Source: Pseudomonadota bacterium
GTDB lineage: Bacteria > Pseudomonadota > Alphaproteobacteria > Sphingomonadales > Sphingomonadaceae
DNA length: 64,000 nt
NCBI GenBank assembly: GCA_018240865.1
Contig: JAFEEY010000042.1
Coordinates: forward strand, 14,545-78,544
Reading direction: 5' to 3'
Shown here: one piece after another, positions 1 to 64,000 of the stretch
Layout: every line of letters begins with the position of its first letter
How positions within the stretch are numbered: position 1 is the stretch's first letter
Position numbers and translations under genes: made by a program
Notes under the pieces: model-generated
Seen by the model: only the letters and a program-made list of their open reading frames with translations
What the model was told of the DNA's origin: nothing
The model's database searches: none

Positions 1-23
1 TCTTCGCTCATCGCGCAGCGGAC

Positions 24-707
24 ATGGCGCCTCCGACTACTCAGCCTGACGCCGCCCGCCTCGAGAAAGCCGTACGCGGCATTCGTAAGGACAAAAAGGG
101 AGAGCTCCCCGGAAAGAAGCGCGCGGCTGATGGGGACGTCCTTCGTGACATGCTCCGCAGTATCACAGGCGAGGATCTCCGCGCCTATCGCGACAGGGCG
201 CTGCTCGCCATCGGAATGGCCGGTGCAATGCGTCGCTCCGAATTGGTCGCGGTGACGGTCGGGCGGGTATCCGAAGATGGTCGAGGCCTGCTGATCCGCA
301 TTCCCTCCTCGAAAACCGATCAGGAAGGTCAAGGGCACACGGTCGCGATTCCAGACGGTCAGCGTCTCGAGCCGGTGCAGCATTATCGTGCATGGCTTGC
401 TAAAGCTGGAATCGATAGCGGGCCAATCTTTCGCAAGCTGACACCGCAGGGTCGACTGACCGAGAAGGCAATGAGCGCGCAGGGCGTAGCACTGGTCGTC
501 AAGGCGGCGGCTGTGGCTGCCGGCTATCCGCCGGAGCTCTTCGCAGGTCATAGCCTCCGAGCCGGTTTCCTGACCGAAGCAGGACGCCAGAACGCAAACC
601 TCTTCAAGATGAAAGAGCATAGCCGGCACGCTTCGCTCGAGATGGTCGCGGAATATGTCCGCGATCATGAGCGGTTCCGAGAGCATGCAGGTGAGGGCTT
701 CCTTTGA
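24..707 (+). CDS. Tyrosine recombinase, catalytic C-terminal part, probably 5'-truncated by the window edge
   Basis: R...HxxR...Y pattern (AMRRSEL, GHSLRAGF, LEMVAEYV). It shares an SK[TG]DQEG segment with the integrase at 60722-61960. The frame has no stop between nt 3 and 24. Confidence 0.8.
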   Translation: MAPPTTQPDAARLEKAVRGIRKDKKGELPGKKRAADGDVLRDMLRSITGEDLRAYRDRALLAIGMAGAMRRSELVAVTVGRVSEDGRGLLIRIPSSKTDQEGQGHTVAIPDGQRLEPVQHYRAWLAKAGIDSGPIFRKLTPQGRLTEKAMSAQGVALVVKAAAVAAGYPPELFAGHSLRAGFLTEAGRQNANLFKMKEHSRHASLEMVAEYVRDHERFREHAGEGFL

Positions 708-1381
708 AGTCACGCGGAGCCGCGATCTCCGCTGCCGCGCGTGCGATTAGCGTCCGCGCGCGGGCGGCAGGTGTAGCTGTGCGCGGTTGGGGTAGCGAAA
801 AAATGGCCCTGGTGCGTCGGCCAGTCCGCCGGCGCATCGCGCGAGCCAGGCGATACGCGCGCCGCACCTTCCTGCTTGGGTGGGGCGCAGCCGGATTGGC
901 CATTATCGTTCAGCTCCTGACGCCCATGGCTCTGCTGTATCTGTGGTTGAGCTCGCCGACGGCATCGAGCCATCTACCAAGTGCCGTCCTGCCATATGCG
1001 ACCGTCCTGGTATTTATGGCCGGATATGTGTGCATCATGGTGCTGGGGACCGCGGCAAGCATTATCCTGAAGGCCGCGATCAAGGGCTACAGCTCCGGCA
1101 CACGCAGCCTCGTTATCTTCCTGATGAGTATCGGACTTTATCTCTTCGTCGCATTCATGGGTGCCGTGGTGGGGCGTGAGGCGCCGAAACTTCCGGGGCA
1201 GGTCCCTGTGCTGCTGACGTTCTACATTGCGCTCTACGTGATGTTTTCTGGTTGGACCACCAAGCACATCTGGGACCGGATTACCGACGACGGTCGGGAC
1301 AGGCTGCACCTCTTCTTGGCTGGTCGCGCGATGCGACGCCGAGCGCAATCACGCCTTACGGCCGTTGCCAGGCGGTCGTGA
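704..1381 (+). CDS. Hypothetical membrane protein with about 4 TM segments; the real start may be the internal Met near 803
   Basis: Four long hydrophobic stretches in the ORF-track translation. ATGA overlap with the recombinase stop. No recognisable family. Confidence 0.4.
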   Translation: MKSRGAAISAAARAISVRARAAGVAVRGWGSEKMALVRRPVRRRIARARRYARRTFLLGWGAAGLAIIVQLLTPMALLYLWLSSPTASSHLPSAVLPYATVLVFMAGYVCIMVLGTAASIILKAAIKGYSSGTRSLVIFLMSIGLYLFVAFMGAVVGREAPKLPGQVPVLLTFYIALYVMFSGWTTKHIWDRITDDGRDRLHLFLAGRAMRRRAQSRLTAVARRS

Positions 1382-1853
1382 AGTCGAGAGCCTCGATCAT
1401 GTCGAAAAGAGAGCAGCACGGGACCCCGAAGTCACGACAGACATCAGGCACCTTCCGGTTGGCACCTTGCTTGCCGGGTTTCGATACCTCGAAGCTTACG
1501 ACCGTGCGTTCACCCGGCTCGACGCGTCCGTAGGCCACCAGAAAGGGATCGCGCCCGACTAGCTCGACGCCGTTCTCGTCGAGGGGACCATAGCCTTGCA
1601 GGGTTGTATCGGCGACCAGCGCGGGGTCGAGATCCTCGGCCAGGATCAGCGCCGCGCGGCAATCTTCGGTGCAGAGCCAGTCCACGATGTCGCCCCGACC
1701 GGAGGTGACCTCCTCGAATTGCTCCAATGGAATTTTGACGTTGCCGAGGGTGCCTTGGTGTCGCAGCCACTCCCAAAACACGGGAAAGCGCCGGAGCGGA
1801 TAGGCTCTGCGATCTCCAGTTATGAGCGTGTCGGCATCGAGCAGGTAGAGCAA
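1356..1853 (-). CDS. PIN-like (DUF4411-type) protein
   Basis: N-terminus LYLLDADTLI resembles the PIN/DUF4411 acidic start. TTG start lies 4 nt after a GAGGG SD and 10 nt after the stop of the ImmA-like gene. This pairing with ImmA/IrrE genes is typical. Confidence 0.55.
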   Translation of the reverse strand: MLYLLDADTLITGDRRAYPLRRFPVFWEWLRHQGTLGNVKIPLEQFEEVTSGRGDIVDWLCTEDCRAALILAEDLDPALVADTTLQGYGPLDENGVELVGRDPFLVAYGRVEPGERTVVSFEVSKPGKQGANRKVPDVCRDFGVPCCSLFDMIEALDFTTAWQRP

Positions 1854-1863
1854 GCGACCCTCG

Positions 1864-3015
1864 CTATGCCATCTGTTCGGTCATGCGACCGATCGCCGTG
1901 GGTTTTACGCCGAGCACCTTGCCCGCCTTGGTCGTCGTCAAGGCGCCACCCGCGACCATCCGATCAACAAGCGCGAGGAGACCCTGTCCAACCCGGTGGC
2001 GCCTTACGACATAATAGTCAGGCGCGCCTTTCGCTGGCTTTCGCGGAAACTCGAGACGGTCCTCATCGAACCGGGCGGCGAGCTGCCGGTACATGGCCGC
2101 ATCGATGAGGCGCTCCCGTAAGAGGTTGTAGGCGACCATCTTGCGGCTGACTTTGCGAGCGTTTGCAAAGACTCCGATTTGGTCGATCAATCCGTCTAGG
2201 TCGGCGACACCGGCGAGCTCCTGCAGCTCCTCGCGGCCAAGAAGGAATTTTGCCGCCGCGTCATCGCACAGCCGCTCGATCACCTGTTCGCTGTCATATC
2301 CGCTGATACCGCTCTGCCCCAAAAGGATGTGGCCGAGCTCATGAAGAAGCGTGAACGGCCAAGCTGCCTTGGAGTCCGTTTCATTGACGACGATGAACGG
2401 CGCGACCTCGTCCGCGAGAGCCATTCCCCGGAAAACACCTGGGCTGAGATTGCTCGTCCAGTGGCCGAGATTGCCGATGAGCAGCACATAGACGCCCGCG
2501 GCCTCGACCGCATCGCGCAAGATCCGGAAGGCTTGCTCGATCGTCCGGGCCTGGCGGTAACCAGCTCGATCAAGGTTCAGCAGTTCACCCATCGCCTGGG
2601 CAAGGGCATCCGCACCCGCCCGTGGGTCAATGGACCCGACGAACGTCCGGATTTCAGCCTCTTCGGCGTCTTCCAATGCACCACGGACGAGGGACTGGCG
2701 GGTGCGAACGTCACGGACTAGCGCACCGACGGTCGCCTCCGCTCCGGCCTCCCGATCCGGAAGCGTCCGAAAGTCATGGGTTCGGGGGGCCGCTGCCGGT
2801 GGTTCGGGTAGGTAGAACGTGAGCAGTGGACGACGATAGCGATCCGCCATTTTGAGCAATTGCGGGCGGCTGGGCTCGCGATCGCCCGCCTCCATCTCCG
2901 CCAGGCGTGCAGCGGCGCTTTCACCGCCAAGACCGATCCCTTTGGCGGCATCCTCAAGCGTCAGGCCCGCGCTCTCGCGCGCCCATGACAGGATCTGAGG
3001 ATTGACCTTCGGCAT
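1864..3015 (-). CDS. XRE-family HTH fused to an ImmA/IrrE-type zinc metallopeptidase
   Basis: N-terminal HTH (ILSWARESAGLTLEDAAKGIG) and an HExxH motif (LLHELGHILLG) in the central domain. Confidence 0.8.
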   Translation of the reverse strand: MPKVNPQILSWARESAGLTLEDAAKGIGLGGESAAARLAEMEAGDREPSRPQLLKMADRYRRPLLTFYLPEPPAAAPRTHDFRTLPDREAGAEATVGALVRDVRTRQSLVRGALEDAEEAEIRTFVGSIDPRAGADALAQAMGELLNLDRAGYRQARTIEQAFRILRDAVEAAGVYVLLIGNLGHWTSNLSPGVFRGMALADEVAPFIVVNETDSKAAWPFTLLHELGHILLGQSGISGYDSEQVIERLCDDAAAKFLLGREELQELAGVADLDGLIDQIGVFANARKVSRKMVAYNLLRERLIDAAMYRQLAARFDEDRLEFPRKPAKGAPDYYVVRRHRVGQGLLALVDRMVAGGALTTTKAGKVLGVKPTAIGRMTEQMA

Positions 3016-3136
3016 GCTTGGTGGGGCTACTCCGCTGATGATGTCCCCTTGCTATATGCCTATGGTGCAGGCCTCTGTCATCGCCGAAGCGCGGCGCGGA
3101 CGCTAAAACCGTTGAAACAGCAGGAGTAATGTCGAG

Positions 3137-3997
3137 ATGGGGCAGGCGAAGCAGCGAGCAGCCGCGCGTTCAGGAGCTCATGCGGAAATCGATGCTCGGC
3201 TGCGGGGGCTCGGCATCGACACCACCCAGTTCGGCTTTTTCGATCAGCCAGCCTTTGCGGCGGAGGAAGGTCGCGACGGCACCTTCCTCGATCAATATGC
3301 CTTGTGGGTGCAATCCCGCCCCCGCACCACCGAATATGATGAGCGGGTCCGTGCGATCGTGCCCCGGCTTGCCGAATTCCTGGCCGATCTGTTCGAACGT
3401 GAGAGTATGCAGCGTAGCTGTGTTCATGTCTCGTCGATGATGCAGCGTATCCTCGATCGGCTCGGCGTGTGGAGTTTCGGGCTGAAAGGCTCGATGATTG
3501 CCGAAGTAGCCAGCGCGGATCTCTGGCGCGGACAGTCGATGTGTGACCTCTCCGATTTCCCTGGCGCCGAATTGGGCCACGCCTGGGTCGTTGCGCCGCC
3601 ATTCATGATCGTCGACGGAACGGTCCGGCTGCAAAATCCCGCCGGCGACCCGATGAACAGGTACACCCCAGCCATCGTCGCGGTGGAGCATACGACGATG
3701 GTGAAGCCGACCGTCGACGACGTCGTTTCCGCTCAGCTTCGCGCCCGGATCGCTCGTGATGAAGGACGAGAAGACCCCCAACTCCATCACCGCCTGGTCC
3801 CAAACCTAAAGGATTTCAGTCGCAATTTCCCAAGCAGTGAGATTCGCTACGGCGAACTGGTACTCCGCTACGTCCCCGCTGGCGTGCGGATCAGCGATGT
3901 CGGGCTGGAGCAGATAAACGGCGCGGGCGAGAAACTTCGGGGTGATGAGGTTTGGAACGACCATGTCGCACCCGCCTTCGCCGACTTCATCGTTTGA
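3137..3997 (+). CDS. Hypothetical protein with a transglutaminase-like Cys-His-Asp core
   Basis: SCVHVSSMM ... GHAWVVAPPFMIVDGT matches the order and spacing of transglutaminase-like cysteine peptidase cores. Read by eye only. Confidence 0.4.
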   Translation: MGQAKQRAAARSGAHAEIDARLRGLGIDTTQFGFFDQPAFAAEEGRDGTFLDQYALWVQSRPRTTEYDERVRAIVPRLAEFLADLFERESMQRSCVHVSSMMQRILDRLGVWSFGLKGSMIAEVASADLWRGQSMCDLSDFPGAELGHAWVVAPPFMIVDGTVRLQNPAGDPMNRYTPAIVAVEHTTMVKPTVDDVVSAQLRARIARDEGREDPQLHHRLVPNLKDFSRNFPSSEIRYGELVLRYVPAGVRISDVGLEQINGAGEKLRGDEVWNDHVAPAFADFIV

Positions 3998-4029
3998 TCC
4001 GGTTGGCTCGCACGGGTCGCGCTAGCTTT

Positions 4030-4614
4030 TTAGGCGGTGCCGGCGGGAGCGAGCGTCTCGGCGCTGATCATCCTGACCGCGAGCTCGCTATGTTCAGCAA
4101 GCTGTTCGAGCAGCAAAAGGCTGTGAGCCTCGGCATCGTCCGCGCTGGTGAACATCTCCGTTGTGTAACGCCCACGCGCCATGCTGCAGCCTGGTCTATC
4201 CTGAACTACCGAGACGTAGCTGTCCGGCCAGCGACAGACGATAAGCCAGGGCCAGCCGGTGGTGGGTGGTTCATAGCGAGAAATCAGCACATTGTCTGAG
4301 ACCAGGGCCGATGGACGGTGGTCGAAAAAGTCTGGAGCCACGGGGCCCGGCCGGGGAAGGTCCAGAAGGCGTTCCGCTTCGGCTTGCTCGTGGTCGGTCT
4401 CCAAAATCATCGCGTAATAGCGTCCGAGCCCGAGACCGTCGCCGCGCAGCGGTGCGGGCACATCGATTAGGAGAACGCTTGGCGCTGAGATGATCGTCGA
4501 GGGATAGAGCGTTCTTCGTCGTGCAAGGTCATCGGACAGGCGGTAGGTCGCAAGGGTCATCTTTTCGTCCGTCGGTCGGAGCCATCGGCATCGGCTCATT
4601 GAAGCCGCCACCAC
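4030..4614 (-). CDS. Hypothetical protein; start uncertain (GTG 4614, ATG 4599 or ATG 4560)
   Basis: Open frame with coding-like composition, convergent with 3137-3997. No motif recognised. Confidence 0.3.
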   Translation of the reverse strand: MVAASMSRCRWLRPTDEKMTLATYRLSDDLARRRTLYPSTIISAPSVLLIDVPAPLRGDGLGLGRYYAMILETDHEQAEAERLLDLPRPGPVAPDFFDHRPSALVSDNVLISRYEPPTTGWPWLIVCRWPDSYVSVVQDRPGCSMARGRYTTEMFTSADDAEAHSLLLLEQLAEHSELAVRMISAETLAPAGTA

Positions 4615-4664
4615 CCTGCTTCACAAGCATCTGCAGATTCCGGCAAGAGGCAGACTATGATCAT

Positions 4665-5501
4665 ATGGCGCTGACTTTCAACGCGGTCCTCGACGGCGCG
4701 GGCATAAGGCCTGATTCCGTTCGTCTCCTGCGGCATCAAATGCATTCTGCGGGCCGGACGCCTTATTTGCTCTGGCGCGACGATCGGGCGGGCTTCCTCG
4801 TGTACCAAAGCCTTCAGACGGGCCAGAACCGCGCTCGGCTCGCCGCGCAATATTGGGCGAGCTTCGTGGTGACGCCGGCGGCCGCGACCCTGTTCGTGGG
4901 GCTTTACGAGATCTCGCTTATTGGAGATGCGCCCGACGACCTTGTCGACCCATTGCGTCACAAGTTGGCAACGGAGGGCGGTACTCGGCCGCTCGACCTC
5001 TACGCGCAGACGTCGGTTGGCGCGCTGGAGGACATGAGCGGCCGCCTGACCATCGACTGGGGTGCCGGTACGCGGAGTTGGATCCAGCGTGCCGGGAGCC
5101 AGTCAAAGGCTATACTCGAATTGAGCCGCACGTTTCAGGAGGAAGCGTTCCCAGGCTACGTGCGGTTCATCGGCAACCTCTCGGCGCTGGAAGCACTGCC
5201 AAAGGGCTGGATCGCCGCGCTTACCGCCGCGCGAGGCGTATACCTTCTGACCTGCCCGCGCACGCGCGAGCAATATGTCGGTTCGGCGACAGGCGAGAGC
5301 GGCTTCTTCGGCCGCTGGCTCACCTACGTCCGAGACGGTCACGGCGGCAATCTGGGTTTGAAAAGCCGCGATCCGAGTGACTATCAGGCCAGCATCCTCG
5401 AAGTGAGCGGTTCAAGCGCCACCGTCGAGGAGATCATCGCTGCAGAGCAGCTTTGGAAAGCGAAGCTACAAAGCCGGGAGATGGGCCTCAACCGAAATTG
5501 A
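4665..5501 (+). CDS. Protein with a C-terminal GIY-YIG nuclease domain and an unknown N-terminal domain
   Basis: GVYLLTC...EQYVGSATGESGFFGRW fits GIY..YIG. ATG 4665 was chosen because the longer ORF (4521) overlaps the divergent gene. Confidence 0.6.
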   Translation: MALTFNAVLDGAGIRPDSVRLLRHQMHSAGRTPYLLWRDDRAGFLVYQSLQTGQNRARLAAQYWASFVVTPAAATLFVGLYEISLIGDAPDDLVDPLRHKLATEGGTRPLDLYAQTSVGALEDMSGRLTIDWGAGTRSWIQRAGSQSKAILELSRTFQEEAFPGYVRFIGNLSALEALPKGWIAALTAARGVYLLTCPRTREQYVGSATGESGFFGRWLTYVRDGHGGNLGLKSRDPSDYQASILEVSGSSATVEEIIAAEQLWKAKLQSREMGLNRN

Positions 5502-5508
5502 GGCTGTT

Positions 5509-6066
5509 TCACCGACCGGCGTGAAGTGCCCGACGTGCCTCCTCGGTGATCGTGTAAACCGCTTGCCGCTGAGCGCCCCGATTTTGGTGATCCACCCGGT
5601 AGCCCTGATAATGCCGCCTGACGAAGCCGGCGCGAACCAACTCGGAAACGGCGCGGCTGACATTTGTGCGGCCGGACTGACGAACCCGCTTGCGAACCTG
5701 AGCGTCGACGATCCTGTTTGCCGCCACCGGATCGACCGGAAGGGCACACCTAGCCTCAAGGTCTTGTCGCACCTTGTTTGCGATCGCGAGACGACGGGGG
5801 TCGCGCTGAGCGACGGGAACCAGTGCGTCGCATAGCCAATCCCGGACGGGAATCCGGCGGTCACCCTCGCGGATGTACGGTCCCGCCGATCCCGTCTGAG
5901 CACTCGCCTGGGCGATCAAGTTGAGCACCATGAAGCTGTAACGCGGTCGCTCGCATACGATCGTCAGCCGCTCCAGAATGGCCGGTAGGTCAAGCGGGCG
6001 CGTAGGCTCTCCGGCTTCCACCGGCCGAGCACACTCCTCAAGGGAGAAGAGATCGGGCTGAAACAT
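5509..6066 (-). CDS. Hypothetical protein, possible winged-helix DNA binder
   Basis: ATG verified at 6066. The C-terminal basic helical segment (VSELVRAGFVRRHYQGYRV) is wHTH-like. This is a weak call. Confidence 0.4.
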   Translation of the reverse strand: MFQPDLFSLEECARPVEAGEPTRPLDLPAILERLTIVCERPRYSFMVLNLIAQASAQTGSAGPYIREGDRRIPVRDWLCDALVPVAQRDPRRLAIANKVRQDLEARCALPVDPVAANRIVDAQVRKRVRQSGRTNVSRAVSELVRAGFVRRHYQGYRVDHQNRGAQRQAVYTITEEARRALHAGR

Positions 6067-6208
6067 GGAACATTACAAGCACAGAGTGCCGGCAAAGTGA
6101 ATCCCGCACAGGAGGGCCACAAAGACTTTGACCGCTCGTGGCACTTCACCGAGCGAGGTAAAGTGCCGCGAGCGGTACGGATTTTTGACGGCGGGGCGCG
6201 GCTAGAGG

Positions 6209-7624
6209 GTGATGAGGATGCGGCTCTTAAACAACTTACGCAATTGGATAGCCAACGCGCTCCGTGTTGAGGAGCCGGCCGAGACCGCCGCGCTCCAAGA
6301 AACCAGCGAGCGTGATCTCCATACACTCGACAGCTGGCGACAGATGTTGTCGGGTCTGCCGCGAACGATCGAGTGCCCGCAAATGACGTTGTTCGGGCGC
6401 GACGAGGAAGGCGCGATCTTCAAGGGTTCGGGTCGCATCGAAATCGTCAGCACGACCAAGATGCGGTTCTATATGCATGCGGCGCCTTCGGTAGATTTGC
6501 GGCAGGCACTGGAGGTGTTCAACCGGCAGAAGTCGCAGCCGTATGACGCCCGTGACCTCCTCCGCTTGTTTGCGACGGACTATCGCGGGGTCGAATGGGT
6601 GGGCGGCTATACCCAGGTGGACTTCTTCGCCGACCACAATAACGGGTGGCCGCTGAGCGGCGAAATCGACGCACTGCACGCGCTGGCTAACGGCTACTGG
6701 GTATCGAAGCGGAGCAATGTCGAGCTGTTGCTCGTGCCGCCAATTGACCTGCCAATGAGCGAGCCGCTGACAACCACGGCATTCATCGGCGAGCGTCGTA
6801 TCTTGGCGAGCCGCGGGCCGGGCCAACACGTGATTGAGGTCCTCGGGACTAGCATCACCTTTTCGTATGAGCCGTCAGGCGAGGCGTTGTGGATCACTGC
6901 CGACGCGGGCGGGGCTCTCTCTCATCCGTTCTTGGAGAATTGGCTGACAGAGCCGCTGCGTATTCTGCTCGGCGTGCCGGTCTATCCGCGCATGGTCGCG
7001 CGCAACCTCGGTGACGGCACTGCGCATGTGTGGCTGCGGCCATCGCCGCGCCATCGGGAGCCGTCTGCGATCGGCTTGCTGCAGCCCTTCGCGATCGAAC
7101 ACGGACGGGCGGAAGCCTTTTGGAAGCTCTACGCCGACATTCTCACGTTCATCGTCAAGGCCGGATCTTTCGAAGCGAATCCGCTGACACGTTATTACGA
7201 TGAGCTCGCCGAAGCCCAGCTCGGTTCGCGCTGGGTGCTCACGCTGACGCTCGCCGGCGCGGCTGAGGCACTGGCGAACGAGTTGATGACCGACGACGAC
7301 AGACGGTCAGAATTCTCCGATGAACTTCTTGCGTCAATGAAAAAGCAGATCGAGGCGTGGAAGGACGACCCCGCCTTGCGCGGCCGAATGCTCTCCAACC
7401 TTGGGATGGTGAGCAAGCGCAGCGTCGTCGCCTTCATGCGCCAGCTCGGCAAGGCGGGCACGCTGGAGGCGGCGCACGTGCAGACTTGGTACGAGATTCG
7501 CAACTCGGTGATGCATGGCAATCTCGTCGAGCCGTGGTCCAGCGAGGAAGGCGACGCCCGGCTGCACCAGATGCTCGATCTCCTCCACGCGCTAACCCGC
7601 GCCCGGATCGCCGCTGGCCGGTGA
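6209..7624 (+). CDS. Hypothetical 471-aa protein with a C-terminal HEPN-type Rx4H motif
   Basis: WYEIRNSVMHGNL lies near the C-terminus in a helical context. The start is GTG 6209 or ATG 6212/6218, after a GAGGG SD. Confidence 0.5.
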   Translation: MMRMRLLNNLRNWIANALRVEEPAETAALQETSERDLHTLDSWRQMLSGLPRTIECPQMTLFGRDEEGAIFKGSGRIEIVSTTKMRFYMHAAPSVDLRQALEVFNRQKSQPYDARDLLRLFATDYRGVEWVGGYTQVDFFADHNNGWPLSGEIDALHALANGYWVSKRSNVELLLVPPIDLPMSEPLTTTAFIGERRILASRGPGQHVIEVLGTSITFSYEPSGEALWITADAGGALSHPFLENWLTEPLRILLGVPVYPRMVARNLGDGTAHVWLRPSPRHREPSAIGLLQPFAIEHGRAEAFWKLYADILTFIVKAGSFEANPLTRYYDELAEAQLGSRWVLTLTLAGAAEALANELMTDDDRRSEFSDELLASMKKQIEAWKDDPALRGRMLSNLGMVSKRSVVAFMRQLGKAGTLEAAHVQTWYEIRNSVMHGNLVEPWSSEEGDARLHQMLDLLHALTRARIAAGR

Positions 7625-8056
7625 TGCATCCCGTGGCTTATTCTGGGCTCGGCCTCTGTCGACGGGTCCTGCCTGCCTCGGCAGGGGGAAAGTGCGATCA
7701 CTGATGTAGTCGCTCAACGGCCAGAAGCCGTGCCACACCTTGAGAGCGCGCCGGGTCTGGACGTGGTCACGGTGCTCCGCCGGCGATCGAACCTTCGATC
7801 GGCGGACACCGTGGCGCTTCTGGTTACAATACCGACAGGCGGCCGCGATATTGGCGGCCTCATTGCCGCCTCCCTCGCATCTTGAACGTAGATGCTCTGT
7901 CGTAGCTTGATGGCGGGAGGATCGTCTCAGGGATAGGCCATACCGCCTCGCGAAAGCGCTTTGATCTGTGAGCCACATGGGCTGATCGCAGTAAATGCAC
8001 CGCTCGCGCTGGCGATTGAAACTGACGGCGCGAAGTTTCCGAACGTTGGTCAACAC
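7592..8056 (-). CDS. HNH endonuclease
   Basis: CIYCDQ ... TTEHLRSRCEGG ... NIAAACRYCNQKRH (CxxC...H...CxxC). GTG at 8056 follows an AAGGAGA SD. The ORF-track extension to 8302 is Arg/Pro-rich and was discarded. Confidence 0.7.
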   Translation of the reverse strand: MLTNVRKLRAVSFNRQRERCIYCDQPMWLTDQSAFARRYGLSLRRSSRHQATTEHLRSRCEGGGNEAANIAAACRYCNQKRHGVRRSKVRSPAEHRDHVQTRRALKVWHGFWPLSDYISDRTFPLPRQAGPVDRGRAQNKPRDASPASGDPGAG

Positions 8057-8337
8057 CTGTCTCCTTTGCGGATCGAGGTGGTGCGCCGCGGCAGTGTGCC
8101 GGTCGGGAGTGAGCTGCCGCTCGCGCACAGACGGCCTTCGGCTCGTCCCACAGTCCCGTGACCGAGGCTCTTGCCGTCGATCGCGGAGATAATGCCATGC
8201 CGCCCTGCAACGGGCAAGAATCGCGTGAGCGCATGCGTGCACCGCATGCGTGGTGGGGAGCGCCCCCCACGTGGTCGGAAAGACTTTTCCGGGAACCGGC
8301 AAAGTGTTTCCGGCTGGAACGACTTGGAGCCACTATT

Positions 8338-8625
8338 TCAGAGCGGTGACACCTCATCGTAGCGTCCCGCTTGGCGCAATTGGCGGACGATTCCATTGAA
8401 GGCAGCGGTCACACCCTGCGAGCGACCGATGTCATTGGTCTGGGCTGCCGCGTCCCAGAAATTTTCCAGAGGCCAGCGTTCCGGGCAGTGTTGAAGCAGG
8501 CAGCGCAAGGCCAAGCGTACCTCGACGACGTCGACGCGAGTGTCGGAGGATCGTGCGGTCGCGGAGCGAAGGATATGGACGGACAGGGCGATGACGACGC
8601 GCTGGTGGCGCGGAAGGGCGCTCAT
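8338..8625 (-). CDS. Hypothetical 95-aa protein placed directly after dnaE2
   Basis: The ATG at 8625 lies 3 nt downstream of the dnaE2 stop codon (8631-8629). No motif recognised. Confidence 0.35.
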   Translation of the reverse strand: MSALPRHQRVVIALSVHILRSATARSSDTRVDVVEVRLALRCLLQHCPERWPLENFWDAAAQTNDIGRSQGVTAAFNGIVRQLRQAGRYDEVSPL

Positions 8626-8628
8626 AGC

Positions 8629-11600
8629 TCAGCGGAAATCGTGTGACTTGAACCGCACGACCTCCTCTGGATCCATGCCGTCAGCGTGAGGCGGCCAATA
8701 GCAGTTGCGCGGCTCGGGCTTCCAACCCTTGTCTCCGCGGTCGGGGGCGCCGGCATGGCGAGCTCCATCGCCTCGACCGGTCCGGTGCGGGAATGACAGC
8801 TCGCCCACTCGGTGAAGCAGATCTCCGTGATCGATGATCCGATCGCAGATGACGTGGATTACCTCCCCCTCTTTCTGGACCCTGCCCTTCATGCCGATCA
8901 TCGAGGCCGACATGACGGTACGGCGCTGCGCCTCGAACCGGTCCGGCCAGAGTATGCCATTCGCGATGCCTGTCTCATCTTCAATCGTGATGAAGAGGAC
9001 GCCTTTTGCCGAACCAGGTTTTTGTCGAACAAGGATTATGCCGGCGACCTCGACATGGCGACCGTCTCGGATGCTCGCGAGATCCGCGCAACGGGTCACG
9101 CCTCGCCGCGCCAGTTCGTCGCGGACGAATGTGAGAGGATGGGCGCGCAGTGACAATTGGAGCGAGCGGTAATCTTCGATCACCTCGCGACCATCCGTTA
9201 GCGGCCGCAGGGTGACGGCCGGCTCGAGCCCCTCGGCGCTCACGGTCTGCGCTTCGCGGTCAGCGGCAGCAAATAGCGGCAAAGGTGCCTCGCCGAGGCC
9301 CTTCACCTTCCAGAGCCCCTGGCGACGATCGGCGCCGAACGCGTGGAAGGCGTCGGCGTCTGCCAGCTTCTCGATAGCCGCCCGCTGGACCCGTGATCGG
9401 CGCCACACGTCCTCGACAGAATCGAACAGAGCGGTCGAGCGCGCGCCGACTATTGCCGCACCGTCTGCGTTCGAAAGACCGCGGACCTGGCGCAGTCCAA
9501 GCCGCACCGCGAGATAGCGGCCGTTCGTGGGCTCCAGCGTACAGTCCCACCGGCTCGCGTTGATGCAGGGCGGACGGACCTCCACACCGTGATCGCGTGC
9601 GTCGCGAACGATCTGCGCGGGCGCATAGAAGCCCATCGGCTGGGCGTTCATCAGGCTGGCGCAAAAGACGTCAGGGTGATGATGCTTCATCCAGGCCGAG
9701 GCATAGGCGATCTTCGCGAAGGAGGCGGCGTGGCTCTCCGGAAAGCCGTAGGAGCCGAAGCCTTCGAGCTGGCGGAAGGTGCGCTCGGCAAATTCGCGCG
9801 GATAATCGCGCGCCACCATCCCCTCGATCAGCTTCTCCGAGAAATGCGAGACCCCGCCGGTAAATTTGAAGGTCGCCATAGCCCGCCGCAAAGCGTCCGC
9901 CTCGGCGGCCGTGAAGCCTGCGCCGACGATAGCGACCTTCATCGCCTGTTCCTGAAAGAGCGGAACCCCCAGCGTTTTTTCCAGCACCGCACGCAGCTCG
10001 GGCCGGGGATATTCCGGCTTCTCCAAACCCTCGCGCCGCCGAAGGTAGGGATGCACCATGTCCCCCTGAATCGGCCCTGGCCGGACGATCGCGACCTGTA
10101 TGACGAGATCGTAGAAGCGCTGCGGCTTCATCCGCGGCAGCATTGACATCTGCGCGCGGCTTTCGATCTGAAAGGTCCCAAGCGTATCGGCCTTCTGGAT
10201 CATAGCGAACACCGCAGGGTCATCATCCTGCAGGTCCGCAAGGCCGATCTGGCAACCTTTCGCTTCCTCGAGAAGGTTGAAGGCGCGGTTCATGCAGCCA
10301 AGCATCCCCAAGCCGAGGACGTCGACCTTCATGAATTTCAGGGCGTCGATGTCATCCTTGTCCCATTCAATAATCTGCCGGTCGTCCATCGCGGCCGGTT
10401 CGATAGGTACCAGGTCGTCGAGACGGTCATGCGTGAGGACGAAGCCGCCGGGATGCTGGGACATATGGCGCGGCGTACCAATCAGCTTGCGCGCGAGATC
10501 GAGCGTCAGGCGCAGCCGGCGATCTCCGAGATCCAAATTGAGTTCTTCGACCTGCTTCTCGCCCACGCCTTCGGCCGACCAACCCCAGACCAAGCCTGCA
10601 AGCGAGGCGGTCAGATCTTCGGGCAGGCCCATCGCCTTGCCGACATCGCGCACCGCGCCGCGCGCGCGATAGCGGGTAACGACGGCTGTCAGAGCGGAGC
10701 GGTCACGGCCGTAGGTCTCGTAGATCCACTGAATAATTTCTTCACGACGCTCATGTTCGAAATCGACGTCAATGTCCGGCGGCTCGCGGCGCTCGCCCGA
10801 TACGAAGCGCTCGAAGAGTAACTCGTGCTTAATCGGGTCGATCGACGTGATGCCCAGCACGAAGCACACGCAGCTGTTCGCCGCAGACCCGCGTCCCTGG
10901 CAGAGGATGCCGCGACGTCGCGCTTCACGCACGATCGCATGGACGGTCAGGAAGTAGGGGGCGTAACCTAGTTCACGGATCAGCCGCAGTTCGTGGTCGA
11001 TCTGGCTGCGGTAAGGTTGCGGCACATCACCATCGAACAGCCGGTCGACCGCATCGTTCGCCATCTGCTCAAGGGCTTCTTGCGCCGTAAGACCCTCAAC
11101 CACCCGCTCGTGCGGGTATTGATAAGCGAGTTCGTCCAGACTGAAGGTGCAAGCGCGCGCGATGTCGACGCTGGCCTGCAGCGCATCGGGGTAGGCGCGA
11201 AAGCGCCGGGCCATTTCGTCGGGTGATTTGAGCGCTCGGTCGGCATTCACCTCCCGCCGGTAGCCGAGCTCGTCGACGGTGCACTTCTCGCGAACCGCAG
11301 TCACGACATCCTGCAGGAGGCGAGCCTCAGGCGCGTGATAGAGGACGTCGCCGGTCACGACGGCACGGACGCCGGCACCGCCCGCCTGACGGGCAAGCGC
11401 GTCAATCCGCACCGCGTCGTCGGGACGGCGATGCTGAAACAGCGCCATGTAGGCCCTGCGACCATAAATGGCCTTCAGGTCGGCAAGGCTGCTCAGATTT
11501 TCTGTGTCAGCCTCGTGCGGCAAGAGGATCGCGATGACGCCCGCTGACCACGGCTGCAGGTCATGCCAATGAAGAAGGCACCCGCCCTTCCCCGCGCGCT

Positions 11601-11892
11601 TCTTCCCGACGGTCAAAAGCCTGGTGACGCGCGACCACGCTGGTCTATCGGTCGGATACAGGATGAGGCGACGACCGCACGACAGATCGACGCGTGTGCC
11701 CGCTATCGATCGCACCCCAGTCGCTTTCTGCGCCTCCCAGGCGCGCACGACGCCTCCGACGGTGCCGATGTCACCTATCCCGAGAGCGGGATAGCCGAGC
11801 AGGGCTGCGGCTGAAAATAGCTCTTCCGGGCTCGATGCGCCGCGCAGCAAGGAAAAGTGCGTCAGCACCTGAAGCTCGACATAGGCGCTCAT
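8629..11892 (-). CDS. dnaE2: Error-prone DNA polymerase III alpha subunit DnaE2 (ImuC)
   Basis: PHP-domain N-terminus ([17 protein letters not shown]), about 1087 aa. ATGA overlap with the imuB stop at 11889-11892 sets the start. Confidence 0.93.
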
Positions 11893-13673
11893 GCGAAGAC
11901 GCCGTGGATCCACCAGCTAAGGTCGCCAGTGTTGTCGTCCATCCCATCGCCGCGCCGGAACAGCCAGTACCGGCCGCCATCTTCGTCCTCGACCCGATAA
12001 TAGTCCCTGACGGCCCAGACCTCTGCATCGCGCCGCCACCATTCGCCATGGACGCGTTCGGGTCCGTCGCCGGCGACGACACGGTGAGCTGTGCCGCGCC
12101 ATTCGAAGCGGCGGGGCGGCTGATCGGGAAGGAGTGCTACGACGCCCCATAGCGGCTCTGGTCGAGCGAACAGTCGAACCGGACGCTGCCATTTGGGCCA
12201 GTCGCCTGGAATATGGACAGGGTTCGTGCGTGCTACCGCGCGTTCCGGAACATGGCTTTCAACGGGAGCGATCCGAAAAACCGAGCCACTGCCGATACGG
12301 CCAGCGACCACATCCACCAAGCGAGCTGGGTCGCGGACGAGCGTGTCTCCTGCGAGCACCGCCCCTAGATCAATCGCGTCGAGAGGCTCCGTGTGGGGCG
12401 CTGCCAGCCAAAACCGCTCGATACCCAGGCCTGGGTCGATGCGCTCGATGCGCAGCTTCAGCAGTCGCAGAAGATGCGGCACCTCGCGTGTCGGCCGCGA
12501 CGTGCCGATGCCCACGATCTGTTCGCTGCCATCAACCCGCAGGCCGGCAAGGCGGAGCGAGCGCACGCCAAGCCCCCGCCCCTGCAGCAGTTCGGCGAGA
12601 TCATGCAGGAGATCGCCCATGACCTGCTCGATCGCGTCGGCGGTGCCGATCGGCTCTAGAAGGCGGCGCTCCACCACGGGGATGGATGGATCGTCGCGCG
12701 AAGTGATCGGCTCCGCGGTCGAGCCAAGCGCCTGATCGAGCCGGGTGATGGCCGGCAAGCCTAGTCGCCGCGCCAGGGGACCGCGCGCCACCGGCAGGAG
12801 ATCAGCTACTCTCTCGAAGCCGAAGCGCCGCGCTGCGCTGAGCGCCGTTGGGTCGAGCCTGAGTGCTGCGATCGGCAGCGAGGAGAGCGCGACCGTGGTG
12901 GCACCCGGCGTCACGCAGGCGAGATCGTCGGCGCCAAACCGGGCGATTGCGTGAGCCGCACCGGGGGTATCGGCGACGGCCACGCGAGCGGTAAATCCCG
13001 CCCGTCGGCAAAAGACGAGCAGTCTCTGGCAGAACTGGTACTCGCCGCCATGGAGGTGCTCGCACCCGGTGAGGTCGATCCACAGGCCATCGGGGGGCGA
13101 CACCGCTGCGATCGGCGACCATCGCCTAACTGCGAAAAGCGCCAGCCGATCGAGCAGCGCCGCGTCGGCCTCCGGCTCGGCGGGACGAAGGTCCAGGTCC
13201 GACACAAGCGCACGCGCGTGCGTGGCAGCCATGCCGACATGGATTCCGAGCGCTTGCGCGCCAGCGCACGCCGCGACGATCTCTTCTCTTCGCCCAACCT
13301 TCCCGAAGAGAGCCAGCGGGGTAGCGACCGCCTCCGCGACAGGTGCGGTCTGTTGCGGTTTCGCCGCTGGCGGCGCTTTGAATGGATGCTGGGCGGCCTC
13401 CGATCGACGGCCCAGCTCGCGGGCAGGCGGCTGCGCATGCCGTGGCAAGGTCGCGATCTGTGCCTCAACATCCGCGCGCGTGAGCATTCCGCTGCGGGCC
13501 CACCGGGCGCCCGGCCGCCAGCCGCCCCCGCGCGGGACCGAGCAAGCGCCGGGATCGTCGTCGACGGGTAGCTGGAGGCTCGGCCGTTTAGGCGGCCGCG
13601 TGGCGGACCGTTCCTGCCGTCTCAGCCGTTCGATGGCCAAGTGCGGCAGGAACGCGGAGACGACCCGTCTCAT
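11889..13673 (-). CDS. imuB: ImuB, Y-family polymerase-like protein
   Basis: Typical N-terminus ([16 protein letters not shown]) and position between imuA and dnaE2. Confidence 0.85.
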
Positions 13674-14346
13674 CGCTGCCCTCCACGATCAGGGAAAAAG
13701 CCTCGCCACCTCGTTGGCGCGCGAGTTCGACCGTCCAGCGCGGTCGTCCTACACCGGCGACGCCGAGCCTTTCCGAAGGGGCGCTCGCGATCCGCCAGCG
13801 AGTCCAGGCAGCCGATGGTTCGCCGAACGGATCATGATCACGGCGCCGCCGCCGTCGCAGGAGCAGGACCGGGAGGTCGGCATCAGCTGCAGCAAGCTGA
13901 AGGCGGCGGGAGGCGACCATCGAGACCTTCTCAGCCTCGGCAACGATGGCAGCGGGCGTACCGTCTCGGATCGCATCCTCGACCACCGCGAGCAACTCAG
14001 CGTCATCGCGCGGCTGGGCGTGAATGACGGCAGCTGAGGACAACCCCGCCTGAGACAACGCCGGGGCGTACAGATCGCTGCGACAGCTTGCCCAAAGGAC
14101 CGGCCCTGCGCTGATTGCAGCTTCCCGTGCGGCTATACCGCACAAAAACAGGGTCACCGCCGCATCGTCAACGAGCGAGCATGAATGGGCGGTCGCCTCA
14201 TGGAGCGCTCCCGCTCTCAGCCCCCCGCTGGCAAGCCGCTGGTCGATCTCGGGCACCCCGAAGGGCATCGTCCGGTACTCGGCGATGGGTGTCACGATGG
14301 AGCGAAGCTGGGCTATGTTCGCAAGGCGGGAATCGACGGAAGGCAT
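13588..14346 (-). CDS. imuA: ImuA (RecA/SulA-like SOS mutagenesis protein)
   Basis: FGVPEIDQRLASGGLRAGALHE motif. The start was moved to ATG 14346 because the longer ORF (14403) would run through the LexA box. Confidence 0.75.
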   Translation of the reverse strand: MPSVDSRLANIAQLRSIVTPIAEYRTMPFGVPEIDQRLASGGLRAGALHEATAHSCSLVDDAAVTLFLCGIAAREAAISAGPVLWASCRSDLYAPALSQAGLSSAAVIHAQPRDDAELLAVVEDAIRDGTPAAIVAEAEKVSMVASRRLQLAAADADLPVLLLRRRRRRDHDPFGEPSAAWTRWRIASAPSERLGVAGVGRPRWTVELARQRGGEAFSLIVEGSDETGRLRVPAALGHRTAETAGTVRHAAA

Positions 14347-14365
14347 AAAAACAAAGACTCGGAAC

Positions 14366-14380
14366 GTTCCCTTTATGTTC
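14366..14380. promoter_or_regulatory. LexA (SOS) box of the alphaproteobacterial direct-repeat type, GTTC-N7-GTTC
   Basis: gttc cctttat gttc read directly, 20 nt upstream of the imuA ATG. Confidence 0.6.
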
Positions 14381-14472
14381 CGCCATCCTTGTCTTTGGGT
14401 CAAGAGTTCGATCGTGTCGAGCTCCCGTCCGAGGACGACCCTTTCAGACCGCGCATCGCCTCGGCGGCAGCC

Positions 14473-15051
14473 CTAGTCCGTCCACTCGAAACAGCGACTA
14501 CGCTCGATGAACATCCGCAGGATACGATCGGATCGCCGCACCAAGTCACGATCGCGACCGTGCTGGGGCGATTTCGCACCGTGAAACAGATTGCAGCGAA
14601 CGCAATATATGGTCCGTAAGAGCTGCGGCCAGGTTGGAACATCTCCGTTTGTCCAGCCCACTGGTTGCATCCGGACGCCCTCGAGTCGACAGCGGTCGAA
14701 CAGCTCGTCGCGGTCCTCCGCCCAGAAGGCATCACGACCGAGCTTCTGCCGCACGTCCCGGACGTTGAGCACCGGCCATAATTGCGAGAAGGCCATCACG
14801 CGTCGTTGAAAATCGTCATCCTGCATCAGCTCTTCATAGGCATCGGTAGCCCGCCGGTTTTCGGCAATCGCGGTGATCATGGCCGCGTCATGGTCCGCGC
14901 CGGTCACCGATTCCATCCAGCCGTTGAAGCCCATCCAAAGGCTCATAAATGACATGAAGGCTGAGCGTTGCCGGTCAGCGTTATCGATCAGCTCGTGTGC
15001 AAGATCCGCCGTTTCCGGATCGAGCGATCGAAAATTGCTGAAGTTCACCAT
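14473..15051 (-). CDS. HEPN-motif protein (192 aa)
   Basis: IYCVRCNLFHGAKS gives Rx4H followed by G. A GAAGGA SD precedes the ATG. It lies 18 nt downstream of the 15070-16704 gene. Confidence 0.5.
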   Translation of the reverse strand: MVNFSNFRSLDPETADLAHELIDNADRQRSAFMSFMSLWMGFNGWMESVTGADHDAAMITAIAENRRATDAYEELMQDDDFQRRVMAFSQLWPVLNVRDVRQKLGRDAFWAEDRDELFDRCRLEGVRMQPVGWTNGDVPTWPQLLRTIYCVRCNLFHGAKSPQHGRDRDLVRRSDRILRMFIERSRCFEWTD

Positions 15052-15069
15052 CGTCGATATCCTTCCCGA

Positions 15070-16704
15070 TTAGGCGATCGCCGCCGATATCTGGCGAAGC
15101 GTAGCCACGAAGGTATCCAGTAGCTGACGACCTTGCATCGCTGCAGGCGCGGTATCATCGACCCCTGCCCGCTCCTTGCCGCTGGCGATGTTGCTCGAAC
15201 CAAGATGTGCGTCGGCGAGCCGAAGATCGTAGATCCCGAAGAGCGGCGCCATCATCGTGCTCGCGTCGTTCCCAGGCATTAGGCTGCCGAGGAGTTTCTC
15301 CAGCGCCTTATTCGAACCCGGCTTCCGACCATCCTTGGGTTTGGGCAGGTTAAGAGGCGCAAGGACGGCATCGACGTCGACCCGCTCCATGAAAAGGCGA
15401 GTGACCTCCTTGGCTAGCTCCAGCAAACCGTCTGCTTCAGCCGCCTGGAAGCGGTGCGCGCGGCGCAACAGCCGAGGCACGGCCTGGTCGTCGCGGAGGA
15501 GCGGGACGCCATATTTGCCGCTGAAAGCCGCGTCGATCTCCGCAAGCGCCGCGGCCAGCTGCGATTCTGGTGCGATCGTACTGGCCGGTGTCACATCCAT
15601 CTGAGCGGCGAACAACTCCTCTGCCACGCCGCCGTCGGGCGTTACGTTATGAGCGCTCCACAGCCGCTGCTCCCAAGGATCGAGTGCTCCGATGTCTTTT
15701 GCGAAGACCGTGATCAGGCCGAGCCGGTTGACCCCGAAGTGGACACCGGTGCTGGCGCCCAGGCCTCCGGTTTCCGCGCTGTACCAATGCAGGCTCGCGC
15801 CGCGATGGCGCATCAAGGTGGACACGACGGTGGGATCGAAATATAACCATGTCGACACCCCAGCCAGACTATCGCCCGACCTGCGGGCGCCGTCATTCTC
15901 CAGTATGAAGCTCGTGGTATGGGGATCCTTGTCGCCACGGATGCGTGTACTCAGCCCGCTTGGCTGGACCCATTCCGTTCGCCACATGGCGCCCATCGTG
16001 CGGTACTGATCACTGGGGGTCGGCCAGCGCCCCGGTCCGGTTCGACCCTCCCGCTCGTCCCTGCCCCTGACTTCGGCGAAAGCGTCGCCTGGCCAGTCAT
16101 AGACTGGCTTGTCGATGGTGGTGGCGGTCCGCTGGTGATAGCTCGAACAATACAGGGCCATGCCGCGGGCGCTGAGGTAGTCGCCAAGGAACTCCGGCCT
16201 GATCTCAAGCAGGATCGGGCGGTCCTCAGCATCTTGTTTCAATCGCGCGACCTCGGCCCAGCCCTCCTCCGGTCGAAACCAGCAATCACCTTCACGTAGA
16301 AGGCGGAGGGCCACGACCAGGTCGGGATGCAGGTGCCAGATGTGAAGGTGTTCGTCCTCGAGATACTGGTCGATCACGAGATTGAGACCGATCGGCTGAG
16401 TGGGCCTGCCATAGAACAGGTCGGAAGCGCGATAGCCCCACGGTTCCATGCCGCCCCGGTGTGGGCCGACCCCCAAGTCGCTCCAGACGACCTTGTCGCC
16501 CTCTGATCGATGGGTGTCGAAGATCGCGGCAGTGGCGATGCCCGTATATTCCCGCAGCTCGACGATACCGGCCTCAGGTGGGACGATCACGACATCAGCA
16601 TCGTGGCGGAGCGGTATCCATGGCCGCCCTTGCAGCGGCAGCACATCACGCAACTCAAAATATCTCTGTACGATCGGCATAGGCACCCCCGGGTAGCGGA
16701 GCAT
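15070..16704 (-). CDS. Large uncharacterised protein (~544 aa); start is ATG 16704 or 16680
   Basis: Long coding-like ORF. The only motif seen is a C-terminal DLRLADAHLG (Rx4H-like). The ORF-track TTG start at 16812 was judged an over-extension. Confidence 0.55.
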   Translation of the reverse strand: MLRYPGVPMPIVQRYFELRDVLPLQGRPWIPLRHDADVVIVPPEAGIVELREYTGIATAAIFDTHRSEGDKVVWSDLGVGPHRGGMEPWGYRASDLFYGRPTQPIGLNLVIDQYLEDEHLHIWHLHPDLVVALRLLREGDCWFRPEEGWAEVARLKQDAEDRPILLEIRPEFLGDYLSARGMALYCSSYHQRTATTIDKPVYDWPGDAFAEVRGRDEREGRTGPGRWPTPSDQYRTMGAMWRTEWVQPSGLSTRIRGDKDPHTTSFILENDGARRSGDSLAGVSTWLYFDPTVVSTLMRHRGASLHWYSAETGGLGASTGVHFGVNRLGLITVFAKDIGALDPWEQRLWSAHNVTPDGGVAEELFAAQMDVTPASTIAPESQLAAALAEIDAAFSGKYGVPLLRDDQAVPRLLRRAHRFQAAEADGLLELAKEVTRLFMERVDVDAVLAPLNLPKPKDGRKPGSNKALEKLLGSLMPGNDASTMMAPLFGIYDLRLADAHLGSSNIASGKERAGVDDTAPAAMQGRQLLDTFVATLRQISAAIA

Positions 16705-16848
16705 GACTACCCCTGATTGCAGAGACCTTGAATCAGCTTTTTGCGATATTCTACCGTGCAGCAGGCGCCGTCGCGGAAGTCGCCGGTATTGGCTTGGTGA
16801 TAGCTGCCACAAAGCACGGGACCATGTGGGCGAACGGTATCAGGAGGG

Positions 16849-17271
16849 ATGATGAAGCTTACCAGCGACGCTGTTGAAGTAGTGAACCGCAATGCGCTCG
16901 TCACCGTGGCACTGAACCAAGGCTACAACGCCTATCTGCCGGTCTACGACAATGGCATCGATCTGATCCTGTTGAACGAGGCGACTGGCGATACCAAACT
17001 GGTGCAGCTCAAAGGCCGGTGGACCATCGATAAGAAATATATCGGCCGAAACATCTGGATCGCGTTCCCCGACCGCGGTGTCTGGTACGTCGCACCGCAC
17101 GACGAGATGCTGCGGTTAGGGGAAAGGCACACCGCAACAAGCAGCTGGGCTCGAGGCACCTACAGCAAGAGTCCTCTCAGCAGGAGCGATTGCGAAGAAT
17201 TGGCGTCCTATCGCTTCGGCGATCCGGACACGGTCATGGATGATGCCGCGGCTTTGAGCGCGGGCGGATAA
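16849..17271 (+). CDS. Minimal PD-(D/E)xK-fold nuclease-like protein (140 aa)
   Basis: YDNGIDLILLNE...TKLVQLKGR fits D...(D/E)xK spacing. An AGGAGG SD lies upstream. GC content is visibly lower than its neighbours. Confidence 0.5.
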   Translation: MMKLTSDAVEVVNRNALVTVALNQGYNAYLPVYDNGIDLILLNEATGDTKLVQLKGRWTIDKKYIGRNIWIAFPDRGVWYVAPHDEMLRLGERHTATSSWARGTYSKSPLSRSDCEELASYRFGDPDTVMDDAAALSAGG

Positions 17272-17318
17272 CATCCACTTTGGTGCAAAGCGCCGCAAGC
17301 TCTCGTGCACAACCTTAC

Positions 17319-17777
17319 TCAGAGGGTGAGACCGATGCACAAAAGCAGGATCGCCGCCGCGCCCGCAGCGAGCTTCCCGCCGGCAACGACGCGCGCCGAT
17401 CGCCCCAAGCGAAGCCGCTTGCCCGTCCTGTCCATTCCGGAGCGGAGCCCGAGCACGCCGTCGGTCGCCAATACGGTGCCGATGATGAAGAGCAGAACCG
17501 AGATTGCCTTGGCAAAGCCGTGAGGTGACAGCCCGGTGACGATGAAGACCGCAACGAGCCCGATCGTGAGCAGGCCGTACAGTGCAAATCCGATGTCGAG
17601 CAGCCCGCGCAGCCGCTTCGGCCCGTTCCAGTCCGTAGGCCGTCGAAGGAGGATCATCGGGCGCAGGCAGAGCTGGCAGCTCTCGAGATTGCTGTCGCGC
17701 GGCCAGTGATTGATCAGATGGCCGCAATGCGGGCACCCCGGTCGACGGTATGGGAATGCGGTCGCCCGGATCAGCAT
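17319..17777 (-). CDS. Membrane protein with an N-terminal CxxC...CxxC zinc-ribbon-like segment
   Basis: CPHCGH...CQLC followed by 3 hydrophobic segments. The start overlaps the upstream stop by 7 nt. Confidence 0.45.
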   Translation of the reverse strand: MLIRATAFPYRRPGCPHCGHLINHWPRDSNLESCQLCLRPMILLRRPTDWNGPKRLRGLLDIGFALYGLLTIGLVAVFIVTGLSPHGFAKAISVLLFIIGTVLATDGVLGLRSGMDRTGKRLRLGRSARVVAGGKLAAGAAAILLLCIGLTL

Positions 17778-17986
17778 GGCGAAGTCTCCGGCGCCGGTGC
17801 CAGATAATAGGCCGTGATGGCCGCCCCGATGATCATTCCCTCGACGGTGACCGACTTACCGATCAGGTGTCCGGCGATCACGTCCCCAACGAGCCGCCAG
17901 CGCATCCCGTCTCCCTCGATCAGCATCAGCCCACGTGGCGTCATGTCCACCACGCCGGTTAACCGGACAGGGCTGCTGGCCGTCAT
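17771..17986 (-). CDS. Small hypothetical protein (71 aa)
   Basis: ATG 17986 forms an ATGA overlap with the upstream stop at 17983. The ORF-track N-terminal extension was discarded. Confidence 0.35.
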   Translation of the reverse strand: MTASSPVRLTGVVDMTPRGLMLIEGDGMRWRLVGDVIAGHLIGKSVTVEGMIIGAAITAYYLAPAPETSPC

Positions 17987-18486
17987 TCTGCTGCCTCGGC
18001 ATAGACCCGGGTTTCCTCGGCCGAGGCGCCATTGAAGCATACCAAGGGACAGTGGAGGAGAAGCCGGCCGTGATAGTGCAGCGTGCGCCCGTCCAGCCTG
18101 ATCGGATCGCGAGCGAGGCGTTGGCAGGATTTGTTCGATCGGTTCCTGAAAGCGCAGGGCGCGGCGAGCGGGGAGAGGGGCACCTTGGTCACTTCTTCCG
18201 CTTGGGATTGAGGCGGCGGTTCGCCGAAGAGGTCGCACTGTTCCATTACGGGTTCCGTTCTCCCCCCGAGTGGTGGCCGCGGTTGCCAGCGCTGGACCAT
18301 GGCGGCGTGAAGTCGTCGCGAGATTTTCCGTCGATTCAACGAAGCGCTGCCAAGCGGCGTTGACTTCGTCTTCGGCGCGTTTGCGTCCCTCGCTGCCTTG
18401 CCGAAGCCCCAGCGGAGCTTGCCGGGATCAACCTTCTGCCGCTGGCGATACCGCTCGCGCGTATAGTCGCGGTCGTCGATCGCCAC
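17983..18486 (-). CDS. Hypothetical basic protein (167 aa, GTG start)
   Basis: GTG 18486 overlaps the upstream TAG (TAGTG). GC3-rich codons. Low certainty. Confidence 0.3.
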   Translation of the reverse strand: MAIDDRDYTRERYRQRQKVDPGKLRWGFGKAARDANAPKTKSTPLGSASLNRRKISRRLHAAMVQRWQPRPPLGGRTEPVMEQCDLFGEPPPQSQAEEVTKVPLSPLAAPCAFRNRSNKSCQRLARDPIRLDGRTLHYHGRLLLHCPLVCFNGASAEETRVYAEAAE

Positions 18487-18806
18487 TACGCAGCCCCTTC
18501 GACGCTGGATTGATAGTAGACGCCTTGGTCGCGGTGCATCGCGATCTTCAGAAAGGCGGGGCACTCGACAAGCACCGCCAACCACGCCGCGCACTCGGCC
18601 CTTCCGAGCGCCGACGAGTGACTGGCCAGTTCCACCCAGACGAGGAGGGCGAGGCCGGCGATAGTCCCGATGCGGACGTCCCGCCGAAGGCCGGCAGGAA
18701 GCTTTAGAATGCTCGGTAGGCGCACCCATGCCGGGCTGGCGAGATCACCCCTGAGGTACAGCGGCGATGCGGCGTAGATCGCCAGTATGATCTGGGTCTC
18801 AAGCAT
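18486..18806 (-). CDS. Small membrane protein (106 aa)
   Basis: Two hydrophobic segments. ATG 18806 overlaps the DUF2726-like stop by 8 nt. Confidence 0.4.
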   Translation of the reverse strand: MLETQIILAIYAASPLYLRGDLASPAWVRLPSILKLPAGLRRDVRIGTIAGLALLVWVELASHSSALGRAECAAWLAVLVECPAFLKIAMHRDQGVYYQSSVEGAA

Positions 18807-19332
18807 GGTTCGCCCCCCGATCCGCGATCGCGCCCGCAGATCGATCCGAATGAAGCAACGGTGCGAGCGCCTCACGGACATTCGCCAGCGTCGGCTTGGT
18901 CTTTGCCGCGATGCGGATCGTCGTGTAGCCAGCGCCCGATGTCATCGCATCACGCTTTGCGTCGGTCGCGGCGTTATGGGTATAGTCGTCGACCTCGATC
19001 AAGGCGACGATCGTTCCAGTCTCCCGGTCCTGCACTACGAAGTCGATGATCTTCTGCGAGAAGCTGTTTCGATCAGCGGGGGACACCTTGCGCCCGAGCC
19101 GACGTGGAACCTGCAGGAGAGCCCCCATTGCCACCTGCGCGTGGATGCGGTGTGCGGGCAGGGCGCGCTCGATCGCCGCGAGCATGGCCAGCTCGCGGTC
19201 GGTAAGAAAGCGCTTGGCCACCGGCGCGGGCGGTCCACTCGGTGCCGCCGCGCTTTTCACCAGCGCAAGTATAATGACCGCGCAGACGATAAGAAATACG
19301 GTCGCGATTGGCGATCCGAACAGTTGTGTCAT
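18799..19332 (-). CDS. DUF2726-like (restriction-endonuclease-fold) protein with an N-terminal TM anchor
   Basis: FLTDRELAML...IDFVVQD...IVALIEVDDYTH pattern. ATG 19332 follows a GAGGGG SD. Confidence 0.6.
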   Translation of the reverse strand: MTQLFGSPIATVFLIVCAVIILALVKSAAAPSGPPAPVAKRFLTDRELAMLAAIERALPAHRIHAQVAMGALLQVPRRLGRKVSPADRNSFSQKIIDFVVQDRETGTIVALIEVDDYTHNAATDAKRDAMTSGAGYTTIRIAAKTKPTLANVREALAPLLHSDRSAGAIADRGANHA

Positions 19333-19391
19333 TGCGTCACCCCTCGGAATGGAAGGCGCGGCCAACAACCGGGGCCGCGCCGGTCTGCCGG

Positions 19392-19592
19392 TTACCAGCC
19401 GTCGCGGCGCCCCTCGCCGCTGTCCTTGAGCCCACGCCGGTCCAGACTGGAGCGCCGGATCTCCAGTTCAACGCCATCGCCCTTGTCGCGGGTTCGGATG
19501 TCGCGGGGATCCACATTGTTGCGCTTGGCGAAGTCCTCGGCTGCCTTGTCGCTGCCGAACTTGCCGACGTCGTCGAAATCCCATCCACTCAT
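19392..19592 (-). CDS. Small acidic hypothetical protein (66 aa)
   Basis: ATG 19592 lies 5 nt after an AAGGAGA SD, directly downstream of the relaxase gene. Confidence 0.4.
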   Translation of the reverse strand: MSGWDFDDVGKFGSDKAAEDFAKRNNVDPRDIRTRDKGDGVELEIRRSSLDRRGLKDSGEGRRDGW

Positions 19593-19631
19593 CGTCGTCT
19601 CCTTCAATCCGGCGGTCCGGCCGGTCGGTCG

Positions 19632-22600
19632 TCACAGATCGAGCCCCAGGCTGCGTTCCGGCAGCGGCGGCAGCACGTCGCTGCGGTCGGGCTTGAGCTC
19701 GGGCGGTGATTTGAGGGGATCGCCCGGTGCAGACGCAGCCTGGCCCTTCCCGGCAGTCGGAAGCGGCGGGTCGCCTGGCAAAGGCGGCAAGTCCGACAGA
19801 TCGACAGGGCCGGGATCGAATTTTTCGCGCGGGCTGGTGCCCGTGCCGCGTTCCCGGTCGACGTCGAGCCGACCCACCGTTTCGAGCGCCGAGGTCTTGT
19901 TTCCGGGGTTGTTGTCGAGCTGGCGCTCGAGCTTCGCTTTATCGTCCACCACCATCGTCATTTCGTCGCGAACGCGGGTGACGCCGACGTTGAACAGGCG
20001 CTGGTTGGACAGGTTGCGCTCCTGGCTCGACATGACGGTGATCGCCTTGTCGGTGGTGATGCCCTGCGCCATGTGCATGTTCAGCGAGTAAGCGAGGTCG
20101 AGCCGCGACAGCATCGGATCGCCCAGGTCGAGCGTCAGCCGCTCCTTGCTCGCGGTTTCGACGGTGACGCCGCTCGCATCGATGGTGAGGACGCGTGCGA
20201 GGGCGGCGTTGTGGAGCCCCCTCCCCTTGTCGTTGGCGGTCCAGCGAATGCGATCGCCTTCGCGCAGATGAAGATCTTTCTTCTCGCTGAGCTGAAGGCG
20301 GTCGCGCTTCTCGGTTGGCGAGAGTTTCTGTGGGTCGAACCGGATGCGCCGGCGACCGTCGAGAAGATCGACCTTGCCGTTGGGGTGGACCTTGTCGACG
20401 TCGTAGCGGCCGGCGGCGAGGCCGACGTCCTGACCGCCTCCCCTGCCTACCTCGAGGGTTTGTCCGGGCCGGTAGGTGGATGCGTACCGCAACTCCTCGC
20501 GCGTGGTATTCACCCGCTCGTAGACGGTGAGGTGAATCCCCTCGCCGCGCACGGTCTTCTCGGCCGCAAGCCCGTCCTGAATGCGTTGATTGATGATCGC
20601 GCGCGAGGCGCGGCCCGACGCGAACACCGCCGTCGACTCCCGATCGGCGCTCGAGAGTCCGAGCCACATTTCGGCTGCGTGCAAGGCCGGGCTATTGTGC
20701 TCGATGACGCTGTCGCCAAGCACCTTCATGGCCTTGCCCGCTTCGCCGACATTGGCCAGGGCCGCGACGGTGCGCAGCTGATCGGTGCGCTGGCGGATGT
20801 TCTCGTCCATGCGCGCCATGGTTCCCCCGCCGGCCTGGATGAGCGCGAACGACTTTCCGGCATCGATCGAGGAGAGCTGCTGCCGGTCGCCAACGAGAAC
20901 GAGTTTGTCGACGCCCAGCGCGGCCGAGATTTGATGGAGCTTCAGCATGTCGTCGCTCGACACCATCGAGGTCTCGTCGACGACGAGCATCTGGCCGCCG
21001 AACACGGCCCGCGCCTGCTCATAGGCGTCGCCCTGCCGGTTCGTGACGTGCCGCTCGTTGGCAAGAATGAAGGAGGCGATGGTCTGGGACTTGATTCCGG
21101 CGCCCTCTGCGAGGTCCGCCACCATCTTGTTCTGGAAGGCGAGGCCCGTGACGGCCCGCCCCTCCGCCTCGGCGACCCGCGCGACGGACTGCAGCATGGT
21201 CGACTTGCCGGCGCCAGCTATGCCCTGCACCACCACCGTCCGGTCCTCCGAAGAGACAATCAGTGTGGCGGCGGCGAGCTGCCCGGCGTTGAGCTCGCGA
21301 TCCGCATGTGCCTGCAAGCGCTCGGGAGCCTCGCTGGCCGCAATCATCGGAGTGGAAGCGCCCTTCCCCTGCTCCACCGCCTTGAGAATGCGCTCCTCGG
21401 TCCTGAGGGCCTCCTGCGTGGTCACCATGCGGGGCCGGGTGTCGCCCACGCGCGCCTCGCCCGCGATCAGCTGGCCGCGTTCCACAAGCTGAGCGATCCG
21501 CCGCTCGACATGGTCGACCGTGACGCCCTTCAGACCGAGATCCAGAGCGGTCTTGCCGAGCTGGTTGACGTTGAAGGCGGCTTCACGCTCGGAAAGCATG
21601 CGCACGGCGGACGCAACAGCCAGCTGCGCACGAGCTTCTGCCGGCGAGTGGGTCACCCGAGCCAGGCCCCGATCGACGAGAGGATCGTGCGGCTTGAGGA
21701 CGTCGCCAAGCTTTTCCCAGGCGTTCGTAAGCGCCTCGGAGACGGCGCGATAGCCGCGCTCGAGAGCGCTTCCCGGCTCGCGCTGTTCGGATCTTGCAAG
21801 CGCCGCCTCGAGCAGGGCCTTGCCATCGAAGCCGAGGGCCGCCGCCTTCTCGATCCACTCGCGTCGGAGGCCGTCGCGGTCCTCAACATTCAGCTTGGGA
21901 TCGCGCGTATTGGTGGTGACGCTGTCGCGCCCTTTGGGAGAGGTAATGCCGAGCTCGGCCGCCTTCTCGAGAATGGCTTCGCGGCGCTGGCTGAACGCCT
22001 CCAGCACCGCCTTGGGGACACCGGCTACCTCGAACGTCCCGTGCTTGCCCTTGAGCTCTAGCCTGTAGCCCAGCTTCTCCATCTCCTCGCGCAGGAAGGC
22101 GTGGTAGATCGAGCCGATCACCGTGTTGTTGCTCCAGATCTTGTCGGCATGGAGCGCCTGCCATTTGCCGTCGGGCATCTTGGTCAGGTTGGCGATTACT
22201 GCGTGGACGTGCGCCTGAGGATCGAGGGCGCGGCTCGTGTCATGCTGGAACAAGGCGAAGACGAGGTTGCCGGTCTGCACCGGAACCTTGCGCCCTTCCA
22301 CGTCCTTGCGCCCTTCGGCGAGGTTCTTCTCGACCCAGGCCATCGCCCGCGCGACCGCCTTCATGTTGGCGCCGTTCTCGCCGAGGATCCGCTTGTCGCC
22401 GGTGACATAGGCGAGCAGCGACACCGACTTCGGAGCCGAGAAGGTGAGGTCGACGCCCGATCGCCGGTTCTCGACCTGTGCCACGCCCTCCCCGCTCGGC
22501 AGAATACCGTTCAGGATGCCTTCGAAGGCATCCTTCGCCACCTCGCCGGACAAGCCCAGGTCGGAGGCGCCCTCGCCGCCCCAGGCACTGACCTCCGAGC

Positions 22601-22682
22601 TGTCGTCGACGGTGTAATAGTCGTCCTTGGCGAAGTAGCCGGCGGCGCCGGAGGCGGAACGGACGGAGGCGACCGAGAGCAC
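19632..22682 (-). CDS. MOBF-family conjugative relaxase/helicase (TrwC/TraI-like)
   Basis: The N-terminus (LSVASVRSASGAAGYFAKDDYY...DLTFSAPKSVS...HDTSRALDPQAHVHAV) closely parallels the TrwC relaxase domain. The C-terminal RecD-like helicase has Walker A (GIAGAGKST). Confidence 0.92.
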   Translation of the reverse strand: MLSVASVRSASGAAGYFAKDDYYTVDDSSEVSAWGGEGASDLGLSGEVAKDAFEGILNGILPSGEGVAQVENRRSGVDLTFSAPKSVSLLAYVTGDKRILGENGANMKAVARAMAWVEKNLAEGRKDVEGRKVPVQTGNLVFALFQHDTSRALDPQAHVHAVIANLTKMPDGKWQALHADKIWSNNTVIGSIYHAFLREEMEKLGYRLELKGKHGTFEVAGVPKAVLEAFSQRREAILEKAAELGITSPKGRDSVTTNTRDPKLNVEDRDGLRREWIEKAAALGFDGKALLEAALARSEQREPGSALERGYRAVSEALTNAWEKLGDVLKPHDPLVDRGLARVTHSPAEARAQLAVASAVRMLSEREAAFNVNQLGKTALDLGLKGVTVDHVERRIAQLVERGQLIAGEARVGDTRPRMVTTQEALRTEERILKAVEQGKGASTPMIAASEAPERLQAHADRELNAGQLAAATLIVSSEDRTVVVQGIAGAGKSTMLQSVARVAEAEGRAVTGLAFQNKMVADLAEGAGIKSQTIASFILANERHVTNRQGDAYEQARAVFGGQMLVVDETSMVSSDDMLKLHQISAALGVDKLVLVGDRQQLSSIDAGKSFALIQAGGGTMARMDENIRQRTDQLRTVAALANVGEAGKAMKVLGDSVIEHNSPALHAAEMWLGLSSADRESTAVFASGRASRAIINQRIQDGLAAEKTVRGEGIHLTVYERVNTTREELRYASTYRPGQTLEVGRGGGQDVGLAAGRYDVDKVHPNGKVDLLDGRRRIRFDPQKLSPTEKRDRLQLSEKKDLHLREGDRIRWTANDKGRGLHNAALARVLTIDASGVTVETASKERLTLDLGDPMLSRLDLAYSLNMHMAQGITTDKAITVMSSQERNLSNQRLFNVGVTRVRDEMTMVVDDKAKLERQLDNNPGNKTSALETVGRLDVDRERGTGTSPREKFDPGPVDLSDLPPLPGDPPLPTAGKGQAASAPGDPLKSPPELKPDRSDVLPPLPERSLGLDL

Positions 22683-22685
22683 TGG

Positions 22686-24989
22686 CTAGATCCCCATGTC
22701 CATGCCGTCAGGCTCGCGGCCGGCGGAGAAATCCTGGCGTAGCTCGACGATCGTCTGATCCTCGACCCGCGGCGCGCTGTGATGGCTGCGACCGTCCTTT
22801 CGATCATCACGTTCTCGGGCCTGCGCTGCCTCCTGCTCTGCTGCCGCGCGCGCAGTCTGTGCGATGTCGGCCGCATGTTGACGGGGTGCCTGTCCGTCGC
22901 GGTCGGCGTTGTTTTCGTGAACCGCCTTGCTGGTCGATTCCTTCTCCGCATCGACCTCGGCAGACAGGATGCGCGCGGCCATTTCCTTCGCCACGTTGAC
23001 CGGCTCTACCACCTCCTGGATCACCTGGCCGGCACCATCACGCCCACCGGCTTCACCACCCCCTTCTCCGTCGAACACTTCCTCTCCGCGCTTCGATCGC
23101 ACCGGCTTCATGTCGGGGCGGGGCAGGAAGCCGTCCGCGACCTGGGGATAGTCCTTCCAGACGAGCTTGATCCGAGCGGCCGGGAAGCCGTCGGGGAACT
23201 TCACGAAGCCATGCATCGAGGGCAGGTTCGTGATGTCGTCGGCGATCACGAGCGGTTCGACCTGCTTGCGCGGAGTCAGCGTCGAGGCGTCGCGCGTGTT
23301 GTTGTAGCCGTAGCTGTAGGCCTCATCCATCTGGCGGACTTCGCGGTTGCCGATATAGCGGGCGCACTGCTCGGCGGTGTCGAGATCGGCGGTCGCGAGG
23401 ATGAGCTTGGAGCGGGCAAGCGAGGCGAGATTGCGGGCGCCCTGCTCGCCATAGACCTCGACCAGCTTTTCGAAGCTGTGGATGCCGAGGATCATTGCGC
23501 CGCCGAAGGCGCGGGCCGTCTGAAGGCCATTCTCGATCGCAGGCAGGCGGTGCAGCGCGCCGACCTCATCGAACATGAACCAGGTCCGCAAGCTGCGCGT
23601 GCGCGGCAGCGTCATGAGGCTGGTGATGGCGATGTTCATCCAGAGCGTCAGCAGCGGCCGGTTCATCTCCAGATCGTCGTAGTCGGAGGTGACGAACAGG
23701 ATCGATCCGGGCGCGCGCTCGGTGGTCATCCAGTGCCGGATCGAGAACGGCTCTCCTTCGTCGGGCAGGAAACGCAGGACCTGCGCATTGGTGTTGAAGA
23801 CGGCGCGGATCGATTCCGCCATGCGGGCCGCTTCCGGGGCGGTCAGCGGGTCGGCGATGGTGTTCGCGAGGAAGCGATGCACCCGCTTCAAATCGGCGGT
23901 CATCAGGTTCTCGGCGAGCGCCAGGTTGGTGGTCTGGCCGCGCTCCTGAAGCCGGACGCACATCTCGATGAACAGGGTGCGGGCCGCGAGCGCCCAGAAG
24001 GGCTCGGACGAGCCGCCATCGGAGGGAATGAGCGCCGCGGCGGCCGACGTGAAATGGCTGTAGGTCGAGCAGTCGTTGAAGATCGACCAGGCCGGGCAGC
24101 GCTGGTCCATCGGGTTCAGGATCGTGTCGCGCATGGGATCGTAGAAGGCTTCGACATAGGCGCCGGTGAGATCGAAGATCACGGCGCTGTCCTGGCGCTG
24201 GCGCATCTGGCTGACCAGACTCCTGAGCTCGGTGGTCTTGCCCGCGCCGGTGGTGCCGATCAGCATGGAATGGGACTGCTCGAGGCGGTGCGGATAGGGG
24301 ATGCCGGCGAGCGTATAGGGATGGTGGATGCCGCCCGCCTTCCGTGTCGCGAACGGCAATTTGAGCACGGCGGCGGACGAGCGGCCGGGGAAGAACTCGC
24401 GCGCGTCCTCCGCGAATTTTTCCGCATTGTGCTGCGCGATTTCGGAGACCAGCACGGCGCGATCGACCAGCATGGCGCCGCGCTCATGGCGTTCCTGAAG
24501 GATCGAACGCCCACGCCTGCGCGAGATGTCGACGAACCAGATGGTGAGTGGCGCGACCACGAAAACCGAGACGAGGATCGAGCCGATCAGCGCCCGGATG
24601 GTGGTCTCCCAGGCCTGCTGCACGGCCGGGATATAGGGCACCACGGGCATGACCGTTTTGTAGATCTCGCCATTGGGCAGGGTGACGTTGACGCGCTTGT
24701 TGGGATTGAGGTCGACCCAGTTCCAGAGCGCCGAATAGATCTTCATGCAGACGAGCTGGAATCCGTGCTCGTCGAGGCGGATCGAGAGGATGACGAACCA
24801 GGCCGCGAGGAAGGCGAAGAACCAGACCATGATGGGCAGCCGCGCGCCCGAAAACCACATCAGCATCTCGTGGGTGAGAAGCTGGCTTCCGCGCGTGAAA
24901 TTGCCGGCGTTGCGATGGACTTTGCCCCGCGCCGAATGATGGGTCAGGGGTATGGCGCGGCCATCGGTGCGGATGTCCTTACGCGCCAT
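22686..24989 (-). CDS. Type IV coupling protein (TrwB/TraD/VirD4 family)
   Basis: N-terminal TM segments, Walker A (GTTGAGKTT), position upstream of the relaxase. ATG 24989 was chosen; the ORF-track extension to 25388 overlaps the RHH gene. Confidence 0.9.
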   Translation of the reverse strand: MARKDIRTDGRAIPLTHHSARGKVHRNAGNFTRGSQLLTHEMLMWFSGARLPIMVWFFAFLAAWFVILSIRLDEHGFQLVCMKIYSALWNWVDLNPNKRVNVTLPNGEIYKTVMPVVPYIPAVQQAWETTIRALIGSILVSVFVVAPLTIWFVDISRRRGRSILQERHERGAMLVDRAVLVSEIAQHNAEKFAEDAREFFPGRSSAAVLKLPFATRKAGGIHHPYTLAGIPYPHRLEQSHSMLIGTTGAGKTTELRSLVSQMRQRQDSAVIFDLTGAYVEAFYDPMRDTILNPMDQRCPAWSIFNDCSTYSHFTSAAAALIPSDGGSSEPFWALAARTLFIEMCVRLQERGQTTNLALAENLMTADLKRVHRFLANTIADPLTAPEAARMAESIRAVFNTNAQVLRFLPDEGEPFSIRHWMTTERAPGSILFVTSDYDDLEMNRPLLTLWMNIAITSLMTLPRTRSLRTWFMFDEVGALHRLPAIENGLQTARAFGGAMILGIHSFEKLVEVYGEQGARNLASLARSKLILATADLDTAEQCARYIGNREVRQMDEAYSYGYNNTRDASTLTPRKQVEPLVIADDITNLPSMHGFVKFPDGFPAARIKLVWKDYPQVADGFLPRPDMKPVRSKRGEEVFDGEGGGEAGGRDGAGQVIQEVVEPVNVAKEMAARILSAEVDAEKESTSKAVHENNADRDGQAPRQHAADIAQTARAAAEQEAAQARERDDRKDGRSHHSAPRVEDQTIVELRQDFSAGREPDGMDMGI

Positions 24990-25269
24990 GGTATTGCTCC
25001 AGGCGCTTGTCCGCATTGGCGATGATCCGCTCGCGGAATTCGGGATATTGCTCGCTGATGATGACGTCGAGCGCGAGCTGCATGAACTCGCTGATCCGCG
25101 CCAATCGGCGGTGGCTGGACGTGATGACGCTCGCCGTGCCGAGATAGGCATCGACTGCCGCCCGGATGATCTCGGAGGGCTTGCATTCCTGGTCCGTCGC
25201 GAGGGCCAGAATGCGATCATACTGCTGGCGGTCGAGCCGGACCGTGCAGTGCCGTGTCGTCGAGGACAA
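24979..25269 (-). CDS. Ribbon-helix-helix relaxosome accessory protein (TrwA/MobC-like position)
   Basis: RHCTVRLDRQQYDRILALA...PSEIIRAAVDAYL is an RHH pattern. The TTG start lies 5 nt after an AGGAGG SD. First gene of the RHH-T4CP-relaxase operon. Confidence 0.6.
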   Translation of the reverse strand: MSSTTRHCTVRLDRQQYDRILALATDQECKPSEIIRAAVDAYLGTASVITSSHRRLARISEFMQLALDVIISEQYPEFRERIIANADKRLEQYHGA

Positions 25270-25270
25270 A

Positions 25271-25294
25271 CCAGCCTCCTAGCAGAGAGGCTGG
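25271..25294 (-). promoter_or_regulatory. 8-bp stem hairpin that includes the SD of the RHH gene
   Basis: ccagcctc / gaggctgg with an 8-nt loop. On the mRNA strand the 3' arm contains GGAGG. Confidence 0.35.
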
Positions 25295-25370
25295 TGGGGA
25301 CCTGAGAAAGCGTGTGGAGATATAACCGATCGCGCGGTGGGCGGCAAAGAGAAATGGGGAACACAGAGCG

Positions 25371-25450
25371 CGTGGCACCACGTGGCACGGCTAAGTCACT
25401 GAAAGCTTGGGATAAACAGACTCCCTCGCGAACGTCCCACGCCGTGGCAC
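25371..25450. repeat. Three direct CGTGGCAC repeats (25371, 25381, 25443); the first pair creates a CCACGTGG palindrome
   Basis: Read directly. The first two are 10 bp apart, upstream of the Dtr operon where an oriT or operator is expected. Confidence 0.45.
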
Positions 25451-25928
25451 GCTCTCCGGTCGCCCTAAGCTATTGAGGGAACACGGGAATCCTGCACCTT
25501 CAGGTGCGTAGGGTGTGCTAATCCCAAGAGCCCGATCCCCTGTCCCTGGGCCTGTTACGATGTCGTCGGAGAGGAGCCGGTTGCCGGGACCGGCGAGGTA
25601 CGCGCCGCCGTGAGGCGGAACGCGCGAGGCCGGTGTCACCGATCCGATCAGGGCGCGAAAAGCCCCGATGCGCAGCATCAACGTCGGCCAAAGGGCCGCG
25701 TTGGAAAGGCGAGGATCGTGACCCGAAGGGCGGAGACAAGGCGCATGCCTTGGCTCCGTGAGGTTGGGCTCTCGTTGCCTGAAGGGCATCGGGAGCCCTA
25801 GCGAATAGAGCCGTCGTCGGGCGCAGGCCCGATGCGCCCAGCCCCATGAATCTTCTTCTTCCTGCCCTCACCAACCAGCGCTATGTTCAGCCAGTTCATA
25901 GCCCGATTAGCCTTCACAAGAGGCACCT

Positions 25929-26147
25929 ATGGCAAAGACACTGGAACAGGAGAGACAGGCTCTCGAAGAGGATCAGCGCCGGCTGGAAGAGCGGCGCAGG
26001 AAGCTCGAAGAGAAAGAGCGCGAGCAGGCGATCGCGACGATCGAGAAATCCGGACTGCTGAAGCTTGAACCTAAGCGGCTCGCCGATCTGACGGCCCGCA
26101 TCAAGACACTGGGTTTCGAGGAAGTCGAAAAGCGGCTCAAGGCCTGA
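25929..26147 (+). CDS. Small charged coiled-coil protein (72 aa)
   Basis: AAGAGG SD. E/R/K-rich heptad-like sequence. Divergent from the Dtr operon. Confidence 0.5.
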   Translation: MAKTLEQERQALEEDQRRLEERRRKLEEKEREQAIATIEKSGLLKLEPKRLADLTARIKTLGFEEVEKRLKA

Positions 26148-26223
26148 ATCATCCCCCGCCGCGGCAACGCCGCGGCACGGTCATGGGGGGCTCGATGCCC
26201 CCCGTGACCGTTCCTCTCCCAGC

Positions 26224-26254
26224 AAAAAAAGGGGAGAGGCCGCAGCCCCTCCCC
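26224..26254 (-). terminator. Intrinsic terminator after gene 26261-26488
   Basis: GC hairpin ggggagaggc-cgca-gcccctcccc, followed on the minus strand by a 7-nt U-run, 6 nt after the stop. Confidence 0.55.
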
Positions 26255-26260
26255 TATCGT

Positions 26261-26488
26261 TCAGAATTCGTCGATGATGCCGCCCGGCGCGGTGTAGACG
26301 ATCCGGTCGATCATCGCCTGTCCGAGCGCGCCGTAGTCGCCCTCGTCAATGGCGAGGAACCCCAGCTCATCGTCCTCGACCACATGCTGGTCGAAGTAGC
26401 TGTGCATCGCGCGGCGCTCGGCATTGGCGACGGCGGCGAAGTAGGCGGCGTGCTGATCGGCGGCGGCGATGTTCGTGATCGTCTGCAT
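26261..26488 (-). CDS. Small hypothetical protein (75 aa)
   Basis: ATG 26488 after an AGGAGA SD. The ORF-track extension to 26863 was discarded. Confidence 0.55.
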   Translation of the reverse strand: MQTITNIAAADQHAAYFAAVANAERRAMHSYFDQHVVEDDELGFLAIDEGDYGALGQAMIDRIVYTAPGGIIDEF

Positions 26489-26539
26489 GTTCGTCTCCTG
26501 TCGTCTTGAATGACAGGGGAATGGCGTCGGGCGGCGGGA

Positions 26540-26670
26540 CCGTGTCAGGCCTCGCCGGCTTGCCGGCGACCGCAAAGCGGCGGTGGGGGTCACGATTTTC
26601 TTCGGCGGCCACCGTCGTTCGAGATTGATGCGCAGCGCCCGATCCGCCGAAGAAAATGGTGGGGCCCCGC
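26540..26670 (-). repeat. Leader hairpin element, copy A
   Basis: Perfect 14-bp inverted repeat attttcttcggcgg / ccgccgaagaaaat (26595-26608 / 26644-26657). Flanks are alignable with copy B. Confidence 0.45.
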
Positions 26671-27218
26671 CGGGCTTGAGACGGTCTCGTCCGCCCGACA
26701 GAATGGGAAGACTGTGAGAGATTTTTCCTCTCGGGGAAGCGCCTCCGGCAAGGCGTAGCGGCGCGCGGACCGACGGGTCCGTGCGGCACGCGAGCGAGCC
26801 GGTGTCGTCACGATGAAACGCCGCCCCATCATGGCTTTTGCGAATTATGAGAACGGCGTGCACGGACCCTTCACCGATCTCGGCCAGCGGGCGGAGCGGA
26901 TGGACAATCCACTGATCCGGGAGGGTGCTGGACAGGGCCGAAACGACTTCGCCTTGGTGTCACAGGAGGTCTGTGTTAGGCGCCGGATTGCGCTGCGAAG
27001 GCTGCGGCGCCGGGACTGGTAATCCCGTCGAGAAAGGCAGCTCGGTGTGATCTCACGCCGGGGTGCCTGCGCACATGTCCAGGTGCCTTGGCACTAAAAG
27101 CGTAGGCGCATGTCTCGACGTGTTACCAGCCCCGGCTCCCGCGCACGGCGCGGGAGCTCTCCGGGGAGGAGCGACGGCCCGGAAGCTCGCGAGGATGGAC
27201 CGCGCTCGAGGTAGCGAT

Positions 27219-27383
27219 ATGGACCTCTCGGAGACGGACCCGACGGTGACACGGGCGCTTGCGCTGGCATTGATGCGGCAGGCCAAAGAGTATCTGGCGG
27301 CGACAAACGATGTCGATGCCGCCGACCAATTGCAGCGCGCGATCGATACCCTGCTGACACCGCGAACGCCGGTCGCGGCATAG
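27219..27383 (+). CDS. Possible small ORF (54 aa)
   Basis: GAGGTA SD 7 nt upstream of the ATG. Opposite orientation to all neighbours. Could be spurious. Confidence 0.25.
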   Translation: MDLSETDPTVTRALALALMRQAKEYLAATNDVDAADQLQRAIDTLLTPRTPVAA

Positions 27384-27455
27384 GCTCGCAGCGGCATTGC
27401 GGGGCGCGCCGCGCGCGGCGACGCGCCCCTTCGCGACGTCTGGTCCGGGCGGAGG

Positions 27456-28034
27456 CTATGCCCATTCCAGACGGGAACTGTCGTCAAGATCTCCGGTCGC
27501 GATCAGGCGGTCGAGCCGGGACAGGTATGGGGCTGCACCCTGCGCTTCGACGCTGCGCCGGATCGCGGGATCAGCGAGGCGGGCACGGACATTGTCGACC
27601 GGGATTTCGCCGACGCTCTCCGGTCGCAGTCCAAGCCCTTCGAGCAGCGCGAACGCATTCTGATAGGCCAGATCGAGTTCGAGGCCGAGATCGGAGGTCA
27701 GCCCGACCGACAGGGTGATCGGGCCAGTGTCGCCCTCGCGATAGACGCTGACCCGGCGGCCGCGAAACTGGGCCTCATCCAGCACCGTGATGACATCGGT
27801 CTGATAGTCGAAGATGCGTGCGATGCTGGCGAGCGCCAGCGGGCAGACACGCGCCTCGAACCGATAGGAGAGATAGTCGTCCTCCGCGAAATCCGGATCC
27901 AGCAGGGTCATGTCGAGAGGCTCGCCTTGGCCGCGCAGAAATTCCCGGAAGGCGGCGAGCTGGCGGGCGTTGATGACGGCGGTCTGGCGTTCCTGATGGT
28001 CGGCCGATGTGGTGATGCGAAACACAATGGACAT
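27456..28034 (-). CDS. Hypothetical protein (192 aa)
   Basis: ATG 28034 after a GGGAGG SD. The ORF-track extension to 28490 was discarded. Confidence 0.6.
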   Translation of the reverse strand: MSIVFRITTSADHQERQTAVINARQLAAFREFLRGQGEPLDMTLLDPDFAEDDYLSYRFEARVCPLALASIARIFDYQTDVITVLDEAQFRGRRVSVYREGDTGPITLSVGLTSDLGLELDLAYQNAFALLEGLGLRPESVGEIPVDNVRARLADPAIRRSVEAQGAAPYLSRLDRLIATGDLDDSSRLEWA

Positions 28035-28192
28035 CTCGTCCTCCCTTGCTGAACGCAGCACCCGTCCCTTCTCCCCTCTGGCCGCCTGGCGGGGCGAAGT
28101 CGGTGCGAATGGTGGCCATTGCGCGAGCGCGCCAGCGCTCAGTCCCCCGCGGCGCGAAGGGGCTCGATGCCCCTGAGCGCCGCATGTCCACG

Positions 28193-28235
28193 CAGAAAAA
28201 GATGGAGAGGCCCCGGCCGAAGCCGGAGCCCCTCC
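28193..28235 (-). terminator. Intrinsic terminator after gene 28246-29220
   Basis: 14-bp GC stem (2 mismatches) with a cgaa loop, followed on the minus strand by a U-run (atcttttt). Confidence 0.6.
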
Positions 28236-28245
28236 AAGCGAGCAC

Positions 28246-29220
28246 TCACGCGCTGCGCTGGGTGCGCTGGTGCGCGAGGCGGACGATGTGCAGCGGCACC
28301 CCCGCCTGCCGCAGCTTCTGGGCGAGGTTCTGCTGGATGCCCGAGCCTTCGCAGATGACGGCTTCCACCGGCTTGAGACCGAGAATGCGGTCATTGCGGA
28401 CGAAGGCGGCGCGGTTGCCCTGACTGCGATCGAGGCGGAACTGGATGACCTTGACGCCGCGCGATGCCGCCCATGCGTGCGCCACGGCATCGCAGCCCTT
28501 CGCTTGCGCGGTGGTCGCGAGGATCATCTCCGGGATGCGTGCCTTGATGCTGTCGAGACCGTTCCAGAGCAGGTCCACGTCCTCCCACACCTGACCACCG
28601 GAGAACGCCACGACCGGGCCTTCGGGGGCGAACTGCTCGCGGCGCTCCCGGGCTTTCGAGGCAAGATAGTCGCGGGCCTCGATCATCGATGCGGTAAGCG
28701 CGCTGGAAACCCGGCTTCCCCGCACCGGCGAGAAGGGCTTGCCGGTTTCGACCCGATAGACCTCGGCGGCATGGTCGCGCATGCATTCCATCGCCTCGCG
28801 GCAACCCTGGAGGGTCTGGCAGAGGAGCTGGGTGTCTTCGAGTTCGGTCGCGTAGATCTCGGACGGATCATAGCTGCGTGCGAGATCGCCGAGCTTCTTG
28901 GCGGCGTCATCCTCGCGGCCCTCGATACGCTTCGCCACGACATGGAAGCTGTTGGCGAAACCCCACGCCAGATCGGCCGCAAACGGCTCCATGCGGGTGT
29001 CGCGCAGCACGTCGAACATGGTCTGCATCATCATCTCGGTGGCGGCCCGCACCTGCTCGGGATCGGGCATGTCAAGTGCTTCGGGCGCTTCGACGATGCT
29101 GAGCTTGGCCATCTCGCTATGTTCGATGAACGCGCCCTCGTAGGTCTGGGTCAGTCCGTCATTTTCACGCGACGCGGCGACGAAGCTGGCAAGGTCGGCG
29201 AAATTGTTGAAAGAAGTCAT
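28246..29220 (-). CDS. Conserved ICE protein with a C-terminal DUF2493/SLOG-like domain
   Basis: The C-terminal part (VVAFSGGQ...KGCDAVAHAWAASRGVKVIQF...AAFVRNDRIL) resembles the DUF2493 pattern. Confidence 0.55.
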   Translation of the reverse strand: MTSFNNFADLASFVAASRENDGLTQTYEGAFIEHSEMAKLSIVEAPEALDMPDPEQVRAATEMMMQTMFDVLRDTRMEPFAADLAWGFANSFHVVAKRIEGREDDAAKKLGDLARSYDPSEIYATELEDTQLLCQTLQGCREAMECMRDHAAEVYRVETGKPFSPVRGSRVSSALTASMIEARDYLASKARERREQFAPEGPVVAFSGGQVWEDVDLLWNGLDSIKARIPEMILATTAQAKGCDAVAHAWAASRGVKVIQFRLDRSQGNRAAFVRNDRILGLKPVEAVICEGSGIQQNLAQKLRQAGVPLHIVRLAHQRTQRSA

Positions 29221-29294
29221 AAAAGCCTCCGAACAAGTCGATCTCTCATCCGGGATTGGATGAAAGATGAAATCTCATCGGATGGGCCGACGGG

Positions 29295-29410
29295 GCTTTG
29301 TCAGGGACGCGGGGACAAGTCCCCGCGCCGCCTCGGCGGGGCGTGGGGGAACCGATTTTCTTGGGGCCAGAGCGCAGCGACGGTCCCGGGAAAATTGGGG
29401 GGACCGCGCA
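29295..29410 (-). repeat. Leader hairpin element, copy B
   Basis: Shares gtggggg..a.cgattttctt, gcgcagcg and gaaaat.gg.gggg.cc.cgc blocks, in the same order, with copy A. Confidence 0.45.
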
Positions 29411-29553
29411 TCCTTGAGAAAGCCCCCCAAGGCACATCACACTACGGCGATGAAGCTTGTCTGATACCGAGATGTTAGAGAGAGAATTGGATTTGCCCCG
29501 GCCGCGGGGCGGCCGGGTTAACAGCAAATCGCTCCATACTGTCCCAGGAGAAA

Positions 29554-29563
29554 CCCCCTCCCC
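29554..29563 (-). repeat. CCCCCTCCCC box (G-rich on the coding strand)
   Basis: Exact 10-mer, in the long leader of gene 28246-29220. Confidence 0.5.
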
Positions 29564-29732
29564 ATCACCCCCGCAAGGTGATCGTAACCCGGCAGGGCGG
29601 AGACGCGGCAAGGCCGTGGCTCCGGGAGCCGCAGGCGAGTAGAGCGCCGGTCCCGGCCTGAGCCTGTCGAAGGGCCGGGATGCGCCAAATGATCGAGCAC
29701 CGACGCCGCAGGCAATGTTGAAGGAATGAAGA

Positions 29733-30089
29733 GTGAAGGCCCAGATTCAGGCGAACTATGAGGAGCGTCTATCGCGATATGCTGCACTGTTGCATGGCAA
29801 TGAGCCACCGGGGCTGGTGGCGAAACTCGCCGTCTATCAGCAGCTCCTGCGGCAACGTGATATTCATGGCGACCGCCTGTGGCAGATCGAGCCGATCCTC
29901 TATCCGCTGGCGGAGCAGGACGTGATCGCGCTGGTGAACAGCGTGATCAAGGTCGTCACCGATCAGGAGTGGAAGCTCCGGGATGGGGCGAGCTTCCATG
30001 TCGGCGAGTTCTACGCGATCGGCGTCGAGAACATGGTCCACAACCTCGAGACGGGGCGACGCGCGAACTTCCCGGGCCAGTTGAGCTGA
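29733..30089 (+). CDS. Hypothetical protein (118 aa, GTG start)
   Basis: Coding-like ORF on the opposite strand to the array, convergent with ssb. Confidence 0.4.
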   Translation: MKAQIQANYEERLSRYAALLHGNEPPGLVAKLAVYQQLLRQRDIHGDRLWQIEPILYPLAEQDVIALVNSVIKVVTDQEWKLRDGASFHVGEFYAIGVENMVHNLETGRRANFPGQLS

Positions 30090-30121
30090 AGGGCGGCGCC
30101 CGCAGGCGCCGCTCTACCGGG

Positions 30122-30442
30122 TCAGAAGAAGTCGATCTTGTCGGCGATGATCTCGCAGCCGTACCGGGTGACTCCGTCGCGATCCTCCCAACTCGAATAG
30201 TGCAGCCGGCCGGTGATGGCGACGACATCGCCCTTCTTGCGCGAGGCGCCGGCCTTGCCGAGGCCGTTGAAGCAGGTGACCTTGTGGAACTCTGTCTCTT
30301 TGGCGGTGTAGCCGGTGGCGTCGTCGACATAGGTCTTGCCGTCCCTGAGCTTCACGCGATCGGTCGCGACAATGAGGGTGGTGACGGCGCCGCGGGTCTC
30401 GGGGTCCTTGGCGACGCGGCCGGCGAGATTGACGTTGTTCAT
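30122..30442 (-). CDS. ssb: Single-stranded DNA-binding protein (short plasmid type)
   Basis: MNNVNLAGRVAKDPE OB-fold start and C-terminal DKIDFF tip. GAGGAG SD. Confidence 0.85.
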   Translation of the reverse strand: MNNVNLAGRVAKDPETRGAVTTLIVATDRVKLRDGKTYVDDATGYTAKETEFHKVTCFNGLGKAGASRKKGDVVAITGRLHYSSWEDRDGVTRYGCEIIADKIDFF

Positions 30443-30841
30443 GGTAGTGCTCCTCGTTGGGTCCAGCGGCCTTCCCGCCGGTGACACCGAAGAGCGGCGT
30501 GCGGAGAGGGTCCGCACCGTAGCGTCAGCGGAGGGGAACCCCTGGAGGGAGTTGGCGCGGGCAGCCGCGAAGCGGCAACACGGGCGACCGGATGGGGTTG
30601 CGGGACGTCTTCGTCTCGCCGCAGGTGTCAGGAACAGGCGAAGGAAGGCTGCTGGCCGCGGCGGGGCTCTACCCGATGGACGATCGCGCGGCGCGCTGCT
30701 CTTGACCCCGGCGCCGGCGGCGGAGCGCCCTCAGGAGTTCGTGCTCAGCAATCGGTGACGGGCAAGCCCGTTCGGCGAGGCCCGCTAGACGCAGCGATCG
30801 GGATTGAGGGCAGAGCCTCGTATTGCTCGGCCTCGGCGGCC

Positions 30842-31033
30842 TCAGGCGCGAAATGGCAGACGGAGTTTCGCGCGGCGGGACCTTTCGCGCGCGGTATCAT
30901 GCTCATCAGCCCATCGGTCGGCGGCGATCTCTTCGTCCGTAGGTCGCGCGCCCGCGAGATCGGCCCGCTGCTTGTCGCTCAAGGTCTCGGCCGTGCTCAC
31001 CGCCCGATTGCCGTGCCGCTGGTTCGTTCCCAT
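30842..31033 (-). CDS. Possible small protein (63 aa)
   Basis: ATG after a GGAGTGAG SD-like sequence. No motif. Confidence 0.3.
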   Translation of the reverse strand: MGTNQRHGNRAVSTAETLSDKQRADLAGARPTDEEIAADRWADEHDTARERSRRAKLRLPFRA

Positions 31034-31098
31034 GTGTTCTCACTCCGAAGTCGCGATGATCCGCGCCGCGTGGCAAATGCGGGCGCGGCCGATACTGG

Positions 31099-31536
31099 TC
31101 AGGAGGTACGCTTGACCTGCGTGACCTTGCCGGCGTCGTAGGCGGCGAGCCAGCGGGTGCGGATGGTTTCGTAGAAGGCGGTTGGAAGCTGACCGTATGC
31201 AACCTCGCCCAATGGATCGCCGGGCACCGTCCGAAGATCGGGCCCGGGCCATTGAAAATAGTTGAGCTCCGTGAGGACGACCCACGAGCGATCATCATCG
31301 AGCCCGAGACGAACCTTCGTCGCGTGCGGAATTTCAACGGCAAGGCTCGTGTCGGACGGCGGCGTATGGGTCACTGGCAGGATGGTGACCATCTTGGCGC
31401 CTGCCTTATTTGTCGTCGCGAGCAGCACGGCGCAGGGACGGTCTTTGCTGCCTTCTTCGTGACCTGCCTTTGCTTCATGGCTCCAGAGATACGAGTAGCG
31501 AATTACGAGGCCGGGAACTGGATCGGGAATTTGCAC
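31099..31536 (-). CDS. PemK/MazF-like toxin candidate
   Basis: GLVIRYSY...DRPCAVLL...VTILPVT pattern. GTG start 3 nt after the antitoxin stop. Confidence 0.5.
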   Translation of the reverse strand: MQIPDPVPGLVIRYSYLWSHEAKAGHEEGSKDRPCAVLLATTNKAGAKMVTILPVTHTPPSDTSLAVEIPHATKVRLGLDDDRSWVVLTELNYFQWPGPDLRTVPGDPLGEVAYGQLPTAFYETIRTRWLAAYDAGKVTQVKRTS

Positions 31537-31539
31537 TCG

Positions 31540-31800
31540 TCAGGACTCGACCTCGTGATCGAAGGCAGCGGCTTCTGCCGGCGCTCGCGCCGCTCGAACC
31601 CCCTCCACGATTTCCTCCGGCACGTCAGTCAACGTGAAGACCTCGCGATCGCGCCGCTTGAGCCGCTGATATTCGGCGGCCGACATCAACACGAGGCTAT
31701 CGTGGCCATGATGCGTGATGGTAAGGGGCGCAACCAGCGCCTGGCGGCTGATGCGGCCGAAGGCCTTTGACGCCTCAACGGAACTGACAGTCTGGGGCAT
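31540..31800 (-). CDS. Phd/YefM-family antitoxin
   Basis: N-terminus (VSSVEASKAFGRISRQA...PLTITHHGHDSLVLMSAAEYQRL). AGGAGA SD. Confidence 0.65.
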   Translation of the reverse strand: MPQTVSSVEASKAFGRISRQALVAPLTITHHGHDSLVLMSAAEYQRLKRRDREVFTLTDVPEEIVEGVRAARAPAEAAAFDHEVES

Positions 31801-31990
31801 GGTGATTCTCCTGTCCGGAAAGTACGGAGTTTCCGGATAAATTTCAAGTCCTCTCTGTCGCGCGCGCGAGGACGATAGCTGAGGACACGGTCACAGGGAA
31901 ACGAAGGCAGGGCCCGCTTGCCGTGAGGCAAACGAGCCCTGCGGGGTTGCCGCGCGCCGGAGGGACGCGCGCGGCAGGGAGAGAGGATCG

Positions 31991-32503
31991 TCAGTCGGCC
32001 ATCTCGGGCGTGCGGCGACGGCGGCCATTGCCCTGCGCGGGCTCGCCGCCGAACGCGCCCTCGGCCGAGGATTCACCCAGGCCATCCGTACCGGCGAGGC
32101 CGTTCGGCTTGGCCGGCTCGTCCGCACCGGGCAGCGGCGGCAGGCTGTCGTCGGCCGGGGCGGTGTCGGTCGGCGCATCGCGGCGGCGGTTGGGACGCGA
32201 CCAGACGATGTTGTACGAGCCGTCGTCCTGACGGAACGCCGAGATGTAGAGCGGCTTGTCGAGGCTGGGATCCTCGATCTTGCCGTTGAGGAACATTTCG
32301 CCGGTCGCATTGGACGCCAGCTCGAACAGTGAGCCGACCTGGACCCACTGGCGTGCCGCCGAGAGCGCGAGGATCTCGAACTTGGGCGCACGCGGATTGG
32401 CGGAATGGACGGTGCGAAGGGCGATGACGATCGCGACCGTGAGCGTCGAGATTTTGCCGGTGTAGGTGCCGCTGGCGTTCTGGGTGATGGTGCCGATGTT
32501 CAT
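31991..32503 (-). CDS. DUF736-family protein
   Basis: MNIGTITQNASGTYTGKISTL... is a typical DUF736 start. AGGAGA SD. Common in ICE leading regions. Confidence 0.7.
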   Translation of the reverse strand: MNIGTITQNASGTYTGKISTLTVAIVIALRTVHSANPRAPKFEILALSAARQWVQVGSLFELASNATGEMFLNGKIEDPSLDKPLYISAFRQDDGSYNIVWSRPNRRRDAPTDTAPADDSLPPLPGADEPAKPNGLAGTDGLGESSAEGAFGGEPAQGNGRRRRTPEMAD

Positions 32504-32666
32504 GGGAAGTCTCCTGAGAAAGTGCGCTCGAACCCCTTGTCCGAACACCTTCTCTCACCCGCTCCTCTCCTCGGCCGTTCGGCCGAGTAAGGCGCGCCAG
32601 CGCCGCTCCGACGCGCCACTTCGGCGCCGTCGGGTACTTCAGGGCCTCGCAATCACGCGATGCGTG

Positions 32667-32987
32667 TCAAGTCTGGGGAGCGCTTGCCGATGGCCGCCAC
32701 AGGGCAATGACATCCTGCATCTCTTCGGCGAAACCGAGACCGTCGATATAGACGGCGCCGCGGTCGTTCTGGCCGAGAAAGCCGATCACGCTCGTGATGT
32801 CGTTTGCCACGTCGATGTCGAGGCCGAACATGTCGGCGATCTCGAAATGACCAAGCTCCGGGCCATTCCACCAGGCCATCAGAAAGTTCGCGACGCGGCG
32901 CGCCTGCCCGGTGTCGCCCATGGCGAGCGGGATAAGCCGTGTCAGCGCCGCACGGGCGGAATCATAATCTGTCGGTACGGACGTCAT
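32667..32987 (-). CDS. Hypothetical protein (106 aa)
   Basis: ATG 32987 after a GGAGAA SD. Confidence 0.5.
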   Translation of the reverse strand: MTSVPTDYDSARAALTRLIPLAMGDTGQARRVANFLMAWWNGPELGHFEIADMFGLDIDVANDITSVIGFLGQNDRGAVYIDGLGFAEEMQDVIALWRPSASAPQT

Positions 32988-33060
32988 CGGTTTTCTCCGC
33001 GCGCAGAGGGTATCGAGGCGACACCCGGGCGCAAGCGTTTCTGCCTCGAACGGCCCGATC

Positions 33061-33390
33061 CTAATGAATCGAGCCGAACAGCCGCCGCTTGACCTCGGCC
33101 TGGTGCCGGCCATCCTTCTCGCCGATCGTCGCGGTCATGTCGGCGAGGAGCTGTTCGGCAAGCCTCGGCGGGATTTCCGCATAGGGCGTGATAACGGCGA
33201 TCGCGGCCTCGGGCGTGGGAAGCTCGCCCGGTTCCGTGCCCCGCCAGATCAGCGCTTCCCCTTCATCGGGCTCATCATCGGTGCGAAAGCACACCTGAGC
33301 ATAACAGGTCTGGAGCGGTCGGTCCCAGCCTACCGCCGCGCAGATGACGTCGGGATGGCCGGCCTTGGGCGGGAGAATGTGCCTGCTCAT
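33061..33390 (-). CDS. Hypothetical protein (109 aa)
   Basis: Coding-like ORF in the co-oriented array. ATGA-type overlap with the upstream small ORF. Confidence 0.5.
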   Translation of the reverse strand: MSRHILPPKAGHPDVICAAVGWDRPLQTCYAQVCFRTDDEPDEGEALIWRGTEPGELPTPEAAIAVITPYAEIPPRLAEQLLADMTATIGEKDGRHQAEVKRRLFGSIH

Positions 33391-33593
33391 GCGTGTGTCC
33401 TCCGCATTCTGTGCGCGACGTGCCGCGCGGCGCCTTCGGCGCTGTTGATGGCCTGACCTGCTGCCGATGCCGCGCGGCGCGCGCCCGCCCTGCGCAGCAG
33501 GTTACGGGCTTCGCGCAGGCGTTCAACGGCAATCGCAATGGCTTGTCCGTCCTCGGACGTCGCGGGTGTGATGCGGCGCAAGATTACCTCCAT
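33387..33593 (-). CDS. Small hypothetical protein (68 aa)
   Basis: Overlaps the start of the next gene by 4 nt. Confidence 0.35.
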   Translation of the reverse strand: MEVILRRITPATSEDGQAIAIAVERLREARNLLRRAGARRAASAAGQAINSAEGAARHVAHRMRRTHA

Positions 33594-33626
33594 TTTGGTT
33601 GGAAATTGGCGAGGCGACTGATCGGC

Positions 33627-33977
33627 TCAATCGTCGCAGGGGAGCATGATCGTCAGGACACGGACGGTCACCGCGGCGTCGGCAGGATCTTCCGAGCCCC
33701 ATTCGAGCGAGGGATCGTAATAATCGATGCGAAAGCAGACGATGTGACCCTCGAGCTCGAACTGCCCGTAGTTGCGTTCCGGGCCGTCATCAGGCTTGAA
33801 TTCGTAGCGCCGGACGGCCGCGAGTACCGCGGCCTGGGCGACGGCTTCGCTGACGATGCGGTCGCCGCCTGCCAATGTGGCGAGACAGGTCGCCGTCATC
33901 ACGATCCGCGCGTTTCGATCGAGGCCGAGCCGCACGCGGTCATTGAGCTCGGCGATCCGGGATATGGTGCTGGTCAT
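33627..33977 (-). CDS. DUF3768-like protein
   Basis: The start (TSTISRIAELNDRVR...) and the CFRIDYYD segment resemble DUF3768. ATGA overlap with the upstream gene. Confidence 0.5.
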   Translation of the reverse strand: MTSTISRIAELNDRVRLGLDRNARIVMTATCLATLAGGDRIVSEAVAQAAVLAAVRRYEFKPDDGPERNYGQFELEGHIVCFRIDYYDPSLEWGSEDPADAAVTVRVLTIMLPCDD

Positions 33978-34924
33978 GCTGCCTCCATCAAGCCGGCGTT
34001 GAAACTCGCGATCCATTCTTCCATCGTCGGCCGCTCGGCGATCGGCACGATGCTGGCGGCGTCCTGGAAACGGATGAGATCGGTCGGCGCATCGCGACGG
34101 ATCGCGTCGATCTCGGCCTCGGGGAGCAGCCGCTCGGCGCGGATGAAATCGGTGATCCTGCCGGGCCGGGTCCTGGTCGATCGGCGCCACAATCCCTCGA
34201 CGGTGCGCAGGCGCGGTTCGGCGCGGGCCTCAATCAGGACAATCAAGCGAAGGCACCACGCCGGCAGGGCGCGTACTTCATCGGGCCGGATGGCGCCGCA
34301 GAAGAAGCAGCTCGACTTGGGCGGCACCGGGAGACCGGCGGCCTCGATCCGGGCGATGCAGCGATCGCGCGTCCAGTTCCATTCGCGCAGCGGATAGCGG
34401 CACTGGAACAGCGGATCGTCCAGCCCGGCAGCATGGGCATGACGCCGGGAATCGGAGGGCGACGTGTCGTAGCCGATCAGCCGCTCGACCTTCTGCCCAT
34501 TCGCCCATGCGGCGCGAGCCGGTGCCCATTGCTTCAGGAAAGCGTCTTGCGGCGCCACCTTCCATTTGAGGCTGCAACTATGCCGTCCCAGGCTGATGCT
34601 CGGCAAAGTCGCATTGGTCAGGACATTGGCGAGGATCGAATAATAGGGCGGCCAGTGCTTGAAGCGTCTGGGCACGTAGCGGACGATCTCATAGGGAATC
34701 CCGCGCGCGTGCATCCACGCGGCGATCATCCGCTGATATTCGTAGGTCTCGGGCTTCTCCGCGCCCGGATCGGCGCTCAGCACCAGGTCTGGCGCCTCGC
34801 CGCGCGCCTCGAGTTCGATCAGCAGCGCCGTGGAATCGACACCGATCCCATAGGCCAGGACCACGGGCGGCGGGGCGGCGACCAGAATGGTATCGACCGC
34901 TCGTCTGTTGCTTGGGATGTGCAT
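33974..34924 (-). CDS. PAPS-reductase-like PP-loop ATP pyrophosphatase family protein
   Basis: PP-loop-like VLAYGIGVDST near the N-terminus and C-terminal Cys pairs (CFFCG). ATG 34924. Confidence 0.7.
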   Translation of the reverse strand: MHIPSNRRAVDTILVAAPPPVVLAYGIGVDSTALLIELEARGEAPDLVLSADPGAEKPETYEYQRMIAAWMHARGIPYEIVRYVPRRFKHWPPYYSILANVLTNATLPSISLGRHSCSLKWKVAPQDAFLKQWAPARAAWANGQKVERLIGYDTSPSDSRRHAHAAGLDDPLFQCRYPLREWNWTRDRCIARIEAAGLPVPPKSSCFFCGAIRPDEVRALPAWCLRLIVLIEARAEPRLRTVEGLWRRSTRTRPGRITDFIRAERLLPEAEIDAIRRDAPTDLIRFQDAASIVPIAERPTMEEWIASFNAGLMEAA

Positions 34925-34960
34925 GGAGTTCTCGGCCTCGATCGCGGCCCATCGCCGCAA

Positions 34961-34980
34961 CCCTCAAGATCCCCCTCCCC
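34961..34980 (-). repeat. CCCCCTCCCC box
   Basis: Exact core at 34971-34980, between the Mom-like stop and the PP-loop gene start. Confidence 0.5.
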
Positions 34981-35817
34981 TCATTCTCGGCCGGCTGTGC
35001 GGTTCTCGGCCTCGATGCGAAGATCGAACTGAAAGGTGGGGTGCGCCAACGGCAGGGCCTTTGGATAGGGAAGTCGCGGCAGTGCGCGGCCGTGCCGGCG
35101 GGCTTCGCGGGTGAGCTCGAAGCAATAGGCGTAGAGACCCGGCTGCTGATGGCGCACGAGATGGCGTTCGCGTTGCAGCCGCCAAAGCCATGTCGCAGGC
35201 ATCTCCCCGAACTCCGGCCTGGGCAGGCCAAGCGAAACGAGCTGATCGATGGCGCCGGCATGGCCTCGCTCGCCAAGGCGGATCTTCGAGAGCGTGCGCC
35301 CCGCGATCGTTGTGTCGCCGGCGCGCAGGACGGTTCGCGGCCTCGTAATGGCGCGGTGCGCCGCCGAGAGCGCGCAATAGACGCGGCCTATATGTCCGGC
35401 GCTTGGGTCGCTGTACGAAACCACGGCCTCGATTCCGGGCTTCTCGCGGCGCAGATGGCGAAAGGCCCGCGCGACGAAGAAGCTCTCCCCGTTCTGGGGC
35501 ACGGCGTCTGTCAGGATCAGGCGGGCGAGCACGCAGCCGCGTAGCGGATCGGCAAAGCCGGTGTGCCGCGTGATTACGGCTCCGGTGGCCGGAACGGCGA
35601 AGACGGCGACGCCTTCCAGGACTGCCCCGGCGCCATAGAGCCCGACCGCGAGCTGCGCCGCAGGATAGGTCGGCAGATAATGATGGCGGGCAATGAAAGC
35701 GCGCGCGGCATCGTGTCCGATGATCTCGACGGAATAGGATTTGGGATCGATGACCGTGAGATCGCGGGCCCAGAGCGCCCGGCGCTCGCGCCAGCGCTGG
35801 CTGCGGCTCGTTTCCAT
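34981..35817 (-). CDS. GNAT-fold protein resembling the phage Mu Mom-like family
   Basis: ARAFIARHHY...VGLY...GVAVF..P...NGESFFVARAFRHL...VVSYSDPSAGHIGRVY matches the pattern I associate with Mom-like acyltransferase-fold proteins. Not verified by HMM. Confidence 0.5.
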   Translation of the reverse strand: METSRSQRWRERRALWARDLTVIDPKSYSVEIIGHDAARAFIARHHYLPTYPAAQLAVGLYGAGAVLEGVAVFAVPATGAVITRHTGFADPLRGCVLARLILTDAVPQNGESFFVARAFRHLRREKPGIEAVVSYSDPSAGHIGRVYCALSAAHRAITRPRTVLRAGDTTIAGRTLSKIRLGERGHAGAIDQLVSLGLPRPEFGEMPATWLWRLQRERHLVRHQQPGLYAYCFELTREARRHGRALPRLPYPKALPLAHPTFQFDLRIEAENRTAGRE

Positions 35818-35835
35818 GTTTTGGATCCTCGAATG

Positions 35836-37119
35836 TTAGCGGGCGGCAAATCTCGTCGCCCCGCCGAACAGGCGGAGCGCGCGTGCCATCTCGTCGCGCA
35901 ACCGGGCCTTGCTGCCGACGATGAGCGTCGGCGCGAGGGGTTTCCCGCCGGGGTCGATGAAGCCGTGCGCGAGGGTGCCGTCCTGTTCGATCGAGACGAG
36001 ATGCCCCTTGCCGGGCGCCGGCCCCTGATAGCGCGCCGTCAGCTCGCCTAGCTTCGCAGTCAGGCCCTTGGTCGCCTTGGACCAACGGATGTGGCCAGCG
36101 CCGACATTGCTCCCGGCCTCGCGGCCTCGATCCATCCAGAGTTTCGCGTGCGCCTTGACCTGCAGCGGCGTGTTGCGCGTGCGTTCGCGATTCCGACAGG
36201 TTGGCAATGCGGCCGAATGGGTATCGAGAACCCGCAGATATTCGCCGTGCAGCGCGACAAGGATATCCTCGATGTCGATGCCGGCGAGGAGCGCGCGAAG
36301 CCGGTCCTCCTGCTCGGGACTGGCAATGAGCTCGTCGGCCCGCTCCGCCGTCAGTTCCTCGGCCTCGGGCTGCGCGGTCACACCGGATATGAAGCCCTTG
36401 GTGGCGGTGAGAATGATGGCGTGACCGCCGCAGCGGCCGCCTGTCTTACGATAGCGCTCCAAAATATCGCCTCGGCCGAGCGCCGCCGCCGGATGATCGC
36501 CCAGGATGATAACCCGCCGCGACCATGGTGTCGGTCGGGGCCGGTCGCTGGGTTTCGGCCAGTCCGAGGGTAGCGATCGCACCGCACCCCGCGACTGCAT
36601 CGAGATGGGCGCTCGTTCGGCAGCGCGATTGGCCCGGCGCGCCGCGTCGAAGAGATCATCAACGTCGCCGCCGCCGTCGGCGAACCCGCAGTCATAGGCC
36701 GGGCGTTCTGCGGCCTTGGACGGCGAACAATGGTTCCAACCTACATGGGCCGCGTACCAGCCATCGGCATAGCGGATCGCGAGATTCCAGTCATAACCAT
36801 AACGATCGCGTCCACGCAGGATCGCCGCATCGCGCTCATCACCGCGTCCTGAGACGGCGCGCTCCTCGGTGAAGCTGAAATTGCGCGCCTGGCGCTCGGC
36901 CTCGCTATGCGCGGCAATCGCGTCGTTGACGGGCTTCATCGCCTGGACGCGCGCGCGGGTGCGCGCCATGCGATCTTCAGGTGAAGCCGTCGGCGCCAGG
37001 TCCGGAAAGTCGCGCCAGGCTTTCGCGATCGCTTCGGCATGTTCCGGTGCGCGGCCCCGGGCCAGCCAGGTGGCAGTCGAACAGGGGTCGAACTGCGGGA
37101 TTTTTTCGACATGGATCAT
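35836..37119 (-). CDS. Hypothetical protein (427 aa)
   Basis: Long coding-like ORF in the array. ATG verified. Confidence 0.55.
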   Translation of the reverse strand: MIHVEKIPQFDPCSTATWLARGRAPEHAEAIAKAWRDFPDLAPTASPEDRMARTRARVQAMKPVNDAIAAHSEAERQARNFSFTEERAVSGRGDERDAAILRGRDRYGYDWNLAIRYADGWYAAHVGWNHCSPSKAAERPAYDCGFADGGGDVDDLFDAARRANRAAERAPISMQSRGAVRSLPSDWPKPSDRPRPTPWSRRVIILGDHPAAALGRGDILERYRKTGGRCGGHAIILTATKGFISGVTAQPEAEELTAERADELIASPEQEDRLRALLAGIDIEDILVALHGEYLRVLDTHSAALPTCRNRERTRNTPLQVKAHAKLWMDRGREAGSNVGAGHIRWSKATKGLTAKLGELTARYQGPAPGKGHLVSIEQDGTLAHGFIDPGGKPLAPTLIVGSKARLRDEMARALRLFGGATRFAAR

Positions 37120-37139
37120 GTGGTCGGCCTCGGTCGAGA

Positions 37140-37784
37140 TCAGGCGAAGAGGCGCATCGGCTGTTCGACCGGCGGCGTGAGACGAAGGTCGCGCCGCAGA
37201 CGGTCGGCGAAACGGTCGGGCGCCATGAGATCATTGACCGATGCCCAGTGATTGCGCGCGCCGCAGTGATCATCGCGGCCACGAACCCGGCGATAGAGGA
37301 CTTCCCGGCCCGGGCCCGAACAGCCAAGCGAGAGCTGCACCCATGCTTCCTCGCCATGGAGCGTGATTTCGCCGGAAACCGCAGGGCCGCCCTTGCTGGA
37401 GCGGATGTCATAGGTTCCGTCGCATAGGCCCAGCGCGTCGGCGAGGCGCCGCATTGCGGTGCGGCCCTCCGAATGGAAGAGCCGCTTGGCGGCCTCGTCA
37501 TGGCTCACGCCCCGATAGGCGAGGTTGCGCAGGACCGGCGTTCGGCGGATTTCGGCGATCTGGTCCATGCAGGTGCGCCGAAGCTCGAGATTGGACGGAC
37601 GATCTTCGCACACTGCGCTGAGGTGGCGAACGAGCAGGATCACGGCGGGATCGGTTTCGGCGTCTTTGCCGGCGTTGCGGCAATCCTTGATCGCGGCTCC
37701 GATCGCGTGGAGGGTGGTGCCGACGGTGATCAGCGCGCTGGGGTCGAGCGCCTGCTGGTGGCGCATGGCGACGTCGTAAGTCAT
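37140..37784 (-). CDS. Hypothetical protein (214 aa)
   Basis: GGAGGG SD 8 nt upstream of the ATG. Confidence 0.55.
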   Translation of the reverse strand: MTYDVAMRHQQALDPSALITVGTTLHAIGAAIKDCRNAGKDAETDPAVILLVRHLSAVCEDRPSNLELRRTCMDQIAEIRRTPVLRNLAYRGVSHDEAAKRLFHSEGRTAMRRLADALGLCDGTYDIRSSKGGPAVSGEITLHGEEAWVQLSLGCSGPGREVLYRRVRGRDDHCGARNHWASVNDLMAPDRFADRLRRDLRLTPPVEQPMRLFA

Positions 37785-37825
37785 GGGATGGCCCTCCGGT
37801 CTTGAGCGAAAATCCGCTCAAACGG

Positions 37826-37849
37826 CCCTCTCCCCCTCCCCTTTCTCCC
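37826..37849 (-). repeat. CCCCCTCCCC box; the minus strand reads GGGAGAAAGGGGAGGGGGAGAGGG
   Basis: Exact core at 37832-37841. Four G-runs of 3 or more. Confidence 0.5.
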
Positions 37850-37877
37850 GTGGCCGGCCTCGGGCTCGACCGAAGAT

Positions 37878-38636
37878 TCAAGCAGCGATCGGTAGCGGGA
37901 TCGGCACGGCCTGCCCGGTGGCGATATTGATGAACGCGCCCGCGTGGCCGATCGATCCGCGGCCAACGAGATCGAAGAGAAGGGCCAGCGCGTGGCTCGC
38001 CACCACCCGGTTCACGAAAAGCGACTGGCGCTCGAGGGCTTCGGCCATCGAGCACGACGGCGCGTCGTCGTCAGGCAGGCTCTCGTTCGCGACCTCGGGG
38101 AAATATTCGAGGACTGTCGGGAGGATCTGGTGCCCGGCCTCGGGCTCAGCGTTCGGGCAACCGATGATATATTGCCCGTCGCCAGCGCGGTTGCCGAGAT
38201 CCAGCCAATAGGCCGGCGCATTCCTGGCCGAGGCGATGGCCGCACCGACGCTCCGGCGCGCCGATGCGGTATCGACACAAGTGATGACGATGTCGGTGCC
38301 GTCGAGCTTCGCGGCCTCGGGTGCCCGGCCATGCACCGCCGTCCAGGCCAGACCGTGGGCGAGATTGATCCGCTCGGTTAACGTCCGGGCCTTCGAGTTG
38401 CCGATGTCGCACCTGAAGAAGGGCTGCCGGCCAAGATTGGCCTCGCTGACGATATCGTCGTCGACGACGGTTACATCGAGCGAACGCGACGAAATCGCCC
38501 GCAGCGCCGTATCCAGCGAGGCGAGCCCCATCAGCATCTGCGCGCCGTTGCCGCCGCATCCCACAAGCACGATTTTGATCGCGCGGTTGCCGAGCGCCGC
38601 AGGCAGATAGTGGCGAAGGGGCGTCTCAGAGGTCAT
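37878..38636 (-). CDS. PRTRC-system ThiF-family E1-like protein
   Basis: Rossmann motif (VLVGCGGNGAQ). ATGA overlap with the JAB gene. Cassette context. Confidence 0.85.
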   Translation of the reverse strand: MTSETPLRHYLPAALGNRAIKIVLVGCGGNGAQMLMGLASLDTALRAISSRSLDVTVVDDDIVSEANLGRQPFFRCDIGNSKARTLTERINLAHGLAWTAVHGRAPEAAKLDGTDIVITCVDTASARRSVGAAIASARNAPAYWLDLGNRAGDGQYIIGCPNAEPEAGHQILPTVLEYFPEVANESLPDDDAPSCSMAEALERQSLFVNRVVASHALALLFDLVGRGSIGHAGAFINIATGQAVPIPLPIAA

Positions 38637-39286
38637 GATCGTCTCCTGAAAAAAGGGCTTCGCGGCAGCGGGAGGAACATCCCTCCGGCGCACAGTCGCG
38701 AGGCAAATGCGGGGCCGTCCGTATGACCCAGACGTCCGACAACCAGGGCGATCTTGGTCGCGTGCGCGTCGTCCGCGTCGTCGGTTGCGCTGAAGAAGGC
38801 CGCGCCGTGCCCATGGCTGTGAATGTCGCAGATGAGGTGATGGTGCGGCGGCAGCGCAGGCGGACGATAAGTGAGGTGTGACGGCGTCGCGCGGTCGATC
38901 TGGGGGAAGTCGACCCAGAATCGCCGATTAGCCTCATCCCAGAGGATGAAGGCGGCGGCCTCGTTGGGCAGCGCGGCGCGAAAGTGCTCGAGGACTTGCC
39001 GCAGCAGCTCCGCCGGTATCAAGCCGCAACGCAGGTCCGCGCGGCGAACTCCAATGCTCCCGTAGGGCAGGTAGGCCGGGATCGGCGGTGTCACGGGCAG
39101 ATCCAGAGCCAGCCAGGCCCGGCGCAAGATCAGGCAGACACCATCGCGGCCGATTGCGAGGCAGCTGCCTGCTCGGGCTTCGCGAACGGCCTCGATCGCG
39201 GGTGATCGCCCATCCGGCGGCACGGGATAGCAAGGCGCCTCCGCCAGTACCGCGGCGGCGGTCGGGTCTTCGGCGAGGGCAGTCAT
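38633..39286 (-). CDS. JAB/MPN metalloisopeptidase (PRTRC protein A position)
   Basis: Complete JAMM motif HSHGHGAAFFSATD (HxHx7Sx2D). Confidence 0.8.
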   Translation of the reverse strand: MTALAEDPTAAAVLAEAPCYPVPPDGRSPAIEAVREARAGSCLAIGRDGVCLILRRAWLALDLPVTPPIPAYLPYGSIGVRRADLRCGLIPAELLRQVLEHFRAALPNEAAAFILWDEANRRFWVDFPQIDRATPSHLTYRPPALPPHHHLICDIHSHGHGAAFFSATDDADDAHATKIALVVGRLGHTDGPAFASRLCAGGMFLPLPRSPFFRRRS

Positions 39287-40113
39287 CGGCCGGACCTTCC
39301 GTAGATGAGGTCGCCGAGCGTCACTGGGTCGGCCTTGGCGGCGCCTCGCGGGGCGGTCTGGCGACGATCTCCGAGGAACGGCCTCAAGCGTTTGACCGGG
39401 AAGCGGGTCGCGCGGGTCGCTGCGAGGGTGTCCCAGAGACGCACGAGACCGCCCTTCCCCGTGATCGTCAGCTCCTGACCCGGATTCGGATGGGTCGACC
39501 AGGAGTCGAAAAGCGCGCGCTCGAACTCGGGAATGGCGGACACATCCAGCGATGTCGGCTTCGGAATGTTACCCCAGCAGAGGGAACCGTTGAGGAAGAC
39601 GTTGAGGATCGGCGAATGAAGCAAGGCGGTTTCGGCCGCGGGCCGCTCGTTCCGCTCAAGCGCAAAGACTCCAAGCCGGCGCCGTGTGGCGACAAGGACG
39701 TGTGCCGGATAGGCAACCGGGACGATCGCGCGGCCGCCAAGCGCACGCAGTCCAGCCAGTTTCGCCGAGAGGTCGAAATAGGCCGTCCTCACCTGTGCGG
39801 GCACCCACCAGACCAGCAGGTCGGGATGGGCGACAAGCACCGTTTCGGGGAGAATTTGCGGCGGGGCGACGCGGCCGAGCGCCTGCGACCAATGCCGCAG
39901 ATGCGCCCGGGTCAAAGGCGTTCCAGCGGCGATGGTCGGCGCGCCGATAGCGTCGTGCTCGATCTGATGGATGCTGGCGAATGCCTCGGCATCTTCGCCA
40001 GGGGTAAGATGCGAGCCGAGGCCGCGAGCCCCGTCGCTTCTGTAGAGCAGGATGGCGTTGGTCAGCATCATGCCGCCTGCGGTTCGCTCGAACTGCACGC
40101 AATGGTCAGTCAT
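39283..40113 (-). CDS. PRTRC protein B position, E2/UBC-like candidate
   Basis: Cassette order. Conserved-looking Cys in NGSLCWGN. ATG 40113 lies 10 nt after the upstream stop. Confidence 0.55.
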   Translation of the reverse strand: MTDHCVQFERTAGGMMLTNAILLYRSDGARGLGSHLTPGEDAEAFASIHQIEHDAIGAPTIAAGTPLTRAHLRHWSQALGRVAPPQILPETVLVAHPDLLVWWVPAQVRTAYFDLSAKLAGLRALGGRAIVPVAYPAHVLVATRRRLGVFALERNERPAAETALLHSPILNVFLNGSLCWGNIPKPTSLDVSAIPEFERALFDSWSTHPNPGQELTITGKGGLVRLWDTLAATRATRFPVKRLRPFLGDRRQTAPRGAAKADPVTLGDLIYGRSGR

Positions 40114-40123
40114 GTCGGCCTCG

Positions 40124-41212
40124 TTATTCGGGAGGATAGAGTTCGATGAGATGTTTGGCGGCCCGCAGCAGCCGCGCGCCGGCGGCGAGTGACGCATGCC
40201 AGACATCGATCGCGGTGGAGTGCGTCATTGGGCAAAGGCCCGTCACGTCCATGAAACCATATTCCATGCCGTGACGCCCGACGTCGTCGACCTCGACCGC
40301 GAACTGTTCGACGGGAACGAGTGTCAGCGGCGGAAGCGGCGAACATTCCTCGATACCGGGGACATATTCGTAGAGAACATCCATCTCGAGGCGCCAGGCG
40401 TGATGTTCGTCAGGCAAATTGGTGAGCGCCGCGTGGGCATCCCGCAATTCGCGCAGAGCCCGACGAAGGGCAGTCGGTAACTTCGACGTGGGCGCTGCCC
40501 TCGCGGCGAGCATCCATTCTGGCCGCCTGGCGTTCATTTCGGACGGCATGGTCTGGGCCGCGATCTCGCTGTCGTCAGCCCCATGGAGCGCAACGAGGGC
40601 CTCGCGCGCAGCGGCGTCCTCGGTCTCGCCGTCCCAATAGTACATCGAGATGTTGTCGAAGAGGTCATCGTAGCAGAAGATCGGGAGAGCACTTCCGAGC
40701 GTGCGCTCGAGCACCCGATACGCAGCCGCGCGCCACGGGATCGGCCGCTTGCTGTCCTCGATCCATCCGAGATCGAGCTGCCCGACACTGTCGCAGACGA
40801 TCGCGACCGCCGGCGCCCCGCAGGATTCGCCGTTGAGCACGACGACGCGCAGGTCCGCGATCGTGCAGCTCCGCAAGCTTTCGAGGACCTCGGTCTGGAA
40901 GACCCGTTCGATATGTCGGCGCGCCTCAGGGCGCGTGCGGTGCACTGTCTCCTGCTCTTTCGAGGCGACCCAACTGCCGACGAGCTTATGGTGGGCCGCC
41001 AAAGGTCGATCGAACATCACCGGAATATCAGGGGAGATATGGACGGTCCGTCCTGCCAGATCAGCCGAGCGGAGGAAGGGAGAGTCCTGTGGGTGGCGGG
41101 ATAGGATCGGCAGGACCATCCTCGCGCGTGCCCGCGTCGAGGATGATCTTCGCATGGAGGGCCTGGGCTTGTTTGCTGCAGGCAGGCCGGGAGAGTTCGG
41201 AAGTGTTGCCAT
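40124..41212 (-). CDS. PRTRC protein F position (unknown function); start 41212 or 41119
   Basis: Cassette order only. Confidence 0.5.
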   Translation of the reverse strand: MATLPNSPGLPAANKPRPSMRRSSSTRARARMVLPILSRHPQDSPFLRSADLAGRTVHISPDIPVMFDRPLAAHHKLVGSWVASKEQETVHRTRPEARRHIERVFQTEVLESLRSCTIADLRVVVLNGESCGAPAVAIVCDSVGQLDLGWIEDSKRPIPWRAAAYRVLERTLGSALPIFCYDDLFDNISMYYWDGETEDAAAREALVALHGADDSEIAAQTMPSEMNARRPEWMLAARAAPTSKLPTALRRALRELRDAHAALTNLPDEHHAWRLEMDVLYEYVPGIEECSPLPPLTLVPVEQFAVEVDDVGRHGMEYGFMDVTGLCPMTHSTAIDVWHASLAAGARLLRAAKHLIELYPPE

Positions 41213-41286
41213 GGTCGTTCTCGATCCAATGGAGCAGCGTGCAGCGCGGTGCGGCGGGGATGGCCGCCATTTGAACGCGCGCCATG

Positions 41287-41493
41287 TCAGCCCTTGGTGC
41301 CGACAGCTCGGCGATATTCGGTGACGTGGACACCGCCAGTAACCCCGGCATCGACCAGGTCGGCATTGAGGATCGCCGGGTAGAGGGTGGCGTGGTAGGC
41401 GCGCAGCCCCTGCGGGTCATTGGCAAGGTGCGGCGGCTGCGGGAGGTCGATACCGTCATAGCGGTAGACGCGGGCAAGATGGTCGATCTGCAT
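41287..41493 (-). CDS. Small ubiquitin-like candidate (PRTRC protein C position), 68 aa ending in Gly
   Basis: Size, position next to E1/E2/JAB genes, and C-terminus ...AVGTKG immediately before the stop. Confidence 0.6.
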   Translation of the reverse strand: MQIDHLARVYRYDGIDLPQPPHLANDPQGLRAYHATLYPAILNADLVDAGVTGGVHVTEYRRAVGTKG

Positions 41494-41538
41494 CGGAATG
41501 TCCTTGTTGGAATTGCAAAGGGTGTCGGTTGCTTCCGA

Positions 41539-41970
41539 TCACCAGAGGCTGGCGGGCTCCTCCGATTTTGCATCGGCCGGCAGGGCGCCCGCCGCTGGCG
41601 CGGCCGGCGTGCTCGCTGCGACTACCGGCTTGGCGGGTGCCGATGCCGCCTTTGCCTTCGCCGCCTCCGCAGACGCCGCGCGCGCGGCCTCGGCCGCGTC
41701 CCGCTGGGTCGCGATCTGATCGGCAAGCGCCATGCGTGTGGCAATCAGCCCACCGAGCGCCCCCTCGGCGCCCTTCGCAAGCTCTGCATCGATCTCGGCG
41801 GCCGTCGCTGTGATCGAGATCGGACGCAGCTCGCCGGCCTCGGCCTTGTGCGTTTTGCCTTCGGCGACGCGGGGAATGATGATGAGGGTAACGACACCGT
41901 CATCGCCGGCGACAAGATCGAAGGCGAGCGAATAGTTGCCCAGCATGGGCAGAAGATTGGTGATCAGCAT
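41539..41970 (-). CDS. PRTRC protein E position (Ala-rich C-terminal tail)
   Basis: Cassette order. AAGGAA SD. Confidence 0.5.
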   Translation of the reverse strand: MLITNLLPMLGNYSLAFDLVAGDDGVVTLIIIPRVAEGKTHKAEAGELRPISITATAAEIDAELAKGAEGALGGLIATRMALADQIATQRDAAEAARAASAEAAKAKAASAPAKPVVAASTPAAPAAGALPADAKSEEPASLW

Positions 41971-42003
41971 TGTGGGATTCCTTGATTGGAAAGTTGGGCG
42001 AGG

Positions 42004-43623
42004 TCAGGCGGCCAGTTCGGTGACAACCTCGTCGGCCTTGGCGGGCGGAAGCGAATTGGGCGGCGCATAGCGGCCATCGAGGGCCATCGCGCTTGGCACC
42101 CGGCCAGCCCAATCGAACCCGACAGCATTCAACATGCCGGAGATCAGGTCGCCCTTCTTGGCGCCGAGCAACTTTGCGAATGCCTTCTCGCCCATGTGCG
42201 CGACCAGGCCGCTCTCGGCGGCAATGAACTTGAGCTCGTCCTTCGTGTATCGTTCGAGAAAAGCGCGATCGACCTGCCAGACTGTCCGGATGTCGATGCC
42301 GAAGGCGCCGGCGAGATCGGCGACGTGCGCGAACGACTGGACGTCCCGGGCATATGCTGCCCCGATCGCAGCCAGCACCGTGGTGGCCTGAACTTCCGAT
42401 AGCTCGCGGATCTCTGCGATCTTTTCCTTGAAACCGCGATCGGGGAACGCGGCGTCGACCAGCAGTGCAGCGCGCGAGGTCAAAGTGCCTGACTTGATGT
42501 GCGAAAGCGTGCCGGTCAGCGCTGCCACGAGGATCGCCGCCTGGGCGTTCAAAGGATCGTCGGCCAGCCCGCGGGCGAGCGCCGTGCGCCATGTCGCCTC
42601 CCGCAGGTCGGTCGTGCGGCCTGCGATGGACTTTGCGGTAACACTGGGCCCGGTGCTGGTGGAAACCTTGCGCACGACGGTTCCGCGACCGACCAGAGGT
42701 GCTGAAGGCGCTGCGTCATCGGTCAGACCGCCGATCTCACCTCCGTCCTCGTTTTCGTCGCCATCGTCGGCGAGAGCGTCATCATCGCCGTCATCGTGTT
42801 CGATCGCTGCGGCGGCGTCCTCGGCCTCGGCGGCCGCCTCCGCATCACGGCGTGCAGCTTCGACCGCCTCGGTCTTTAGCTGGAAGCAGGTAGCGTTGGT
42901 GCAGTGGCCATCGTCGACATGGGTGTCGAACAGGGCGCGCTGCGTCCCTGAATTGAACGGACAGGTGGTGCATTCCGTTTTGTCGAACAGGGCATCGGCG
43001 AGGCGCTGCGTGACCTTCATGAGAAGATCGCGGGTCTTTGCGATGTCAAGGCCGGCCGCGATGATCGTCTCGAGCGCCTTGTCCTGCTTGTCGGCGGGAA
43101 CGGCGGCGAGCAATTCGGCGTGTCCGACCTTGATCCGGCGCTCGTCGAGCGCGGTTTTGACGGTCTCGGAAAGGTCGGCGAGCGCGAGCCGGCGGTCCAG
43201 CTTTGCGCGGGACCAGCCAAGCCGCCGTGCAGCTTCAGCCCGGTCGCCTTGGCACGCCGCGAGATAGCGAACGGCCGCGTCCGCCTGCTCGGTCTCGGAA
43301 GGATCATCGCGATCGTCGTTTTCGGCAATCGCCGCGTCGAGCGCCTCCTGGTCGGTCATCTCCCGGATCAGGACCGGCACCTCGGCGTTTTCGCCGAAGG
43401 CTTCCATTGCGGCCCGGTAGCGGCGACCGCCCGCGACGATCGTGAAATGCTCCGGCAGGTCGGCAGCGGGCCGAACCAGCATCGGCTGCAGCATGCCTCG
43501 CAAACGCAGGGAGGCGACGAGTTCGTCATGCTTCTTCCGGTCGAAATAGCGGCGCGGATTATAGCCCACGGCAATCCGGGCGAGCGGGACCATGGCGGTC
43601 CCGACAGGGTGCGATGCGGTCAA
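42004..43623 (-). CDS. PRTRC-system ParB-family protein
   Basis: ParB N-terminal domain (VPLARIAVGYNPRR...GMLQPMLVRP). TTG start 6 nt after an AGGAGA SD. Confidence 0.85.
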   Translation of the reverse strand: MTASHPVGTAMVPLARIAVGYNPRRYFDRKKHDELVASLRLRGMLQPMLVRPAADLPEHFTIVAGGRRYRAAMEAFGENAEVPVLIREMTDQEALDAAIAENDDRDDPSETEQADAAVRYLAACQGDRAEAARRLGWSRAKLDRRLALADLSETVKTALDERRIKVGHAELLAAVPADKQDKALETIIAAGLDIAKTRDLLMKVTQRLADALFDKTECTTCPFNSGTQRALFDTHVDDGHCTNATCFQLKTEAVEAARRDAEAAAEAEDAAAAIEHDDGDDDALADDGDENEDGGEIGGLTDDAAPSAPLVGRGTVVRKVSTSTGPSVTAKSIAGRTTDLREATWRTALARGLADDPLNAQAAILVAALTGTLSHIKSGTLTSRAALLVDAAFPDRGFKEKIAEIRELSEVQATTVLAAIGAAYARDVQSFAHVADLAGAFGIDIRTVWQVDRAFLERYTKDELKFIAAESGLVAHMGEKAFAKLLGAKKGDLISGMLNAVGFDWAGRVPSAMALDGRYAPPNSLPPAKADEVVTELAA

Positions 43624-43698
43624 GGCGGTTCTCCTAGTGAGAATGGCGGTGCACGCGCTTGCTCGCGACGCGCACCCTTTCGGTGAGCCTGATGCTCA

Positions 43699-43720
43699 CC
43701 CTTCCACTCCCCCTCCCCTT
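43699..43720 (-). repeat. CCCCCTCCCC box
   Basis: Exact core at 43709-43718, directly after the DpdA-like stop. Confidence 0.5.
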
Positions 43721-44734
43721 TCACCGCTCCGCCGTCTGGTCATGGAAGATGTCGGCCGCCCATTGCTCGAGCCACGGCTCGAACATCTCATCATGATCAA
43801 GATCGCCGGACTCGATGAGATCGCGGATTTGGGTACGGGCCTGCGCGATTGCGGCCTCCCAGGGATCGATCGGCGGAGGATCTGCGTCAGCAGGCCGTTG
43901 CTGCGGAAGGCGGCGCGGCCGCTCGGTTAGTCGGTGGTACTGACCGGCGAGCCATTGCTCCATGTAATCGGCCACGACGCGATCGGTCTTGGAGATCCCC
44001 GCCTTCAGGGCTGCCCGACGCGCACCGACGCCATAGGCCTGGCTGTCGATCGACGCGACCCGGTGTGCGAAAGGCAGAAGGAAGGGCAGTGCCGTGCCCT
44101 TGACGCCGAATGCGTGGAGCAGAACACCGGCCGGAAGAATCTGATCGAGATGGTCGATGACCGCGATCAGGCCTTCCGGTCCGTGAATATCGCGCCGGCA
44201 CATGCTTCCGACACCGATCAATGCGCCGGGGCGGAGCGAACCCCAGAGCGCATCGACACAGCGCTCATAGTCGGATGGTCGCCGGCCCTGGATCACAGGC
44301 ATCAGTCTGTCGGCTATTCCGGCATCCTCGCCCAGGATGCGGCAGTCGCGATTGGCGCGGATGGTGCGCGACAGGCGGTCGAAGACTTCGTCGCGATCTC
44401 GCGCGATCTCAGCCTCGACGCAGTAATCGGCACTTGCCCACCATTGGAATGGATAGGCCGCCGCGAGCGATACATAGTCCGACAGGGACCACGGGAAGCC
44501 ACCATAGCGCGCAGTCGCGACGAAGCCTGCGGAGTCCAGGCAGAGGCCGGACAAACCCCGTGCATTCTGGAGTTGCCCCAGGCGCCATCCGGTCCATTCC
44601 CGCCAGCCGCGCTTTTCGGACCAACGTGAAAGCGCGTTCGCCGAGATGAGCGCGGTCCGGCCAAGCGCGCGTGCCCGCTGAAGGATCGGCCCATCGTTCA
44701 GGTGCGGAAGGCCGACGATGACGTTGATGGGCAT
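43721..44734 (-). CDS. tRNA-guanine-transglycosylase-fold protein, DpdA-like
   Basis: CLDSAGF, ASADYC, PVIQG, IGVGSMCRR, LHAFGVKG and SIDSQAY occur in the order of the TGT/DpdA catalytic motifs. By eye only. Confidence 0.55.
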   Translation of the reverse strand: MPINVIVGLPHLNDGPILQRARALGRTALISANALSRWSEKRGWREWTGWRLGQLQNARGLSGLCLDSAGFVATARYGGFPWSLSDYVSLAAAYPFQWWASADYCVEAEIARDRDEVFDRLSRTIRANRDCRILGEDAGIADRLMPVIQGRRPSDYERCVDALWGSLRPGALIGVGSMCRRDIHGPEGLIAVIDHLDQILPAGVLLHAFGVKGTALPFLLPFAHRVASIDSQAYGVGARRAALKAGISKTDRVVADYMEQWLAGQYHRLTERPRRLPQQRPADADPPPIDPWEAAIAQARTQIRDLIESGDLDHDEMFEPWLEQWAADIFHDQTAER

Positions 44735-44771
44735 GATGCGCGCTCCGCTCGCAACGGAAGCACGCGGACAA

Positions 44772-44800
44772 TTGACGGTCGCGCATGTTCACGTTACGTT
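44772..44800 (+). promoter_or_regulatory. Possible sigma70-type promoter for 44822-45457
   Basis: TTGACG - 17 nt - TACGTT, about 20 nt upstream of the AGGAGA SD. Confidence 0.25.
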
Positions 44801-44821
44801 CTAATGAGTAGGAGATTTGCC

Positions 44822-45457
44822 ATGACGACGCCCAGCATCCGACACCTGTTCGATCTCGACATAACGCTGCGGGATGCGGCGCTGGATATGGAGAACCGGC
44901 CGACCCGTCGGATGATCGCCAATGCGGCGATCGGCATTCATGTCGAGGACGCCTACTATTCGGTGCGGGAGCTGCGCGAGGCGGTAAGCTGGGTGCATGA
45001 AGGGGTTTCGGCGGGCAAGCTGAAGCTGGCGGAGATCCTGGGCAATGATGGTGCCGACGATTTTCAGCGCTGCATCTATTTCTGCCTCGCCGGCCGCGGC
45101 GTGGTGTCGATGCTCGACGATCTTGAATGGCTGGAGGATCTGCTGGAGCGGCGCGGGCGCATCGCAGGCGAACAGAAGCGCCTGAAGGAGACGGTGATGC
45201 CGCTCGTGAACCCCTATGTGGCCGACGCGCCCGATGGGCCGTTGGTCAGGATGGACGGAAATTTCGAGCAGGGACCATCTTGGTGGCCGACCCGACTTTG
45301 TCGGCCTGACCATCAGCGCTCGCAGCTCAGGCGGTTCCCGTGCCGCCAGCGCGACGGTTCGATCCAGTCTCCGGCAAAGGCCCCTGCCCTTTGCCTCCTG
45401 GCCGAAGCGAAGGCCGCATTATATGCGCGCAGGCGAGCGGGATCGTCTCTGAGATAA
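44822..45457 (+). CDS. Hypothetical protein; its last ~48 codons overlap the convergent nuclease gene
   Basis: Good SD and ATG. The C-terminal tail is Arg-rich and junk-like. Confidence 0.4.
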   Translation: MTTPSIRHLFDLDITLRDAALDMENRPTRRMIANAAIGIHVEDAYYSVRELREAVSWVHEGVSAGKLKLAEILGNDGADDFQRCIYFCLAGRGVVSMLDDLEWLEDLLERRGRIAGEQKRLKETVMPLVNPYVADAPDGPLVRMDGNFEQGPSWWPTRLCRPDHQRSQLRRFPCRQRDGSIQSPAKAPALCLLAEAKAALYARRRAGSSLR

Positions 45458-45816
45458 CTCGCCTGCGGGGTCGCGAGACCCGCGCGGATAAGACGCTCTC
45501 CCAAATCCGCGCCGTCGACTGTAACGACCGCAACGGGGCGGCCATAAGAAGACGAAGACACGAGCCGGATCGTCGCGGCCTTGGAACGCAGGGCGTTCGC
45601 GGCGAAATCCTGTGCGGCCTTCCCACACTGCCAACATCCCGAGGCGCGCCGACAGAGCTGCCCGCGCTCGAATGCGTCGACCCCAAGCAACCGGAAATCG
45701 ACGGCCACGGTATCGCCATCGAGCGCCCGCGCCTTCGCGTCGAAACTCTGAGACCATGAGGGCGATGCGAGAGCGGCTCCGCCCGCGAGGATGATGGCCG
45801 CCGCGATCCGGATCAA
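45313..45816 (-). CDS. Secreted thermonuclease (staphylococcal-nuclease family)
   Basis: Signal peptide (IRIAAAIILAGGAALASPSWS). LDGDTVAV...RLLGVDAFE motif. TTG start overlaps the upstream TGA. Confidence 0.8.
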   Translation of the reverse strand: MIRIAAAIILAGGAALASPSWSQSFDAKARALDGDTVAVDFRLLGVDAFERGQLCRRASGCWQCGKAAQDFAANALRSKAATIRLVSSSSYGRPVAVVTVDGADLGERLIRAGLATPQASYLRDDPARLRAYNAAFASARRQRAGAFAGDWIEPSRWRHGNRLSCER

Positions 45817-46013
45817 AATGTCATCTCCACCTCGACATGATCATCGGCCGCCGGCGTCGTGCAGACCCGGAATGGTTGCAGCGGATCGCCAGTGCGGACG
45901 ATCGACAGCCTACCCGGCCGCTCGTCGAATAGGCGACCTGCGACGCGATTGGCGTTCTCGCGGCTGCAAAGCTGCAGACGCTTGGGCGACAATTCAAGAC
46001 ACGCGGCAAACAT
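45813..46013 (-). CDS. Small hypothetical protein (66 aa)
   Basis: ATG 46013 after a GGGAGAA SD. Its stop overlaps the nuclease start. Confidence 0.35.
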   Translation of the reverse strand: MFAACLELSPKRLQLCSRENANRVAGRLFDERPGRLSIVRTGDPLQPFRVCTTPAADDHVEVEMTF

Positions 46014-46055
46014 GATGGCTTCTCCCTGCTGCGGGAATGATACTGGCTGACGCAC

Positions 46056-46664
46056 TCATGCAAAGATCGTCTTGTGAACCTTAGTGACCGGCAGGATCGT
46101 CCAGTCGCGCTCCATGAACCGGCTGATCGCATAGCCGCAGCGAGTCGCGGGATCGCGGAAACTCAGGCGGCGGCCGCGCTTCACGACGATAAATTCGTCA
46201 CCCACATGACCATCGGAGAAGGTCAGCGCCTGGGCCAGTTTGATCCGGTCGCCGTCCTCGATCTTGCGCGATCGGCGGGCCAGGTTGGCACGGCACCGCG
46301 CGCGCCAGTCGAGGGCGTGCTCCCGGTCGGTCGGGGTCAGAAGGTCGAGAATGTGGCGGGGACAGCTATCCTCATAGGGGCCGACAGATTCGTCCATATC
46401 CTTGTAGCCGAAATGCTCGCCGGACTTGCTTTTGGGATTCCACATCACCTTGCAGACGATCGCGAAAACCTCCTTGCCGACGCCGTCGATCATCACCTGA
46501 GCCGCAGCATAATAGGTGCGATTCTGGGGGCAGGATGAGGCGAGCACCTTCAGTCCCTTGATCGTCCCGTCCGCCTCGCGGCTATAGGTGAATTGCGCGT
46601 CCAGATAATCCTTGGCGGTCTTGTGTCCGCCCATGTGGAAACGGGACATGGTGAGCCAGCCCAT
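46056..46664 (-). CDS. Hypothetical protein (202 aa)
   Basis: Coding-like ORF. ATG verified. Confidence 0.55.
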   Translation of the reverse strand: MGWLTMSRFHMGGHKTAKDYLDAQFTYSREADGTIKGLKVLASSCPQNRTYYAAAQVMIDGVGKEVFAIVCKVMWNPKSKSGEHFGYKDMDESVGPYEDSCPRHILDLLTPTDREHALDWRARCRANLARRSRKIEDGDRIKLAQALTFSDGHVGDEFIVVKRGRRLSFRDPATRCGYAISRFMERDWTILPVTKVHKTIFA

Positions 46665-46707
46665 CGGTATCTCCTGTGATGTCGGGGAAAATTCGGATTA
46701 GCGGCGG

Positions 46708-47649
46708 TCAGGCCGCCTCGAGGATCTGCCTGACCCCCTCGGCCGATGACGCCGTGTCGTCGCTGTCGCCAAACGCCAGAAGGTAGTTGAAGGCCTGCTC
46801 AGCTTTCGAGGCGGCGTGAATGATTGCGGTCTTGTCCGCGCGCAAAATGCCGAGCCAGTGGGCGACGTAGCTCGCATGATTGTCGTGCAGTTCGTTCGGC
46901 AGATCCAAATGCGCGCAAATCAGGCCGCTTCCGATCTCAGCCACAAGCTCCTCGAAACTATAAGCTTTGTCGCCGAACCGCTTGCCGAAGGTCCGGGCAA
47001 GGCGCGAGCTGCCGCCTGACCAATGAACGGTCTCGTGTGCCCTCACCGAGGCGTAATGATCCATCGTTGTGAATGACCGCCGGTGCGGCATCTGGATGAA
47101 ATCAAATGTCGGGTGGAAGAAGGCGCGATCGCCGCCATGTCGAACATCTGCCGGCACATGATCGAAGAACTCGTCGATGGCAGCTTGCCGCGCAGATGGA
47201 TCGATCGGCGCAGGGGTCGCGTCGTCCGGATAGAAATAGGCGGGCAGCCCATCGATCTGATCGGCGTTGAACACGAGATAATGGCGAAGGAAACGAATGC
47301 TGCGTTCGCTCTCGGCACCGGTCACCCGGTCCGACTCGGTCTTTTTGAAGCTCGAATAATAGACCGAGAGCGAGCCGTGCTCCCCCCGGCGAACATGGCC
47401 GCCGAGCGCTTCGGCCTGGCGATACGTCATCCAGTAGCGCGAGCGATAGCCGTTCGCGTCTGCGATCGCCCAAAGATAGACCGTGTTGATCCCGGTATAG
47501 GGCGTGCCGCAGTGTCGGAGCGGACGGCCACCGGCGCCGGCAACCCGCCAGGGCCGAGTCCAGGGCGGGACGCCTTCTTCCAGCTTTCTGATGATGAGGT
47601 TGGTGATTTCGGCCGCGACGTCGCGGCTCGGACGGGCTTTCGCAGGCAT
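46708..47649 (-). CDS. ardC: ArdC-type antirestriction protein (ssDNA-binding N-domain plus zincin metallopeptidase)
   Basis: N-terminus (ITNLIIRKLEEGVPPWTRPW) and HETVHWSG (HExxH). Confidence 0.88.
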   Translation of the reverse strand: MPAKARPSRDVAAEITNLIIRKLEEGVPPWTRPWRVAGAGGRPLRHCGTPYTGINTVYLWAIADANGYRSRYWMTYRQAEALGGHVRRGEHGSLSVYYSSFKKTESDRVTGAESERSIRFLRHYLVFNADQIDGLPAYFYPDDATPAPIDPSARQAAIDEFFDHVPADVRHGGDRAFFHPTFDFIQMPHRRSFTTMDHYASVRAHETVHWSGGSSRLARTFGKRFGDKAYSFEELVAEIGSGLICAHLDLPNELHDNHASYVAHWLGILRADKTAIIHAASKAEQAFNYLLAFGDSDDTASSAEGVRQILEAA

Positions 47650-47750
47650 GGCTGATGCTCCAGCGGGATGACGATGGGGTTCGGGAGAGGCAAGCGTGCG
47701 GGAGGGGACGATCGCGCAAGTGGCGCCGACCGCCCCCCTGTCCTGCTGGG

Positions 47751-49856
47751 TCAGGCTTCGACCGGCTCGATCACCGTATCGTCCGCGACCGAAGCGCCTT
47801 CCGCCATGTGATCATCCGACAACGCAGAGCGATCCGGCTCGCCACCGAGACGATCGGTCGGGCACGGGGCCGCAGCACCAAAGCGCATCGCGTCCGGCAC
47901 CCATGCGAGCACAGCGTCCTTCGTCTCGGGCTCGACAATGGCCGCCCCGGCGAAGAGTTTTTCACAGCTCTCCGAGATCTCCGCCTTCTTCAGGGTGGCG
48001 TGCCGAGCCGTCAGCGCGCCGCCGCCGACGTCATGAAGCAGGCTCAAAATGCTGCCCTTGTTGACCCGATCGAAGAAGTTTTCCGCGGTCGGACGCCACC
48101 AGCTCGCAACGTCGATCTCGAGGATCGAGGCCAATCGATTGTGGATCGCGACCTGGCCGCTGGCCCCGCGCGGCTTGGCCTCGATCGACATGGCAACGAT
48201 ATAGGCCAGCCACTGCGCCTTGCTGTCGTCATCGAGCGCGCGAAACCCTTCGAACCGATCGATTTCGTGATCGTGGTCGCACCATCCGGCATCAAGGCCA
48301 TCATGCGCTTCGGCCAGGTAGGACCGGGCGCGTGAGCCGGGCAAATCCGCCGTGACGGGATCCTGCGGGGCATCAGCGCAGATGGTGGTGCCATATTGAA
48401 CGATCTCGTCGGCAGAACCGCCGCCGGCGAAAACCCGGGCGTCGATCATGACGAACAGCGCGTAATCGAGCGCGAGCGCCGGCTGAGCGAGCAGACAGGA
48501 TGCGAGAATATCGCGGCGTTGTATGGCAAGCTCGTCGTAGAGCCGATTGCTGAGCGGCTTGCCGCCAGGTGCCACAGCTTCGGGTCGGCGAGCTGGCTCG
48601 GGCGAATCCTTCACGCCGACGCGAAACCTGCCCGCCCCGCCCTCGTCGGGTTCGCCGGGATTTCCGCCGCCCGCATCATCGATCGCGTCGGGTTCTTCGA
48701 CGATGAGCTCCTGCTCGCTATAAAATTGGGTGTCGAGACGCATCTCGCCCTGCGGCGTCAGAAGCAGAAACGCGCCGACATGCGGCCGCAGCTCATCTGG
48801 CAGCACGGGCGCGCGATGCTCGATCGCCTCGGCCTCGGCGATCAGTCGGTCATCCTCCTGGTCCAGGGCCTTGTAGGCATCGGGCGAGATGGATTCGTCC
48901 TGCATTTCGGCCTCGAGCTCGGCGCGGCGCGCCTCGATCTCGCCAAGGCGGGCGGATTGCTCCTCGGTGAGCGCGGGCGGCTGCAGGATGGCACGGTAGA
49001 GGCCGTGGGCGGCGTTGTGGGCGTAGTTGCTGGCGATCGGCCTGATCCAGGCAAGGCCCGTCTCCTCACCGATGCGTCTCGCTTCGGCCTCCATGATGTC
49101 GCCGGCGAGACGGTGCGCGATCTCGGGATTGTTCCAGCGGTCGTTGCCGTCGGTGAAGAGGTCGCCATCGACCTTGCCGCCTGCCGCGCGATACCGCTCC
49201 TCGCCGACCAGAATCGCGATCGGATCGCTGGCCTTGAGCGTCTCATTGGCGATGACGCGGCGGATGGTGTCGGCCGTTACGTGGCCATTCTGGTAGCTGT
49301 TCCAGACCAGAAGCTGCTTGTCGTGGCTTTCGGTCGACGCATAGGCTTTGGCGATGTCGAGCGTGATCTCGCTTTTGCTCAAGGCGTCGAAGATCGGCGC
49401 TGCCAGCGAGGCGAGGCGCAGGCGCCCCTCGACGAAGCGACGTGTCACGCCGAAACGCTTTGCGACAGCATCGAGATCGCCGGTCGAGCCGATGAAGTGC
49501 TGAAAGGCGCGGCATTCCTCGGCGGGGGTCATCTTGAGCTGATGGAAGTTGGTCGCCGTGGACGTTTCGGACAATTCGGCATCGTCGCCGGTAAGGATCA
49601 TGACGGGGACATCGAAATCGGCTTCCGAGATCGTACCGCGCTCGGCGAGCAGGCGAAGCGCGCGCCAACGGCGTCCGCCATCGAAGACCTCGAAGGTGCC
49701 GCGCGGCTTTTTGGCGGGCGTGACGAGCAGATTCTGAAGGACGCCCTTGGCCTCGATACTGGCGGCCATGGGTTCAATCTGAAGCTGTTCGTCCGGTGCG
49801 GTACGGACGTTGATCGGCGAGAGCCGCAGCTTGGCGAGTTTGATGGTCTGGATCAC
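47751..49856 (-). CDS. Large ParB-like nuclease-domain protein
   Basis: IQTIKLAKLRLSPINVR...GVLQNLLV is a ParB N-domain. GTG 49856 lies 8 nt after a GAGGAG SD; the ORF track starts at 49898. Confidence 0.8.
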   Translation of the reverse strand: MIQTIKLAKLRLSPINVRTAPDEQLQIEPMAASIEAKGVLQNLLVTPAKKPRGTFEVFDGGRRWRALRLLAERGTISEADFDVPVMILTGDDAELSETSTATNFHQLKMTPAEECRAFQHFIGSTGDLDAVAKRFGVTRRFVEGRLRLASLAAPIFDALSKSEITLDIAKAYASTESHDKQLLVWNSYQNGHVTADTIRRVIANETLKASDPIAILVGEERYRAAGGKVDGDLFTDGNDRWNNPEIAHRLAGDIMEAEARRIGEETGLAWIRPIASNYAHNAAHGLYRAILQPPALTEEQSARLGEIEARRAELEAEMQDESISPDAYKALDQEDDRLIAEAEAIEHRAPVLPDELRPHVGAFLLLTPQGEMRLDTQFYSEQELIVEEPDAIDDAGGGNPGEPDEGGAGRFRVGVKDSPEPARRPEAVAPGGKPLSNRLYDELAIQRRDILASCLLAQPALALDYALFVMIDARVFAGGGSADEIVQYGTTICADAPQDPVTADLPGSRARSYLAEAHDGLDAGWCDHDHEIDRFEGFRALDDDSKAQWLAYIVAMSIEAKPRGASGQVAIHNRLASILEIDVASWWRPTAENFFDRVNKGSILSLLHDVGGGALTARHATLKKAEISESCEKLFAGAAIVEPETKDAVLAWVPDAMRFGAAAPCPTDRLGGEPDRSALSDDHMAEGASVADDTVIEPVEA

Positions 49857-49897
49857 CGGGGTCACTCCTCTTGGCGTCCGGCAATTCCCGGACACCA

Positions 49898-49922
49898 CCC
49901 CGTTCCCCCTTCCCTCTTTCCC
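49898..49922 (-). repeat. Variant box CCCCGTTCCCCCTTCCCTCTTTCCC
   Basis: The minus strand has four G-runs. Lies between the methylase-helicase stop and the ParB-like start. Confidence 0.45.
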
Positions 49923-49961
49923 AAGAGCGGCCTCGGTCGTTTGACCAAGGGCGACCCGCGC

Positions 49962-52900
49962 TCACCCAGGATCGGCGAGAATGCGCCCAAGGATGTCGGC
50001 GGCGATGCTCACCGGAAGGAACACCCGTGTCCGGTACTGAATGATCTCGGTGAAGCAGCCCAAGGATTTCAGCCAGGCGAGCTGATCCGACGGCGCCCCG
50101 ACTATCTCGATGCGATGATTTCGGTTCACCATCGCGCGGCGGATCGTCATGGGGAATGGGCGGGCAACATCAACGCTTCGACCGGAATGGGCCGATTTGA
50201 TGATGTCCGAGGGCGGCAGGTTCTCGGCGCGATCGATGCCGAGCTTGGTGAAAAGCTGGACAACGTGCTCGTCGAAAACGAGGCGGCCGAGCCAGCTATT
50301 TCCCGCTTTGTCAGCGATGCGGTTGACCACCAGATGATCGCTGGGCAGCGCCGACCAGATCGGCAGAAGCAAGCCGGTCGCGAGGCGGATCGTCTCGGTG
50401 TCGACCTTGTTCGCCGCTTCATCGGCTTCGGCCTGCCATTTCGCGCAGAAGGCGTCCCGATCGACTATTTTCCAGGCGCTCTCGAAGAGCTCATGCTCGC
50501 GGATATATTCCCGCCGGGTCGGCCTCGTCAGCTCGAAGCGCGGGATCGGCGTTCCGTCCTTCTCCTCCATGAGCGCTCGGGCGCGGGTCTGCAGCGCGAC
50601 CATCCCCGACTTGGCGTTGAGCAGAAATACGGCGGTGCTATCGCTGTCGGCGATACGCAGCACGCGCTCCAAGGTGACAGGGGTCCGCCGCCGCGCGATC
50701 TCGATGGTCAGCAAGTGCGACGTCGCCCCGCTGACCGGGTCGGTCCGGAGCAGTGTGTCGTCGATCAAGGTGGCGGAATCGACGAGGATCGTCTCGACAC
50801 CGACATCGAGCCGGCCAGCCTCCCTCGCCGCCGATACCCGTGTCTCGACCAGGGACAGAAACTCATCGAAGATGCTGTTCTGCAGGCCGATGGGAAGCGC
50901 GAGGATGCGATTTAGCCATCGCTGGATGGGCGGCAGTTCCTCTTTCAGGACGCCGTCCTTGTCGCAGAGCTCGAGACCGGTCCGATCCTCGAATTCCGAA
51001 TGCGAGATGCTCTTGAGCTTGCCATCGACCAGCAAGTGGAACCACGTCACCAGCGCAGCGCAAGCATATTCGCTCTCCAGATTATCAGCCGGGTCGAAGA
51101 GATTCTGACCGCCGGTCTGGCGCTGACCCCGTGTGAGTGCGCCGAGGCTGTCGAGCCGCCTCGCAATCGTGCTGGTGAAGCGGAGTTCGCCTTTGCAGTC
51201 GGTCGTGACGGGCCGGAACAGTGGCGTGCTCGCCTGATGGGTCCGATGGGTTCGGCCAAGGCCCTGAATGGCGCGGTCCGCGCGCCAGCCCGGCTCGAGC
51301 AACAGATGGACGCGTTGCTCCTGGTTCGGCACGTCCATTGATGCGTGATAGGATCGCCCCGTCCCGCCGGCGTCCGAGAAAATGAGGACGCGCTTCAGCC
51401 CCTGCATGAAGGCCGCGGCCTCGGCCTGACTGGTACGGGTCGAACGGGTTTCCAGCTTCTGCCGGCCGTCGCCCGTCGAGATTAGGCGTTTTGTCCGCCC
51501 AGTGACTTCCGCGACACGATCATGCCCGAAATGCTCCAGGATGCCGTCGAGCGCCGACATGATCGGCGGCAATGCGCAAAGATGCTCGATCATCAGCGCG
51601 CGGGCAGCTTCGGCTTCGGGATTGTAGACGGGATTACCCGTCTCGTCCGTCATCGGCTCGGAGCGCTGCGTGCCTGTGTCGTCGGTGAAGACGCGCATTT
51701 GGCGAGTAGGGAAAGCGCGCTCGAGATAATCGATGACATATTCACGAGGGCTGAGGTCGATTTCGAGGTCGACGCGCTCATCCGGGCTGAGCATGCCCAA
51801 TCGCCGGTCGAGGATGGACTCGGCCGTCGTCACCAGTTGAAGCACCACCGACTGGCCCGCCATAAGATGCTCGCCGACCGCGGCGATGACCGTTGGCAGC
51901 TTCATCGAAAGCAGCGCCTGGCCGAAGAAACGCTGCTTGGTGGACTCGAAGCGCGAGCGGGCCGATGCCTTCGCCCCGCTATTCAAAGTGGTGTTCTCGA
52001 GACCATCGACGACGCCGGTGAGTTCCAGGGCTTTTTCCATGTTCCGGTGGATGATGGACCAGGCATTGGCGTAAGTGTCGTAGATCTCGATCTGCGCGGG
52101 CGTCAGTTCGTGCCGCAGGATCTCATATTCGACACCGGCGAAGCTCAGCGCTCGCGCCATGTAGAGCCCAGTCGCCTTGAGATCGCGTGCGACCAATTCC
52201 ATGGCGGCGATCCCGCCCTGGCGAATGCTGGAGATGAATTGCTCGCGATTGGCGAACGCCGTCTCCGGTCCCCAGAGCCCGAGCCGCACGGCATAGGCAA
52301 GGTTGTTGACCTCGGACGCCCCCGTCGCAGAGGCGTAGAGGATCCGCGCGGCGGGCAGATGGTTCTGGAGCCGAACGCCGCTGATGCCCTGTTGCGATCC
52401 CTCCTTGGCTCCGAGTGCGCCCTCGCCTCCTGCGACACCGCCCATCTCGTGCGCTTCGTCGAAGGCGATGACGCCGTCGAAATCGGCGCCGGCCCAGTCG
52501 ATGATCTGCTTCAGCCGGCTATGTTCCCCGCGCATCGATCGAAGGGTCGGATAGGTGACCAGAAGGACGCCCTGGTCAAGCCTGATGGGTTCGTCGATCT
52601 TCCAGTTCGATATGGGCTGAATGTCACCGGCGAGCCCGCCGAGGGCCGTCCAATCACGGCGAGCATCTTCGAGGAGGGGCGCGTTCTTGGTGACCCAGAT
52701 ATTGCGACGCCGCCCCTGAAGCCAGTTGTCAAGAATGGCGGCCGCGATTTGGCGACCCTTGCCTGCCCCGGTTCCGTCCCCGAGGAAGAAACCCTTTCGG
52801 TAGCCGCGGCCCTCCTCCGAGATAACGAGGCCGACACCATCCTTGTCCGGTGCGAAGCGCCCAGGGATCGTCTGAGCCCAGGCATGGCCGGCGTAAACGA

Positions 52901-54185
52901 CGGTTTCGAGCTGGGAGGCCGAGAGCAAACGCTCTGTGACAGTCCGCTCCGGCAGCGAAGGGACGTAATCGGGGATCGGCGCTGGGATTGATCCCATGGC
53001 AACGGATTCGACGAGCGCAGTCGGGTGTTCGCCGGCTTTGTCGAAAACCAGGCGGCTTGGCCGATAGGGCAGATAGACGCCGGTCTGTTCGAGCAGCGGC
53101 GCCGGGGTTTCGAGCCTGGTGTAAGCAACCGGCAAGACATGGTTGCGCACGGCAGCGTGAAAGGCCCGGGGCATGGGCTTGGCGCTTTTGACCGCTCTGA
53201 AGAGCGAGATGCCTCCGCCCCGCTTCGGCGCGGGTGCCGGCTGATCTGCGACAAGGGACAGGCGAGGTGTCACGGTGAGAACGTCGAGCAGTTCCGCGAT
53301 TGATCCACCCTGGATGACTTCTGGTGCGAGCCTGCCGGCGACCTTGTCGATGACGAAGATTCGCACGTCGATAGACGTGCCGTGTTTGAGATAGCAGCCT
53401 TCAAGTCGAACAGAGGCTTGCACTGTCGATCCGCGAAGGACGGTCTCGTAGTGGTCGCGCATTCGGGTGGTCGGTCCGAACCAGTCGGGCATGATGGCAA
53501 CGAGGCGGCCCCCAGTCTGCAATCGGCGAAGTGCAGCCTGAAGATGCCGAACGGCCGCAAGATCATCGACGCCGCGGCCGAGCGACCGCGAAAACGGCGG
53601 ATTCATGAGGATCAGGGAAGGACGCGGTGCGTCGCCAAGAGCAGCATCAAGAATCGCCCCATCATGGCCGGTGATCGTTGCGCCGGGGAAAACGCCGTGC
53701 AGGCGATCGCGGCGGATCGGATCGAGCTCGTTGAGATGCAGCGATCGATGAGCCCCAAGCTGTGCAACGAGCAAACCGTTGCCGGCGCTGGGCTCGAGAA
53801 TGACATCATCCTGCCGGACATCTGCGAGCAGAATCGCGACGGCCGCAATGTCGACAGGAGTCGAGAATTGCTGCCATTCGATCTGGTCTTCGCTCCGCAC
53901 GGTCTGAGTGGGGAGGCGCTGCGCGAGGTCAATCCGCGCGGCGACATCGGCGAGGCTGGCCAGAGGCGCCAATGATCCACGGAGATGAAGGGCGAGTGCG
54001 TGCTCTAGCACCTCGAAGCTTGAGCGCTGCGTCCAGCGTCCTTCGGCATCGGTTCCGCCGAACGCCTGCACCATCGCCCGATTGAGATGTTGACGGGTGA
54101 CCGGCTCGCCTGACGCCAGTTGGGATAGAAGGATGTGCGCAGCGGCACGGTCGCCGCGCTCGGCGGTCTGAAAAAGGTCGGTCAT
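49962..54185 (-). CDS. Fused N6-adenine-type methyltransferase and strawberry-notch-like helicase (1407 aa)
   Basis: LILMNPPFS methyltransferase motif IV, Walker A (GDGTGAGKGRQ), FDEAHEM box. AGGAGA SD before ATG 54185. Confidence 0.88.
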   Translation of the reverse strand: MTDLFQTAERGDRAAAHILLSQLASGEPVTRQHLNRAMVQAFGGTDAEGRWTQRSSFEVLEHALALHLRGSLAPLASLADVAARIDLAQRLPTQTVRSEDQIEWQQFSTPVDIAAVAILLADVRQDDVILEPSAGNGLLVAQLGAHRSLHLNELDPIRRDRLHGVFPGATITGHDGAILDAALGDAPRPSLILMNPPFSRSLGRGVDDLAAVRHLQAALRRLQTGGRLVAIMPDWFGPTTRMRDHYETVLRGSTVQASVRLEGCYLKHGTSIDVRIFVIDKVAGRLAPEVIQGGSIAELLDVLTVTPRLSLVADQPAPAPKRGGGISLFRAVKSAKPMPRAFHAAVRNHVLPVAYTRLETPAPLLEQTGVYLPYRPSRLVFDKAGEHPTALVESVAMGSIPAPIPDYVPSLPERTVTERLLSASQLETVVYAGHAWAQTIPGRFAPDKDGVGLVISEEGRGYRKGFFLGDGTGAGKGRQIAAAILDNWLQGRRRNIWVTKNAPLLEDARRDWTALGGLAGDIQPISNWKIDEPIRLDQGVLLVTYPTLRSMRGEHSRLKQIIDWAGADFDGVIAFDEAHEMGGVAGGEGALGAKEGSQQGISGVRLQNHLPAARILYASATGASEVNNLAYAVRLGLWGPETAFANREQFISSIRQGGIAAMELVARDLKATGLYMARALSFAGVEYEILRHELTPAQIEIYDTYANAWSIIHRNMEKALELTGVVDGLENTTLNSGAKASARSRFESTKQRFFGQALLSMKLPTVIAAVGEHLMAGQSVVLQLVTTAESILDRRLGMLSPDERVDLEIDLSPREYVIDYLERAFPTRQMRVFTDDTGTQRSEPMTDETGNPVYNPEAEAARALMIEHLCALPPIMSALDGILEHFGHDRVAEVTGRTKRLISTGDGRQKLETRSTRTSQAEAAAFMQGLKRVLIFSDAGGTGRSYHASMDVPNQEQRVHLLLEPGWRADRAIQGLGRTHRTHQASTPLFRPVTTDCKGELRFTSTIARRLDSLGALTRGQRQTGGQNLFDPADNLESEYACAALVTWFHLLVDGKLKSISHSEFEDRTGLELCDKDGVLKEELPPIQRWLNRILALPIGLQNSIFDEFLSLVETRVSAAREAGRLDVGVETILVDSATLIDDTLLRTDPVSGATSHLLTIEIARRRTPVTLERVLRIADSDSTAVFLLNAKSGMVALQTRARALMEEKDGTPIPRFELTRPTRREYIREHELFESAWKIVDRDAFCAKWQAEADEAANKVDTETIRLATGLLLPIWSALPSDHLVVNRIADKAGNSWLGRLVFDEHVVQLFTKLGIDRAENLPPSDIIKSAHSGRSVDVARPFPMTIRRAMVNRNHRIEIVGAPSDQLAWLKSLGCFTEIIQYRTRVFLPVSIAADILGRILADPG

Positions 54186-54226
54186 TTGGGAATCTCCTGC
54201 GCGGCTGCATCTGTCGCAGCGACACA

Positions 54227-54256
54227 CCCTCGATCCCCCTCCCCTCTCTCCGCCCC
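54227..54256 (-). repeat. CCCCCTCCCC box
   Basis: Exact core at 54235-54244, between the toprim gene stop and the methylase-helicase start. Confidence 0.5.
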
Positions 54257-54260
54257 GGGA

Positions 54261-55106
54261 TCAGGTCCGGCAGTGCGCGTCGAGGAACTTTGCCCAATCC
54301 TTGAAAGCCGGCGGCGGCGGGTCGCGGCGGATGATGAGCCCGGGACGGGCATATTTCGCTTCGGCGGACGCCGCGGCGCGACGCCCTTCTGGATCATTGT
54401 CCTCTGCGATCAGCAGGGTCGTAATGCCGGGTGGAATGACCAGTTGATCGAGCCGCCTGGCGCCAAGTGAGGCCCAGCAGGGGATGTCCTTGATGCGGGT
54501 GTAGGCGCCGGCAGTCTCGAAACCTTCGGCGATCGCCAGCGTCTCGCCCCCTGCCCGGCCCCGCCATGCGCCTGTCCCAGGCACGCCGAGCATGACTTTT
54601 CGGAGGCACTTCGCTGTCGCAGGGTCGAGAAAGTTGCGCTGGATCGCGACGAGCTGCCGGATCTCGCGAACAGCAATCAGCAAAGCCGGTCGATAAACGG
54701 TTTTCGGCTTCGGGAGGTATGGGCAGCGCGAATGGAAGCGCACGTCGGCAGGCGCTGGCAACAAGTTGCGTCGCTCAAGATAGCGCTCGGCCAGCGTCCC
54801 TTTGACGCCAACGGCCTGCTCCCAGATGCGCGAGACATTGGCGCTGCCTTGCGGTCGATCCTGTTCCGGTATTGCATAATGTTGGCCGGTTCGAACCCGA
54901 CGCAATTCCCGCAGAACATCATGGCGTGCGCAACCCGCGAAGCACGTCACCAGAATGCCGCGGTCACCTTGGCGGATCGAAAGACTTGGATCGTTGTCGC
55001 CATGTGCCGGGCAACGGGCCATAGCCCTGTAGCCGGTCCAGGTGCCGCCAAGAGCGCCTACGAGGTCAACAAGTTCCTGGGTCGGTCGTTTGGCCGTGAG
55101 TGGCAT
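54261..55106 (-). CDS. Zinc-finger plus Toprim domain protein (primase-like)
   Basis: CPAHGDNDPSLSI...CFAGC zinc-binding segment. IAEGFETA and IAEDNDPEG Toprim motifs. Confidence 0.75.
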   Translation of the reverse strand: MPLTAKRPTQELVDLVGALGGTWTGYRAMARCPAHGDNDPSLSIRQGDRGILVTCFAGCARHDVLRELRRVRTGQHYAIPEQDRPQGSANVSRIWEQAVGVKGTLAERYLERRNLLPAPADVRFHSRCPYLPKPKTVYRPALLIAVREIRQLVAIQRNFLDPATAKCLRKVMLGVPGTGAWRGRAGGETLAIAEGFETAGAYTRIKDIPCWASLGARRLDQLVIPPGITTLLIAEDNDPEGRRAAASAEAKYARPGLIIRRDPPPPAFKDWAKFLDAHCRT

Positions 55107-55134
55107 AGGACTACCTCCTGCTCGGTAGCCACAT

Positions 55135-55151
55135 CCCCCCTTCCCTCTTTC
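55135..55151 (-). repeat. Variant box CCCCCCTTCCCTCTTTC
   Basis: Between the initiator gene stop and the toprim gene start. Confidence 0.45.
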
Positions 55152-55270
55152 AGCGCATGGCGCTGTGACCCGGACCTATCAACGATGAGGGTCGGCGCGC
55201 TCACGTTGATCGCTTCATCGGGCACGACTCGGGCTCGTTCGCAGGCGACGAACGGCTCGGACATCATCGG

Positions 55271-56575
55271 TCAATCGTCAGGCCGGTTCTTCCGCCGATC
55301 CGCATATTTGATCACGAAGGCCTCCCAGAGCCGCATCCATTCGGTGTCGGTCCGGGGCCTCTTGATATCGGCGAATCCCTTGCGGAATGCGTTGGCCATA
55401 TCGTCGACTGACCAAGGATGGCCCTTAGTGAGACCGACACTCCGAAACGCCTGTTCGCGGTCGCCATAGGAAAGCGTTCCCGGCGGGAATGCGTGAAGCG
55501 GTTCGTCTGATTTCGCTGCGGGTTTCGTTGCCTGCGGAACGGTGCGAACCGATGATCTCGGTGCCGTTTCGACGCCTGGCGCCCCAACAAGTCGCAAATG
55601 GGGTCCGACCAATTTACGCTCCATCGGCGCTGGAGACGGATGAAGGACCACCTTCCTGCCGGAGAGATCGACGTTCGCGTTGGGATAAACCGCCGAGACG
55701 AGCTGCATCGTCTCCCGCACCGTTTGACGAAAGCGCTTGCTGTCAGCCTCGTTGCCGAGGTGCTTTGCCAGTTGATCCCAAGAAATGATCTGCCCCTTGT
55801 CGGAGCCGATCCGTGGGAGGCGATAGGCAAGATAGGTATAGAGATCGAGCGCCGTTGGCGTCCCTTTAAGCTCCCGGATCGCTACTTCGTTTAATGGGAC
55901 AGCGTGCTCGATAAGGTGACTGTAGAAGACCTCCGACATACGGATTTCCCGCGCGAAGGTGCCGTTCTTGTCGAGTGAACCAGCATATTCATTTGAGATC
56001 TTCACATCGCGGACCGCAAAGGCGTTGTCGTCCGTTTCGGTGCCATCCCAGCGAATCTGCCACTCGCACGCCAGCAAGCGGTCGACCTGTTCGCGCATCA
56101 GATTTGCGGTGCCACGGGGGCCATAGGACACCGTTTGATAGCCAAGCCGCCGCATCCATTCCGTGAAGTTGCGGCCGAGATAGACGTCGCGCGAACGCTT
56201 CATTACCGCCTGTGAAAGCAGATAGATGAGCGCAACCCTGGGATAGGCCCCATATGGAACACCCAGGCTTCTCATGACCGACTTGCCATCGATATTTTGA
56301 AGAACCGGCCGAGGGTTGATTGCCAGCGCGTACTTGCCGTCTTCCCGGATAATCGGGAGCGTGTCGTCCTTCGGGCGCTTGGTCGGGAGCGACATGGCGC
56401 AAAGCGCGGAATGGAGAAATGCCGGGACAGGCTCTTCGTCGTGGACTCGCAGGAAGGCGTCGAGCGTCAATTGGGTTCCGGCAGTGGAGGCAAGCTTCCG
56501 GACATTCTCTGCACCGCCATCGATCATGGCGAGTGCATATTGGTGCCCAATCGGCCTATGCTGATCTCCGTTCAT
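55271..56575 (-). CDS. Replication initiator protein A family
   Basis: LCAMSLPTKRP segment typical of this family, and position next to the iteron/DnaA-box region. Confidence 0.7.
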   Translation of the reverse strand: MNGDQHRPIGHQYALAMIDGGAENVRKLASTAGTQLTLDAFLRVHDEEPVPAFLHSALCAMSLPTKRPKDDTLPIIREDGKYALAINPRPVLQNIDGKSVMRSLGVPYGAYPRVALIYLLSQAVMKRSRDVYLGRNFTEWMRRLGYQTVSYGPRGTANLMREQVDRLLACEWQIRWDGTETDDNAFAVRDVKISNEYAGSLDKNGTFAREIRMSEVFYSHLIEHAVPLNEVAIRELKGTPTALDLYTYLAYRLPRIGSDKGQIISWDQLAKHLGNEADSKRFRQTVRETMQLVSAVYPNANVDLSGRKVVLHPSPAPMERKLVGPHLRLVGAPGVETAPRSSVRTVPQATKPAAKSDEPLHAFPPGTLSYGDREQAFRSVGLTKGHPWSVDDMANAFRKGFADIKRPRTDTEWMRLWEAFVIKYADRRKNRPDD

Positions 56576-56761
56576 TGTTCCGCCCTTCCCCGAATCTCCG
56601 GGGTCTGTGATGGCGCTGTCTCAACAGGTTTGGGTTTCGAAATCAACCCTGTTGGCAGTTTTGGCGGGAAATCAGGGGTGAGAGTTGCAATTCGACCGAT
56701 GATCTCGGTGCCGCTTTTGCCGAATCGCCCCTTCCCACTTTCAAAAATCGAAATTTTGAAG

Positions 56762-56777
56762 CCGATTCGCGAATCGG
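56762..56777. repeat. Perfect 16-bp palindrome CCGATTCGCGAATCGG next to an AT-rich stretch (56748-56765)
   Basis: Read directly, between the initiator gene and the iterons. Confidence 0.5.
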
Positions 56778-56891
56778 ATTGATTCAGGGATTCATGTAAT
56801 AGGTATGCGCTCCGAGATCATCGGTCTGTTGGCACCGAGATCATTGGTAGGACGCACCGAGATCATCGGAAGGTACTGAGATCATCGGTAT

Positions 56892-56900
56892 TTATCCACA
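56892..56900 (+). promoter_or_regulatory. Perfect DnaA box TTATCCACA
   Basis: Exact consensus 9-mer, 2 nt after the fourth iteron (56878-56889). Confidence 0.6.
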
Positions 56901-57117
56901 GGGCATCGCTCGGTGCAGCCGGACGCAGCAAGTTTTCGAAAAGCTTGCACCGACTCGGAGATCATCGGTGCGCCTCTACCAGGGCGCATTGGCATTACCT
57001 TGAAATCCGAAACGGCTCGGAGATCATCGGTAAAGTTGTAAGTTCGATGGCCAAATCGTTGCTCGAAACTGCCAACGTCGCTATTGTGGGCCATCAAACC
57101 CACAAAAGCGGAATCTC

Positions 57118-58320
57118 ATGGCCACTGATCCCACAAATGTCCCCGCCGATGACCTTCTGGAAGGTGGCCTGGATGTGCTTCACCGTAAAGCGCTCACGAT
57201 CCTCAAGCGGATCCGCGACAGCGCGGTCGATCCAGAGACAGGGCAGAAGCGAGCCCCCACCTTCCCTATCTCCAAGGCTGCATCACTTGTCGGACGCACC
57301 GCGTCGGCGATCCGAGAAGCTGAACGCGACGGGCGTTTGCCGGAGCGTGGGCGGACGGCTTCCGGTCATCGCGTCCAATATACGCTCGAAGAACTCGATC
57401 ATATGCGTGAGGTGTTCGGAACGCGTCCGTGGCGCAGCCCGGAAGATCCACCCGCCATTCTCTCGGTCTGCAATTTCAAGGGCGGTGTCGGCAAGTCCAC
57501 GATCGCGCTGCACCTGGCTCAGCACTTCGCGATCAACGGCTATCGTGTGCTGTTTATCGACTGCGACAGCCAAGCTTCATCGACAATGATGTTCGGCTAC
57601 CGACCAGACGTCGATCTGGAGGAGGACGACACGCTCTATGGGCATTTCCATAACCCGGAATTGCTGGGTGTGCGAAAGATCATTCGGAAGACCCACTTCC
57701 ATGGGCTCGATCTGATCCCTGCGAATTTGCGGCTCTACAATCTCGAATACGAGATCGCCGGCTACCTCGCGCGCAATCAGAACCTGAACATCATCGACCT
57801 GATCGCCGAGGCCATCGACTCGGTGGTAGAAGATTACGATGTGGTGATCATGGATCCGCCTCCAGCACTCGGCATGGTCTCCATGGCGGTCCTTCAAGCA
57901 GCCAATGCGATGGTGATCCCCGTGCCGCCAAGCCTGGTCGACTTCGCATCGACGGTGTCGTTTATCGACATGGCGAAGACCACGATGAAGCAGCTCGAGC
58001 AGCTCGCGGGGAGGGGGCGCCCGGCTTACAATTTCATCCGTCTCGTCGGCAGCCGGGTCGACGACAGCAAGTCGATGCATCGTGAGATACTTTCGATGAT
58101 GCGGAGCGTTTTCGGAGGCTCAATGTCTTCTTCGGTGATGGTCACCAGTGCGGAGATCGACAATGCCAGCTCGCGGATGAAGACGGTCTTTGAACTGGAA
58201 AAGCCCGTCACTTCGCACGAGGTTTACAACCGGTGCATGAGGCATCTGAATGAGGTTTGCCGAGACATCGAAGAAGACGTTTTGCGGACCTGGCCGAGCC
58301 GGGCAGGGGGGCAGCTTTGA
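57118..58320 (+). CDS. parA: ParA-family partition ATPase (repABC RepA-like, 400 aa)
   Basis: Deviant Walker A (NFKGGVGKST) with an N-terminal extension. Confidence 0.9.
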   Translation: MATDPTNVPADDLLEGGLDVLHRKALTILKRIRDSAVDPETGQKRAPTFPISKAASLVGRTASAIREAERDGRLPERGRTASGHRVQYTLEELDHMREVFGTRPWRSPEDPPAILSVCNFKGGVGKSTIALHLAQHFAINGYRVLFIDCDSQASSTMMFGYRPDVDLEEDDTLYGHFHNPELLGVRKIIRKTHFHGLDLIPANLRLYNLEYEIAGYLARNQNLNIIDLIAEAIDSVVEDYDVVIMDPPPALGMVSMAVLQAANAMVIPVPPSLVDFASTVSFIDMAKTTMKQLEQLAGRGRPAYNFIRLVGSRVDDSKSMHREILSMMRSVFGGSMSSSVMVTSAEIDNASSRMKTVFELEKPVTSHEVYNRCMRHLNEVCRDIEEDVLRTWPSRAGGQL

Positions 58321-58326
58321 GCAGCA

Positions 58327-58342
58327 GTTGCCACGTGGCAAC
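58327..58342. promoter_or_regulatory. parS-like palindrome GTTGCCACGTGGCAAC, copy 1 (extends to 22 bp, 58324-58345)
   Basis: Perfect palindrome read directly, 7 nt after the parA stop. Confidence 0.6.
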
Positions 58343-58396
58343 TGCGGGCAATTGTTCGCCGTCTATGGGGCTGAAATCTGCTAAGAATGATGCGTT

Positions 58397-58412
58397 GTTG
58401 CCACGTGGCAAC
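58397..58412. promoter_or_regulatory. parS-like palindrome GTTGCCACGTGGCAAC, copy 2
   Basis: Identical 16-mer. Confidence 0.6.
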
Positions 58413-58510
58413 CGAGCAAGGAAAGCGTTTATAAACAGTATCATGAGCCAAATTCCAGGATCAGTTTTCCCTCAGAAAAGGGGAGCCGAAGGCGAGGCGA
58501 ATTTCGGTTT

Positions 58511-58526
58511 GTTGCCACGTGGCAAC
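58511..58526. promoter_or_regulatory. parS-like palindrome GTTGCCACGTGGCAAC, copy 3 (18 bp with flanks)
   Basis: Identical 16-mer, 54 nt upstream of the parB ATG. Confidence 0.6.
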
Positions 58527-58579
58527 AGACCAACAAATCGGGTCTCCAAGATGCCGGAAATTCGAGTAGGAGCGAGCCG

Positions 58580-59563
58580 ATGACAAAAGGAAATAAGGGC
58601 TTCGGCTCGATGTTCACCGAAGGCCTGGATAATGAGGCCGAGCTTGACAATGCGAGCCCCTCGGAAGGGATCATCGCGAGCCGAAGCCAGACCCTGGCGC
58701 GGATAGCGAGCGGCAAGACGGTTACCGATCGAACGGAGTGGGTGGACCCGGCTCGTTGCCGTCCCTGGCGGATGCACAATCGCGACCTGGACCATTTGTC
58801 CGAAGAGAGCTGTCGCGATCTGATCGACTCCTTTCTCGCGGCGAAGCGGCAGCGCATCCCGGCGATCGTGCGTCGTCTGAAGGACGATCCTGACTACGAT
58901 TATGAGATCATCGCTGGCGTTCGCCGGTGGTGGACTGTCCAGTGGCTCCGCGAACATCATCATCCAGAATTTGATTATCTCGTCACGATCCAGACCGTCA
59001 CGGATGAAGAGGCATTCCGGGTTTCGGACGTTGAAAATCGGTCGCGAAAGGACATTTCAGACTGGGAGCGTGCAAAGGAATATGCGCGAGCGCTGTCGGA
59101 GTTTTACGAGAACTCCCAGTCCCAGATGGCGGAGCATCTCAACCTCTCGCGGTCATGGCTGAGCCGCCTGCTGGATGTTGCGAGGCTTCCTGAGGAGATC
59201 GTGGCGGCATTTTCGGACACCCACGACATTACCGTTCGAGTGGCGCGCGATATCAAACCGCTGACCAGCGAACCGAAAACTCTGAAGCGAATGCGAGACG
59301 AGGCCGAGCGCATCGAGGCCGAGCGTAGGAATGGTGGTTCCAGTCTGACCGGACCCGAGGTGGCGAAGCGACTTGTTCGTGCGACCGTTGAGGCAAAGAA
59401 GAAGGAGACTGGCGAGCGAGAGATCACGGGCAAAGGCGGAAAGACGATTCTGCGCTATGCCAGTGCCAGAGGTGGGGGGATCACGATCAAGATCGTGCCC
59501 CGGACCGGCGCCACGAAGGCCGAGCTCATGAAAGCGATCGAAGAACTGTTGCCGGCGAGCTGA
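58580..59563 (+). CDS. parB: ParB/RepB-family partition protein
   Basis: ParB N-domain (RIPAIVRRL...YEIIAGVRRW). AGGAG SD. Confidence 0.88.
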   Translation: MTKGNKGFGSMFTEGLDNEAELDNASPSEGIIASRSQTLARIASGKTVTDRTEWVDPARCRPWRMHNRDLDHLSEESCRDLIDSFLAAKRQRIPAIVRRLKDDPDYDYEIIAGVRRWWTVQWLREHHHPEFDYLVTIQTVTDEEAFRVSDVENRSRKDISDWERAKEYARALSEFYENSQSQMAEHLNLSRSWLSRLLDVARLPEEIVAAFSDTHDITVRVARDIKPLTSEPKTLKRMRDEAERIEAERRNGGSSLTGPEVAKRLVRATVEAKKKETGEREITGKGGKTILRYASARGGGITIKIVPRTGATKAELMKAIEELLPAS

Positions 59564-59609
59564 GCAAAACAAGCGAGACGGCGTTTCAGTACGGAGGGCG
59601 TCCCGGTCG

Positions 59610-60560
59610 CTATTCGGCCCGCAGCCGGCGCTGCGCGGCAGGCGTGGTGGGCAGCGCCGCGAGGAGCTTTCGGGCACCCTGAGGTGTCACAGACAGCAGC
59701 TTCGAAACGGAGGATGCCTGGAGCCCTGGATAGGCGATCAATAGGCGCCCGAGAAGCGGCAGGCGACTTCGCTGAGTTGCACCCAAATTGGTGAGCTTGG
59801 CGACGTCATGCTCAATTGCGGAAAGCTCGCGGAGCCCCGCCGCGCTGATCTGCCCGATCTCCTTAGCGAGGAACCCGGTCAGCGCGGCAGGGGAAGGGGG
59901 CATGAACTTGGGGAGCGGCACCAGTGAGGGGATGATGCGGCTCGTGAAGCCAGCGCGGTAGAGCATGCGAGGAAGAGCGGTCGCGACGAGCCAGTTGCGA
60001 TCGCGGCAGCGGGGAGGAAGCTCCAACGAGCGTCCGTCGATCGCAACAACCTCCGAGGCGCCGACCGGAAGACGCTCGGTCATTTCGGCAAGAGCGAACA
60101 CGCGCTCGGCGATGGACCGGAGATCGGCGACGGGGAAGGGTGCATCCGCCGCAGACTTCACCTGACGCCAGAGCGGGCCGAAGTGTGCGAGATCGTCTCC
60201 ACCATAGCGCTCAGCCTCTGCACGGTCGTCGAGGATGGTTCGGAGAGCATTGAGGGATGCGCGGCCAACCGGGTCTCTGACATCCTCGTCCCGACTTAGT
60301 GCGAGGTGGAAAATGGACGCCACCGATATCGGATCGTTGAGACCTTCGGAGGCGCGGGGAGGGGCGCTTCGCCCCGCGATCCAATCCTGCAGGTCGCCGA
60401 CAGCGATCGGCACGCCGGCGAGACCTGCTAACGCCGCGGCGCCGTGAAGGCGCGATCGCGCAAGGAAAATGTCGGCGCTTGTACTATGATGAAGCCGGCC
60501 GTCGAGCCGGCCGAGCAGCAACATTGGGTCATTTGCGCGGCGGTCGACGATCTCCTGCAT
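59610..60560 (-). CDS. Hypothetical protein, DUF1612-like with a C-terminal HTH
   Basis: The C-terminus (SKLLSVTPQGARKLLAAL) is HTH-like. This family often flanks repABC-type modules. Weak call. Confidence 0.45.
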   Translation of the reverse strand: MQEIVDRRANDPMLLLGRLDGRLHHSTSADIFLARSRLHGAAALAGLAGVPIAVGDLQDWIAGRSAPPRASEGLNDPISVASIFHLALSRDEDVRDPVGRASLNALRTILDDRAEAERYGGDDLAHFGPLWRQVKSAADAPFPVADLRSIAERVFALAEMTERLPVGASEVVAIDGRSLELPPRCRDRNWLVATALPRMLYRAGFTSRIIPSLVPLPKFMPPSPAALTGFLAKEIGQISAAGLRELSAIEHDVAKLTNLGATQRSRLPLLGRLLIAYPGLQASSVSKLLSVTPQGARKLLAALPTTPAAQRRLRAE

Positions 60561-60721
60561 CGCTCTTACGCTTAGCGCGTGAGGAAACCAAAGTCAGCAG
60601 TTGGTTTCGCCTCATGCTATCGTCGAAAAGTTCATATGCGATAATTGCACTTATCACATAAGCAGATTTGACCGTTCTTTATAAGGTGGGCTACAAGCGC
60701 GGCTGAGGAGCGAGGCGCGTC

Positions 60722-61960
60722 GTGAGCACCGAAACCGCCCGGGAAGGGCCAGAAATCCCCGTAGCGCCGCCTGAGGCTGTCCTGCCGGCCGTCAGGGCGC
60801 CGGCCGACCTTGCGTGGACGATCGTGCAGATGCGCGCCGGCGAGCGCATCACCGTCAACGAGGGCCTGATCGCCGCCTATCAGGCCGCTTCATCGCCCCA
60901 TAGCATCCGTGCGCTCAAGTCCGACGTCGAGGCGTTCGATGCGTGGTGTAGGCGCAACAACCGGATTGCACTGCCGGCCACGCCCGAGATCGTCGCCGAC
61001 TATCTCGACGCGCGGGCAGGGCAGGGGGCCAAGCCCGCCTCGCTTGGCCGCTACAAGGCGTCGATCGCCAAGATCCATCAGCTGCTTGATCTCAAGGATC
61101 CCACCCAGGCTGATCTCGTGAAGCTGCGGCTACGCGCGATCCGGCGCGAGAAGGGCACCGCGCAGGCTCAGGCGCGTCCCTTGCGCTTCAAGGGGCCAGT
61201 GCGAGACGTGGAGCGCGACAGTCCTCGCGGACTGAATGTGCGAGCTTTGCTGGAGGCGTGCGCGGGCGATCTGCCAGGCCTGCGGGACCGAGCCCTGTTG
61301 TCGGTGGCCTATGACACGGGGCTCCGTGCATCGGAGCTCGTCGCAATCAGCATCAATGACATTCTCGAGGCGCTTGATCCCGAAGCGCGCCTCCTCGCCA
61401 TCGCGCGAAGCAAAGGCGATCAGGAGGGCGAGGGAGCCACAGCCTATTTGTCGCCCCGCTCTGTGCGGGCTGTCGCGGCGTGGAGAGAGGCCGCTGGGAT
61501 CGACGCGGGGCCGTTGTTCCGGCGGGTGCAGGTACGGCGCTACAAAGCGCGGGCGGCTGTGAAGGGTCGTTCGATCGACAGCATCTCGGGCCGTGAGACT
61601 TGGGATCTGCGCAAGACGCTGTCCAAGCCCGCTGTGAAGGCGCGGGTCGAGTATGACATCGGCGCCGCGGCGCTCCATCCGGGATCGATCGGCCCGATCT
61701 GGCGGGCAATCATTCAGCGTGCGTTCGATCGCGGCGCATTGGGCGACCTTACCGCTGACGATCTGGCCCGACTGCTGAAGGGAATAAGCGCTCATTCGAC
61801 GCGGGTGGGTCTTAATCAGGACCTGTTCGTCGCGGGCGAAGATTTGGCCGGGATCATGGACGCGCTGCGCTGGAAAAGTCCCCGCATGCCGCTCGCCTAT
61901 AATCGTAATTTAGCGGCCGAAGCAGGAGCGGTTGGTCGCCTGTCTCGCAAGCTGGAATGA
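60722..61960 (+). CDS. Tyrosine integrase (GTG start)
   Basis: DTGLRASEL (R), AHSTRVG (HxxR), PLAYNR (Y). Lies next to the tRNA-derived att core. Confidence 0.9.
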   Translation: MSTETAREGPEIPVAPPEAVLPAVRAPADLAWTIVQMRAGERITVNEGLIAAYQAASSPHSIRALKSDVEAFDAWCRRNNRIALPATPEIVADYLDARAGQGAKPASLGRYKASIAKIHQLLDLKDPTQADLVKLRLRAIRREKGTAQAQARPLRFKGPVRDVERDSPRGLNVRALLEACAGDLPGLRDRALLSVAYDTGLRASELVAISINDILEALDPEARLLAIARSKGDQEGEGATAYLSPRSVRAVAAWREAAGIDAGPLFRRVQVRRYKARAAVKGRSIDSISGRETWDLRKTLSKPAVKARVEYDIGAAALHPGSIGPIWRAIIQRAFDRGALGDLTADDLARLLKGISAHSTRVGLNQDLFVAGEDLAGIMDALRWKSPRMPLAYNRNLAAEAGAVGRLSRKLE

Positions 61961-62123
61961 CTGAGTTTGGGACAGTGCTGCCGTTCCAAATTGATAGATC
62001 GGATGGCAGCTCCTGTCTGGAGCCGACATACATCGTTTGCCTGACTGGCATCACAGATCGGCAGAAAGTGGGCCGATTGTTGACCGTCCTCTTTTGGGGA
62101 GAAATCGGCTAAAGCTGCCGTCA

Positions 62124-62177
62124 AGCAGCTGACTCTTAATCAGCGGGTCCTAGGTTCGAGCCCTAGTGCGTCCACCA
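62124..62177 (+). pseudogene. 3' fragment of tRNA-Lys(CTT): anticodon arm, variable loop, T arm, 3' acceptor strand and CCA. Probable att core.
   Basis: gctga-ctcttaa-tcagc anticodon arm, ctagg-ttcgagc-cctag T arm, tgcgtcc-a-cca. No complementary 5' acceptor strand (ggacgca) or D arm upstream. Confidence 0.75.
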
Positions 62178-62719
62178 AACTTCTCAACGACTTAGGTGCA
62201 AATATACACCCCTTCCAAGGGGCTGTCGAGCGCCACTTAATCGCCACGTAATCAACGTGTTTCGTAGCCTGGCGTAGAAGCTTGATTTTCGATGTGCGGG
62301 AGGAGGTTTCCTCCCTGGTCGAAGCCGCTGTGCACCTTCTTCACACCCACCTCAGCGGGGACACCCCGCAACGCCCCGAAACGAGGAGCGGCGCTGGCGA
62401 CGCGCTCGGTCCCGTGCGCCGTTCCGGCGCACTCCTGCGGGCGCGGCGTTTCACGACAAGGGCCCCGCACGCACTCTGAACCGGCGGACATGGAACAAAG
62501 CGCAGGCCGGGAAAGCCGACAGGCCCCGCCTTTCCGCCTGCGCGAGCAATGACGCGATGCTCCGCCTCGTTCAGGGTGCAGTTTCTTGCTTTAACGATCT
62601 CGCTGGCCGCTCGCGCGGTTGTAAGCGTTGAGGGGGGAGAGTCAGAGTCTGGCGGGCTGCGCCGTGACGGGATGAGGGTCGAGAGAGAGGCTCCCGGCCA
62701 GCCGTCATGGAGATCTCCC

Positions 62720-63925
62720 ATGGATATGCAGGTTCTCGACACGCGCCGCGACTCAAGCGGCGGTTACAAGGTGGATGTCTCGCGCGGCTCGCGCGTGGGT
62801 CGGGTGTCGTCGGAATGGTTCTCCCGCCCCGATGATGAGCGGTTTTTGTCCTTGGGTGATCTTGCCCAATTAGTGCGCGGTCGGTCTGACCGGAGCCGGA
62901 CGCGGGTGGTCGAAACGGCGCTGATCCATGTCGAAGCAGACCGTAATGATCCGGAACACCTGGCTCTCATGTTGCCGGGTGCCGAGGCACCGGTGACGCC
63001 AACCCACTGGAGCTTTGGGCAACTGGCCAGCCAGGTAGGCGCTCCTGCTGCCTATCTGCGCCAACTTCCGGCGCCGCTCGCCGCGATCAATCTGCAATAC
63101 GGGCTGACCTCCAACCGAGCCGAGCAGATCAAGACGCTCGAAACCGACGATCCGGTTTCCGAGGGCCGCCTCGAACTGCGCGCCGTGACCGGCCCCGAAT
63201 ACGGCCGGATCTACGACCATGAGCTTGTCGAAGCGGTGCAGAAGATCGCTGGCAACGGCACCGGCGACACACGCTGGAAGGTTCCGGGCGTGCTCGACTG
63301 GTCGACCGGGGTCTACAACCCTAACGTCGACATCTCGAAGGATACGACCACGCTCTATGCGTCGGATCGCGACGTCTTCCTGTTTCTGGTTGATGATCTC
63401 AACCCGATCGAAGCCGGGCGGCTGCCCGACGGATCGCCAGATCTCTACTTCCGCGGGTTCTATTGCTGGAACTCCGAGGTCGGCGCCAAGACGCTCGGCA
63501 TGGCGAGCTTCTATCTGCGCGCGATCTGCCAGAACCGGAACCTGTGGGGCGTGGAGGACTTCGAAGAGATCAGCATCCGCCACAGCAAATATGCGGCGAA
63601 CCGCTTTGCCCATGAAGCCGAACCGGCGCTGCTGAACTTTGCCAATTCTTCGCCGCAGCCGTTCGTCAACGGTATAAAGACCGCCCGGGAGCGAATTGTC
63701 GCCCGCAGCGATGAAGATCGGCATGATTTCCTGCGCGCACGGGGATTCTCCAGGGCTGAAACCGGCCGGATCATCGAGACCGTCCTCGCCGAGGAAGGCC
63801 GACCGCCGGAATCGATCTTCGATTTCGTTCAGGGCATCACCGCGTTGGCGCGGTCCAAGGCCCATCAGGACGCCCGGCTCGACATGGAAGGCAAGGCCAA
63901 GAGGTTGCTCGACCGGGTGCACTAA
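62720..63925 (+). CDS. DUF932-family protein
   Basis: About 400 aa with the YGRIYDHELV, DVFLFLVDD and GFYCWNSEVG segments typical of DUF932. ATG 62720 chosen over the ORF-track start. Confidence 0.75.
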   Translation: MDMQVLDTRRDSSGGYKVDVSRGSRVGRVSSEWFSRPDDERFLSLGDLAQLVRGRSDRSRTRVVETALIHVEADRNDPEHLALMLPGAEAPVTPTHWSFGQLASQVGAPAAYLRQLPAPLAAINLQYGLTSNRAEQIKTLETDDPVSEGRLELRAVTGPEYGRIYDHELVEAVQKIAGNGTGDTRWKVPGVLDWSTGVYNPNVDISKDTTTLYASDRDVFLFLVDDLNPIEAGRLPDGSPDLYFRGFYCWNSEVGAKTLGMASFYLRAICQNRNLWGVEDFEEISIRHSKYAANRFAHEAEPALLNFANSSPQPFVNGIKTARERIVARSDEDRHDFLRARGFSRAETGRIIETVLAEEGRPPESIFDFVQGITALARSKAHQDARLDMEGKAKRLLDRVH

Positions 63926-64000
63926 GCCTGCCCGGGCCCAGCCTGTTACTCCTGCGTTGCGCTGCCTTCTCAGAGTGAGAGGGCGGCGCTTCGCTTCGTG

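Follow-up and report, generated by a model that had tools for sequence, protein, structure and literature searches.

The window, a 64,000-nt stretch of sphingomonad DNA, carries on its minus strand adjoining genes for a Mom-family GNAT-fold protein, a PAPS-reductase-like protein and a DUF3768 protein. We judge, at a probability of roughly 0.55, that the Mom-like and PAPS-reductase-like proteins serve two separate nucleic-acid-modification or anti-restriction functions in a common anti-defense neighborhood instead of forming one pathway; separate action of the two enzymes is more likely than a single two-enzyme pathway. The two proteins are new representatives of families already known, and both look like cargo directed against restriction. 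To our knowledge, no enzyme but Mom is known to hypermodify DNA with the help of a charged tRNA, and studies of it have been confined to phage Mu and a few homologues from viromes. The loci described here make bona fide Mom-family genes standard backbone cargo of conjugative megaplasmids, which in sphingomonads spread catabolic and resistance traits. The PAPS-reductase-like clade shares its DNA-modification neighborhood with methyltransferases and Mom and is therefore a reasonable target for the discovery of a new DNA modification or anti-defense activity.

Plasmid setting of the gene array

At 99.9% identity, the window matches conjugative megaplasmids of the MOBF/MPF_F type from Rhizorhabdus, Sphingobium and Novosphingobium. 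The original prediction had placed the genes on a conjugative element, and conjugative it is, in the form of a plasmid and not of an ICE. Annotation was taken from a 99.9%-identical plasmid (RefSeq NZ_CP023451), for which the locus coordinate plus 10999 gives the window coordinate. This annotation places an operon encoding the MobF relaxase and the type IV coupling protein at 19,632–24,989 (minus strand), where the corresponding ORFs are present in the window. The Mom-like, PAPS-reductase-like and DUF3768 genes share the strand of this operon and lie about 9–11 kb past its upstream end; the interval holds an SSB gene and a toxin-antitoxin pair. The whole array is co-directional and runs from a PRTRC cassette through two hypothetical genes, the Mom-like, PAPS-reductase-like and DUF3768 genes, DUF7673, DUF736 and the toxin-antitoxin pair to the SSB gene.

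A place in the leading region, as originally proposed, agrees with this layout: the array between the SSB gene and the PRTRC cassette lies on that side of the relaxase operon which is expected to lead and, if gene order is read with the polarity of F and R388, the Mom-like and PAPS-reductase-like genes are presumably on the side of the plasmid that enters first. Early expression from such a position could allow the Mom-like gene to shield entering DNA from restriction. A search of the region upstream of the relaxase operon revealed, with the settings used, neither an oriT-like inverted repeat nor a nic site. Scanning found no terminator-like sites in the interval 32.5–41.5 kb and no excess of promoters, which fits an operon-like array, if weakly. 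A further gene (35,836–37,119, minus strand) precedes the Mom-like gene by 18 nt, with a GAGGA ribosome-binding site at the junction, and encodes a 427-aa hypothetical protein that has no match in Pfam, NCBIfam or PADLOC; at several sphingomonad loci its relatives directly adjoin the Mom-like gene, on either side. Like the leading-region anti-defense islands of other plasmids (Samuel et al., 2024; PMC11541004), the array is co-directional, lies on the relaxase/oriT side and includes SSB, toxin-antitoxin and DNA-modifying enzyme genes, but its presumed leading-region status comes from gene order. Mom, PAPS reductases, DUF3768 and PRTRC receive no mention in that study.

The Mom-family protein

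The Mom-like gene (34,981–35,817, minus strand, its TGA stop ending at 34,981) encodes a protein of 278 aa and pI 10.5 with the motifs HHY at residue 45, GLY at 59, NGESFF at 109 and VVSYSDPSAGHIG at 132. It was this pattern that had first suggested Mom, and reading of the ORFs confirmed it together with the other sequence statements of the original prediction, namely the 56-nt gap to the next gene and the ATGA coupling to DUF3768. The protein is identical to WP_030090573.1, which is labelled “hypothetical protein”. Its assignment to the Mom family is solid at the level of sequence: Pfam Mom (PF25680) scores 89 bits (cut-off 27.1; E = 4.2e-25), PHROG 1384 (“Mom-like DNA modification protein”) matches residues 20–254 (E = 1.2e-26), Mu Mom itself is matched in the PDB (8bv8; E = 9e-4) and an hhalign comparison of Mu Mom with the family profile (96.5% probability, E = 9.5e-10) runs the full length to a common C-terminal PYPK. 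PF25680 is present in all 120 homologues among the matches listed. The protein groups with GNATs of the Mom family and apart from ordinary acetyltransferases.

Mutagenesis has identified H58, Y59, R111, S124, D149 and Y159 of Mu Mom as needed (PMC7261163). By alignment these residues are H46, Y47, R99, S112, D137 and Y147 of the window protein, and the six positions are invariant in 27 relatives, save that position 112 is S or T. The resemblance to Mu Mom (PDB 8BV8, PF25680) also takes in the GNAT core, the basic C-terminal region, the location on a mobile element and the company of DNA-modification genes. An HTH-like insertion in the GNAT fold is required for the activity of Mu Mom; in the hhalign comparison the basic and conserved C-terminal region of the window protein, with invariant R174, K178, R180 and W210, aligns with it.

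Mu Mom on its own, given Gly-tRNA(Gly), produces 6-NcmdA on dsDNA and needs no partner (PMC13219725). The window protein is probably likewise an aminoacyl-tRNA-dependent DNA adenine modifier. By analogy, it would most likely take an activated amino acid, glycine from host Gly-tRNA(Gly), and attach this at the N6 position of adenine in plasmid DNA in its double-stranded form. Rearrangement of the adduct would most likely then give N6-carbamoylmethyl-adenine or a close variant, a chemistry that we infer from homology and the conserved catalytic residues. The modified adenine would then blunt the restriction enzymes of a new host; self-DNA modification against restriction, the role first proposed, is the natural reading for Mom. 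An acetyl-CoA/iron radical mechanism for Mom (PMC7261163) was set aside because it has been superseded by biochemical work of 2026.

The window protein also differs from Mu Mom in several respects. Identity is only about 26%; the essential R151 of Mu aligns to a variable residue, S139; the dimer-interface residue W48 aligns to D36/A37; and W181 is not kept either. After the SDP motif comes a shorter loop than the one in the other Mom-like proteins of plasmids, where the longer loop carries Arg residues. At the level of the locus, there is no Com-like translational regulator, and whereas Mu mom is a late phage gene the window gene is plasmid-borne on the presumed leading side. A tRNA(Gly) gene might have supplied the co-substrate, but no tRNA gene occurs anywhere in the window. 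R151 and W48 are not conserved, and the donor or the target may therefore differ from those of Mu, and a helper may take part; structure alone, according to the authors of the Mu work, could not predict co-substrate and substrate (PMC13219725). The low identity, the Mu residues that are not kept, the shorter loop and the lack of a tRNA gene would suit a protein that has diverged from DNA momylation and uses another acyl donor (acyl-CoA, or an aminoacyl-tRNA of another kind) or another target (a protein, another base, RNA or, like the GNAT toxins TacT and AtaT, aminoacyl-tRNA), with no Mu-type evasion of restriction. We regard such divergence as unlikely in view of the homology over the full length, including the basic C-terminal region, the six catalytic residues that are kept, the high pI and a genomic company of DNA-modification genes, SSB and ParB in which no adjacent antitoxin-like partner is apparent.

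The PAPS-reductase-like protein and its DUF3768 neighbor

A spacer of 56 nt, read directly (34,925–34,980, minus strand), separates the Mom-like stop from the ATG of the PAPS-reductase-like gene (33,974–34,924, minus strand), and in it our scan found neither a promoter-like nor a terminator-like site. The start at 34,924 is the RefSeq choice and gives a protein of 316 aa; an in-frame TTG at 34,960 is an alternative. The protein is matched by PHROG 424 (“PAPS reductase”; E = 2.5e-23) and is a member of a large clade, related to PAPS reductases and found mainly on mobile elements, that comprises over 2,000 clusters at 50% identity with members on plasmids, on phages and in very long proteins (up to about 2,460 aa). 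Its PP-loop is degenerate, reading YGIGVDST at residue 25 and not SGGxDS, with the first Ser and the second Gly replaced. The family consensus is YG(I/V/L/M)G(V/A)DS(T), in which D30 is nearly invariant, and G26, G28, S31, E56, C117, K122, K203, S204, C206 and C209 are invariant in the family. In the AlphaFold model (pLDDT 74) the protein has a Rossmann-like AANH fold: Foldseek ranks argininosuccinate synthetase, LarE-[4Fe-4S], TtuA and GMP synthase highest, and the matches listed are almost all AANH enzymes (ArgG, LarE, TtuA, GuaA, Cap9; E = 2e-6 to 2e-4), with TM scores of only 0.32–0.38 because only the N-terminal domain aligns. PDB sequence searches with the protein and two family profiles returned nothing meaningful, and fold comparison alone was informative. 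The sole NCBIfam result, a match to blaVEB, is spurious.

The original description of this protein as a PP-loop enzyme of the PAPS-reductase/DndC-like class holds for the PP-loop (AANH) fold and the likeness to PAPS reductases; the DndC-like part does not stand. With DndC, SspD and BrxP the protein shares the superfamily fold, cysteines compatible with an Fe-S cluster and a plausible DNA-modification context, but its loop is YGxGxDS where theirs is SGGKDS, and PADLOC gave no match for any of five proteins (E ≤ 0.1). The annotated genes on either side, over about 19 kb in the upstream and 16 kb in the downstream direction, include no partners of the DndA/D/E, SspB/C or BREX kinds.

That the plasmid carries this gene as metabolic cargo, for an ordinary PAPS/APS reductase of sulfur assimilation (CysH-like), is very improbable. 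Such a reading can draw on a weak similarity to Pfam PAPS_reduct (PF01507) in the N-terminal 50 residues, where the nucleotide-binding strand-loop and an “ADxGxExPETY”-type motif are alike, and on the cysteine pattern SC…CxxC (SCSLKWK plus CxxC), in which C117, C206 and C209 are presumably placed like the Fe-S cluster ligands of APS reductase. The Pfam score, however, is below the gathering threshold (11.8 bits against 22.5; E = 0.24), NCBIfam CysH gave no match, and the catalytic cysteine motif ECG(L/I)H at the C-terminus is absent, the last Cys being C224 of 316. Nor is there a sulfur-assimilation context, the clade being found on plasmids and phages beside DNA methyltransferases and not beside cys genes. 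Within the family, PF01507 is matched by 10 of 60 representatives with E ≤ 0.001, the best value being 7e-13.

The PAPS-reductase-like protein would most likely bind ATP, adenylate a substrate and release pyrophosphate, and its three-cysteine site would most likely serve sulfur or related chemistry on DNA or a nucleotide, as a modification or anti-defense function independent of Mom. The fusion of an inorganic pyrophosphatase domain to 2 of 60 relatives hints at release of PPi by the clade. A phage precedent is the PAPS-reductase domain of the Vibrio phage protein p0018, which helps escape Dnd defense (Piel et al., bioRxiv 10.1101/2021.05.05.442762). Like p0018 and the PHROG 424 proteins, the window protein is a PAPS-reductase-like domain of a mobile element, in variable or anti-defense regions and associated with methyltransferases, a likeness of domain type and context. 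In p0018 the domain is joined to a Dam methylase; the window protein is free-standing, with DUF3768 encoded directly after it.

The PAPS-reductase-like ORF ends GAG GCA GCA TGA, and the ATG of the DUF3768 gene, at base 33,977, lies within the same ATGA. The DUF3768 protein (33,627–33,977, minus strand; 116 aa, pI 4.6) matches Pfam PF12599 with 72.9 bits (cut-off 25; E = 2.1e-20). Its model has a pLDDT of 94, and Foldseek against the PDB and BFVD found no structural neighbor at E < 0.1. The gene lies directly downstream of the PAPS-reductase-like gene at 55 sphingomonad loci, at none of 160 viral-contig loci and on none of 9 other plasmids, and its product may be a lineage-specific acidic partner.

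Association and separation of the two genes

The original prediction treated the Mom-like and PAPS-reductase-like genes as a candidate hypermodification pair. A scan of genome contigs with the Mom alignment gave sphingomonad-type relatives only, and diverse Mom loci were therefore taken from plasmid records and viral contigs; the broad PAPS-reductase alignment was replaced as locus query by a narrower one because it was too divergent. Across 80 Mom loci of sphingomonads, almost every Mom ORF has its full length, and the PAPS-reductase-like neighbor is complete at 40 loci, a fragment at 26 (for about 5 of them because of a contig end) and missing from 14. In some sphingomonads a mobile element splits the PAPS-reductase-like gene and leaves Mom intact; conversely, many sphingomonad plasmids have a full-length PAPS-reductase-like gene without Mom. 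Gene order is either Mom, PAPS reductase, DUF3768 or PAPS reductase, DUF3768, another gene, Mom, with spacing from 60 nt to 9 kb. Plasmid records with a PAPS-reductase-like gene number 163 and those with Mom 84. On viral contigs, only 5–6 of 80 diverse Mom loci have a member of the PAPS-reductase clade within 10 kb. Among 80 loci of that clade, a Mom-like gene is present at only 2 (97.5% lack one) and DUF3768 at none.

The two genes do meet outside the sphingomonads. A PAPS-reductase-superfamily ORF is found in the flank of 14 of 89 non-sphingomonad Mom loci (about 84% are without), in 9 of the 89 on the same strand and within 500 nt, and these neighbors belong to at least three different clades. 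Independent adjacency is seen in several unrelated lineages: in Diaphorobacter, where the gap measures 8 nt, in Streptomyces and Piscinibacter, and on a number of metagenomic contigs; two superfamily genes accompany Mom in Streptomyces and Piscinibacter, where they flank it, and in one metagenomic contig, where they lie in tandem upstream. This adjacency recurs above the chance expectation for a rare gene pair, which counts against independence.

It is on this recurrence, at times with two genes per locus, that a single pathway could be built. In it, Mom would place an aminoacyl group on adenine, after which the PP-loop enzyme, with DUF3768 as a possible third member, would adenylate the adduct or base for amidation, thiolation or other elaboration, to a product unlike that of Mu. 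The co-direction and short junctions of the three genes (56 nt, then ATGA) would agree with it, as would the missing R151 in the sphingomonad Mom clade and, in Variovorax, a Mom-like gene that faces an operon whose products include a 2OG-Fe(II) oxygenase and a PP-loop amidotransferase of the NadE type. Cooperation of the two enzymes would amount to a new hypermodification pathway. We give it limited credence: Mu Mom is self-sufficient (PMC13219725), most loci of either gene lack the other, the sphingomonad Mom stays intact where its neighbor is deleted or split, order and spacing vary, and DNA methyltransferases are as frequent beside either gene. These observations speak against a functional pair, each gene being lost without the other. 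A more specific version, in which plasmid Mom enzymes repeatedly recruited PAPS-reductase-superfamily enzymes (from at least three clades, with DUF3768 added in sphingomonads) to take adenine hypermodification of incoming plasmid DNA beyond the N6-carbamoylmethyl group of Mu, for example to an ATP-dependent amidated or thiolated aminoacyl adduct, is in our view quite doubtful.

Two separate functions in one neighborhood, the reading we prefer, can be set beside the other neighbors of the two genes. Beside the PAPS-reductase clade, C5 DNA methyltransferases (at 12 loci) and ParB-N6/N4 methylases (at 9) occur most often, and C5 methyltransferases are among the commonest neighbors of Mom-like genes as well (10 + 8 loci, against 5 for the PAPS reductase). 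Methyltransferases are thus equally frequent beside both genes, as an anti-defense or DNA-modification island would give. Candidate anti-defense genes listed in acr-aca operons include Mom and PAPS reductases alike, and on a Leifsonia plasmid a cytosine methyltransferase gene overlaps the start of the Mom-like gene.

A minus-strand gene array on a sphingomonad megaplasmid

Four ORFs on the minus strand form a tight co-directional run: a hypothetical gene encoding 427 aa (35836-37119, from ORF reading), the Mom-like ORF of 278 aa (34981-35817) 18 nt after it, the PAPS-reductase-like (PAPSr) ORF of 316 aa (33974-34924; a TTG at 34960 could also serve as start) a further 56 nt on, and a DUF3768 ORF of 116 aa (33627-33977) whose own ATG overlaps the PAPSr TGA as ATGA. 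The sequence observations of the original prediction, in which the two enzymes were seen as a candidate DNA hypermodification pair, are borne out as written: the ATGA coupling is real on reading the sequence, and in the 278-aa protein the quoted motifs lie at residues 45, 59, 109 and 132. A scan of 32.5-41.5 kb showed neither terminator-like sites nor an excess of promoters. The 427-aa protein and the 214-aa product of 37140-37784 (-) are conserved, hypothetical and without Pfam, NCBIfam or PADLOC match; in several loci, relatives of the former directly adjoin a Mom-like gene on one side or the other.

Window positions 30000-42000 share 99.9% identity with plasmids of Rhizorhabdus dicambivorans, Sphingobium sp. 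CFD-2 and Novosphingobium capsulatum that are typed as conjugative, MOBF and MPF_F, and the element is therefore a sphingomonad megaplasmid, not an ICE. RefSeq labels both enzymes “hypothetical protein”. The MobF relaxase and coupling protein genes (19632-24989, from RefSeq annotation and window ORFs) lie on the same strand as the array (-), and past the upstream end of the relaxase operon come small genes, SSB, a Phd/YefM-type toxin-antitoxin pair, DUF736 and DUF7673, then DUF3768, the two enzymes, two hypothetical genes and a PRTRC cassette (ThiF, JAB, E2-like, ParB). In F and R388 the relaxase is the last to enter and the leading genes are oriented toward oriT; by analogy with this arrangement, the array would lie on the leading side of the plasmid. 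A search for an oriT-like inverted repeat upstream of the relaxase operon gave none under the settings applied. A survey of plasmid leading regions mentions neither the Mom nor the PAPS-reductase family (PMC11541004).

The PRTRC cassette (37878-41600, -) is complete and directly upstream of the array, with a ThiF-like E1, a JAB peptidase with DUF2016, E2-like protein B, proteins C and E and a ParB-family protein; many sphingomonad loci have the same cassette together with the Mom-like gene. Just past the relaxase gene is a Tn7-like module (~13929-18565, converted from 2930-7566 of locus L001) encoding a TnsA-like protein, a protein with a Mu-transposase C-terminal domain, TniB and TniQ.

The Mom-like protein and Mom chemistry

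The 278-aa protein belongs to the Mom family, as predicted, and does not cluster with ordinary acetyltransferases, from which family matches, a full-length alignment with phage Mu Mom and conserved catalytic residues set it apart. It scores 89 bits against Pfam Mom (PF25680; cut-off 27.1), PHROG 1384 (“Mom-like DNA modification protein”) covers residues 20-254, and its sole meaningful PDB sequence match is the Mu Mom structure 8BV8. A profile of 27 relatives aligns with Mu Mom from end to end (hhalign probability 96.5%, E=9.5e-10), reaching the common C-terminal PYPK. Mutation of six Mu Mom residues (H48, Y49, R101, S114, D139 and Y149, truncated numbering) impairs activity (PMC7261163); with numbering fixed against the Mu sequence from NC_000929, their counterparts are H46, Y47, R99, S112, D137 and Y147, all invariant within the clade except position 112, which is S/T. 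A 2026 study added R151, W48 and W181 as important Mu residues (PMC13219725), but these are not conserved in the window protein: Mu R151 aligns with a variable position inside SDPxAGH, where more distant plasmid Mom-likes carry a longer Arg-containing loop. Close relatives already bear the name “Mom family adenine methylcarbamoylation protein” in several database sources.

Mu Mom alone moves glycine from Gly-tRNA(Gly) onto N6 of adenine in dsDNA, after which rearrangement of the adduct on the base yields N6-carbamoylmethyl-adenine (PMC13219725), a finding that replaced an earlier acetyl-CoA/iron proposal (PMC7261163). Since Mu Mom requires no partner enzyme (PMC13219725), the mechanistic reason for invoking a second one falls away. 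In Microbacterium phage Phonegingi (OR475255.1, 29703-30401), a Mom-like “acetyltransferase” gene directly adjoins a tRNA-Gly gene and a ParB-like nuclease-domain gene, an arrangement that fits Gly-tRNA as Mom co-substrate.

The PAPS-reductase-like protein and DUF3768

Pfam PAPS_reduct matches only residues 33-81 of the 316-aa protein, under threshold, and PHROG 424 (“PAPS reductase”) covers residues 17-286 (E=2.5e-23). Its AlphaFold model (pLDDT 74) matches mainly PP-loop/AANH enzymes, including argininosuccinate synthetase, [4Fe-4S]-LarE, TtuA and GMP synthase, with modest TM scores, alignment being restricted to the N-terminal domain. At 50% identity and E<=1e-3, the large family comprises 2,163 clusters, with proteins of up to 2,459 aa; among 60 diverse members, PF01507 matches ten and an inorganic pyrophosphatase domain two. 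Its PP-loop is YGxGxDS, not SGGxDS, and G26, G28, S31, E56, C117, K122, K203, S204, C206 and C209 are invariant family-wide. The C-terminal ECGLH motif is absent, the PADLOC DndC/SspD/BrxP models give no match, and the RefSeq annotation of the matching plasmid has no dnd-type partner genes in the neighbourhood; the protein is therefore PAPS-reductase-like with a PP-loop fold, neither CysH nor DndC-like. The original reading of the individual genes was correct save for the “DndC-like” label: PHROG 424 and the structural matches uphold the PP-loop/PAPS-reductase-like part. We infer an adenylating enzyme that depends on ATP and has a site of three cysteines, which may hold an Fe-S cluster.

The PAPSr gene, unbroken in the window, is a recurrent insertion site, split at codon 117-120 in at least six plasmids/genomes (loci L247, 2550-7309, L011, L024, L027, L038 and L052). 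The split falls at the invariant Cys of SCSLKWK (window equivalent ~34571/34572, codon 117), and the inserted element of about 8-9 kb encodes three successive tyrosine recombinases, 77-97% identical between copies; that in S. amiense pSAMIE_2 additionally bears a cargo of TIR-domain proteins. Truncations also recur at residue 207, in the CxxC motif.

DUF3768 directly follows the PAPSr gene in 55 sphingomonad loci, is retained where that gene is deleted (L012, L015, L020) and is missing from every non-sphingomonad context sampled. With a pI of 4.6 the protein is acidic; it has an invariant DYYD...GSEDPAD segment, and its confidently predicted fold (pLDDT 94, pTM 0.86) has no structural neighbours in PDB or BFVD.

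Association of the Mom-like and PAPSr genes

Among 80 sphingomonad loci retrieved by way of the Mom-like gene, the Mom ORF is nearly always full length and a PAPSr gene is usually <10 kb away on the same strand, intact in 40, fragmentary in 26 (about five at a contig end) and absent in 14. Two arrangements occur, Mom > PAPSr > DUF3768 and PAPSr > DUF3768 > one gene > Mom, with Mom-PAPSr gaps from 60 nt to 9 kb. Many sphingomonad plasmids have full-length PAPSr without a Mom-like gene, and plasmid records number 163 with PAPSr and 84 with Mom-like genes. This PAPSr clade lies within 10 kb in only 5-6/80 diverse Mom loci from viral contigs; outside sphingomonads, a Mom-like gene accompanies the clade in only 2/80 loci and DUF3768 in 0/80. 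Unbiased neighbour clustering gave C5 DNA methyltransferases and ParB-N6/N4 methylases as its commonest companions, and C5 methyltransferases adjoin Mom-likes more often than PAPS-reductase relatives do; on one Leifsonia plasmid, the beginning of the Mom-like gene is overlapped by a gene for a cytosine methyltransferase.

A joint pathway draws support from recurrent adjacency that involves at least three PAPS-reductase clades. A PAPSr gene of the same clade lies 8 nt upstream of the Mom-like gene on Diaphorobacter pDCB3, and a Mom-like gene sits between two PAPS-reductase-superfamily genes of different clades on a Piscinibacter gummiphilus plasmid (L251, 4393-8480; both canonical PF01507 proteins) and a Streptomyces plasmid (L083, 6645-9940; a distant PAPSr clade member directly upstream, a weak PF01507 protein downstream). 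With L108, where two such genes stand in tandem ahead of Mom-like, these indicate the same kind of three-gene set in unrelated lineages. Seeds from all PAPS-reductase clades found detected a superfamily ORF in the flanks of 14/89 non-sphingomonad Mom loci, within 500 nt on the same strand in 9/89. This recurrence exceeds our expectation for unrelated rare genes but is no stronger than the methyltransferase association; moreover, Mu Mom is partner-free (PMC13219725), and the two genes mostly occur apart, in varying order and spacing. Weighing recurrent adjacency against the methyltransferase association, we consider a joint pathway unlikely and favour independent modules, with a probability of about 0.55. 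The bulk of the comparative evidence, namely the counts of separate occurrence and the shared methyltransferase neighbours, does not support the functional pairing originally proposed, and the neighbour pattern is what a DNA-modification or anti-defence island with independent members would give.

Published work on acr-aca operons names Mom homologues as well as PAPS reductases among the candidate DNA modifiers with an anti-defence role, and a PAPS-reductase domain joined to Dam in a phage protein helps in escape from Dnd (bioRxiv 10.1101/2021.05.05.442762). Each gene belongs to an already known kind, and their recurrent adjacency is a modest new observation.

The commonest Mom-like neighbour (16/84 loci; viral contigs L087-L166) is about 250-450 aa long and begins with MGKTNIEWTD. 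We take it to be of the phage Gp37/Gp68 (DUF5131) family. Salmonella phage FSL SP-031 (NC_021775.1) carries a Mom-like gene and a PAPS-reductase relative 18 kb apart (6088-6729, 24665-25267). On Variovorax sp. SRS16 plasmid 2 (L084, 2502-8834), the Mom-like gene faces a divergently transcribed operon that may be a multi-enzyme modification cluster, encoding a protein with weak GNAT resemblance, an Asp/Glu racemase, a NAD synthase of the NadE type (a further PP-loop amidotransferase), a 2OG-Fe(II) oxygenase and a cytidylyltransferase-like protein.

Follow-up and report, generated by a model that had tools for sequence, protein, structure and literature searches.

The closest described relatives of the locus analysed here are the type 6d operons of Iyer, Burroughs and Aravind (2006), which combine a ubiquitin-like protein (Ubl) with a C-terminal Gly, a JAB protein that carries an Arg/Trp domain at its N-terminus, an E2-like protein without the His of the HPN motif but with a His after its Cys, and a fast-evolving helical protein (PMC1779556). 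Hundreds of plasmids carry these PRTRC/6d cassettes (TIGR03734-03742), catalogued since 2006-2008; among them are Pseudomonas resistance megaplasmids, and ICEs and a few phages carry them too. Our literature search found no experiments on any PRTRC cassette, which we count against the explanation preferred below, and we found no solved structures that are sequence relatives of proteins A, B, C or F; type 6d thus appears to be experimentally uncharacterised, in agreement with the original prediction that it has no established function.

Several better known systems share parts of this machinery. BilABCD (type I, and type II = 6C/CEHH) has separate genes for Ubl, E2, JAB DUB and E1 in the same order as our locus; its E1 passes the Ubl to E2 in a thioester relay that ends on lysines, and the DUB matures and removes the Ubl, chemistry that our locus probably shares. 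The Bil E1 is, however, multidomain (IAD, AAD and CYS insertion), and Bil lies in defence islands without ParB, E or F. Type II CBASS Cap2/Cap3 (6b) and Bub (6E) also have bacterial E1/E2/JAB chemistry in common with the locus, but Cap2 joins E1 and E2 in one polypeptide and conjugates the CD-NTase instead of a Ubl. That the characterised relatives (type II CBASS and Bil) act in host defence is counted against the explanation we prefer. ThiS-ThiF and MoaD-MoeB resemble the locus in that the adenylating E1 is compact, has one domain and carries a Cys in a loop, and in that the small carrier ends in Gly, but they have no E2 and a biosynthetic context, whereas our locus conserves E2 and JAB and has no cofactor genes nearby. 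Finally, according to Samuel and Burstein (2024, PMC11541004), anti-defence genes in plasmid leading regions lie on the T-strand, which we count for the explanation preferred below; the main text of that study makes no mention of ThiF, JAB or ubiquitin, and PRTRC cassettes are also found outside such regions.

A seven-gene PRTRC cassette

Seven co-oriented genes occupy positions 37878-43623 on the minus strand of the 64,000-nucleotide stretch of DNA that was analysed (the window), and they encode PRTRC ParB, E, C (the Ubl), an F-position protein, B (E2-like), A (JAB) and ThiF (E1). The ThiF/A and A/B junctions are ATGA overlaps and the remaining spacers are 52, 167 (74 with the longest F ORF), 45 and 33 nt, just as the original prediction had described the gene chain. 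Published conjugative plasmids of sphingomonads match the stretch at 99.9% identity, and their existing RefSeq annotation, including that of these very genes, is "PRTRC system". Matches of the cassette proteins to TIGRFAM and Pfam profiles are far beyond chance, count for the explanation preferred below and bear out the earlier naming of every part and of the cassette type, and the motifs quoted at that time (the JAMM motif HSHGHGAAFFSATD, the Rossmann E1 motif GCGGNG and SLCWGN) were all found. The cassette has the PRTRC/6d gene set and order, all of the features listed by Iyer et al., and the clustering, co-orientation and carriage on a mobile element that are typical of the family. It differs from canonical PRTRC cassettes in that the sphingomonad F is too diverged for the PRTRC_F cut-off and the Ubl scores under that of TIGR03738. 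PRTRC protein D is also listed in TIGRFAMs; it was found neither in the window cassette nor in the other cassettes inspected.

The identity of the cassette parts and the intactness of their active sites are virtually certain. The cassette is already catalogued as operon type 6d (PMC1779556); new here are a confident model of the F-position protein that has no structural neighbour, a conserved C-terminal tip of protein E, and a strand-specific purine-rich motif that heads the cassette.

The ParB-family protein (42004..43623; 539 aa from a TTG at 43623 with AGGAG 7-8 nt 5' of it; PGAP starts it at an ATG at 43593) exceeds the TIGR03734 cut-off of 278.6 with 405.1 bits (E 4.5e-121) and also matches Pfam ParB_N (PF02195) and HTH_ParB (PF17762). 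Its ParB N-domain, which had been predicted, contains GGRRYRA; an HTH comes next, then an acidic linker, and the C-terminal half is specific to the family. A ParB homologue adjoins the cassette in 73 of the 73 sphingomonad loci with a match; that some PRTRC cassettes have no ParB is counted against our preferred explanation. No ParA adjoins the PRTRC ParB, which therefore does not form the ParA-ParB pair of a ParABS partition system, and the plasmid has a separate parA/parB pair at 57118-59563. Protein E (41539..41970; 143 aa) scores 74.3 bits with TIGR03741 (cut-off 37.95) and has, after a small N-terminal domain, a linker rich in Ala, Pro and Lys; its C-terminal tip, (D/E)EPA(S/T)L(W/F), is conserved, as emerged from tabulation of the C-terminal tails over 73 loci and alignment with distant E proteins.

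The F-position protein (40124..41119; 331 aa by the PGAP start, with an ORF that extends to 41212) is the least typical member. PGAP labels it hypothetical, it is fast-evolving and mostly helical, and only 39 cluster representatives among 1.84 billion match it in sequence. Its TIGR03742 score of 19.7 bits is far under the cut-off of 58.4, which we count against the preferred explanation, and in hhalign its alignment to canonical F proteins, 59 columns at the C-terminal end, has a probability of 69% (E 4.4e-5). This alignment and its position between C and B weakly suggest that it may be homologous to canonical F. Its AF2 model is confident (pLDDT 86.6, pTM 0.82) and had no structural neighbour in PDB or BFVD. 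The earlier description of the cassette as complete holds in that all seven genes are there, with the small caveat that the F-position protein lies below the curated PRTRC_F score. Likewise, the HMM check that had been proposed placed ParB, E, B, A and ThiF over their cut-offs and matched the Ubl to Prok_Ub, but left TIGR03738 just under and TIGR03742 far under theirs.

The Ubl and its predicted enzymes

Protein C (41287..41493; 68 aa) matches PF14454 Prok_Ub with 64 bits (cut-off 25), but its TIGR03738 score of 42.5 bits is 3.5 below the cut-off of 45.95; PGAP names the identical protein PRTRC protein C. It ends with G65-T-K67-G68 directly before the stop (...VGTKG), so it is indeed the 68-aa protein with a terminal Gly that had been noticed, and in its small size and conserved C-terminal Gly (G68) it corresponds to the type 6d Ubl. 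GTKG followed by the stop is present in 51 of 52 distinct sphingomonad copies, and distant relatives all keep G65, K67 and G68. Three relatives that do have a JAB gene (in Dina, Polaromonas and Cupriavidus) have a Ubl that continues past KG, and the Ubl of a JAB-less Pseudomonas cassette has no such extension; we count both the sphingomonad terminus and the extensions in favour of the preferred explanation. The AF2 model of protein C (pLDDT 84) has beta-beta-alpha-beta-beta order and a free C-terminal tail. A Foldseek search with it gave weak, non-significant matches to SUMO, PB1 and Ubl structures (TM about 0.45-0.51, E above 1), and this lack of a significant beta-grasp confirmation is counted against that explanation.

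All three enzyme genes encode proteins that exceed their family cut-offs. Protein B (39283..40071; 262 aa) scores 159.4 bits with TIGR03737 (cut-off 131.45) and 105 bits with PF14460 Prok-E2_D. Its predicted catalytic Cys165 sits in P154..N157..G162..C165, and six distant members all share C165, P154, N157, R143 and T193; SPILN replaces HPN and T193-H194 is present in five of six sequences, so that the conserved Cys, missing HPN His and later His of the type 6d E2 are all there. Protein A (38633..39286; 217 aa) scores 151.4 bits with TIGR03735 (cut-off 101.8) and has the JAB-N domain (DUF2016, PF09436) and the JAMM peptidase (Prok-JAB, PF14464); E109, H156, H158, S166, D169, R56 and W58 are invariant, which gives it the alpha+beta N-terminal domain with Arg/Trp and the full JAMM of the type 6d JAB. 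The ThiF-family E1 (37878..38636; 252 aa) is a single adenylation domain that scores 264.6 bits with TIGR03736 (cut-off 144.75), and its GxGGxG, D59, R70, K82, D122 and C195 are invariant. Its nearest solved structures are UBA6 and E. coli ThiF (E about 2-4e-4). The invariance of the catalytic residues among the window, phage Dina and Pseudomonas, Burkholderia, Polaromonas and Deinococcus plasmids is counted for the preferred explanation.

The cassette in its plasmid and elsewhere

The cassette lies in a co-oriented block in which 31 of the 35 annotated genes from the relaxase operon to repA share its minus strand. As the original prediction said, it sits among anti-restriction genes: the block contains SSB, ArdC, Mom-family, DpdA-like and Phd/YefM genes, with the DpdA-like gene immediately upstream of the cassette and the Mom-family gene about 2 kb downstream. 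We count the strand bias and these neighbours in favour of the preferred explanation, and likewise pSWIT01, which is about 62% identical and keeps the order, the cassette being followed by DUF736, TA and SSB genes. The end of the relaxase operon, near 25.4 kb, and the start of the co-oriented block, at about 26.2 kb, leave a gap, the presumed oriT, which is about 12-18 kb from the cassette. An identity jump at 25116-25480 relative to CP023451 hints that oriT may be there; a search for an R388-like nic site or oriT did not locate one, which is counted against the preferred explanation. The prediction that this is the leading region is a reasonable one as regards gene order and strand bias. From the order relaxase-T4CP-gap-block and the strand bias, we consider the leading-region placement plausible. 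The word "leading" is used by analogy with the R388-type trwABC organisation. Like the leading-region anti-defence islands (PMC11541004), the block is relaxase-adjacent and co-oriented, has SSB, ArdC, toxin-antitoxin and DNA-modification genes, and could be read with the T-strand as template, the oriT position here being presumed.

A purine-rich motif, GAAAGGGGAGGGGGA, marks both cassette edges. One copy (43705..43724, minus strand) heads the cassette: it comes right behind the stop codon of the DpdA-like gene upstream, and a leader of about 80 nt, rich in hairpins, comes after it. The next (37828..37847, minus strand) lies between the ThiF stop, which it closely follows, and the gene beyond. 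The window has seven copies, on one strand only, where 0.59 are expected. The motif is at the same place in 36 of 68 related loci and inside the cassette in only two loci; that it also heads other backbone units and is absent within the cassette is counted for the preferred explanation.

In 80 sphingomonad loci the order E-C-F-B-A-ThiF is fixed (73-80 of 80) with ParB adjoining in 73, which is also counted for that explanation. The flanks of these loci, which were compared only with the window's genes, vary. Farther away, the core is found beside the cI/cII-like switch of a temperate Ralstonia phage (Dina), beside repA/parAB in a Polaromonas plasmid and, without a JAB gene, near the record start of Pseudomonas megaplasmids, and B-A-ThiF alone closes a T4SS/pilus operon in Burkholderia. 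The presence of the core in a phage and in non-leading settings is counted against the preferred explanation. Among plasmids with a B homologue, 165 of 305 are typed as non-mobilizable, although such typing may be unreliable for megaplasmids.

Possible roles of the cassette

The explanation that we prefer, held with somewhat less than even confidence, is that this is an intact PRTRC cassette which belongs to the backbone, not the cargo, of a sphingomonad MOBF/MPF_F conjugative plasmid and which tags proteins for the element. Family knowledge makes protein-conjugation chemistry likely. The compact ThiF-type E1 would bind ATP and adenylate Gly68 of the Ubl, which would then be attached to Cys195 of the E1 as a thioester, handed to Cys165 of protein B and ligated by B to a lysine of a target protein, with F and E probably being specificity factor, adaptor or acceptor. 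The JAMM peptidase A would take the Ubl off again and, in relatives with a C-terminally extended Ubl, would first mature the precursor. The cassette's own ParB, having no ParA partner, may place the system on the element's DNA, and the whole cassette would be read as one unit from the presumed transferred strand. Because of this single unit, this template and the SSB/ArdC/Mom-like/DpdA-like block, we consider it likeliest that the cassette works for the element shortly after entry, in establishment or counter-defence, and not for the defence of the host. Judged from context, an establishment role is possible but rather doubtful, and it is one reading among several because the core occurs elsewhere in a phage, beside rep/par genes and at the end of a T4SS operon; the step that the original prediction took from location to an establishment or offensive role has no support beyond this plasmid lineage. 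Still bolder, and in our view somewhat improbable, is the proposition that PRTRC/6d is the first element-serving bacterial Ubl system, a ParB-tethered E1-E2-JAB-Ubl set that plasmids, ICEs and some phages express along with their entry genes and that tags host (defence or nucleoid) or element proteins for establishment, with F, whose fold has no known relative, as specificity factor. If true, it would reverse the picture of bacterial Ubl systems as defensive and add a new kind of establishment function; the window supplies for such work a clean, intact, well-delimited seven-gene unit on a tractable conjugative plasmid backbone.

Two other kinds of protein tagging must be weighed against this entry role. 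The Ubl might reversibly modify the element's own nucleoprotein complex (PRTRC ParB, E, or replication or partition proteins) and so tune copy number, segregation or the transfer decision in a resident host, not specifically at entry. The tight linkage of ParB to the cassette in sphingomonads, Pseudomonas and Cupriavidus fits such maintenance, as do cassettes beside repA/parAB (Polaromonas) or near the record start, at the same coordinate, in many Pseudomonas megaplasmids; the Lys/Ala/Pro-rich linker of protein E could accept the Ubl, and genome papers informally treat PRTRC as partition-related. The missing adjoining ParA, the separate parAB pair, and cores without ParB in a phage and a T4SS operon make this rather unlikely. 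Alternatively, the cassette could be defence cargo that, like Bil or type II CBASS, conjugates Ubl to proteins of invaders (phages, competing plasmids) and protects cell and element. Its core order, Ubl-(F)-E2-DUB-E1, matches BilABCD, the characterised bacterial E1/E2/JAB families are defensive and the remaining ones are predicted to be so, and Iyer et al. suggested that such operons serve addiction or protection (PMC1779556). The cassette of Dina comes after an HTH gene of the switch region that has the same orientation, a position at which lysogen-expressed exclusion genes can sit, the HTH gene being a putative repressor only. For A, B, C, E, F and ParB, however, PADLOC gave no match, which is counted for the preferred explanation, and ThiF gives weak matches (about 21 bits) to the CBASS E1-E2 (Cap2-type) models. 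With its single-domain 252-aa E1 and no match to a Bil/ISG15-like defence model, the cassette is not a BilABCD member; its ParB linkage has no parallel in known defence Ubl systems, and the flanks in the window and in the annotated plasmid loci inspected are backbone genes, not recognised defence systems. We consider a defence role distinctly unlikely.

Lastly, the Ubl might tag no protein at all, and be a ThiS/MoaD-type carrier (of a thiocarboxylate or other acyl-adenylate) that feeds DNA or small-molecule modification and might be linked to the adjoining DpdA-like and Mom-like DNA-modification genes. E. coli ThiF is the closest solved relative of the E1 apart from eukaryotic UBA6/UBA1, and those two genes are close by, but the E2-like protein, with its invariant Cys, and the JAMM peptidase are conserved throughout, and the cassette has no rhodanese domain or thi/moa genes. 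We regard such a carrier as highly improbable; DpdA-like and Mom-like neighbours are present in only 13 and 21 of the 80 loci, respectively.

The PRTRC cassette and its annotation

The earlier observation of a PRTRC (ParB-related, ThiF-related) cassette at 37878–43623 of the window was confirmed: the ORF list gives seven genes there, all on the minus strand and in the same orientation, chained as had been described by ATGA overlaps (the ThiF/A and A/B junctions) and short spacers (33–167 nt elsewhere). The TIGRFAM and Pfam profiles that the original prediction proposed as a check recognise the PRTRC ParB (42004–43623; TIGR03734, 405 bits, E 4.5e-121, with ParB_N and HTH_ParB; NCBIfam and Pfam), protein E (41539–41970; TIGR03741 of NCBIfam, 74 bits), the ubiquitin-like protein (Ubl) C (41287–41493; Prok_Ub, 64 bits; TIGR03738, 42.5 bits, slightly under its cut-off of 45.95), the E2-like protein B (39283–40071; TIGR03737, 159 bits; Prok-E2_D, 105 bits), the JAB peptidase A (38633–39286; TIGR03735, 151 bits; DUF2016 and Prok-JAB) and the E1, ThiF (37878–38636; TIGR03736, 265 bits). 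The F-position protein (40124–41119) stays below the PRTRC_F cut-off (TIGR03742, 19.7 bits versus 58.4) and is tied weakly to canonical PRTRC_F. The motifs quoted beforehand for these proteins are all present in them, and the predicted cassette end at 43623 is a sensible ParB start, a TTG codon, because AGGAG lies 7–8 nt 5′ of it. The cassette's G+C content (0.65–0.67) is the same as that of the flanking DNA. In DNA this rich in GC, scanning for sigma-70 promoters and terminators yielded no useful prediction. PRTRC protein D, presumably a TIGRFAMs entry, was found neither here nor in the other cassettes inspected.

The cassette is not new: it has been described and annotated before. Plasmids of Rhizorhabdus dicambivorans, Sphingobium amiense, R. 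wittichii DC-6 and Novosphingobium capsulatum match window positions 37000–45000 at 99.9% identity, and on them PGAP names the genes “PRTRC system” proteins. Iyer, Burroughs and Aravind (2006; PMC1779556) described it as their fourth operon type (table row 6d), with a Ubl ending in Gly, a JAB that begins with an Arg/Trp domain, an E2-like protein that lacks the classical His, and a fast-diverging helical protein. Later work made 6b type II CBASS, 6C type II Bil and 6E Bub. These systems have become prominent as a group, of which 6d is a member still uncharacterised. Genome papers merely list PRTRC or take it as partition-like, one preprint expands the acronym wrongly, and many papers in which the acronym turns up use it for unrelated plasmids or promoters; our literature search found no paper giving PRTRC/6d an experimental function, in agreement with the prediction that none was established.

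Conserved residues and a possible Ubl relay

The window's proteins were aligned with their counterparts in Ralstonia phage Dina and on Pseudomonas aeruginosa, Burkholderia cepacia, Polaromonas and Deinococcus plasmids, which are 27–45% identical to them. Across this distance the invariant residues are G26xG28G29xG31, D59, R70, K82, D122 and C195 in the E1; P154, N157, G162 and C165 in protein B, with T193-H194 following C165 in 5 of 6 sequences; E109, H156, H158, S166 and D169 in the JAB, together with R56 and W58 of its JAB-N domain; and G65, K67 and G68 in the Ubl. The order E-C-F-B-A-ThiF is fixed in 73–80 of 80 related sphingomonad loci (ParB is adjacent in 73), and 51 of the 52 distinct sphingomonad Ubl sequences end in GTKG directly before the stop codon. 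Search of PDB chains gave no sequence relatives of A, B, C or F and only distant ones, UBA6 and ThiF, of the E1.

These conserved residues make well founded a biochemical reading in which the Ubl would pass from the E1 to the E2-like protein and on to a lysine of a target, the JAB would reverse this conjugation, and the PRTRC ParB would place the system on DNA; that the cassette instead carries out some non-protein chemistry seems very improbable. In a small sample, Ubls that extend past the KG (Dina, Polaromonas and Cupriavidus) all come with a JAB gene, and the Ubl of a JAB-less Pseudomonas cassette has no such extension, a pattern that fits a peptidase which may mature the Ubl where needed and otherwise strip it from its targets.

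For the Ubl, AlphaFold2 (AF2) predicts a beta-beta-alpha-beta-beta order with a free tail (pLDDT 84), and the model's Foldseek matches in the PDB are all non-significant, several of them being SUMO, PB1 and Ubl domains (TM about 0.5); a beta-grasp fold is therefore consistent with the model but not proven by it. The F-position protein belongs to a tiny family (39 cluster representatives among 1.84 billion proteins) whose conserved sites include W162, G164, D168, A171, P192-S193, P200, W202 and P263-P264. Its AF2 model is confident (pLDDT 86.6, pTM 0.82); Foldseek found no structural neighbour of it in PDB or BFVD, and in a profile search with distant F homologues the matches listed were again confined to the close sphingomonad group. 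In protein E a Lys/Ala/Pro-rich linker precedes a C-terminal tip, (D/E)EPA(S/T)L(W/F), at 41539–41562, which is conserved in the related loci and resembles a docking tail of the kind found on SSB; in P. aeruginosa, too, protein E has an aromatic C-terminal residue.

Surroundings, presumed oriT and a purine-rich motif

Towards higher coordinates, the minus strand carries the MobF relaxase (19632–22682), the T4CP (22686–24980) and, beyond a gap of about 0.5 kb, genes for DUF2493, SSB, Phd/YefM, DUF736 and DUF3768 proteins, followed by a Mom-family protein (34981–35817; PF25680, phrog_1384), two unknown genes and the cassette. Next come a DpdA-like protein (43721–44734; PF23859, the 7-deazaguanine DNA transglycosylase family), a thermonuclease, DUF6927, ArdC (46708–47649), a 715-aa ParB, a strawberry-notch helicase, a Toprim protein and RepA. 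The cassette of this conjugative plasmid is thus flanked on its own strand by two putative DNA-modification genes, and the anti-restriction company predicted for it was found in ArdC, SSB, and the Mom-family and DpdA-like proteins. Among the 80 related loci the DpdA-like gene is present in 13 and the Mom-family gene in 21. In pSWIT01 (CP000700.1), about 62% identical, gene order is kept, with the cassette followed by DUF736, TA and SSB genes; GenBank leaves its Ubl gene (18578–18781 of that locus) unannotated, although the 68 codons of the ORF are intact and end in GTKG.

The cassette had been placed in the leading region, and gene order and strand bias in the window (31 of the 35 annotated genes in the block lie on the minus strand) make this plausible. 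If the region is organised like the trwABC genes of R388-type plasmids, oriT should be found upstream of the relaxase operon; the plus strand would then be the one transferred and would also serve as template for the block's genes, the orientation that Samuel and Burstein (PMC11541004) reported for leading-region anti-defence genes. A search for an R388-type nic sequence gave matches at chance level only, and the short inverted repeats around the presumed oriT carried no clear signal. Identity to the R. dicambivorans plasmid NZ_CP023451.1 is 75.8% in the relaxase, 92.7% in the T4CP and 99.9% from 25480 on, and the jump at 25116–25480, in the gap upstream of the relaxase operon, is a mosaic junction where oriT would be expected. 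The same plasmid carries, at about window position 46940, an ars/integrase insertion of 9.4 kb.

A purine-rich motif (GAAAGRGGGRAGGGGGA, coding strand) occurs seven times in the window (0.59 expected), on one strand throughout and each time upstream of a minus-strand gene: 34970–34981, 37831–37842, 43708–43719, 49904–49915, 54234–54245, 55135–55146 and about 56726; an additional copy (20216–20227) lies inside mobF. The copy at 43708–43719 is directly 5′ of the PRTRC ParB leader, the next (37831–37842) is directly 3′ of ThiF, and others precede the start codons of the 715-aa ParB and of the helicase by 5–6 nt. Of the copies in the 80 related loci, 147 share the cassette's strand and 2 lie on the opposite one; the peak position, just upstream of ParB, is occupied in 36 of 68 loci, and only 2 have a copy inside the cassette. 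We take each copy to head an expression unit within a backbone block under common regulation, of which PRTRC would be a single unit; the motif could be an extended Shine-Dalgarno sequence, a 5′-UTR control site or a T-strand signal.

Settings in other elements and the possible role

Homologues of protein B are present in 305 plasmids (Pseudomonas 131, Burkholderia 32, Cupriavidus 21, and others) and 4 phage records; 165 of the plasmids are typed non-mobilizable, a typing that is doubtful since some of them carry MPF genes. Phage Dina lacks ParB but has E, C, F, B, A and ThiF, beside its cI/cII-like switch, and in Pseudomonas megaplasmids (P. aeruginosa pPUV-13) the JAB is missing from a set of ParB, E, C, an F-position gene, B and ThiF. 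On a Burkholderia plasmid (B. cepacia NZ_CP023519.1) a T4SS/pilus operon ends in B-A-ThiF alone, and no Ubl lies within 20 kb. The Polaromonas core adjoins repA/parAB, the full Cupriavidus set lies between an SNF2 helicase (before) and a DUF932 gene (after), and the Deinococcus grandis pDEGR-2 locus has three B paralogues. Such varied settings argue that the cassette is a general mobile-element backbone module rather than a leading-region speciality.

What the module does for its carriers can be weighed against this context. PADLOC matched no model to the cassette beyond weak E1 similarity, and PADLOC, PHROGs and NCBIfam assigned neither E, C, F, B, A nor the hypothetical proteins that flank the cassette to a defence system or a further family; that the cassette is defence cargo is rather unlikely. 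A part in regulating maintenance is a somewhat better prospect, still doubtful. The establishment or offensive role originally suggested is a fair hypothesis, which we slightly favour for its context (backbone, co-regulation) and for the lack of matches to defence models; the evidence does not single it out.

Elsewhere in the window, three 20-nt direct repeats (56809–56873, spacing 22–23 nt) just upstream of repA (55271–56575) are probably iterons. The only Rfam match is a weak tRNA-like one at 62098–62174 (31.8 bits; gathering score 29), adjoining a site-specific integrase gene, where ARAGORN predicts no tRNA. The plasmid also carries a mutagenesis cassette of imuA, a Y-family polymerase and an error-prone DnaE2 (8338–14322), common to other sphingomonad plasmids at about 77% identity.

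Follow-up and report, generated by a model that had tools for sequence, protein, structure and literature searches.

A DpdA-like transglycosylase gene in the anti-restriction gene array of a conjugative sphingomonad plasmid

7-Deazaguanine in DNA has so far been known from phages, where it acts against restriction, and from chromosomal Dpd islands, where it belongs to restriction-modification systems. Base exchange by the Salmonella enzyme DpdA is abolished by D95A and by D256A (PMC10164549). In E. coli, the DpdA of phage 9g suffices to place host preQ0 in plasmid DNA, and in 76 phages DpdA stands alone (PMC6884629). The DNA of mycobacteriophage Orion contains no dPreQ0, dADG, dG+, dPreQ1 or dQ, and its host, M. 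smegmatis, makes no preQ0 (PMC6884629). Here we describe a DpdA-like gene in a 64,000-nucleotide stretch of DNA from a member of the Sphingomonadaceae; this whole stretch is called the window below.

Family assignment, fold and predicted active site

The gene occupies positions 43721..44734 on the minus strand and encodes a 337-aa DpdA-like transglycosylase of the TGT superfamily (PF23859, formerly DUF7221). The coordinates in the initial annotation are correct, but they must be read on the minus strand: the plus-strand reading contains stop codons. All six motifs that it had listed are present in the product and in the order given, namely, LDSAGF (residues 66-71), DYC (103-105), VIQG (147-150), IGVGS (173-177), HAFGVKG (207-213) and IDSQAY (229-234). 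This six-motif pattern exceeds chance. From these motifs, membership in the TGT/DpdA superfamily had been proposed, and an HMM check bore this out: PF23859 (DpdA) matched residues 64-248 with an E value of 7.9e-14 and 51.8 bits, the gathering cut-off being 27 bits. Mycobacteriophage singletons, on which this model is centred, reach 531-562 bits. PHROG 1279 (phrog_1279), "queuine tRNA-ribosyltransferase," also matched (E 6e-19). The identification as such is not new, for relatives are named "DpdA family" or "DUF7221 queuine tRNA-ribosyltransferase-like" in NCBI and UniRef. Our literature search found no paper on DUF7221 and none linking DpdA to a plasmid leading region, and no PF23859 member has a demonstrated activity. 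The clade comprises about 800 clusters at 50% identity.

Other sequence models were silent. The PADLOC Dpd models gave no match at E up to 1, NCBIfam gave none (its PRTRC models included), and neither the protein nor a 60-sequence profile retrieved anything from the PDB, leaving even Salmonella Montevideo DpdA (7ui4) unfound at E up to 10. The link to TGT and DpdA structures came instead from fold comparison alone. We obtained an AlphaFold (AF2) model with a pLDDT of 95.7 and a pTM of 0.92. When it was compared with the PDB by Foldseek, all of the top 50 matches were TGTs or DpdA 7ui4, with a probability of 1.00 and a TM score of about 0.55; E values were 1e-8 for Z. mobilis TGT and 1.7e-7 for Salmonella DpdA. 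The structure matches in BFVD were phage DpdAs. The predicted structure thus shows the (beta/alpha)8 TIM-barrel fold of TGT. The barrel (aa 1-249) is basic, with a pI of 9.3, and is followed by an acidic helical tail of 88 aa (aa 250-337; pI 4.5). Zymomonas mobilis, the source of the TGT that serves as structural model for the queuosine-pathway enzyme, is itself a member of the Sphingomonadales.

We then considered conservation in an alignment of 60 relatives at 30-87% identity. Invariant in 60/60 were D67, D103, Q149-G150, G174/G176/S177, H207/F209/G210/K212 and D230-S231, as well as F71, the stacking aromatic at +4 of D67; GVGSxCRR and E107 are invariants specific to the clade. D67 is predicted to be the general acid/base, with F71 stacking, and D230 the nucleophile, while D103 and Q149-G150 would bind the base. 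In the AF2 model, D230 and D67 close predicted strands 226-231 and 64-67. The counterparts in Z. mobilis TGT and Salmonella DpdA, respectively, would be D280 and D256 for the nucleophile, D102 and D95 for the general acid/base, and D156 with Q203-G204 and D130 with H181-G182 for base recognition. The spacing of D67/D103/Q149/D230 is 36/46/81 residues, compared with 35/51/75 for D95/D130/H181/D256 of Salmonella DpdA. These equivalences were drawn from motif order, predicted strand positions and the HMM, with no superposition; they rest on motifs because hhalign gave no significant alignment to either Rosebush DpdA1 or E. coli TGT. It did pair MPVIQG with FGIIQG of E. coli TGT, a match that is insignificant alone. 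The structural Zn2+ site (CxCxxC...H, an insertion after strand 8) is absent from the protein, whose only cysteines are at 65, 105, 131, 159 and 179, and the proteobacterial clade has no conserved tail cysteine. We conclude that the sequence supports a member of the TGT/DpdA superfamily in which the catalytic residues are intact.

Plasmid context and the search for partner genes

The carrier is a MOBF/MPF_F conjugative sphingomonad plasmid, and the DpdA-like gene is one of its backbone genes, in a long co-directional array near T4CP-MobF. Upstream of the gene is an 87-nt divergent intergenic region (44735..44821), which presumably holds the promoters of both divergent genes; a consensus sigma-70 match was sought there and not found. 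Around the gene, neither a preQ1 nor another riboswitch, nor any other Rfam family, was found. The divergent gene (44822..45310, plus strand) encodes a 162-aa protein of an all-alpha family confined to sphingomonads; it had no Pfam, PHROG or Foldseek match, and its model reached a pLDDT of 77. The family is present in 37/51 genome loci, in most of them as the immediate neighbour of the DpdA-like gene. The window copy has a 1-nt indel near 45286 that lengthens its frame to 45457.

Beyond it lies a conserved upstream module (45313..54227, minus strand) that comprises a secreted SNase (45313-45816), DUF6927 (46056-46664), an ArdC-N plus zincin protein (46708-47649), a 715-aa ParB-like protein with the motif GGRRWRA (ParB715; 47751-49898) and a strawberry-notch helicase with an N-terminal NPPF methylase motif (49962-54227). 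The order Sno-ParB-ArdC-DUF6927-SNase is kept upstream in most orthologous loci. A role of the SNase as partner in restriction was considered and discarded, since the protein carries a signal-peptide-like sequence at its N terminus and nucleases of this type are common on plasmids.

Downstream, past the PRTRC cassette treated below, two backbone genes (35836..37784, minus strand) encode proteins of 214 aa (37140-37784) and 427 aa (35836-37119). They are followed on the same strand by a Mom-family DNA-modification gene (34981..35817; PF25680 E 4e-25, phrog_1384 E 1e-26) and a gene for a PAPS-reductase-like PP-loop protein (33974..34960; phrog_424 E 2e-23). The transfer end of the array (19632..30517, minus strand) holds SSB (30122-30517), a YspA/SLOG-domain protein (28246-29220; DUF2493 in RefSeq), T4CP (22686-25388) and the MobF relaxase (19632-22682). 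The ArdC, ParB, methylase/helicase, SSB, Mom-like and PP-loop genes all lie on one strand and read toward T4CP/MobF, and about 18 kb separate the DpdA-like gene from the T4CP end. The same co-directional layout has been reported for leading-region anti-defence genes (PMC11541004). We sought the origin of transfer and did not locate it: inverted repeats at 26158-26255 told us nothing, and the nic-site motifs of R388 and F gave chance-level matches only. The origin is presumed to lie near 25.4-26.3 kb, and the label "leading region" therefore rests on gene content and orientation. The steady companions of the DpdA-like gene are anti-restriction and DNA-modification genes: ArdC, ParB, the strawberry-notch methylase/helicase, SSB, Mom-like and PAPS-reductase-like. 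We conclude that the gene belongs to the plasmid's anti-restriction gene array.

The initial annotation had described the gene as an orphan, with no preQ0 genes in the window. Pfam scans of the otherwise unannotated ORFs agreed; tblastn with Rosebush QueC/D/E/FolE against the window gave nothing below E 0.03, and no such genes are listed by RefSeq for a 99.9%-identical plasmid whose annotation spans window positions 25480-56969. None were found beside the sampled distant relatives either. With no 7-deazaguanine synthesis genes nearby, the proposal that the enzyme must use host-made precursors or another base is supported. The statement that dpdB and dpdC partners are missing needs a qualifier. 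The bacterial Dpd set (DndB-type DpdB, DpdC/DUF328 and restriction genes) is indeed absent from the Pfam scans and from the region's RefSeq annotation, but two ParB-fold GGRRxRA proteins flank the gene.

Outside this plasmid lineage, the PF23859 family was found on plasmids and other mobile elements, in phages and in polyvalent proteins. Distant relatives on plasmids and other mobile elements adjoin DNA methylases, SSB, ParB and relaxases, and one giant protein combines the DpdA-like domain with LPD1, a domain of polyvalent proteins. A TGT/DpdA-type domain is mentioned neither in the survey of polyvalent proteins (PMC5512222) nor in that of leading regions (PMC11541004).

Substrate, partners and the PRTRC cassette

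We give a probability of about one half to the reading that the gene encodes a plasmid-borne, zinc-less enzyme of the DpdA branch that counters restriction by exchanging bases for host 7-deazaguanine. Such an enzyme would act on double-stranded plasmid DNA, remove guanine through a covalent Asp230-deoxyribose intermediate and insert a host-made 7-deazaguanine. The base would most likely be preQ0, since no synthesis genes travel with the DpdA-like gene. Exchange would protect the plasmid from restriction when it enters a new host, the role also thought to belong to singleton phage DpdAs. The PRTRC cassette would be a facultative insert and not a partner; as a secondary and weaker element of the proposal, a ParB-type NTPase (ParB715 or the PRTRC ParB) may aid loading in the manner of DpdB.

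Perhaps the PF23859 clade instead installs a guanine replacement that is not of the preQ0 type, or carries out one step of a hypermodification with the Mom-like GNAT and the PP-loop enzyme, base exchange followed by acylation or amidation being an example? Orion DNA has none of the known 7-deazaguanines although the phage possesses the enzyme, and preQ0 and the pathway are missing from its host; still, about 400 mycobacteriophages keep a PF23859 gene, a hint of another substrate or role. Three giant proteins (P0149, P0161 and P0229) fuse the DpdA-like domain to a Mom-like domain, and both orders occur. The Mom-like gene is placed 9 nt after the DpdA-like gene in one locus (L045), and in three others (L054-L056) a 72%-identical PAPS-reductase-like orthologue overlaps the DpdA-like start codon. 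The clade's own invariants, GVGSxCRR and E107, point the same way, as do the GNAT-TGT pairs, some of them fused, of BREX-related systems (PMC12839542) and the differences in substrate among DpdA subfamilies (PMC10516641). However, the predicted guanine-recognition Asp and the Gln-Gly pair are fully TGT-like, which fits 7-deazaguanine, and the presence of Mom-like and PP-loop genes nearby is variable, many loci lacking them. Moreover, Mom alone is a complete adenine-modifying enzyme (PMC13219725), so that the fusions may just stack two independent anti-restriction activities. We regard this alternative as possible though unlikely; in its stricter form, a replacement beyond the known 7-deazaguanines or the base-exchange step of a hypermodification with both neighbours, it is a little less credible.

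A dependence of the activity on a ParB-fold NTPase, with the 715-aa ParB or the PRTRC ParB in DpdB's role, appears doubtful. Salmonella DpdA does require the ParB-like ATPase DpdB (PMC10164549), and the record of Rosebush, whose DNA contains dPreQ0, annotates a ParB-like gp1 overlapping dpdA. Both ParBs of the window bear the GGRRxRA patch; a ParB715 homologue is directly upstream of the DpdA-like gene in L023 and L025-L027 and elsewhere stays within the same module, and in Azospirillum a ParB lies 1.7 kb downstream. Yet by Pfam scans the window ParBs are of the ParB_N/HTH_ParB type and not of the DndB type, Rosebush gp1 matches no Pfam family, and many homologues have no ParB within 10-15 kb. 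The phage 9g enzyme, for its part, is active alone, and ParB-like genes are common anyway in plasmid establishment regions.

We think it very unlikely that the enzyme modifies tRNA in the manner of TGT, or sequesters or consumes queuosine precursors, and so alters host or plasmid translation. Its best structural matches are tRNA-guanine transglycosylases, it keeps the Gln-Gly and D-x-C of TGT where bacterial DpdA has His, and phage relatives are annotated as queuine tRNA-ribosyltransferases. Nevertheless, the zinc subdomain with which TGT holds tRNA is missing (for Ins8, see PMC10164549), the family occurs only on plasmids, in phages and in polyvalent proteins, where it sits beside DNA methylases, Mom and ArdC, and the "tRNA" names are labels transferred by homology.

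The initial annotation had drawn attention to the PRTRC cassette downstream. Its first gene (42004..43623, minus strand) encodes the PRTRC-system ParB (TIGR03734, 405 bits) with the arginine patch GGRRYRA. The rest (37878..41970, minus strand) consists of E (41539-41970), C/Ubl (41287-41493), F (40124-41212), B/E2 (39283-40206), A/JAB (38633-39286) and ThiF/E1 (37878-38693), and the cassette is complete. That the DpdA-like gene lies 97 nt upstream of ParB in the same orientation holds if ParB starts at the TTG at 43623, behind an AGGAG ribosome-binding site; with the ATG start used in RefSeq, the gap is 127 nt. The 97-nt spacer (43624..43720, minus strand) contains, besides AGGAG, the hairpin GGTGAGC-ATCAG-GCTCACC without a T tract, and we found no terminator-like site between the two genes. 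Because the DpdA-like gene is also the first gene after the divergent promoter region, the description of it as heading the PRTRC operon may be literal in this plasmid lineage.

A specific link between transglycosylase and Ubl system did not survive comparison. PRTRC follows the gene in 12 of the 44 informative orthologous loci and is lacking from the other 32. All of the PRTRC-positive loci (12/12) fall within a clade at least 75% identical to the query, and even there the distribution is patchy. In PRTRC-less loci, genes found beyond PRTRC in the window directly follow the DpdA-like gene: the 214-aa and 427-aa backbone genes begin at +18 to about +1000 nt. We observed that the two families are mostly separate on plasmids: in PLSDB, the DpdA-like gene is on 110 plasmids and PRTRC-B on 303 (130 of them from Pseudomonas), in largely different hosts. 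PRTRC therefore behaves as a facultative cassette of ~5.8 kb within a conserved backbone, and its adjacency to the DpdA-like gene is a lineage-specific accident produced by cassette insertion. In Polaromonas, a "PRTRC system protein D" at a distance of 9 kb from the homologue was considered as a sign of a nearby cassette and rejected, the E2 gene being 80 kb away. A role of the transglycosylase as a working part or leader of the PRTRC Ubl system, with DNA base exchange coupled to Ubl conjugation through the PRTRC ParB for example, is highly improbable and largely refuted by distribution: the gene is co-directional with the cassette and lacks a terminator-like site before ParB, the spacing is kept at ~101-109 nt in 10 of the 11 PRTRC-positive relatives with ParB directly downstream, and a homologue at 37% identity (L061) has a ParB/E2/ThiF set 6-10 kb away, but the ortholog loci and the PLSDB counts speak against it, the DpdA-like gene and PRTRC are 80 kb apart in Polaromonas JS666, and most sampled distant homologues have no PRTRC nearby.

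This negative result counts too, for what looked like DpdA-Ubl coupling is adjacency from cassette insertion. If the DpdA-like enzyme is active, plasmids would chemically disguise guanines as well as adenines, which would matter for understanding how restriction barriers are overcome by broad-host-range plasmids; in the literature searchable here, 7-deazaguanine is unreported as an establishment function of conjugative plasmids. Were the non-7-deazaguanine or hypermodification reading true, conjugative plasmids would carry a DNA hypermodification undescribed outside phages. In contrast to M. smegmatis, sphingomonads come from an order in which the queuosine pathway occurs. The gene in the window is a tractable route to the role of "singleton" DpdAs, a question left by Hutinet et al. 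2019.

Comparison with known systems

In structure, the protein comes closest to the TGTs of Z. mobilis and E. coli (E 1e-8, TM 0.55), with which it shares the motifs D-S-x-x-aromatic, D-x-C, Q-G, aromatic/Met-G-V and D-S/C. Bacterial TGT has the CxCxxC...H zinc subdomain, whereas the window protein is without it, is plasmid-borne, has DNA-modification and anti-restriction neighbours and would act on DNA. Salmonella Montevideo DpdA (7ui4) has the TIM-barrel TGT fold in common with the window protein, and the catalytic Asp and Phe, the base-binding Asp and the nucleophile Asp would stand in the same order and spacing in both. It differs in having a zinc site and the large Ins8 insertion, neither of which is present here, and in having His181 at the place of Gln149. 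The Salmonella gene belongs to a chromosomal defence island, whereas ours is on a conjugative plasmid in a locus without DndB-type DpdB, DpdC or dpdD-K.

Phage DpdA1 (9g, CAjan and Rosebush) has the same proposed role, post-replicative replacement of G by 7-deazaG against restriction. Its genes are usually beside folE and queCDE, unlike the window gene. Rosebush gp2, a validated DpdA1, had no detectable sequence relation to the window protein (hhalign probability 0.5%), and Rosebush DpdA1 matches no Pfam family. With leading-region anti-restriction genes, the window gene shares its setting, a co-directional array with ArdC, SSB and methylase/helicase near T4CP/MobF; with polyvalent proteins, it shares a domain that also occurs inside giants with LPD1 and Mom.

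The mycobacteriophage singletons (Orion gp20, LindNT gp39 and Agent47 gp85) belong to the same PF23859/phrog_1279 family as the window protein. Records of these phages label relatives queuine tRNA-ribosyltransferase. The singletons are 258-310 aa long, against 337 aa in the window, and have a C-x4-C-x2-C cluster after DSxAW, whereas the window protein has no Cys after 179; the 88-aa acidic helical tail is found in the window protein and not in them. Identity in the core is about 35%, and against the profile of the window family they score E values of about 1e-32 to 1e-34 (4e-32 for Orion gp20). LDSGGF, D-x-C-E, QG, GVGSxCRR, HxFGVK and DSxAW are common to both groups and, like the window gene, the singleton genes are orphans carried by a mobile element and have no preQ0 genes around them.

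The DpdA-like protein and its predicted active site

The ORF that the initial annotation placed at 43721-44734 has those coordinates, and its strand is minus: the plus-strand reading contains stop codons. Its 337-aa product carries LDSAGF, DYC, VIQG, IGVGS, HAFGVKG and IDSQAY in the order first noticed, and profile searches bore out its proposed place in the tRNA-guanine transglycosylase (TGT) superfamily. Pfam PF23859, "DpdA," matched at E 7.9e-14 (51.8 bits; cut-off, 27), and PHROGs assigned phrog_1279, "queuine tRNA-ribosyltransferase"; NCBIfam and PADLOC, Dpd models included, gave no match. A large-database search returned hundreds of relatives, and an exhaustive phmmer search gave 809 clusters of 50% identity at E <=1e-3. 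The DpdA/TGT-like identity of the gene is already in databases, where some relatives are named "deazapurine DNA modification protein DpdA family protein" or [quoted passage not shown]

We modeled the protein with AlphaFold on a 60-relative alignment (pLDDT 95.7, pTM 0.92). The 50 best PDB matches of the model were all either Z. mobilis TGT (best E 1e-8, TM 0.55) or the DNA preQ0 insertase DpdA of Salmonella, 7ui4 (E 1.7e-7). The best match in BFVD was the "queuine tRNA-ribosyltransferase" of mycobacteriophage Bella96, followed by other phage DpdAs, including nt-1 DpdA2.

Across 60 relatives of 30-87% identity, the invariant residues were D67, S68, G70, D103, E107, Q149, G150, G174, G176, S177, C179, R180, R181, H207, F209, G210, K212, D230, S231 and R239; in the model they lie at the ends of successive predicted strands. 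The spacing 67/103/149/230 can be set against D95/D130/H181/D256 of Salmonella DpdA, whose D95 acts as general acid/base and D256 as nucleophile, with D130 and H181 recognizing the base and F99 stacking against it (PMC10164549); here, F71 stands at +4 from D67. Matching by motif rather than by superposition, we infer that the residues would play the corresponding roles. The CxCxxC...H zinc site, a defining feature of TGT and DpdA enzymes, is missing from the DpdA-like protein, whose only cysteines are at 65, 105, 131, 159 and 179. Mycobacteriophage members keep a C-x4-C-x2-C cluster, whereas the proteobacterial plasmid clade has lost it. After strand 8, an acidic three-helix tail (pI 4.5) follows on a basic barrel (pI 9.3).

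The gene is indeed an orphan, as first proposed. Three checks agree that QueC, QueD, QueE, FolE and also QueF are absent from the window: Pfam scans of otherwise unannotated ORFs found no Que or FolE gene, tblastn of the window with the Que proteins of mycobacteriophage Rosebush found no Que homologue, and the RefSeq annotation of a near-identical plasmid (window 25480-56969) lists neither. No preQ1 riboswitch was found upstream of the gene, and no preQ0 genes occurred in any inspected neighborhood of relatives. Taken together, the family's members are "singletons" carried by mobile elements.

The locus and the PRTRC cassette

Window 25480-56969 matches, at 99.9% identity, a stretch of a 256-kb conjugative plasmid of Novosphingobium capsulatum (MOBF, MPF_F), on which RefSeq names the gene "hypothetical protein"; plasmids of Sphingobium amiense, Rhizorhabdus and Sphingomonas are also very similar. 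Outside the part shared with the N. capsulatum plasmid, the window holds a DUF4411 protein adjoining an HTH plus M78 (IrrE-like) peptidase (1356-3015, minus), an arrangement suggestive of a toxin-antitoxin or abortive-infection pair, and an HNH endonuclease (7592-8302, minus). An ImuA-ImuB(Y-family)-DnaE2 error-prone polymerase "mutasome" cassette (~8338-14320, minus), with counterparts of 76-79% identity on many sphingomonad plasmids, is followed by a LigD-like region. Just past a site-specific integrase gene (~60.7-61.9 kb), a borderline Rfam tRNA match (62098-62174, plus; 31.8 bits versus 29), which ARAGORN does not confirm, may be a tRNA-derived attachment remnant.

The DpdA-like gene is followed directly, and in the same orientation, by a complete PRTRC cassette (37878-43623) in the order ParB (42004-43623; TIGR03734, 405 bits), E, C (Prok_Ub ubiquitin-like), F, B (Prok-E2_D), A (DUF2016 plus JAB) and ThiF. 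ParB, A, B, E and ThiF score above their cut-offs; at 39283-41493 (minus) the cassette is divergent, with PRTRC_C at 42.5 bits (cut-off, 45.95) and PRTRC_F at 19.7 (cut-off, 58.4). The 97-nt gap originally given holds with a TTG start for ParB at 43623, after AGGAG, and becomes 127 nt with the RefSeq ATG. It contains a hairpin with no T tract, and a scan of it found no terminator-like site. On the 5' side, beyond 87 nt of divergent intergenic sequence, a conserved small ORF runs on the opposite strand. In the window, this 162-aa ORF (44822-45457, plus) differs from the N. capsulatum plasmid by a 1-nt indel near 45286; its last residues are replaced and its frame is extended to 45457, crossing the opposite-strand SNase gene. 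The indel may reflect either a genuine frameshift or an error in sequencing.

Does this adjacency reflect linkage, as the initial annotation had suggested for a base-exchange enzyme and a ubiquitin-like system? We located the window's neighbor proteins in 51 loci, all sphingomonad, with orthologues of 53-100% identity; 44 were informative. PRTRC ParB lay ~100 nt past the DpdA-like gene in 11 of the 44, and in a twelfth, L004, beyond an 8.9-kb insertion. PRTRC was absent from the other 32 and from five contigs carrying a 63%-identical relative, P0097. In the loci lacking it, genes that lie beyond PRTRC in the window directly follow the DpdA-like gene: those for 214-aa and 427-aa proteins, Mom-like, PAPS-reductase-like, DUF3768, DUF736, SSB and DUF2493. 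They begin, for example, at +1036 nt in L015, +194 in L028, +18 in L030 and L053-L057, and +9 in L045. PRTRC-positive loci were confined to the clade at least 75% identical to the query and were patchy within it. Because PRTRC is patchy in one clade and backbone genes adjoin the gene elsewhere, we conclude that PRTRC is a facultative ~5.8-kb cassette in a conserved backbone.

PLSDB had 110 plasmids with the DpdA-like gene (among them Sphingobium, 20; Sphingomonas, 12; Paraburkholderia, 9; Roseomonas, 8; Streptomyces, 8; Mycobacterium, 6) and 303 with PRTRC-B (among them Pseudomonas, 130; Burkholderia, 32; Cupriavidus, 21; Sphingobium, 7; Sphingomonas, 5). A ParB/E2/ThiF set lay within 10 kb in only one distant homologue (L061, 37% identity). 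Neither the plasmid counts nor the 12 of 44 loci support the suggested co-occurrence or the link built on it. Both inhabit accessory regions of conjugative elements but do not form a unit.

In L003 (2057-2992) and L004 (1715-2650 and 11516-12649), two near-identical relatives, the DpdA-like match ends at residue 312, and the records of two related plasmids, R. wittichii DC-6 and Sphingobium CFD-2, have a reverse-transcriptase gene inside the 20 kb that match. The 3' end of the DpdA-like gene is probably the insertion site of a mobile element.

Neighboring DNA modification and anti-restriction genes

Most orthologous loci keep an upstream set comprising the divergent 162-aa ORF, a signal-peptide SNase, DUF6927, ArdC (ArdcN plus zincin), a 715-aa ParB-like protein and a strawberry-notch helicase. 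The last, a 1421-aa protein in the window (49962-54227, minus), has AAA_34 and Helicase_C_4; its N-terminal ~400 aa, with no Pfam call, bear EPSAGNG and NPPF motifs typical of N6-adenine methyltransferases. Downstream lie a Mom-family gene (34981-35817, minus; PF25680, E 4e-25; phrog_1384) and one for a PAPS-reductase-like protein with a GIGVDS variant of the PP-loop (33974-34960, minus; phrog_424, E 2e-23; no Pfam match), and further on SSB, a YspA/SLOG-domain protein (RefSeq DUF2493), T4CP and a MobF relaxase. This ~26-54-kb array is on the minus strand, with the divergent ORF opposite, and reads toward the T4CP/MobF end; the same layout is reported for leading-region anti-defense genes (PMC11541004). 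Because our search did not locate oriT, leading-region placement stays inferential.

DpdA-like and Mom-like domains are fused, in both orders, in three giant proteins (P0149, P0229 and P0161), and P0230 joins a DpdA-like domain to LPD1, a polyvalent-protein domain. In L054-L056, also sphingomonad plasmid loci, a PAPS-reductase-like orthologue (72% identity; L054 9033-10004) overlaps the DpdA-like start codon, and in L045 the Mom-like gene begins 9 nt past the DpdA-like stop. These fusions and tight spacings point to DNA modification. Distant homologues adjoin N6 or C5 methylases, SSB, ParB and relaxases. In phage Mu, Mom uses Gly-tRNA to make N6-carbamoylmethyl-adenine; a plasmid Mom-like protein beside a DpdA-like enzyme suggests two separate base modifications, stacked.

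Candidate function and known systems

The best-supported reading, at a probability of about one half, is that the DpdA-like protein is a DNA guanine transglycosylase. By TGT double-displacement chemistry, with D230 as nucleophile and D67 as acid/base, it would put host-made 7-deazaguanine into plasmid DNA, and base exchange would be one among several means by which the establishment region counters restriction. The fold, residues and context of the gene are shown here; DNA is the presumed substrate and preQ0 the presumed base, and timing and benefit are likewise presumptive.

The main rival, which we consider unlikely, is that the clade handles another base or takes part in multistep hypermodification with the Mom-like and PP-loop enzymes. 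The DpdA-like fusions, the clade-specific invariant residues (GVGSxCRR and E107) and retention of the gene in mycobacteriophages argue for it. A relative is present in 398 mycobacteriophage records, and PF23859 was modeled on mycobacteriophage singletons (LindNT gp39, 531 bits; Agent47 gp85, 562 bits). The window family's profile matched Orion gp20 at E 4e-32, and Orion DNA contained no dPreQ0, dADG, dG+, dPreQ1 or dQ; Hutinet et al. (2019, PMC6884629) attributed this to M. smegmatis having no preQ0 pathway and left open possible functional divergence of singleton DpdAs. Rosebush DpdA1 is validated, with 28% of G replaced by dPreQ0. It matched no Pfam family and showed no detectable relationship to the DpdA-like family by hhalign; therefore, the family's "DpdA" label is homology based. 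The literature searched held no demonstrated activity for any PF23859 member.

A ParB-type NTPase could also serve the DpdA-like enzyme as a helper, as DpdB does DpdA, a possible but weakly supported and rather doubtful idea. In Rosebush (L067 1-1946), gp1, annotated "ParB-like partition protein," overlaps dpdA (gp2) ahead of queC/D/E and folE; gp1 matched no Pfam family at E 0.01. A ParB-DpdA pair in a phage whose dPreQ0 is validated would be a counterpart of DpdB-DpdA.

The literature searched does not appear to describe a zinc-less clade of the DpdA family among the backbone genes of anti-restriction arrays on conjugative plasmids, its fusion to Mom-like domains, or its coupling to a PP-loop enzyme. 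For the proposed insertion of a host-made base into plasmid DNA there is a precedent: in E. coli, the DpdA of phage 9g is sufficient to insert host preQ0 into plasmids (PMC6884629).
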